Positions 1-64,000 of a DNA stretch of 64,000 nucleotides are shown piece by piece. Source of the DNA: Euglena gracilis (lineage: Eukaryota); NCBI GenBank assembly GCA_039621445.1, contig CP154954.1, forward strand, positions 1,488,001 to 1,552,000, given 5' to 3'. Position numbers and translations under genes: made by a program. Position 1 is the stretch's first letter. Each line of letters begins with the position of its first letter. The notes beneath the pieces were generated by a model that saw only the letters and a program-made list of their open reading frames with translations, searched no databases and was not told the origin of the DNA.

Positions 1-1218
1 AATTGTGCAAGATTGTTAGCTATTCGCGAAGTAACACAATTGAGTTTCAATAAAAAAATTTCAGGAGTTGATGGAAAAACTACTTTAAATTTTTTGGAAA
101 GATTTGAATTAAACGAATATTTAAGAAAAAATTGGAATAATTGGAAGCCTCAATCTTTAAGGAAAAGATGTGTTTTCGATTTAAATGAAAATTTAATCTC
201 AGATACAATTTCGACTATTTCGGATCGTTCCTGGCAAGTTTTGATTAAATTTGCCCTTGAACCTGTTCATGAAGCTTTTTTTCATCCATTTAATTTTGGT
301 TTTCGTTATAATGTTCCTATTTATAAGGTTCAGCAAGCTATTTTGCTTAATTTATCAAATATTTCGTTTGGTAGTAAAAAAAGAATTTTAAAAGTTGAGT
401 TAAATTGTAATTTTTCTATTTTTAATTATGATTATTTGATGAAAAAATTAATTGCTCCGAGAAATATTAAATTAGGGATTTTTCGTTTGTTGGAATTAGG
501 TTTCAATTTGCACTTTCCAGAAAATGAGTGTCAAATTTCGACTTTTAGTTCTTTGTTATTAAACGTTATGTTAAATGGAGTTGAAAACGTTCATAATTGT
601 GTGCGCTATGGTTATTATATGTTATTTTTTTTACGACCCATGGATAATGAAAAAATACTTGCAAATCAAATTCTCTCTTTACTTTATACGCGAGGTATAA
701 AAAAGAATTCTTCTAAATTTTTACTTGTATCCAACACTAAGGGTTTTGATTTTTTAGGTTGGCATTTTAAATTTTCGGAAAAAGTTAAAAATGGTATTTC
801 TGCAATTCCTAGCCTTAATAATTATCAATTTTTCCTTAATCGAGTTAAAAGAATAGTTAACAATTCAAATTATGGTTCTGTCGTTAAAGCCTCTAAGTTA
901 TATCCAGTAATAAAGAATTGGAGAGAGTATCACAAATATTCGGATTTAAGAAGTTTATCATATTCACTTTTTTTTGTAAAAAAACACGCTTTCTCTGCTT
1001 TTAATTCAGAATCTAAACAAGATTTTTATTCTTCTAAACGATTATTATTTAAATCTTTTTTAGTTTCTGAATCGTTCAATACTGTATCAAAAAAATATAA
1101 CTTTCATATTTTAAATTGTTTTTCTTTTGGTCACTTGACTTTTTTATCTGAATCCATTAATTTTTTTAACAAAATCAATTTATATTTTTGTGTTCATTGT
1201 GGAATGAAATGTATCTAG
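1..1218 (+). CDS. ycf13: ycf13/mat1 maturase-like protein, 5'-truncated copy in the left arm of the fold-back
   Basis: ORF 13..1218 has group II RT-like motifs (LEPVHEAFFHPFNFGFR; GFDFLGWHF) and domain X (LYPVIKNWREYH). It is the reverse complement of 4909..6124. Confidence 0.9.
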   Translation, partial: NCARLLAIREVTQLSFNKKISGVDGKTTLNFLERFELNEYLRKNWNNWKPQSLRKRCVFDLNENLISDTISTISDRSWQVLIKFALEPVHEAFFHPFNFGFRYNVPIYKVQQAILLNLSNISFGSKKRILKVELNCNFSIFNYDYLMKKLIAPRNIKLGIFRLLELGFNLHFPENECQISTFSSLLLNVMLNGVENVHNCVRYGYYMLFFLRPMDNEKILANQILSLLYTRGIKKNSSKFLLVSNTKGFDFLGWHFKFSEKVKNGISAIPSLNNYQFFLNRVKRIVNNSNYGSVVKASKLYPVIKNWREYHKYSDLRSLSYSLFFVKKHAFSAFNSESKQDFYSSKRLLFKSFLVSESFNTVSKKYNFHILNCFSFGHLTFLSESINFFNKINLYFCVHCGMKCI

Positions 1219-1361
1219 TTTTTTCATGAAATTTTATTTTCTTTTTAAGTTTTGTTCTTAGGTAAATTTTTTAGCCTTTATAAATTAAATAAAAATTAAA
1301 AAATTTTTATTTATAATTTGTTAGTAGTTTAATTAAATTAGTGATTATTTACTAAATTAAG

Positions 1362-2818
1362 CTCATGTAGCTCACGCTGGTTTAATAGTTTTTTGGGCTG
1401 GCGCTATGAATTTATTTGAAGTAGCTCATTTTGTTCCACAAAAACCTATGTATGAACAAGGATTGATATTATTGCCTCACTTAGCTACTTTAGGTTTTGG
1501 CGTTGGTTTTGATGGAATTGTTTTGGATACTTATCCTTTTTTCGTATGTGGTGTTCTTCATCTTATTTCTTCTGCTGTTTTAGGTTTTGGTGGTGTATTT
1601 CGTGCGGCACGTAATTTTATATTTTGGATGTTTTTCTAATTTTTTAAATCGCATTATATTGTATTTATTATTATATTAGTTACTAATATGACAAATCATT
1701 TGTCACTCTAAAAGATGTTTAAAAAAGATGTATTAAATAGCAGTTCTTTTAAAAATGAAAGATAAGTCTTTTATTTTTAGTTTAGATAAGTTTTGACAAG
1801 TTTGTGATAGGAGACACTATTATTCTAATTAAAGCTTTTATAAAAAGGCTAAATCGATATATTTAATCTTGCATTTTATTTTTAAGCTCAAAATTATCCT
1901 TTATTTACTTACTAGAAAAATTTCATTTTACAATATTGTGAACGTGTAAGCAATTAATTTTCTCAAATTTTGCAAAAGAAGTTTGCTCTCGATTATATAT
2001 ATTAAATAAAGTATTTAATTTTTTAATACAAAAATGCACAGTTTTTCGAGTTTTAATAAACTAATATTTAAAAAGAGCAAAAAATAAAAAATTTTTTATT
2101 AAGTTTTATTTTTATTAAAGCCTTGTGTATTGAAAAAGGCATGCTTGGCTTTATGAACGGCTTTTTTGTAATGGTAAAAAAAGTCTATTCGATATTCTTT
2201 AGCAGGTCCTGACACTTTAGAAGAGTCTTTTCGCTTCTTTGGATATACATGGAAACGTAAGAAAAAATTAGCTGCAATTTTAGGTATTCATTTATGCTTT
2301 GTGCAGGTAAAAATTTTAATATAACAATTAATTTTATGATGGTTTTAAAGTATTTATTTTTTATAAATTTAAATTTTAACGGTTTGTTGCTTGTTTTTTA
2401 TTTAACAATAAGTATATTAAATAAAAATAATTAAAGAATAATACTATTAAAAGAATTTTAAAGCTACGTTTAACTATAAAAATTTTTTAATTCTAATTAA
2501 TTATTTTTTTATGCATTATTGAAAGTTTTTTGATATTTCAAAAAGCAAGATAATTGAATTATAGTGATCTTTATTTGATAAAATTACCTTTTGGATTAAA
2601 ATTGCATTTTGTTTTTTTGCTTTTCTTTAATTTAAAGAAAAATTATTTTAATTATTTTTTACATCAGTAATTTGAGCATAATAAATAAAATAATTTTTGT
2701 TGTGTTTAAAGGAAGACTTATTTGTTTATATCTTTTGTTCTATCCTATTTAGGTTTAGGTGCACTTTTACTTGCTTGGAAAGCTATGTATGGTGGCGGTG
2801 TTTATGATACTTGGTGTC
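1362..2818 (+). CDS. psbC: psbC exons 5-7, fold-back duplicate (1362-1601, 2194-2300, 2749-2818)
   Basis: Translates to CP43 ([23 protein letters not shown]...; [21 protein letters not shown]). Introns start GTGCG/GTGCA. Confidence 0.85.
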
Positions 2819-3308
2819 GTGCGATTCGTAAATTTGTGTTAGTATAATTGTTATAATATTTTAAATTTTATGAAAATTTTTGTTTTTATAGGCTGATTTC
2901 TATAGTTTTTTGTAAAATAGAGTTAGAAAGATATTTATTAATTGTTAATAGTTATTAATTATTTTAGGATTTCATTTTTTATTTCTCAAAATTTGAGAAA
3001 TAAAAATTTTGTTAAATAGGCTAGCTAAGTACTTATTAATTTACAGTTAAGGTAACAATACAATTAAATAATAAATCAAATGAATAACTCAAAAACTTAG
3101 CTTAGCCTATTTAGACAAAATTTTTATTTCTCAAATTTTGAGAAATAAAAAATGAAATCCTAAAATAATTAATAACTATTAACAATTAATAAATATCTTT
3201 CTAACTCTATTTTACAAAAAACTATAGAAATCAGCCTATAAAAACAAAAATTTTCATAAAATTTAAAATATTATAACAATTATACTAACACAAATTTACG
3301 AATCGCAC

Positions 3309-22157
<18,849 letters not shown>

Positions 22158-22295
22158 AAATAATATTTTGTAATATAAAATAAGTAATCTCTAATATTAA
22201 CTAAAGAGCTAATTTTAGGTATTAAGATCCCCTATTTATATACTAAAAAAGGGAACACAAGCAAAAAATATTGCATAACAATCTATCAATTTACT

Positions 22296-23674
22296 ATGAA
22301 TAAAAAAACTAACGAAAGGCCTGTATTTCCTTTTACTTCTATTGTTGGACAAGAAGAGATGTGTGGCTAAACACATTGCACATTCAAATAAAAAACTTAA
22401 TAAAATAATATTATAAATTTAAAAAATAATAATTATTATTATTAAAAATAATTACTACCCTCTAAACTACAATTAATAAATAAAAAATAAAACAAATTGG
22501 CAAATAAAATACTGAATTTTCAACACAACTAAAAAAATTTTGTAAATTATTAAAATTTATTGTAGCTAATTGGAAGCAGTTTGGAAAACTATAGAAAATC
22601 CAAAAGAACATAAAATAACAATTTATAAATAAAAAACAAAGCTAAAAGGATAAACCACGTATAGTTTGAAAACAAATAAAATTTAGTTTTATGAAATTAT
22701 CATTAATCTTAAATGTAATAGATCCAAAAATAGGAGGTGTTATGATAATGGGTGATAGAGGAACAGGAAAGTCAACAATAGTTAGAGCGCTTGTTGACTT
22801 ACTACCACCTATTGATGTAATAGAAAACGACCCATATAATTCTGATCCATATGATACAGAATTAATGTCAGATGACGTTCTAGAAAAAATAAAAAAAAAC
22901 GAAAAAGTATCGATAATTCAAGTTAAAACACCTATGGTTGATTTACCATTAGGTGCAACTGAAGATCGTGTTTGTGGAACAATAGATATAGAAAAAGCAA
23001 TATCCGAAGGAAAAAAAGCATTCGAACCTGGTCTACTAGCACAAGCAAATAGAGGAATATTGTACGTTGATGAAGTTAACTTATTAGATGACCATTTAGT
23101 TGACGTTTTATTAGATTCCGCTGCTTCAGGATGGAACACGGTAGAAAGAGAAGGAGTTTCGATTTGCCATCCTGCAAGATTTATACTAGTAGGATCAGGA
23201 AATCCTGAAGAAGGAGAACTTAGACCACAATTACTAGATAGATTCGGAATGCATGCACAAATTAAAACACTAAAGGAACCAGCGCTTCGTGTAAAAATAG
23301 TACAACAACGAGAACTATTTGAAAAAAGCCCTAAAGAGTTCAAAGAAAAATATAAGGAAGAACAAAATAAACTAATGGAAAAAATTATAAATGCAAGAAA
23401 AAAATTAAAAAACATAATAATAAAATACGAACTTTTAGAAAAAATATCACAAATCTGTTCTGAACTAAATGTTGATGGACTAAGAGGAGATATGGTAACA
23501 AGTCGTGCAGCAAAAGCATTAGTAGCATTTGAAGATCGCACAGAAGTAACACCTAAAGACATTTTCACTGTAATTACGCTTTGTTTACGACATCGATTAC
23601 GTAAAGACCCTTTAGAATCAATAGATTCGGGATATAAAGTGCAAGAAACCTTTAAAAAAGTGTTCAATTACTAA
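22296..23674 (+). CDS. chlI: Magnesium chelatase subunit I (exons 22296-22360 and 22693-23674; 332-nt group II intron)
   Basis: [43 protein letters not shown]; Walker B ILYVDEVN. The intron runs GTGTGG...TTTTAT. Confidence 0.97.
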
Positions 23675-23705
23675 AAAATAGCTAAAACAAGAAAACTAAT
23701 TTACA

Positions 23706-23729
23706 TTTTCTGAGAAGTATTTCAGAAAA
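23706..23729 (+). terminator. Hairpin downstream of chlI
   Basis: TTTTCTGA-N8-TCAGAAAA inverted repeat. Confidence 0.35.
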
Positions 23730-23755
23730 TACATTAAAAATGTTAAAAATATTCT

Positions 23756-23834
23756 TCCTTCGTGGTGAAATGGTAAACACGTGTGATTCAAAATCACATG
23801 CATAAGCTTGCCGGTTCGAGTCCGGTCGAAGGTA
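23756..23834 (+). tRNA. trnL-CAA: tRNA-Leu(CAA)
   Basis: Cloverleaf with anticodon arm TGTGA-TTCAAAA-TCACA, variable arm, and T arm GCCGG-TTCGAGT-CCGGT. Confidence 0.93.
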
Positions 23835-25691
23835 AAACTCTCGAAATAAAAAACGTTAATAAAAAAGTTGCAATATATATCTAGATTAAAATCAACGTCT
23901 TTTATTTTGAAAAATGTTAAATTTATAACAAAATTTGAATAATGGAAAGTACCCAAAACGTGATGTCGTAGATTGAAATCTTACAAAACAATAGTTGATA
24001 TTGATTTTTTGTTTTTTACATAATTATGTAAAAAATTTAATATTAGTTAAAATAATAATATAGACTTTGAAAAATTATGAAACTAAAAAGAAAAAGTAAA
24101 ATGTGAACTAGATTTACTTCTTAAAGACAAACTTATAGGTTTAAGCAAAAAACATTAGAAAAGCTAATTTTGAATTTTAAATTACTATTTATGGATAAAA
24201 GGAAATTAAATTAATTCAAAATTTTGATTTTTAAAATGAATCTAATTTCAAATCATAAATTCTCTTGCAAAGTAATAATTTTAATGACTTGGATTACTTT
24301 TGAAACGAACATGATTCACATTGTTTTCAAAATTTTTATTGTTTACTATATTGATGAGTATTGATGAGTTAACAAGATAAAACTATCTGGGTGTATAAAA
24401 AATATCATAGAATAATAATTGAATAAAAATAAAATATTCTAAAACATATAATTTTCTGGAATTTACAAACTTTATTACAAAAAAGTGTACAACAGAATTA
24501 TATATATACAAAAATTTATTTTTAAAAATATATAAATTATAACACTTTTAAAATTTTAATAGCTTCTTGAAAAATTTTAGTGACAGTAAAAAATAATAAA
24601 AACGCGTTTAATACATAATAACTACTATAAAGTATTTATATAGATTATTTTAAATCTTAAATAATCTATTATTATTACCTATTTTTGAAATAATATTAGT
24701 ATAAATATACATATTTAGTAATAAACTATTATCACAAATAGTGTAATCATTGTCATTTTCGTAAAATTTTAATTTCCAGCAACAAGCAAAATTTTGTTTA
24801 ACAAAGCTTTTTGCCGATTAAACTAATACAAATAATTTACCCACATTTTTGATATAAAGAAGTATTACAAGAAGTACAGATGAATAAATCAAAAGTAGTT
24901 ACAAAATATTATTAATATTTAATACCTTACAATTAATTTTTAGTATTGTATTTATTCATAAAAAATGAGATCGAACTTTTAGAGTACAATCATTTAGTCT
25001 ACCATAATTATATATTAAGTAACTTGAATATGACGTTTCAGAAGAATAATAGCATAAGTGATTACAGGAATAATAATAATAAGTAAGATAATCTATCATC
25101 ACGAATAATAATCTAACATTGAATAAGAACAAGAATAATAGAAATTGAGAAAAACTCTATATATATATCTAGACATTTCTGTTTGTTTCTAAGTAAAATC
25201 CTACGAAACATACAATTTTATATTACATTAAATATGTAACTCATGTAAAAATATTGTTAGCTCTAAACATCTTCTATTTTTTCATTATATCATTTTTCTG
25301 AAAAACCTATCTCTGATAATGAACTGTAATAATTAACTAACACTTATAAACTTTGTTTATCTTGAAATCTTAAACCTTAAAATATTATCTTGGAAAGTAA
25401 ACATCTTTTATCTGGCAGAAATAACCAACCAGTTCTTCCATCCGGACTTGACGTATGGATGGATTATGGATGGATACAACCTGATTGAGCAATAGAATCG
25501 AATCTAAGCATTTCCTCGGCAATGGGTTCACTTCCTTTTTACCCTTTAAGAAATTACGTATGCATTAGCCACACACATAGCTAAATAGAAAGCAGTTTGT
25601 GTGGTTCTTTGGATTACAATAAACGTTACGGAATTTAACCATAAAGTACTTAATAATTAATAAATCAGGGTTAATAATCAATAAAAAACCA

Positions 25692-25797
25692 TAAGGCGTA
25701 GGTCTCCAAAACCTGATGTAGTAGGTTCGAATCCTACAAAGCGCGCTTTTAGTGTACACATTATAGTAAATGTGCCCCTTGCTTGGTCACCAAGGGG
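25692..25797 (+). pseudogene. Partial pseudo-trnW(CCA) plus truncated 16S leader (orphan copy)
   Basis: Matches 32885-~32990. Only the anticodon arm (TAGGT-CTCCAAA-ACCTG), T arm and 3' acceptor strand are present. Confidence 0.85.
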
Positions 25798-25829
25798 ACT
25801 GATGTAGAATATATTCAGTAAAGACCATT

Positions 25830-26952
25830 TAAGTACATTGGTATATATAGTATATATAATATATATAAGTACATTAATATATATAAGTACATTGGTATAT
25901 ATAGTATATATAATATATATAAGTACATTAATATATATAAGTACATTGGTATATATAGTATATATAATATATATAAGTACATTAATATATATAAGTACAT
26001 TGGTATATATAGTATATATAATATATATAAGTACATTAATATATATAAGTACATTGGTATATATAGTATATATAATATATATAAGTACATTAATATATAT
26101 AATTACATTTGTATATATAGTATATTTAATATATATAAGTACATTAATATATATAAGTACATTGGTATATATAGTATATATAATATATAAGTACATTAAT
26201 ATATATAAGTACATTGGTATATATAGTATATATAATATATATAAGTACATTAATATATATAAGTACATTGGATAGTATATATAATATATATTAGTACATT
26301 AATTTAAATAAGTACATTGTTAAACATAGTATATATAATATATATAAGTACATTAATATATATAAGTACATTGGTATATATAGTATATATAATATATATA
26401 AGTACATTAATATATATAAGTACATTGGTATATATAGTATATATAATATATATAAGTATATGAATATATATAAGTACATTGATATATATATTATATATAG
26501 TATATATAAGTACATTTATATATATAAGTACATTGGTATATATAGTATATATAATATATATAAGTACATTAATATATATAAGTACATTGGTATATATAGT
26601 ATATATAATATATAAGTACATTAATATATATAAGTACATTGGTATATATAGTATATATAATATATATAAGTACATTAATATATATAAGTACATTGGTATA
26701 TATAGTATATATAATATATAAGTACATTAATATATATAAGTACATTGGTATATATAGTATATATAATATATATAAGTACATTAATATATATAAGTACATT
26801 GGTATATATAGTATATATAATATATATAAGTACATTAATATATATAAGTACATTGGTATATATAGTATATATAATATATATAAGTACATTAATATATATA
26901 AGTACATTGGTATATATAGTATATATAAGTACATTGGTATATATAAGTACAT
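25830..26952. repeat. 54-bp VNTR, about 20 units (AAGTACATTGGTATATATAGTATATATAATATATATAAGTACATTAATATATAT)
   Basis: Visible tandem array with some 52-bp and degenerate units. It corresponds to the known E. gracilis VNTR near the mapped replication origin. Confidence 0.95.
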
Positions 26953-27176
26953 AACCCTTGATTCTTGGGTTTTTTGCAAAATTACTTCGGGAATTTTTTG
27001 CATTTAACCTACAATGCAATTAAAATATAGTTATTGATATATATTCAATGATCTATTTTTTTTTGTATTTTTTTTAGTTTGATTAAGAATTATTATTTTT
27101 TTATTTTTTATGACACATTCATAGAAATAGGTAAAGAAAATTAAAAGCAAAAAAAACGATTTCTTATATTCATTTT

Positions 27177-28322
27177 ATGATTTTTACGATGTATTTCTTT
27201 AGAAATTTTGTTTTTTTATACTTTTTTATGAACTATATAATTAAAGTAAAATCTATTTTAATTAATCGATATTCGTTGGCTACCTGCAATGCAATTTTAT
27301 TGTATTTTTTTCAAACAAATTATTATAAAATTTATTTGTTAGTTAATACTAGTTTATCTTTTTACAATTTAATTTTTTTCCTTAGGAATTTTCTAAGGAT
27401 AGTAAAAAAAAAAAACGATCCAAAAGTTTTTCTTTTGGCTTTATTGATAATTTCGAAAAATTATATCCAATATGCGCTTTACTGTAATTTTTTGTTTCAA
27501 GTTGGTAACAGAACATTAAAAGTAATCAAGTCCGTTGAAATTTCTAAAAATGAAATTTTGAAAAACGACCCTTCGTTGAAGGCTTTGGAGTTTTGGAAAA
27601 AAATTAAAATATTTTATAGTAAGAATTTTATTTCCAAAATTGCCGTAATTATGGTAATTAGTTTTTCTGGTTATTGCGCATTTAATTTTGCATTTAAATT
27701 TTTTGGTGTACTTAAAGAATCTTCAAAAATCTTGGCTTCTTTTTTCTCTTTTAATCATGATCAAAAAAATGATAATTCTGAAGACAATCGTTCCGAAGAT
27801 GATTTAAAGTCAAGTCAAGACCCAGTAAATATTCCTTCTATCGAACAAAGTTTCAAAGTTGAAGATTTTTCAATTTTCAATCCTGATTTTTGGTCAACTG
27901 ATTTTGATAAAATTTTATTGGAAGAGGGTTATGACCTAGAGGGTTCATTAAGCACTTTATGGTTAACTCCAAGAACATTTATTGTGATGAAAAGGATCGT
28001 GCAAACTGGTTTCTATTTAAGTATGTGTGTAGCTAATGCATATGCAATTGCTGAAACCGTAAAAAGAGGTCAGCCGGTTAGCAATGATATGTTACAATTT
28101 AATCCGACTTTGCAAACAGGATTTGTCTACCCATACGGGCAGTCAATGTCAGCACCCGGTCAAATACCTGGGGGGAATTTGGGCCGAACGTTTGTTCCTG
28201 AAGAAAAAATGTTTACTTCACAAGATCTAGCAGTTTCATCCAACTGTAATGTGGGGGATGGATTTGTTGAGGTTATAGAAATCCCATTTAATTATTATAA
28301 GGATGCATTACCCCCCGAGTAA
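27177..28322 (+). CDS. Hypothetical protein (381 aa) with hydrophobic N-terminus and acidic central linker
   Basis: Long ATG-initiated ORF whose 3' third is GC-richer. No recognised family. Confidence 0.65.
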   Translation: MIFTMYFFRNFVFLYFFMNYIIKVKSILINRYSLATCNAILLYFFQTNYYKIYLLVNTSLSFYNLIFFLRNFLRIVKKKNDPKVFLLALLIISKNYIQYALYCNFLFQVGNRTLKVIKSVEISKNEILKNDPSLKALEFWKKIKIFYSKNFISKIAVIMVISFSGYCAFNFAFKFFGVLKESSKILASFFSFNHDQKNDNSEDNRSEDDLKSSQDPVNIPSIEQSFKVEDFSIFNPDFWSTDFDKILLEEGYDLEGSLSTLWLTPRTFIVMKRIVQTGFYLSMCVANAYAIAETVKRGQPVSNDMLQFNPTLQTGFVYPYGQSMSAPGQIPGGNLGRTFVPEEKMFTSQDLAVSSNCNVGDGFVEVIEIPFNYYKDALPPE

Positions 28323-28331
28323 TATTCCTTT

Positions 28332-30513
28332 CTATTTTCGATTTCAAAGAAAAATATCAATATATTAAATTTTTTATGTATTAAATAACTTGATACATAA
28401 TTATTAGTAGTCACTACGTTTTTTATACGTAATATTATTTCTTTAACACATGGTTTTTTATATAAAAATAGGTCAATTTTTTTTATTATTTTTTTTAAAA
28501 AAAAAAAAATGCTTTGTAGACTATGTGGTAACTACATTTCAGTATCGTAATTAGTACGACAGCTCGAATTTGGGTTTTGCAATTTTTTTTTTCATTTTTT
28601 TTTTTTTTTTTGCAAATAGGGGGGGTTGTTCTAAAATTCGGTGATTTTATTTATGGGAGATTTTTATGCATTCAATAGTGCCGGGTAAAAATTGGCATGT
28701 TTTTATTAAGACAGGATTCGGTAGTTTTGAGGATTTTAACTTATTATTCATCAAAAAAAGCAATTTCTTACATTTTATTTATGATTTTTAGGATGTATTT
28801 ATTCAGAAAATTTATTTTTTTCTTTAAGCAAAACTGTGTTATTTTTTTTGCTTATATATTTTTCCTTGATTCCAGAGTTCTTGCAATTTACTTCGGGATT
28901 TTTTAAAATTTAACCTACAACGAAATTGTAGTTAAGATATATTTTAATGATCTATTTTTTTATATTTTTTAAAAAGTTGTTATTTGTTATTATTTTTTTT
29001 TTAAATTAAAATTTTTATATTTTTAAAAATAATTTTTTTTAAAAAAAATTATTATTATAGAAAAAAAAAATCCTTAATTGGTAACGTTGTGATTATGTTA
29101 CTTCATCGTAGTGGGTCGCAAGTTCGAATTGAAGGTTTGCAATTTTTTTTTTCATTTTTTTTTTTTTTTTTGCATAATGGAGATATGGGAGTTTGAGGTT
29201 TTCAAAAAATGATTTATTTTTTTATTTATGGGAGATTTTATTATGTTTTATTTTATGTGCTCAATGGTTCCCGAAAGGGATTATCAAAAATTAATGGAAG
29301 ATAAAAAGGAATTAGAAAGAAATGATTATCCTATTTTTAATGAAAAAAAACCTAATGATCAACTTTTTAGTTGGGAAGATGTTGTTCTGAGAAACGAAAT
29401 TGCTGAAAAACGTCGCAGAAAACAGTATGGCGAATCATATGAATATGATTCTAAGCAAAGAGAAAAGCAATTTTATGAGTTTATTGAAAAATTTCTTGAG
29501 GAAAAAGGAGTTGAGTTACCGCGTAACTTATACACAGATAATACTATTATAGAAATGCAAAAAACGGAGGAGTAAAAAAATTACCTCTGATGTCAATACA
29601 TACTATTTTCGATTTCAAAGAAAAATATCAATATATTAAATTTTTTATGTATTAAATAACTTGATACATAATTATTAGTAGTCACTACGTTTTTTATACG
29701 TAATATTATTTCCTTAACACATGGTTTTTTATATAAAAATAGGTCAATTTTTTTTATTATTTTTTTAGAAAAAAAAAAATGCTTTGTAGACTATGTGGTA
29801 ACTACATTTCAGTATCGTAATTAGTACGACAGCTCGAATTTGGGTTTTGCAATTTTTTTTTTCATTTTTTTTTTTTTTTTTGCAAATAGGGGGGGGTTGT
29901 TCTAAAATTCGGTGATTTTATTTATGGGAGATTTTTATGCATTCAATAGTGCCGGGTAAAAATTGGCATGTTTTTATTAAGACAGGATTCGGTAGTTTTG
30001 AGGATTTTAACTTATTATTCATCAAAAAAAGCAATTTCTTACATTTTATTTATGATTTTTAGGATGTATTTATTCAGAAAATTTATTTTTTTCTTTAAGC
30101 AAAACTGTGTTATTTTTTTTGCTTATATATTTTTCCTTGATTCCAGAGTTCTTGCAATTTACTTCGGGATTTTTTAAAATTTAACCTACAACGAAATTGT
30201 AGTTAAGATATATTTTAATGATCTATTTTTTTATATTTTTTAAAAAGTTGTTATTTGTTATTATTTTTTTTTCAATTAAGATTTTTATATTTTTCACACT
30301 CATTTTTTTTTAAAAAAATTATTATTATAGAAAAAAAATCCTTAATTGGTAACGTTGTGATTATGTTACTTCATCGTAGTGGGTCGCAAGTTCGAATTGA
30401 AGGTTTGCAAATTTTTTTTTCATTTTTTTTTTTTTTTTGCATAATGGAGATATGGAAGTTTGAGGTTTTCAAAAAATGATTTATTTTTTTATTTATGGGA
30501 GATTTTATTATGT
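28332..30513 (+). repeat. ~915-bp direct repeat (28332-~29246 and 29603-~30513)
   Basis: Identical ORFs 28697..28906 and 29968..30177. Both copies start CTATTTTCGATTTCAAAG and end ATGGGAGATTTTATTATGT. Confidence 0.92.
29228..29575 (+). CDS. Hypothetical charged protein (115 aa), partly paralogous to downstream ORFs
   Basis: Starts MGDFIM..SMVP like 30495. EDKKELERND..NDQLF resembles EEKKELEIND..NDQFL of 30956..31549. Confidence 0.5.
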   Translation: MGDFIMFYFMCSMVPERDYQKLMEDKKELERNDYPIFNEKKPNDQLFSWEDVVLRNEIAEKRRRKQYGESYEYDSKQREKQFYEFIEKFLEEKGVELPRNLYTDNTIIEMQKTEE

Positions 30514-30983
30514 ATTCAATGGTTCCAGGAAAAAACTGGCATGTTTTTATTAAAACAGGGTTCGGTAGTTTTGAGGATTTTAACTTATTATTCATCAAAA
30601 AGTGGAAAGAGTTAATTAATTATAACTCTATTTCTTTTATTATTTATGGTTTTGATTTGTCTGAAAATAATTTAAACAACTTTTGTGAAGTGACTATAGA
30701 GGTCTATATAGAATTTAATAAAAATTACCGAAGGCATGGTCTTAAAAAATTATTTTCTTTTGAAAAAAATTCTGTTATTGTAGAAAAGGGATCGAGTAGT
30801 AAAACTTCACTTGATAATTTTTTTTCTAAAACAGGGAATAAAAACATTGAAGTTTGTTGGTCAGGTGTTCCAAGGTTTGAAAATGGTTTAAAAAATTCTT
30901 TAAGTTTTGATTTTGTTATTAAAAATAATTTATTAAGTCGTGCGCGAAAAGATCATTGTTTTCCTTCGTTTTTTCTAAATTGA
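30495..30983 (+). CDS. Circovirus/nanovirus-type Rep (HUH) endonuclease-like domain, catalytically degenerate
   Basis: Manual motif match: PGKNWHVFI (motif I-like), FIIYGFD..TIEVYIEFNKNYRRHGLKKLF (motif II region), VEKGSSSKTSLDNFFSKTGN (motif III region), then WSGVPR. Confidence 0.55.
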   Translation: MGDFIMYSMVPGKNWHVFIKTGFGSFEDFNLLFIKKWKELINYNSISFIIYGFDLSENNLNNFCEVTIEVYIEFNKNYRRHGLKKLFSFEKNSVIVEKGSSSKTSLDNFFSKTGNKNIEVCWSGVPRFENGLKNSLSFDFVIKNNLLSRARKDHCFPSFFLN

Positions 30984-31549
30984 TTTCCAATTCCTCAGAA
31001 AATTATTTAAAAGTGAAAGAAAAAATAACAGAAGAGAAAAAGGAATTAGAAATAAATGATTCTAATAATTTTTTACACGATCATTTTAATGTTTTGAAAG
31101 CTAATGATCAATTTTTAAACATCATTGAAAAATATATAATAGAGTACAAAAATTTGTTTTTTTTAACGAGTAAAAACGATGCAATAAAACTTCGTTCTAT
31201 GTTGTTGAAGTATATATCTGAAGTCGCAGTATTAGAAAATAGTATCTCAAATTCTAATATTTCTAATATTTTTTTATTTAAGCAAGCTTCTAAGTTTTAT
31301 AAACATAATTCTTTAAAAAACGATAATTATAAAAACTGGGATTTTAACTGGATTTTTGTGGAAATGCTTCTTATTTTTTTTCTAGAAAAAGCAAAAAATA
31401 AAAAAATTGATAAATTTGAATTATATACTTTAGTGAACAAAGAAATTTATGGTGAAGAACAGTTAGATATAATGGTTAAAAACTTTAGAAAAAGAGCTTG
31501 TGAAAATGTCGATTTACGGCAGATTCGGTCTTCATTGCCTTGTTTTTGA
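30956..31549 (+). CDS. Hypothetical protein, probably the frameshifted continuation of 30495..30983 (about 350 aa fused)
   Basis: Overlaps the upstream ORF by 28 nt and has no ATG at its called start. Confidence 0.5.
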   Translation: MFSFVFSKLISNSSENYLKVKEKITEEKKELEINDSNNFLHDHFNVLKANDQFLNIIEKYIIEYKNLFFLTSKNDAIKLRSMLLKYISEVAVLENSISNSNISNIFLFKQASKFYKHNSLKNDNYKNWDFNWIFVEMLLIFFLEKAKNKKIDKFELYTLVNKEIYGEEQLDIMVKNFRKRACENVDLRQIRSSLPCF

Positions 31550-31920
31550 TTTTTATATAGGGAGAAAAGTATGACAAAAAAAGAAGAAAAAAATTTAAAT
31601 AATACAAAAATCAATTTAACAGTAAAAAAAATTTATAAAAAATATTGTTCTTATAAAGCACAATATGATGAAAAAAACCTGGACCAAAAATTTAGTTGAA
31701 AGCTTTTTTTTTTTATCATTGAAAATGGGCATATTTTAAACGTAGTAGAAGTAGAATATTTTTCTTAAAGCGTGTCAAAAAAATCGATTAATTAAAATAT
31801 AGTGTCATGGAAAATGTGATTATTCTATCACTTATTTAAATATGCTTTTTTATCAATGTCAATTTGTAGAATAATTGGCGTTTTTTTTGATGGAGTATAG
31901 TGAGTTTGCCTACTTTTTAC

Positions 31921-32852
31921 CTTATTAAATTAATAAATTTAAAATTGACTTATTAAAAACTTATAGGGAGTAAATATTAAGGAAGTACCTTATCAGGATT
32001 TTGATAAGTATTCTCACTATTGAGGTTAAATATGGATTAGTTGATTATGCGTTAGTACGAGAATTTCATAGAACAGGTGGACCCTCATGTGCATTCGTAT
32101 TTTATTAAAGAAGTCGATACTAAATTGGCAAATTTTTTCGATATATCTATTGATTCTAAAATTTATAGGCCAGAGTTAACAATGAGAAAGATTTGCTCGA
32201 CTATTTAATAAAACAAATATTTAACTTTGTGGATGCTTCAGAAAATTTCATGGCTTCGGAATCAATTCTTAAAAAATATGGTAAATATTTTCAATATCTT
32301 CCTTTGGAAGAAAGGATGATTGAATTAGTGAAAAAAGGGGACATAGAAAATGCTATGTTACTGTTTGAAAAAGAAAAACCTTCAGAATTTGTATATAAGG
32401 GCGACGCTATTGAACGTCAATTAAGAAACATATATTTAAGTACGAGATTAGGTGTGAAATAAAAAATTAATTTTAATGAATACATAATACCCAAAGACTT
32501 AAGGTGGATGTTGGATATTTATGAATCCCATCTAAATATGGGTAAAAATAAGGTATTTTTAATTTTAGGCAGTGAACATAGATATTTAATCGATTTTTTC
32601 GAATCTTATTTGCAATTTAAAGGCTTTTATCCTTTAGTAGTTAAGAAATCCAAGGATTTACTGAAATTAAACAATACTTATCATTATGATGCGATAATTT
32701 TTGTCAACTCAAATATCCTTGAATATCAAAATGTAAATGAGATAAAAAACATGTTCAACTCTTTAGAAACGACGTTAACTGCTTATTATGGAATATCTTT
32801 GATAAAGGTAGGGTCGTGGATTAAAGCCTTTCGTTCAACTTGCATGTGTTAA
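31921..32852 (+). pseudogene. Geminivirus-type rolling-circle Rep, frameshifted and 3'-truncated
   Basis: Motifs in order: LKLTY (31939-31953), VREFHRTGG/PHVHSYF (32055-32103), ANFFDI..IYRPEL, DLLDYLIK (Y at 32202), GDIENAMLLFEKEKPSEFVYKGDAIERQLRNIY, VFLILGS, HYDAIIFVN. Confidence 0.72.
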
Positions 32853-32884
32853 GCATAGCTAAATATTGCTTTTCGTTAAAATTG

Positions 32885-32938
32885 TAAGGCGTAGGTCTCC
32901 AAAACCTGATGTAGTAGGTTCGAATCCTACAAAGCGCG
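32885..32938 (+). pseudogene. Partial pseudo-trnW(CCA) in rRNA leader 1
   Basis: 3' two-thirds of a tRNA with CCA anticodon and no 5' acceptor or D arm. Confidence 0.85.
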
Positions 32939-33019
32939 CTTTTAGTGTACACATTATAGTAAATGTGCCCCTTGCTTGGTCACCAAGAGGGTGAAAGGAT
33001 TTGACCAACTTTGATGTTT

Positions 33020-33763
33020 TGGAAATGACGAGTTTGATCCTTGCTCAGGGTGAACGCTGGCGGTATGCTTAACACATGCAAGTTGAACGAAATTACTAGC
33101 AATAGTAATTTAGTGGCGGACGGGTGAGTAATATGTAAGAATCTGCGCTTGGGTGAGGAATAACAGATGGAAACGTTTGCTAATGCCTCATAATTTACTA
33201 GATCTATGTGAGTAGCTAGTTAAAGAGAATTTCGCCTAGGCATGAGCTTGCATCTGATTAGCTTGTTGGTGAGGTAAAGGCTTACCAAGGCGACGATCAG
33301 TAGCTGATTTGAGAGGATGATCAGCCACACTGGGATTGAGAACGGAACAGACTTTTACGGAAGGCAGCAGTGAGGAATTTTCCGCAATGGGCGCAAGCCT
33401 GACGGAGCAATACCGCGTGAAGGAAGAAGGCCTTTGGGTTGTAAACTTCTTTTCTCAAAGAAGAAGAAATGACGGTATTTGAGGAATAAGCATCGGCTAA
33501 TTCCGTGCCAGCAGCCGCGGTAATACGGGAGATGCGAGCGTTATCCGGAATTATTGGGCGTAAAGAGTTTGTAGGCGGTCAAGTGTGTTTAATGTTAAAA
33601 GTCAAAGCTTAACTTTGGAAGGGCATTAAAAACTGCTAGACTTGAGTATGGTAGGGGTGAAGGGAATTTCCAGTGTAGCGGTGAAATGCGTAGAGATTGG
33701 AAAGAACACCAATGGCGAAGGCACTTTTCTAGGCCAATACTGACGCTGAGAAACGAAAGCTGA

Positions 33764-33795
<32 letters not shown>

Positions 33796-33888
33796 TTGGC
33801 CGTAAACTATGGATACTAAGTGGTGCTGAAAGTGCACTGCTGTAGTTAACACGTTAAGTATCCCGCCTGGGGAGTACGCTTGCACAAG

Positions 33889-33969
<81 letters not shown>

Positions 33970-34037
33970 AGGATTTGACAGGATCTAGGAGGAAGTTTGA
34001 AAGAACGCAGTACCTTCGGGTATCTAGACACAGGTGG

Positions 34038-34089
<52 letters not shown>

Positions 34090-34349
34090 CCTTTTTTTTA
34101 ATTAACGCTTGTCATTTAGAAATACTGCTGGTTATTACCAGAGGAAGGTGAGGACGACGTCAAGTCATCATGCCCCTTATATCCTGGGCTACACACGTGC
34201 TACAATGGTTAAGACAATAAGTTGCAATTTTGTGAAAATGAGCTAATCTTAAAACTTAGCCTAAGTTCGGATTGTAGGCTGAAACTCGCCTACATGAAGC
34301 CGGAATCGCTAGTAATCGCCGGTCAGCTATACGGCGGTGAATACGTTCT

Positions 34350-34386
<37 letters not shown>

Positions 34387-34506
34387 TGGCTGTGCCCGAA
34401 GTTATTATCTTGCCTGAAAAGAGGGAAATACCTAAGGCCTGGCTGGTGACTGGGGTGAAGTCGTAACAAGGTAGCCGTACTGGAAGGTGTGGCTGGAACA
34501 ACTCCC
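33020..34506 (+). rRNA. rrs: 16S rRNA copy 1 (divergent; 9-nt deletion in a conserved helix)
   Basis: GAGTTTGATCC, GTGCCAGCAGCCGCGGTAA and AAGTCGTAACAAGGTA are present. GAGCGCAAC is missing at ~34090. Confidence 0.95.
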
Positions 34507-34592
34507 TTTAGTTTTTTAACTAAAAAAATGTATAGATTGAAAACAATGAAAAATAAAAAAAATAAGTAGGGAAACCTCTTATTTTTCCAAGA

Positions 34593-34666
34593 GGGCTATT
34601 AGCTCAGTTGGTTAGAGCATACCCTTGATAAGGGTAAGGTCGCTAGTTCAAGTCTAGCATGGCCCT
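34593..34666 (+). tRNA. trnI-GAU: tRNA-Ile(GAU)
   Basis: GGGCTATTAGCTCAG..TACCC-TTGATAA-GGGTA..GTTCAAGT..TGGCCCT. Confidence 0.96.
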
Positions 34667-34675
34667 CTTGGTTTT

Positions 34676-34748
34676 GGGGGTATAGCTCAGTTGGTAGAGC
34701 GCTGCCTTTGCAAGGCAGATGTCAGCGGTTCGAGTCCGCTTATCTCCA
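34676..34748 (+). tRNA. trnA-UGC: tRNA-Ala(UGC)
   Basis: GGGGGTATAGCTCAG..CTGCC-TTTGCAA-GGCAG..GTTCGAGT..ATCTCCA. Confidence 0.96.
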
Positions 34749-34764
34749 AAAAGGTTTTGATGTA

Positions 34765-36693
34765 GGTTCAAATGAACAAGGGCTTATGCGGGATTGCTTG
34801 GCATTTAGAGTCGAAGAAGGGCGTAGAAATTAACGATATGCTTTAGGGAGCTAAAGACGAGCTTTAATCTAAAGATTCCCGAATGGGGCAACCTATTACT
34901 TTAACATTACAATGAAATGGTATACAAATAATGTAGAGAACTTGGTGAACTGAAACATCTTAGTAGCCGAAGGAAAAGAAAGCAAAAGCGATTTTCTTAT
35001 TAGTGGCGAGCTAGCTAACGGAAATCAGCCTAAACCTTTATGGGTGTTGTGGGTATATTATAATTACTGAAAAAGATAGAGAATTTGTTGAAAACAAAAT
35101 CAAAGAGGGTTTTAAATCCCGTATTTGTTTTTAAAAAGTAATTTTTGATTTTCCCGAGTAGCATAGAGCACGTGGAATTCTGTGTGAATCAGCGAGGACC
35201 ATCTCGTAAGGCTAAATACTCCTAAATGACCGATAGTGTACGAGTACCGTGAGGGAAAGCTGAAATAGAACACTGAGAAGTGAGTGAAATAGAATATGAA
35301 AGCATAAGTTTACAAGCAGTAGGAGATCTATTTAAAGATTGACTGTGTGCCTGTTGAAGAATGAGCCGGCGACTTATAGGTGATGGCAAGGTTAAGGTTT
35401 TTCCGGAGCCATAGTGAAATCGAGCTTAAATAAAGCGAAAAACTTTCTTCTTGAAAGTTTATGTCATTGCTTATAGACCCGAACCCAGGTGATCTAATCA
35501 TGGTCAGGTTGAAGTTTTGGTAAAAAACAGAATGGAGGACCGAACCCACCAATGTTGAAAAATTGGGGGATGAACTGTGATTAGGGGAGAAATTCCAATC
35601 GAACTTGGAGCTAGCTGGATCTCTTCGAAATGCGTTGAGGCGCAGCGTTTAATTATGGTAAACATTAGGGGTAAAGCACTGTTTCGATGCGGGCTATGAA
35701 AAATGGTACCAAGTTGTGGCAAACTCTGAATACTAAGTTATATTTCAATTAATCAGTGAGACAGTGGGGGATAAGCTTCATTGTCAAGAGGGAAACAGCC
35801 CAGATCACTACTTAAGGCCCCTAAATAATTACTAAGTGGTAAAGGATGTACTATTACATAGACAACCAGGAGGTTGGCTTAGAAGCAGCCATTCCTTTAA
35901 AAAGTGCGTAATAGCTTACTGGTCAAGTGATAGTGCGCCGAAAATGAACGGGACTAAGTAATTTGCCGAAGGTGTGAGAGAAATCGGTAGAAGAGCGTTC
36001 TGTGTTGAAGAGAAGGAATAGTGAAAATAGTTCTGGATTAAACAGAAGTGAGAATGTCGGCTTAAGTAACGAAAACATTGGTGAAAATCCTATGCTCCGA
36101 AAACCTAAGGTTTCCTTAGCCAGGTTCGTCCTCTAAGGGTTAGTCAGGTCCTAAAATAAGGTTTAACAACGTAAATTGATGGATGACAGGTTAATATTCC
36201 TGTACCGAATGCTCACTTGTAAGGAGTGACGAAAAAGGCTAGATCGGCCACGTGATGGTTTGTGGTTTAAGGGTTCAAGAGGTATCAAATATTAAAAAAA
36301 ATATTTTGTCTTAAGGCCTGAATAGTATAAATACTACGGTATTGAAAGTGATTGATGTCATGTTTCCAAGAAAAACTTTTGTTTATGTATAGTGAGCTCG
36401 CCTGTACCGTAAACTGACACAGGTAGGTTAGTAGAATATACTAAGGAGCGCGAGATAACTCTTTCTAAGGAACTCGGCAAAATGACTTCGTAACTTCGGA
36501 AGAAGAAGTACCTCTAATGAGGTGGCAGAAAAGAGGTCCAAGCGACTGCTTACCAAAAGCACAGGTCTCCGCGAAGTTGAAAAACCATGTATGGGGGCCG
36601 AGGCCTGCTCAGTGCAGGAAGGTTAAAGAAATTGGTTAGCGTAAGCAAAGCTAGTGACTGAAGCCCCTGTGAACAGCGGCAATAACTATAATT

Positions 36694-36746
<53 letters not shown>

Positions 36747-37232
36747 TTAACGATTTGGACACTGTCTCAGAAAGAGACTCGGTGAAATAGAATTGACTGT
36801 GAAGATGCGGTCTACTTGCACTTGGACAGAGACCCTATGAAGCTTTACTGTATCCTGAAATTGGTTTCGGGCTTTTTTTGCGCAGAATAGGTGGGAGGCT
36901 ATGATCTTGTCTTTTGGGATACGGGGAGCCGAAAAATGAGATACCACTCTGAGAAAGCTAGAAATCTAATCTTAATCTTATGTACAATCATGATAATTGA
37001 CAGTTTCAGGCGGGCAGTTTTACTGGGGCGGTAGCCTCCTAAAAAGTAACGGAGGCGTACAAAGGTTTTCTCAGGCTAGACGGAAATTAGTTGTGGAGTG
37101 TAAAGGCATAAGAAAGCTTGACTGTGAGACTTATAAGTCAAACAGAGACTAAAGTCGGTCTTAGTGACCCGACGGTGCTGTATGGAAAGGCCGTCGTAAA
37201 CAGATAAAAGTTACTCTAGGGATAACAGGCTG

Positions 37233-37292
<60 letters not shown>

Positions 37293-37309
37293 ACCTGGGG
37301 CGGTAGTAC

Positions 37310-37344
<35 letters not shown>

Positions 37345-37655
37345 TACGTGAGCTGGGTTCAGAACGTCGAGAGACAGTTCGGTCCATATCCGGTGTGAGC
37401 GTTAGAGTAATGAAAGGCGCTTTCCTTAGTACGAGAGGACCGGGAAGGACGCACCACTGATGTACCAGTTTTTGTGCCAACAGAATACGCTGGGTAGTCA
37501 AGTGCGGAGTGGATAACTGCTGAAAGCATATAAGTAGGAAGCCCACCTTAAGATAAGTACTCTTCATAGGTCACGGTAAGACGAACCGTTTGATAGGTAT
37601 TAGGTGTACAATTGGTAACAATTTTAGCCGAGATATACTAACCGACCGAAAATTT
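34765..37655 (+). rRNA. rrl: 23S rRNA copy 1 (several indels relative to copies 2 and 3)
   Basis: Conserved LSU motifs GAACTGAAACATCTTAGTA, CCTAAGGTAGCGAAATTCCTTG and the sarcin-ricin loop AGTACGAGAGGAC. Ends are approximate. Confidence 0.95.
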
Positions 37656-37735
37656 TTTCCTATATGAAAACAAAACATTTATTTTTACTTGTCACTTTTT
37701 TAAGATTTAAAAGTTTCTTGAATGAACTTTTATTT

Positions 37736-37851
37736 TAGGGTGCTCTTGTCTTTATGGATCCACTTAAAACATTTCGAACTTGCAAGTTAAACATAAAGGG
37801 TAAATAGATACTTGAAAGGTTACTTTCCGGGAAAAGATTTTAGTGCCCTTA
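37736..37851 (+). rRNA. rrf: 5S rRNA copy 1
   Basis: ~116 nt after 23S with pairing termini AGGGTGCT/AGTGCCCT and TTTCGAACTTGCAAGTTAA. Confidence 0.88.
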
Positions 37852-38704
37852 TGGGAAGTTTAATTTATTTAATTGTCTCTTAGTGAGTTTATTTATTAAT
37901 ATTAACTCGATTTTCGAGTAATTTTTATGACTGCCGTTACGTTAGTGTTTTATTGCATGGATAAATGTATTGTGGTATAATTAAACCAAGGAATTTGTCA
38001 AACCACGTTTCCTTTAAGTTTGAATTTTTTTTGGCCAAAACATGATGCTTCCGAAAAAATAAGACAATCTGTTTATAGAAATCAGTGAATTTCGTAATAT
38101 TTTTCTTTTAAAATTTTAAACGATATGAATAATATCCTCGAGTGTTTGGAAAATGACTATGTTTCTTCGCTAATATAAAAGATTAATCACAAAATTCAAC
38201 AAGATAGGTTGAATCATAGTGAGAATATTAGGTAATCTTCTGATAAGAGTTTTATTTTGTTGTACATTATAGTTATTGCTACTTTGTATTTGGTTCTTTG
38301 TGTTATGTGTGTGCTTTTTAGTTGTAAATTTTTTGCTAGTAAGAAGCGTGTCGTTCATTGTCGATTTGGACGAATATTTATAAAATGCTACAAGAGACCA
38401 AAATGTCTTTATACTTCTTATATTGCTGCTGAGTACCCTATATTTTGTGATATTGAAAAATATTAAGGTAAGGTTCCTAGACTTTCATACGTAAATGCTC
38501 ATGCGCACAGTTTAGGTGTTATGCTTTTATCCCTGATCTTGTGAATTCTTTTCATTCACAAGAAATAACTTAGCTTAATTCCTAGTGTAAATTTTTCCGT
38601 ACTTTAACGTGTGGCTGGGACAATTTTTTTATTTTTAATTAAAATACCGTATAAATTTTAAAAAATAAAAAAATCAAAAGGAAAATTTTTTATTTTTCAA
38701 AGAT

Positions 38705-38778
38705 CACTATTATCTTTTATTATTATAGAATACCTTTGATAAGGGTAGGGTCGTGGATTGAATCCTTGTATTAGCCAA
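38705..38778 (+). pseudogene. Pseudo-trnI(GAU) in rRNA leader 2
   Basis: TAGAATACCTTTGATAAGGGTAGGGTCG resembles trnI TAGAGCATACCCTTGATAAGGGTAAGGTCG; the other arms are decayed. Confidence 0.7.
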
Positions 38779-38800
38779 ATATTTCTTTTCTTTAAAATCC

Positions 38801-38854
38801 TAAGGCGTAGGTCTCCAAAACCTGATGTAGTAGGTTCGAATCCTACAAAGCGCG
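38801..38854 (+). pseudogene. Partial pseudo-trnW(CCA) in rRNA leader 2
   Basis: Same sequence as 32885-32938. Confidence 0.85.
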
Positions 38855-38935
38855 CTTTTAGTGGGCACATTATAGTAAATGTGCCCCTTGCTTGGTCACC
38901 AAGAGGGTGAGAGGATTTGACCAACTTTGATGTTT

Positions 38936-39679
38936 TGGAAATGACGAGTTTGATCCTTGCTCAGGGTGAACGCTGGCGGTATGCTTAACACATGCAAGTT
39001 GAACGAAATTACTAGCAATAGTAATTTAGTGGCGGACGGGTGAGTAATATGTAAGAATCTGCGCTTGGGTGAGGAATAACAGATGGAAACGTTTGCTAAT
39101 GCCTCATAATTTACTAGATCTATGTGAGTAGCTAGTTAAAGAGAATTTCGCCTAGGCATGAGCTTGCATCTGATTAGCTTGTTGGTGAGGTAAAGGCTTA
39201 CCAAGGCGACGATCAGTAGCTGATTTGAGAGGATGATCAGCCACACTGGGATTGAGAACGGAACAGACTTCTACGGAAGGCAGCAGTGAGGAATTTTCCG
39301 CAATGGGCGCAAGCCTGACGGAGCAATACCGCGTGAAGGAAGACGGCCTTTGGGTTGTAAACTTCTTTTCTCAAAGAAGAAGAAATGACGGTATTTGAGG
39401 AATAAGCATCGGCTAATTCCGTGCCAGCAGCCGCGGTAATACGGGAGATGCGAGCGTTATCCGGAATTATTGGGCGTAAAGAGTTTGTAGGCGGTCAAGT
39501 GTGTTTAATGTTAAAAGTCAAAGCTTAACTTTGGAAGGGCATTAAAAACTGCTAGACTTGAGTATGGTAGGGGTGAAGGGAATTTCCAGTGTAGCGGTGA
39601 AATGCGTAGAGATTGGAAAGAACACCAATGGCGAAGGCACTTTTCTAGGCCAATACTGACGCTGAGAAACGAAAGCTGA

Positions 39680-39711
<32 letters not shown>

Positions 39712-39804
39712 TTGGCCGTAAACTATGGATACTAAGTGGTGCTGAAAGTGCACTGCTGTAGTTAACACGTTAAGTATCCCGCCTGGGGAGTACGCTTGCA
39801 CAAG

Positions 39805-39885
<81 letters not shown>

Positions 39886-39953
39886 AGGATTTGACAGGAT
39901 CTAGGAGGAAGTTTGAAAGAACGCAGTACCTTCGGGTATCTAGACACAGGTGG

Positions 39954-40018
<65 letters not shown>

Positions 40019-40274
40019 TTTTTTAATTAACGCTTGTCATTTAGAAATACTGCTGGTTATTACCGGAGGAAGGTGAGGACGACGTCAAGTCATCATGCCC
40101 CTTATATCCTGGGCTACACACGTGCTACAATGGTTAAGACAATAAGTTGCAATTTTGTGAAAATGAGCTAATCTTAAAACTTAGCCTAAGTTCGGATTGT
40201 AGGCTGAAACTCGCCTACATGAAGCCGGAATCGCTAGTAATCGCCGGTCAGCTATACGGCGGTGAATACGTTCT

Positions 40275-40312
<38 letters not shown>

Positions 40313-40431
40313 GGCTGTGCCCGAAGTTATTATCTTGCCTGAAAAGAGGGAAATACCTAAGGCCTGGCTGGTGACTGGGGTGAAGTCGTAACAAGGTAGC
40401 CGTACTGGAAGGTGTGGCTGGAACAACTCCC
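38936..40431 (+). rRNA. rrs: 16S rRNA copy 2
   Basis: Universal SSU motifs intact, including GCAACGAGCGCAACCC. Confidence 0.97.
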
Positions 40432-40516
40432 TTTAGTTTTTTAACTAAAAAAATGTATAGATTGGAAACAATGAAAAATAAAAAAATAAGTAGGGAAACC
40501 TCTTATTTTTCCAAGA

Positions 40517-40590
40517 GGGCTATTAGCTCAGTTGGTTAGAGCATACCCTTGATAAGGGTAAGGTCGCTAGTTCAAGTCTAGCATGGCCCT
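40517..40590 (+). tRNA. trnI-GAU: tRNA-Ile(GAU)
   Basis: Same as copy 1. Confidence 0.96.
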
Positions 40591-40599
40591 CTTGGTTTT

Positions 40600-40672
40600 G
40601 GGGGTATAGCTCAGTTGGTAGAGCGCTGCCTTTGCAAGGCAGATGTCAGCGGTTCGAGTCCGCTTATCTCCA
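40600..40672 (+). tRNA. trnA-UGC: tRNA-Ala(UGC)
   Basis: Same as copy 1. Confidence 0.96.
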
Positions 40673-40688
40673 AAAAGGTTTTGATGTA

Positions 40689-46377
<5,689 letters not shown>

Positions 46378-46457
46378 TTTCCTATATGAAAACAAAACAT
46401 TTATTTTTACTTGTCACTTTTTTAAGATTTAAAAGTTTCTTGAATGAACTTTTATTT

Positions 46458-46573
46458 TAGGGTGCTCTTGTCTTTATGGATCCACTTAAAACATTTCGAA
46501 CTTGCAAGTTAAACATAAAGGGTAAATAGATACTTGAAAGGTTACTTTCCGGGAAAAGATTTTAGTGCCCTTA
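46458..46573 (+). rRNA. rrf: 5S rRNA copy 2
   Basis: Same as copy 1. Confidence 0.88.
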
Positions 46574-47426
46574 TGGGAAGTTTAATTTATTTAATTGTCT
46601 CTTAGTGAGTTTATTTATTAATATTAACTCGATTTTCGAGTAATTTTTATGACTGCCGTTACGTTAGTGTTTTATTGCATGGATAAATGTATTGTGGTAT
46701 AATTAAACCAAGGAATTTGTCAAACCACGTTTCCTTTAAGTTTGAATTTTTTTTGGCCAAAACATGATGCTTCGGAAAAAATAAGACAATCTGTTTATAG
46801 AAATCAGTGAATTTCGTAATATTTTTCTTTTAAAATTTTAAACGATATGAATAATATCCTCGAGTGTTTGGAAAATGACTATGTTTCTTCGCTAATATAA
46901 AAGATTAATCACAAAATTCAACAAGATAGGTTGAATCATAGTGAGAATATTAGGTAATCTTCTGATAAGAGTTTTATTTTGTTGTACATTATAGTTATTG
47001 CTACTTTGTATTTGGTTCTTTGTGTTATGTGTGTGCTTTTTAGTTGTAAATCTTTTGCTAGTAAGAAGCGTGTCGTTCATTGTCGATTTGGACGAATATT
47101 TATAAAATGCTACAAGAGACCAAAATGTCTTTATACTTCTTATATTGCTGCTGAGTACCCTATATTTTGTGATATTGAAAAATATTAAGGTAAGGTTCCT
47201 AGACTTTCATACGTAAATGCTCATGCGCACAGTTTAGGTGTTATGCTTTTACCCCTGATCTTGTGAATTCTTTTCATTCACAAGAAATAACTTAGCTTAA
47301 TTCCTAGTGTAAATTTTTCCGTACTTTAACGTGTGGCTGGGACAATTTTTTTATTTTTAATTAAAATACCGTATAAATTTTAAAAAATAAAAAAATCAAA
47401 AGGAAAATTTTTTATTTTTCAAAGAT

Positions 47427-47500
47427 CACTATTATCTTTTATTATTATAGAATACCTTTGATAAGGGTAGGGTCGTGGATTGAATCCTTGTATTAGCCAA
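47427..47500 (+). pseudogene. Pseudo-trnI(GAU) in rRNA leader 3
   Basis: Same as 38705-38778. Confidence 0.7.
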
Positions 47501-47522
47501 ATATTTCTTTTCTTTAAAATCC

Positions 47523-47576
47523 TAAGGCGTAGGTCTCCAAAACCTGATGTAGTAGGTTCGAATCCTACAAAGCGCG
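47523..47576 (+). pseudogene. Partial pseudo-trnW(CCA) in rRNA leader 3
   Basis: Same as 32885-32938. Confidence 0.85.
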
Positions 47577-47657
47577 CTTTTAGTGAGAACATTATAGTAA
47601 ATGTGCCCCTTGCTTGGTCACCAAGAGGGTGAGAGGATTTGACCAACTTTGATGTTT

Positions 47658-48401
47658 TGGAAATGACGAGTTTGATCCTTGCTCAGGGTGAACGCTGGCG
47701 GTATGCTTAACACATGCAAGTTGAACGAAATTACTAGCAATAGTAATTTAGTGGCGGACGGGTGAGTAATATGTAAGAATCTGCGCTTGGGCGAGGAATA
47801 ACAGATGGAAACGTTTGCTAATGCCTCATAATTTACTAGATCTATGTGAGTAGCTAGTTAAAGAGAATTTCGCCTAGGCATGAGCTTGCATCTGATTAGC
47901 TTGTTGGTGAGGTAAAGGCTTACCAAGGCGACGATCAGTAGCTGATTTGAGAGGATGATCAGCCACACTGGGATTGAGAACGGAACAGACTTCTACGGAA
48001 GGCAGCAGTGAGGAATTTTCCGCAATGGGCGCAAGCCTGACGGAGCAATACCGCGTGAAGGAAGACGGCCTTTGGGTTGTAAACTTCTTTTCTCAAAGAA
48101 GAAGAAATGACGGTATTTGAGGAATAAGCATCGGCTAATTCCGTGCCAGCAGCCGCGGTAATACGGGAGATGCGAGCGTTATCCGGAATTATTGGGCGTA
48201 AAGAGTTTGTAGGCGGTCAAGTGTGTTTAATGTTAAAAGTCAAAGCTTAACTTTGGAAGGGCATTAAAAACTGCTAGACTTGAGTATGGTAGGGGTGAAG
48301 GGAATTTCCAGTGTAGCGGTGAAATGCGTAGAGATTGGAAAGAACACCAATGGCGAAGGCACTTTTCTAGGCCAATACTGACGCTGAGAAACGAAAGCTG
48401 A

Positions 48402-48433
<32 letters not shown>

Positions 48434-48526
48434 TTGGCCGTAAACTATGGATACTAAGTGGTGCTGAAAGTGCACTGCTGTAGTTAACACGTTAAGTATC
48501 CCGCCTGGGGAGTACGCTTGCACAAG

Positions 48527-48607
<81 letters not shown>

Positions 48608-48675
48608 AGGATTTGACAGGATCTAGGAGGAAGTTTGAAAGAACGCAGTACCTTCGGGTATCTAGACACAGGTGG

Positions 48676-48740
<65 letters not shown>

Positions 48741-48996
48741 TTTTTTAATTAACGCTTGTCATTTAGAAATACTGCTGGTTATTACCGGAGGAAGGTGAGG
48801 ACGACGTCAAGTCATCATGCCCCTTATATCCTGGGCTACACACGTGCTACAATGGTTAAGACAATAAGTTGCAATTTTGTGAAAATGAGCTAATCTTAAA
48901 ACTTAGCCTAAGTTCGGATTGTAGGCTGAAACTCGCCTACATGAAGCCGGAATCGCTAGTAATCGCCGGTCAGCTATACGGCGGTGAATACGTTCT

Positions 48997-49034
<38 letters not shown>

Positions 49035-49153
49035 GGCTGTGCCCGAAGTTATTATCTTGCCTGAAAAGAGGGAAATACCTAAGGCCTGGCTGGTGACTGG
49101 GGTGAAGTCGTAACAAGGTAGCCGTACTGGAAGGTGTGGCTGGAACAACTCCC
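47658..49153 (+). rRNA. rrs: 16S rRNA copy 3
   Basis: Universal SSU motifs intact. Confidence 0.97.
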
Positions 49154-49239
49154 TTTAGTTTTTTAACTAAAAAAATGTATAGATTGGAAACAATGAAAAA
49201 TAAAAAAAATAAGTAGGGAAACCTCTTATTTTTCCAAGA

Positions 49240-49313
49240 GGGCTATTAGCTCAGTTGGTTAGAGCATACCCTTGATAAGGGTAAGGTCGCTAGTTCAAGT
49301 CTAGCATGGCCCT
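49240..49313 (+). tRNA. trnI-GAU: tRNA-Ile(GAU)
   Basis: Same as copy 1. Confidence 0.96.
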
Positions 49314-49322
49314 CTTGGTTTT

Positions 49323-49395
49323 GGGGGTATAGCTCAGTTGGTAGAGCGCTGCCTTTGCAAGGCAGATGTCAGCGGTTCGAGTCCGCTTATCTCCA
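49323..49395 (+). tRNA. trnA-UGC: tRNA-Ala(UGC)
   Basis: Same as copy 1. Confidence 0.96.
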
Positions 49396-49411
49396 AAAAG
49401 GTTTTGATGTA

Positions 49412-51333
49412 GGTTCAAATGAACAAGGGCTTATGCGGGATTGCTTGGCATTTAGAGTCGAAGAAGGGCGTAGAAATTAACGATATGCTTTAGGGAGCTA
49501 AAGACGAGCTTTAATCTAAAGATTCCCGAATGGGGCAACCTATTACTTTAACATTACAATGAAATGGTATACAAATAATGTAGAGAACTTGGTGAACTGA
49601 AACATCTTAGTAGCCGAAGGAAAAGAAAGCAAAAGCGATTTTCTTATTAGTGGCGAGCTAACGGAAATCAGCCTAAACCTTTATGGGTGTTGTGGGTATA
49701 TTATAATTACTGAAAAAGATAGAGAATTTGTTGAAAACAAAATCAAAGAGGGTTTTAAATCCCGTATTTGTTTTTAAAAAGTAATTTTTGATTTTCCCGA
49801 GTAGCATAGAGCACGTGGAATTCTGTGTGAATCAGCGAGGACCATCTCGTAAGGCTAAATACTCCTAAATGACCGATAGTGTACGAGTACCGTGAGGGAA
49901 AGCTGAAATAGAACACTGAGAAGTGAGTGAAATAGAATATGAAAGCATAAGTTTACAAGCAGTAGGAGATCTATTTAAAGATTGACTGTGTGCCTGTTGA
50001 AGAATGAGCCGGCGACTTATAGGTGATGGCAAGGTTAAGGTTTTTCCGGAGCCATAGTGAAATCGAGCTTAAATAAAGCGAAAAACTTTCTTCTTGAAAG
50101 TTTATGTCATTGCTTATAGACCCGAACCCAGGTGATCTAATCATGGTCAGGTTGAAGTTTTGGTAAAACAGAATGGAGGACCGAACCCACCAATGTTGAA
50201 AAATTGGGGGATGAACTGTGATTAGGGGAGAAATTCCAATCGAACTTGGAGCTAGCTGGATCTCTTCGAAATGCGTTGAGGCGCAGCGTTTAATTATGGT
50301 AAACATTAGGGGTAAAGCACTGTTTCGATGCGGGCTATGAAAATGGTACCAAGTTGTGGCAAACTCTGAATACTAAGTTATATTTCAATTAATCAGTGAG
50401 ACAGTGGGGGATAAGCTTCATTGTCAAGAGGGAAACAGCCCAGATCACTACTTAAGGCCCCTAAATAATTACTAAGTGGTAAAGGATGTACTATTACATA
50501 GACAACCAGGAGGTTGGCTTAGAAGCAGCCATTCCTTTAAAAAGTGCGTAATAGCTTACTGGTCAAGTGATAGTGCGCCGAAAATGAACGGGACTAAGTA
50601 ATTTGCCGAAGGTGTGAGAGAAATCGGTAGAAGAGCGTTCTGTGTTGAAGAGAAGGAATAGTGAAAATAGTTCTGGATTAAACAGAAGTGAGAATGTCGG
50701 CTTAAGTAACGAAAACATTGGTGAAAATCCTATGCTCCGAAAACCTAAGGTTTCCTTAGCCAGGTTCGTCCTCTAAGGGTTAGTCAGGTCCTAAAATAAG
50801 GTTTAACAACGTAAATTGATGGATGACAGGTTAATATTCCTGTACCGAATGCTCACTTGTAAGGAGTGACGAAAAAGGCTAGATCGGCCACGTGATGGTT
50901 TGTGGTTTAAGGGTTCAAGAGGTATCAAATATTAAAAAAAATATTTTGTCTTAAGGCCTGAATAGTATAAATACTACGGTATTGAAAGTGATTGATGTCA
51001 TGTTTCCAAGAAAAACTTTTGTTTATGTATAGTGAGCTCGCCTGTACCGTAAACTGACACAGGTAGGTTAGTAGAATATACTAAGGAGCGCGAGATAACT
51101 CTTTCTAAGGAACTCGGCAAAATGACTTCGTAACTTCGGAAGAAGAAGTACCTCTAATGAGGTGGCAGAAAAGAGGTCCAAGCGACTGCTTACCAAAAGC
51201 ACAGGTCTCCGCGAAGTTGAAAAACGATGTATGGGGGCCGAGGCCTGCTCAGTGCAGGAAGGTTAAAGAAATTGGTTAGCGTAAGCAAAGCTAGTGACTG
51301 AAGCCCCTGTGAACAGCGGCAATAACTATAATT

Positions 51334-51386
<53 letters not shown>

Positions 51387-51874
51387 TTAACGATTTGGAC
51401 ACTGTCTCAGAAAGAGACTCGGTGAAATAGAATTGACTGTGAAGATGCGGTCTACTTGCACTTGGACAGAAAGACCCTATGAAGCTTTACTGTATCCTGA
51501 AATTGGTTTCGGGCTTTTTTTGCGCAGAATAGGTGGGAGGCTATGATCTTGTCTTTTGGGATACGGGGAGCCGAAAAATGAGATACCACTCTGAGAAAGC
51601 TAGAAATCTAATCTTAATCTTATGTACAATCATGATAATTGACAGTTTCAGGTGGGCAGTTTTACTGGGGCGGTAGCCTCCTAAAAAGTAACGGAGGCGT
51701 ACAAAGGTTTTCTCAGGCTAGACGGAAATTAGTTGTGGAGTGTAAAGGCATAAGAAAGCTTGACTGTGAGACTTATAAGTCAAACAGAGACTAAAGTCGG
51801 TCTTAGTGACCCGACGGTGCTGTATGGAAAGGCCGTCGTAAACAGATAAAAGTTACTCTAGGGATAACAGGCTG

Positions 51875-51934
<60 letters not shown>

Positions 51935-51951
51935 ACCTGGGGCGGTAGTAC

Positions 51952-51986
<35 letters not shown>

Positions 51987-52297
51987 TACGTGAGCTGGGT
52001 TCAGAACGTCGAGAGACAGTTCGGTCCATATCCGGTGTGAGCGTTAGAGTATTGAAAGGCGCTTTCCTTAGTACGAGAGGACCGGGAAGGACGCACCACT
52101 GATGTACCAGTTTTTGTGCCAACAGAATACGCTGGGTAGTCAAGTGCGGAGTGGATAACTGCTGAAAGCATATAAGTAGGAAGCCCACCTTAAGATAAGT
52201 ACTCTTCATAGGTCACGGTAAGACGAACCGTTTGATAGGTATTAGGTGTACAATTGGTAACAATTTTAGCCGAGATATACTAACCGACCGAAAATTT
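49412..52297 (+). rRNA. rrl: 23S rRNA copy 3
   Basis: Uninterrupted LSU sequence; ends approximate. Confidence 0.97.
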
Positions 52298-52377
52298 TTT
52301 CCTATATGAAAACAAAACATTTATTTTTACTTGTCACTTTTTTAAGATTTAAAAGTTTCTTGAATGAACTTTTATTT

Positions 52378-52493
52378 TAGGGTGCTCTTGTCTTTATGGA
52401 TCCACTTAAAACATTTCGAACTTGCAAGTTAAACATAAAGGGTAAATGGATACTTGGAAGGTTGCTTTCTGGGAAAAGCTTTTAGTGCCCTTA
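52378..52493 (+). rRNA. rrf: 5S rRNA copy 3 (variant 3' half)
   Basis: 5' half identical to copies 1 and 2; five substitutions in the 3' half. Confidence 0.88.
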
Positions 52494-53758
52494 TCGCGAG
52501 TTTATTTATTAATATTGAGTATGTTTTTGATTGATTTTTATGAATTTTGTCGATTTCTTTGTTAAAGTAGTTAAAATCTTTAAAGTTTTGATAAAAAATT
52601 TTTCTCTCAACAAGTTAAATAATAAAAAAACATCATGTTTGAACTTTTTGTAAAGAAATTTTTAAGACAATCTTTGAATAAAGAAAAAGTGACTCTTAAA
52701 AATTTGAACTCTAATACTTTTTTGGTTATGATTTTTTGTCAATTTAATAATTATTTATACTATTGCTTAAAATTTTTTCTAATATTGAGCTAGTTTAAAC
52801 TTTGTTATTTTACTATAATACCATAAATTTGCCAAACTTTCCTATTACAAGAATTGAAGATTGTTATTTTTTCAAGTTAGGACAAAAATTGTACGTCAAT
52901 TTTGTTAAAAATACTTTAATTTTTTATGGTTTATTTTCTCTATTGTATGTGTAACACTTGACCTATTTATATTAGTAAAAATGGTTCTAATTTTATCAAA
53001 TTTCCATCTAATCAACTAAATATAGAATTAGAGCATCGTTTTCGTTATAAATTTCAATATAATATTTAATGAAAAAATTTTTTTAATAAAAGCCAAATTT
53101 TTATTAAATGGTAAGAACAAGTAATTTTTTTACAAAAAATATAAATTATTAAATTTTTAGAAAACTCCTATGATATGAAAAAAACAAGACAATAATTTTT
53201 TAGTATCAAATTTAATAAAGAGGCAAATTTTTCAATTTTTAAAGTTTTGAGTTAATAAAAACAATTTGTTCATATAATACCATTTTAATTTTTTCAACTT
53301 TTTTGAAAAACTAATAGTTTTATGTAGTGTAATATCAAAATTTATGTTATAAAAAAACTATTATTTAACAAGAGTTCGTTTATTTTTTTCGAAAATTTAT
53401 TTATTTAACTCAGCATCTAATTTGTCTTTAATAATGGAGAGTAATGAAACTAAAAGAGAAGTAAGCATTAACAGGTTGGTTGCAAACTTCCGTAAGAAAG
53501 CCTTTGAAAATAAAGGATTAAAAAAGCTCGTTCTTGGTTAATTAATTTTGGCCATGAAAATAATGCGAAAAATAGTACTTCTGCAAAATTGTATAAACAT
53601 CGAAGTAATTGTTTTAAAACATTATTTTTTTAAGGGAACTTTTTGTTTTATTAAATATTAAGGTTAGTTAATTTATATGCATTTAAAATTAATTTTAAAA
53701 AATCCATTATACTATTAATGTCAAATCAAAGAAACAGACTGTTTGAACTTTGTGAGAA

Positions 53759-56700
53759 ATGGTAAATGGTTGTAGAGTACGCTCTAATTTATTAGATTTG
53801 TGAATTAATTCTTAACTTTGGTTTTATTTATTACAAATAAATAAATAATTTTTTTGGTATGTTTATGTTAGATAAAAATTTTACTGATGATACAACGAAA
53901 TAGTTTTCGCTCCTTTTTAAAAAAGGGTTTGGTAGAAGAGTTAAGAAAAATAAAAGATATAGCTCATGAAGGCTTTAGGATAAGCTTTCAAACAGATAAT
54001 GTGAAATATAAAAAGCCTAAAATATCTGCTGAATTTGCATTGAAAAACGGGGAAACATACAGTTTATCTGTTCATATACCTGTTGAAGTTACCTATAATA
54101 ATATGTTCCTTGTTAGGAGAGATTTTTATTATTTTTCCTATTAATTTTATAATATATTTTTCATTATAATAATAAGTTTTTTTTTAGCAAAAAAGAATTT
54201 ATTATCTTATTAAATAAATATATATTATTTGCAAAAATTCCTTTAATGACTGAAAAAGGTACGTTTATTTTTAACGGTAATAAAAGAATTATGGATGTGG
54301 TTTATATTATTACTTTTAATTTTTTATTAATTATATTTATAAGTTAATTTTTTTTTAATTTTTAGGTTTGAGTTTTTTTAATTCATTTTTAACCAAATTA
54401 TTCGTAGTCCTGGCGTTTATTTTGAAAAAAATCGTTATAATGATTCCATATTTGCGACGTTAATACCAACTTTTGGTAGTTGGTTAACTTTTAAAATTGA
54501 TGTGCGTTTTTAAATGTTATTTAGTAATTTGGATTTTTAAATTATATTTTTACATTAAATTAAATTCTTTTTTAAAATTGAAAATTTTTTATATTTGGGT
54601 CAAGACGAGGGAATTTTCGTTAAAGTAGACAAAATAAAGACAGCTATACCTTTAATAAATTTTTTGAAATGCTTAGGCCTATCCCGAAAAAAATTTTTTT
54701 TGTATCTTAACGATCCTATTTTTATAGAAACGTTACAAGAAAGTGAGTCTTATGGTATTAGATTGGAATTTTTCGAATTTTATAAAATATTTTTTCCAAA
54801 CGAAGTTAATGTTCGTTTTTTGAGATTTTTATATGTTTGATTTTATTATTTTATATTATTTTTTTAGTTAATAAGATATTAATATTTTTTTTATTTTTTC
54901 AGATGTTTTTTTATCTGAAAGGAAATGCCCGAAAATTTTTACGTTCAAAGTTTATGGATCTTGAGTTTATTCGTGTATTTTTTGTAATTTACAAAAGTTA
55001 AATTTTTTATAGATTATTTTAAAATTTTTTGATTTATTATTTTATGCCAGCATTATTAGCCGAGATTAAACACGTAAATATGATTTGGGTGAAGTAGGTC
55101 GCTTTAGGGTTAATACTAAAATTTATAGATCCGAATTTTTTCAAAGTAATAGAACTTTGCAACCCGAAGATGTTTTGGGTATAGCTCATTATTTGATTGA
55201 GTTAAAGAAAGGTTGGGAAATAATGAAGAATAATAGTATCTTTATTTGTTTGTTTATTTAAATTTATTAAAATTTTTATTTATTATAAAAATTTTTTAGC
55301 AATATTTTATTAATGATACCTTTTGATGAGATCGATGATTTAAAAAACAAATTAGTACGTAGTATAGGTGAACTTCTTCAAAGTCAATTCCGAATTATTT
55401 TAAATGAATTAGAATCTAGTTTAAAAGAAAAATTGATATTTCTTTATAAAAATCCTTCTGAAAAAACTTTTAGATTATCTAGATTTTTTAATTCTTACTT
55501 TATAACTAATCGTATTCGAAAGTTTTTTTCTGTTAATCCACTTTCTCAATTGTTAGATGATACAAATTCTTTGTCTGAGCTTACACATAAAAGGAAGTTA
55601 AGTCCCTTTGGTCCTAATGGTCTTAATAAAGAAAGAACAAAGTTAGATGTAAGAGAAATAAATACTAGTCAATATGGAAGGGTTTGTCCTATTGAGACAA
55701 GTGAGGGAAAAAATGCTGGTTTGATTTTATCTTTAGCAAAAGATGTAAGAGTTGATAAGTATGGATTTTTAGAAAGCCCTTTTTATAAGGTTTTGAGAGG
55801 AAAGATAGAAACCAATAAAGGAATTTATTTTATTTCTTCTGCGCAGGAAAAATATTTTACAGTAGCTCCGTTTGATGTCTTTAGAAGTTCTCAAAGTAAT
55901 CTTTTAGATAAAAATAAGCTTCTAGGTGTTAAAAGAAGTAAAATTTTTTCATATTCTTTCTCAAAAAATATTGATTTTATAAGTATTTCAACAGATCAAT
56001 TTACTTCATTAGGTACAGGCTTAGTTCCTTTTTTGGAGCATAACGATGCTAATAGGGTTCTTATGGGTTCAAACATGCAACGACAATCTCTTATTTTATT
56101 GGAAAAGGAAGTTCCTTTTATAAAAACTGGACGCGAGGCTTTAATTAATCGAGAAAGTGATGCCACGGTTTTAGCAAAAAGTAGTGGAAAAGTAATTTAT
56201 TCTAGTTTAAAAAAAATAGTTATTCAAGAGGAAGAATATTGTGCTAATATTGAATTTTTTAATAAAAATTATTCTTTTTTTAATTTATTGGGGTGCTTAA
56301 ATGAAATATCTCAAAAAAATTTTAAACTTATTAAAAAAGTTAACCAAAAAATTTATTTTTTAGAGTCTCCTAAGAAATCGAATCACGGTGTTTATAATCA
56401 GAAAATTCCTATTGTTCATGAAGGTGAGTGGGTTAGAAAAGGACAAATTATAGCTGATGGTATGAGTACATTAAGAGGTGGCATTTGTTTAGGAAAAAAT
56501 GTTTTGGTCGCGTACCTTGGATGGGAAGGTTATAATTTTGAAGATGCCGTAATTATTAGTGAAAGGCTTGTTTTTGAAGATATTTTTACTTCTATACATA
56601 TGAAAAAATTTAAAACTTTTATTGTAAATGATGAAAAAAAAGGTGTGCGAATTTAAATTTAGTTAATTTTGAAAATTTAATTCTTAATTTTATTTTTCGT

Positions 56701-58007
56701 AAATTTTGGTATAAATATTATTTAGAGATATTTAATTATAACTTTTATTTGTTTTTTAAAATTATTAATTTTTTTTATAACTTTTTCAAAAATTTATATT
56801 TAGCTTTTTTTCATATTTCATTATTAATGAAAAATTAAATTCAATTAAAATTTTTTGATTTAAATGAAAAATGTTTATTTTATTTAATAAAGCTAAATCT
56901 ATTATTAGTTTAGATGTTTAGTTTGAAAACGAATATTAATTTGTTAAGTTTTAAGAAAATATTAGTATGTTTATTCCTAATGCAAGTTTAAAAACTATTA
57001 AAAACTTGAAAAATAATGGTATTATTAAAATAGGTTCAGAGATTAAAGCACAGGATGTTTTAATTGGAAGAATTAAAGTTAAGTTAAAAAATACGCCAAA
57101 AAATAAAATGTTAATAGCATTTTTTGGCAATAAGGTACGAAAAGACGTTTCTTTACGTTCTCCTCGCTCTTTGGTAGGTATTGTTACAAGTGTTGAGATT
57201 TTATGTAAAAAGTCGAATTGTTCTGTTCTTATTCATGTTGCCGAAAAACGCAGAATACAAATAGGTGATAAAATTGCAGGACGGCATGGTAATAAAGGTA
57301 TAATTTCGAAAATTGTTCCGTCTATAGATATGCCTTTTCTTCCTGATGGTACACCTGTTGATATGATTTTAAATCCTCTAGGCATACCATCTAGAATGAA
57401 TGTTGGTCAAGTCTTTGAAAGTTTGTTAAACTTGTCTTCTTTATTTTTGAAAGAAAGGTATAAAATTCAACCTTTTGATGAAGTCCAAACAAGTATGAAT
57501 TCAAAATCTTTTGTGTATAAAAAATTAAATGAAGCGCGTAAAAGAACTAAAAAAGATTGGCTTTTTAATCCAAATTATCCAGGAAAAGCCTTTTTATATG
57601 ATGGTAGAAATTGTAGGCCTTTTGATCACCCTGTAGCTTTTGGTTATGCGTATATTTTAAAATTAATACATATGGTTAAAGACAAAATTCATGCGAGAGT
57701 TACCGGCCCTTATTCTTCAGTAACTCAACAACCTTTACGTGGAAAATCGAAAAATGGTGGACAAAGGTTTGGGGAAATGGAGGTTTGGGCTATAGAAGGA
57801 TTTGGTGCTGCATATTTGTTGCAGGAGTTATTAACTATTAAATCTGATGATGTATTAAATAGATCAGAAGCGTTATTTAGTTTAATAAATGGTACTTATT
57901 TTTCTAAGCCAAATATTCCCGAAGCTTTCAAGTTATTTATTTTAGAAATGCAATCTTTATGTATTGATATTAAAATTTTTACAAATAATTATAAAAAATT
58001 CGATTAG
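53759..58007 (+). CDS. rpoB: Plastid RNA polymerase beta, multi-exon with short group III and group II introns
   Basis: MVNGCRVRSNLLD/IQRNSF; KIPLMTEKGTFIFNG; NQIIRSPG; YGRVCPIETSEGKNAGL; GDKIAGRHGNKG; GGQRFGEMEVWA. Confidence 0.97.
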
Positions 58008-58091
58008 TTAAATTTTTGAGTTATTTTTTTTTTTATGAAGTTTTTATGGTCAATTAAGACCTGATACTTATTTTTATTTATTTTTGTATTT

Positions 58092-61551
<3,460 letters not shown>

Positions 61552-61642
61552 ATACTTTAATTTTTTGTATGAGCTAAGTAGTTTTAAAGTTTATTATTTT
61601 ATTGATTTATTTCAATAAGTTTGTTAAATTATTATTTTAATT

Positions 61643-64000
61643 ATGAATTTCGGAAATATAGTATGTTTTAATAGAGTTTTTGATAAAAATGAAATTAGAA
61701 ATTTAATTAGCTGGTTTTTGTCAAATTATGGTAGTATCCGAACAAAAGAGTTATTGGATAAAATGAAAAATTTTGGTTTTACCTATGCAACAACCACTGG
61801 ATTATCATTAGGACTTGGAGATCTTAAAATTCCTTCTTCAAAAGCAAATTTGGTTAAAAGTTCTGAAAAAATTTTATTTAAAACGAGAAATCGATATAAA
61901 AATGGTATGATAAATTTCATTAATGTTTTGGATGAAGAAAGGGATATTTGGAATGTCGTTAATGAAAATTTGAAGAAAGAATCTATTAATAATTTGAGAC
62001 AATCCGACTTTTTGAATCCTTTGTATTCTATGACTTTGTCAGGTGCAAGGGGTAGTATTACACAGGTGAAACAATTGATAGGTATGCGAGGACTAATGTC
62101 CGATTCTCAGGGTAATGTAATTCCTTTTCCAATAAAAACTAATTTTAAAGAAGGTTTAAATATTACTGAATATTTTGTTTCTTGTTACGGTGCTAGAAAA
62201 GGCTTAATTGATACTGCTTTAAAAACAGCTAATGCTGGGTATTTAACTAGACGAATGATTTATACAGCACAAAACTTAATTGTAAAAAGGTCGGATTGTT
62301 TTACAAAATATAATACGTGCGTATTACTACAAAACCAAGATAAAGAAGAACTAAAGTTTTTGAAGGAAAAATTAATTGGTAGAGTATTAGCAAAAACTAT
62401 TGTTAATGCCAAAACAGGTGATATTTTAGTTAGTGCTGGTCAAGATATTTGTAATGTGTGGTTCGAGCTACAAAAATTTTAAAATTTAAGGAATGTGGCA
62501 AATTCTTTTATATTAATTTTTATCTAAGATTATTATACTTTAAAATTAGCGAAATTCTAATAATATACAGATCATTGTTATTAAACATAATTTCCTTTTT
62601 ATTAGAATAAAAAAACAGGATTAAAATTTCAAAGTATTAAAAGTATTTGAAATAGTAATTTTATATGGTTTACAGAAAATTAAGAAACTAAAAAGCTTCA
62701 ACTTTTTTTATAATATTTTATTACACTTTGTTATTGAAAATTAAGGGGGAGTTATATTAGGAGCCATTTTAAAACATACCTTTTATGTATAGTAGTTATG
62801 GTATAAACGAATTGAATTTTTATTTATAAGGATGGAATATGAAGCAAAAGGTCTGAACGATGTTATAAAAACGTTTAAAATACTCTATGAAAAGTAGTAG
62901 GTGTAATCACCGGCATATGCTGATATATTTCTTAAATATCATAAAAAGTTTATGATTTTTAGGTAGCCGAGTGAAAAAGAATTTTCATGCTCGGTTTCGA
63001 ATGAGAAATATTTTTATTAAATATTAACTTTCAGTCTATACGTTTAAAAAAATTATTAATTTTCCCGAGGTTTATATTCGTACACCTTTTAATTGTGTAT
63101 TAATGGAAGGCATATGCCAAATATGCTATGGTTGGAATTTAGCCTGTGGCAAAATGGTAGAACTTGGTGAATGTGTAGGAATTTTAGCTGCTCAATCAAT
63201 AGGTGAGCCTGGTACGCAATTAACAATGCGAACTTTTCATACGGGTGGTGTTTTTTCTGCAAAGGCAAAAGAAGTTATAACATCTCCTTTAAATGGAAAA
63301 ATATGGTACGATTTGAAGTGTGTATCGTTTTTAATTTTACAATATTTAATGGCAGAATTAAACTTTCTATTTTAGACTAATTGTCTTTGTTATTGTATTA
63401 CAATTTTTATATTTATTACTTGTTATAGATAGTAACTTAAAGTTTTTTAAATTGATTTATATTGTAAGTTTATTTTTTTATAATTGAAATCAATTTTGCA
63501 GAATAGATAAACAAAATGTTGTTTATATTTTGTTACGTATTTTTTTAGTAAATAGAGTGAGAATAAATGGTTTTTCTAATAAAATTTATAATTTTAAACT
63601 TTATTTGATAAAACATGTTCTAAAAAACGATGTTTTAAAATAGAAGGAACGATTAAAATTAGTTTGGGGTTAGGGGATGTTTATTATTAGTATTTAAATT
63701 TATAGATCGCAATTATAAAATAAATATGAAGTATTAGCCATTAAATTAATCACAATTATAATTGAGTAGTCGTATGATATAATATATCAAGTATGACTTC
63801 GTAAAAGTGATTTTTATAGGTCAACTTTAACTACAGGGTTAAGAAGAGTTTATAATAAATTTAAGGAAAAAGCTTTTTTAACTTTGCAAGAAAAAAAAAT
63901 TGTGATTTACGAAAATGACGTTAGTAAATCTATTATTTTTTTACCTTCTAGTACGCTTTTATATGTTAAGCCAGGAAGAAAAATATTTGATAAGCAAATA
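61643..64000 (+). CDS. rpoC2: Plastid RNA polymerase beta'', 5' part (exons 61643-62455, ~63030-63317, 63832->end)
   Basis: [62 protein letters not shown]. Introns start GTGTG. Confidence 0.96.

Follow-up and report, generated by a model that had tools for sequence, protein, structure and literature searches.

A probable relic of a rolling-circle Rep gene upstream of the rRNA operons in a Euglena-type chloroplast genome

Foreign DNA is rare in chloroplast genomes. A preliminary description of the 64-kb stretch of DNA analysed here (the window, 29.7% GC) placed a hidden rolling-circle Rep gene of geminivirus type just upstream of the first rRNA operon, legible only by translation across frames, which raises the question of whether such a gene was ever present, where it came from and whether any part of it still works. 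The best named match of its ChlI is that of Euglena deses (90% identity), and no sequence in the protein collection exceeds 92%, which makes the window part of a Euglena-type chloroplast genome that differs from the named records examined; in addition to three tandem rRNA operons, chlI and a reaction-centre exon (Table 1), it carries a group II intron, a maturase and, after the rRNA operons, rpoB/rpoC1-like pieces. One obvious artefact is present: the second 23S gene contains a poly-G tract (about 42800-45150). For the locus itself, the reading that is very probably correct is that of a non-functional Rep relic, derived from a small plasmid- or virus-like circular element that was integrated into the chloroplast genome. 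This reading is built on homology, domain order, the lesions, a close copy in Euglena gracilis with the same loss of Walker A, and truncation by an rRNA repeat. No report of a Rep gene in a euglenid plastome was found in the main texts of Creative Commons PMC papers and of bioRxiv.

Table 1. Coordinates of the Rep locus, its profile-matching fragments and selected neighbouring features in the window
Feature	Position	Strand	Remarks
Probable Rep relic, whole	31929-32783	+	three parts: HUH nuclease, central domain, SF3 helicase
Candidate motif I remnant	31929-31973	+	frame 1, KFKIDLLKTY (31938-31964), then in-frame TAA 31971-31973
Nuclease-domain segment 5' of motif II, ending KYGLVDYALVREFHRTGG	31974-32081	+	frame 1; family profile positions 45-68, E 0.34 alone
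First frameshift, +1, one extra base	32082-32082	+	same sequence in X2, X13 and X16 contigs
Motif II (HUH) and GRS-like stretch NFFDIS…IYRPEL	32083-32178	+	frame 2; HVH at 32086-32094
Second frameshift, -1, about 3 residues absent compared with relatives	32178-32181	+	X13 410-nt and X2 1216-nt contigs, no differences
Motif III DYLIK and central, oligomerisation-type domain	32181-32459	+	Tyr codon 32202-32204; profile positions 105-194, E 9.1e-24
In-frame TAA	32460-32462	+	Ala at matching position of E. gracilis P0004; present in X2, X13 and X16 contigs
Degenerate SF3-helicase domain	32463-32783	+	profile positions 201-303, E 1.2e-6
Start of rRNA-operon repeat (leader)	32783-33021	+	takes the place of roughly the last 95 Rep codons
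Anonymous ORF, 89 aa	32193-32462		
Anonymous ORF, 114 aa	32508-32852		
Six-frame fragment	31974-32105	+	profile positions 45-68 of 388, E 0.34
Six-frame fragment	32056-32205	+	profile positions 65-104 of 388, E 0.012
Six-frame fragment	32169-32459	+	profile positions 105-194 of 388, E 9.1e-24
Six-frame fragment	32463-32849	+	profile positions 201-303 of 388, E 1.2e-6
Reaction-centre exon	21906-22187	minus	
chlI	22691-23671		
54-bp tandem repeat	25830-26928		20.6 copies
Three tandem rRNA operons	33022-52493		tRNA-Ile and tRNA-Ala in each spacer

The identity of the locus was put to an unbiased test with a family profile, built from 47 relatives of at least 300 aa among P0008-P0069 (15 shorter ones and the Euglena rows were excluded) and used to search a six-frame translation of the whole window, cut at stops into 4552 fragments, each 8 aa or longer. 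The top four are adjacent, colinear pieces of the Rep locus on the plus strand (Table 1), and the fifth-ranked fragment has an E-value of 1.4. When the whole locus is read through with X at the breaks, it matches the family profile at E 1.2e-43. The nuclease part, read through in the same manner, matches a profile of the relatives' nuclease domain alone at E 8.8e-9, and so the N-terminal part, on which the preliminary description had made its case depend, does match HUH Rep nucleases. The alignment to this nuclease profile spans the HVH of motif II, the stretch FFD…IYRPEL and the DYLIK of motif III. The HVH is aligned to the HxH of the relatives and of solved Rep domains, and the tyrosine and lysine of DYLIK fall in nearly invariant columns, in agreement with the claim that the HUH motif and the catalytic tyrosine are retained. 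The piece that carries motif II and the GRS-like stretch, which scores E 0.012 on its own over family profile positions 65-104, reaches 0.0031 with the nuclease-only profile and aligns to solved Rep nuclease domains. The segment before motif II, KYGLVDYALVREFHRTGG, has a near-identical counterpart, DYALVREFHEDGSPHLH, in the relative P0023. No uninterrupted nuclease frame was found, given the TAA at 31971 and the frameshifts at 32082 and about 32178.

The comparison with Pfam that had been proposed returned only Rep families for the nuclease read-through, but all of them below cut-off (14.5-16.2 bits, versus cut-offs of 24 and 27.8). For P0005, in which the first frameshift is written as X, the only Pfam matches are REP_ORF2-G2P (E 0.013) and Gemini_AL1 (E 0.026, covering profile positions 40-87 of 113), and the PDB sequences reported, five out of five, are replication-associated proteins, the best at E 0.033. 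Addition of the putative motif I stretch (P0212) gives Pfam E-values of 0.014 and 0.037 and a best PDB E-value of 0.0095. Gemini_AL1 (PF00799) reaches 14.5-15 bits on the window read-through (E 0.026-0.037; gathering cut-off 24 bits). The sub-threshold matches are therefore all to Rep, in both Pfam families (E 0.013-0.037) and all five PDB sequences. Toward the C-terminus, Pfam searches with the read-through P0001 (X at the stop), with two short pieces and with P0004, an E. gracilis protein described below, returned nothing relevant; Gemini_AL1_M (PF08283) had no match for P0001 or P0004, and phmmer with P0001 against PDB sequences returned a chance match only.

The FLTY-like sequence of geminivirus-type HUH Reps is known as motif I, and it had been read here as NLKLTY followed by a stop. 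That string is in place (frame 2, 31936-31956), but profile support for it is absent, and the frame-1 reading KFKIDLLKTY is more economical, since it costs one lesion less. KFKIDLLKTY also resembles the family consensus KKFRI..K.LFLTY; the family and nuclease-only profiles aligned neither string. By manual count, 34 residues separate the candidate motif I from motif II, versus 31-32 in the relatives. The frame-1 stretch is thus a plausible motif I remnant by resemblance, without statistical significance.

The frame path of the locus runs in frame 1 from 31929, shifts by +1 at 32082 into frame 2, and returns by -1 at about 32178 to frame 1, which after the in-frame TAA at 32460-32462 stays open to 32852. 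Frame translation recovered all of the peptide strings cited in the preliminary description in their places. The string YALVREFHRTGG lies in frame 1 and is followed, after the +1 shift, by PHVHSYF; VDTKLANFFDISIDSKIYRPEL is in frame 2, and NNEKDLLDYLIK is in frame 1 again from about 32178-32181. A long stretch, EERMIEL...RNIY, precedes the second TAA, and frame 1 further carries FNEYIIPKDLRW, KVFLILGSEHRY, ...YDAIIFVN and TLTAYYG. The two anonymous ORFs mentioned there correspond to those of 89 and 114 aa in Table 1.

The two halves of the locus are not equally open. Over 32169-32783, the Rep frame has one stop in 205 codons, compared with 25 and 22 stops per 204 codons in the alternative frames. 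Base shuffles of the same interval have a mean of 19.0 stops and a minimum of 7, and one stop or fewer was found in none of 2000 shuffles; the openness of the Rep frame is far beyond chance. There is no open frame over 31929-32168, where the three frames have 6, 6 and 9 stops in 79-80 codons, and the nuclease part has three lesions in 80 codons. Rather than a hidden working gene, then, the locus is a pseudogene, with two in-frame TAA codons, two frameshifts and a 3' end that is cut off. Recoding or an alternative genetic code was considered and ruled out, given that three kinds of lesion occur and that the gene lacks its 3' end.

It had been suggested that some of the breaks may be assembly errors. 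Most of the words sampled from 31850-32860 are present in 20 runs from 13 studies. A 1216-nt contig from run X2 spans 31704-32860 with zero differences, and the breaks are covered, again with zero differences, by pieces from X13 (31892-32301 and 32425-32525) and from X16 (31975-32096 and 32424-32516). The contigs of these runs, which bear two organism labels, have no substitutions or indels across the breaks, with the qualification that contigs can mask rare variants and that some of the matching runs may be the source sample. The TAA at 32460-32462 also coincides with the split between two ORFs, P0007 and P0006, on a separate 1379-nt contig; these are the two ORFs of the window with one residue changed in each. 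Because identical contigs come from three other runs, the breaks are not errors of this assembly alone, and the suggestion does not hold.

The closest protein found with P0001 is P0004, a 281-aa protein of the E. gracilis plastid that is named in its source 'Uncharacterized 33.1 kDa protein in rbcL-atpE intergenic region'. Residues 1-187 of P0004 align to window positions 32250-32810 without gaps and with 79% identity (148/187 identical, 169/187 similar). The two copies have the same loss of Walker A and a degenerate Walker B, whereas P0004 is intact and stop-free and has kept about 95 C-terminal residues; as annotated, it begins after motif III. An unassigned ORF of about 290 aa had been predicted for other euglenid plastomes, and the 281-aa protein fits. 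P0004 and the window copy would be counterparts by sequence and not by gene order; neither rbcL nor atpE, the synteny suggested by the source name, was identified among the 29 window ORFs and fragments scanned. The Rep relic thereby accounts for a chloroplast ORF of E. gracilis that to date is uncharacterized in its source.

The decay of the helicase can be followed in both copies. The Walker A site, GxxGxGK[TS] in the family with nearly invariant G and K columns across the family alignment, reads GSEHRYL (32568-32588) in the window copy, with GGELRYL as its E. gracilis counterpart. At Walker B, VN (window, 32703-32708) and SD (E. gracilis) stand in place of DD. Both Walker motifs are lost from the window copy, as had been claimed. 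In P0004 the alignment also pairs the Asn of motif C with Ser and the Arg pair with Met-Glu; motif C and the Arg finger of the window copy are gone with the truncated 3' end. A single-sequence AlphaFold prediction of P0004 was poor (pLDDT 49.8) and was superseded by a model based on 51 aligned sequences (pLDDT 88.3), which leans on an alignment of active helicases and has P0004, not the window copy, as its query. The best Foldseek match for this model is the papillomavirus E1 SF3 helicase (E 6.7e-6), with AAV2 Rep40 lower down and with RuvB and other AAA+ ATPases scoring similarly. According to the model, the SF3 helicase fold is kept in the E. gracilis protein despite the loss of every catalytic motif.

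The loss of the 3' end has a visible boundary. Two segments preceding the second and the third 16S gene, 38720-39016 and 47442-47738, share 89% identity with 32783-33100, and the similarity to P0004 fades where this rRNA-operon repeat begins. The repeat thus stands in for roughly the last 95 codons and cuts off the relic at 32783.

When 1.84 billion representatives were searched exhaustively by HMMER with P0004, 65 proteins passed E<=1e-3, of which 17 also passed E<=1e-10 and 2 passed E<=1e-30, with the query itself included in the counts. Close identity is restricted to P0004 and the two ORFs of the 1379-nt contig. The remaining relatives are mostly 330-570 aa in length, and their C-terminal two thirds match P0004. 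An N-terminal Gemini_AL1 domain is found above the Pfam cut-off (34-80 bits) in 10 of the 10 best full-length relatives, together with weak P-loop matches, and the relative P0018 matches Gemini_AL1_M at 18.8 bits, below the cut-off of 24. With the family profile, matches to Rep nuclease domains of solved structure range from E 1.7e-29 to 6.5e-22. Alignment by hhalign of a profile that includes P0004 to a begomovirus Rep, P0208, extends over 318 columns and residues 3-333 of 361 (probability 99.9%, E 1.5e-32), and includes the Gemini_AL1_M region. The profile match of the whole locus and the Gemini_AL1 domains of the relatives support the interpretation of an integrated Rep gene in a plastome.

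The nearest full-length relatives are the uncultured Reps P0008-P0069 (24-33% identity, E down to 2e-23). They have the same three-domain order as the Euglena copies but, unlike these, keep HUH, YxxK, Walker A and B, motif C and the Arg all intact, and are located on contigs of 1.1-2.8 kb and not in a plastome. The eight relatives that were looked up are on contigs of 1130-2758 nt, although short contigs are common in that collection and size is weak proof. Circularity is shown for one relative only, L001, which is 2508 nt long with an exact 121-nt terminal repeat and closes to a circle of 2387 nt. It has a single long ORF (Rep) and no second one, four iterons of 12-14 nt, and a stem-loop with a GC-rich stem (1122-1161) and a loop that contains TAACATTAC. 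A 55-row tree with its root at the begomovirus Rep joins the two Euglena sequences (support 100) on a long stem (1.7) and places them in a 12-row group of uncultured Reps, among them that of L001, with a support of 92 that is not decisive. The branch to the window copy measures 0.26 and exceeds that to E. gracilis (0.087).

Known systems share parts of this picture. The Rep of Geminiviridae (P0208) is homologous over its whole length, with HUH, GRS-like stretch, YxxK, central domain and SF3 helicase, but it is distant (P0208 and the relative P0008 have 28% identity), and neither a capsid gene, nor any other viral gene, nor a TAATATTAC hairpin accompanies the relic. The Reps of phytoplasma plasmids, the only matches among 72,556 bacterial plasmid records, come from 11 records (24-36% identity, E 2e-6 to 4e-4) and are similar over the nuclease and a portion of the central domain. 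They are encoded on plasmids of bacteria, and their match is partial, covering 19-47% of the query. From such comparisons, the source element was probably related to geminivirus and phytoplasma-plasmid Reps. Of the earlier assignment to a Rep of a CRESS-DNA virus or plasmid, the gemini-type homology stands, but the nearest kin are found on small contigs, including one circle that carries Rep alone, and not among geminiviruses or genomoviruses. No relative was found in metagenome scans with P0004 and P0006 or in three of four viral-contig scans (those with P0018, P0010 and P0009), and PHROGs had no match to P0004 and three neighbouring ORFs.

A precedent for small algal Rep plasmids and for plastid integration is provided by red algae, for which plasmids with geminivirus-related replicases and plasmid-derived DNA in plastomes are described (PMC4814812). 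That is a different algal lineage, and Euglena is unmentioned in the article (PMC4814812). Rep sequences of circular ssDNA viruses are also endogenous in eukaryotic nuclear genomes, where they are integrated and decayed like the relic; the title of the paper concerned refers to eukaryotic genomes in general, and its text mentions neither Euglena nor chloroplast nor plastid (PMC3198968).

Taken as a sequence of events, the Rep gene would have encoded a rolling-circle initiator that combined an HUH nuclease, a central domain and an SF3 helicase, and it would have entered the chloroplast genome with the integration of a small circular DNA element. Given that the Walker A lesion is common to both copies, integration and the loss of ATPase function probably predate the split of the window lineage from E. 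gracilis. The nuclease part, with its closed frames and clustered lesions, may have decayed first, and the central and dead-helicase part may have stayed open longer, as the single stop in the window and the intact ORF of E. gracilis indicate. Such uneven decay suggests that the nuclease was lost first and that a nuclease-less ORF persisted. Nothing functional would remain of the window copy, and DNA nicking and unwinding by the element would have ended. The Rep relic would then be a clear case of foreign DNA in a secondary green plastid, with a Rep-encoding rolling-circle replicon as the donor and the clade of tiny Rep-bearing elements, one of which is a Rep-only circle, as the likely donors. 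It also hints that euglenids or their plastids once hosted, and perhaps still host, such elements.

The open half of the locus could be taken instead as a sign that the central and dead-helicase part still works, as an exapted plastid protein such as a DNA-binding or oligomerising factor, in the form of the 89-aa and 114-aa ORFs in the window or of the 281-aa protein in E. gracilis. One stop in 205 codons where about 19 are expected, the 148 of 187 residues identical to E. gracilis (169 similar), an E. gracilis ORF that is intact at 281 aa despite a very AT-rich genome, and the shorter E. gracilis branch would all agree with continued use. However, the window frame is broken by a TAA, the rRNA leader occupies the place of its ~95 C-terminal codons and the ATPase motifs are all lost, and exaptation is considered unlikely as an account of the locus. 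Relic status, with decay at unequal rates, is the preferred explanation for the same observations.

The direction of transfer can also be questioned, such that the gene would be native to euglenid plastids and the circles would have acquired it or be plastid-derived plasmids. The AT-richness of the nearest relatives (L001 has 30% GC, compared with 28% here) and the placement of the Euglena pair in their group with moderate support of 92 are compatible with this, but the family consists of full three-domain Reps that are homologous over their whole length to geminivirus Rep and are also related to phytoplasma plasmid Reps, close identity is found only in P0004 and the ORFs of one 1379-nt contig, and the decayed copy is the one in the plastome; native origin or vertical inheritance is therefore very improbable. 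Even less credence, to the point of being nearly negligible, is given to an assembly chimera or contamination. The window does hold the poly-G artefact, yet contigs from three other runs, which carry two organism labels, show no difference within 31704-32860, a stretch that takes in the join to the rRNA leader, and E. gracilis has a named plastid homologue.

The interval from the 54-bp tandem array to the relic is occupied by 1271-nt direct repeats and anonymous ORFs without family matches. No Pfam or PHROG match was found for the ORFs of 27177-31549, where divergent capsids could escape such searches; a 381-aa neighbouring ORF had no usable match in the ESM Atlas, and no capsid or other element gene was recognised near the relic. 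An origin hairpin, or a nonanucleotide within a stem, as is present in the relative L001, was not found in the window. The sequence TAAYATTAC occurs 7 times versus 3.7 expected, which is at chance level (at least 7 in 10 of 100 shuffles), and both occurrences of TAATATTAC (28429 and 29700) belong to the 1271-nt repeat, as copies of each other, and lie outside stems.

The tandem array itself precedes the first 16S gene by 6.1 kb and the Rep relic by about 5 kb. In E. gracilis, the plastid origin is reported to lie in tandem repeats situated about 6 kb ahead of the extra 16S gene (PMC3308993). Since the relic is about 5 kb from the array, and the E. gracilis origin was placed in tandem repeats (PMC3308993), a link between plasmid integration and the origin is worth testing. 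It is conceivable, if improbable, that the origin region of the E. gracilis lineage, from the 54-bp array and the repeated anonymous ORFs up to the relic, descends from or was remodelled by a plasmid replication module, with P0004, the Rep derivative of E. gracilis that lacks the nuclease and has a dead ATPase, kept as an origin-binding or copy-control protein. The cumulative G-C curve of the window has its minimum at about 22 kb and stays near-minimal to about 27 kb.

The origin of replication of the E. gracilis plastid was mapped to a tandem-repeat region, as described in PMC3308993, and the 54-bp repeat array of the window resembles the region that is described there. The cumulative G-C minimum lies at ~22-27 kb of the window. 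A piece of the rRNA-operon leader, 106-113 nt long, is duplicated 7.2 kb upstream, immediately ahead of the array. The array is also flanked by protein-coding similarity, in that the C-terminal part of the anonymous 381-aa ORF downstream of it (27960-28226, plus strand) matches 25387-25641 on the minus strand with 40% protein identity. The two stretches make up a diverged inverted duplication, with one arm on each side of the repeats.

Coordinates of repeats and other features in the window and on L001, a Rep-only circle of 2387 nt
Feature	Location	Description
54-bp tandem repeat	window 25830-26928	20.6 copies, 95% matches
Leader-piece copies	window 25685-25797 and 32878-32990	96-99% identity
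Direct repeats	window 28332-30600	spacing 1271 nt, 95-100% identity
Perfect inverted repeat, 29 nt	window 32829-32857 and 33064-33092	leader pairs with 5' part of 16S rRNA
tRNA-like element	window 32866-32938	in 16S leader; Rfam 37.4 bits
Poly-G tract	window 42800-45150	GC 0.90, G-skew ~1
Iterons	L001 918-981	four, ACTAAGAATCAC-type
Stem-loop	L001 1122-1161	GC-rich; TAACATTAC in loop

Between the array and the rRNA operons, the direct repeats recur a third time, as an incomplete copy, around 30303-30601. Neither Pfam nor PHROGs gives a family match for the anonymous ORFs at 27177-28322 and 30495-31549.

The 29-nt inverted repeat of the first operon may form a processing stem. Its leader copy is complementary, to an equal degree, to the 5' parts of the 16S genes of the other operons (38980-39008 and 47702-47730). 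The tRNA-like element in the same leader, at which ARAGORN calls no tRNA, is probably a pseudo-tRNA. In the second operon the 23S gene is broken up, between 42707 and 45534, by the poly-G tract, which gives rise to spurious ORFs, as long as 772 aa, on both strands. The tract almost certainly stems from an error in sequencing or assembly.

The sequence TAACATTAC in the loop of the L001 stem-loop differs by one base from the geminivirus nonanucleotide. In five full-length uncultured Rep relatives from small contigs (P0009, P0010, P0012, P0015 and P0017), the nuclease domain is preceded by lysine-rich N-terminal extensions with RGRP (AT-hook-like) motifs.
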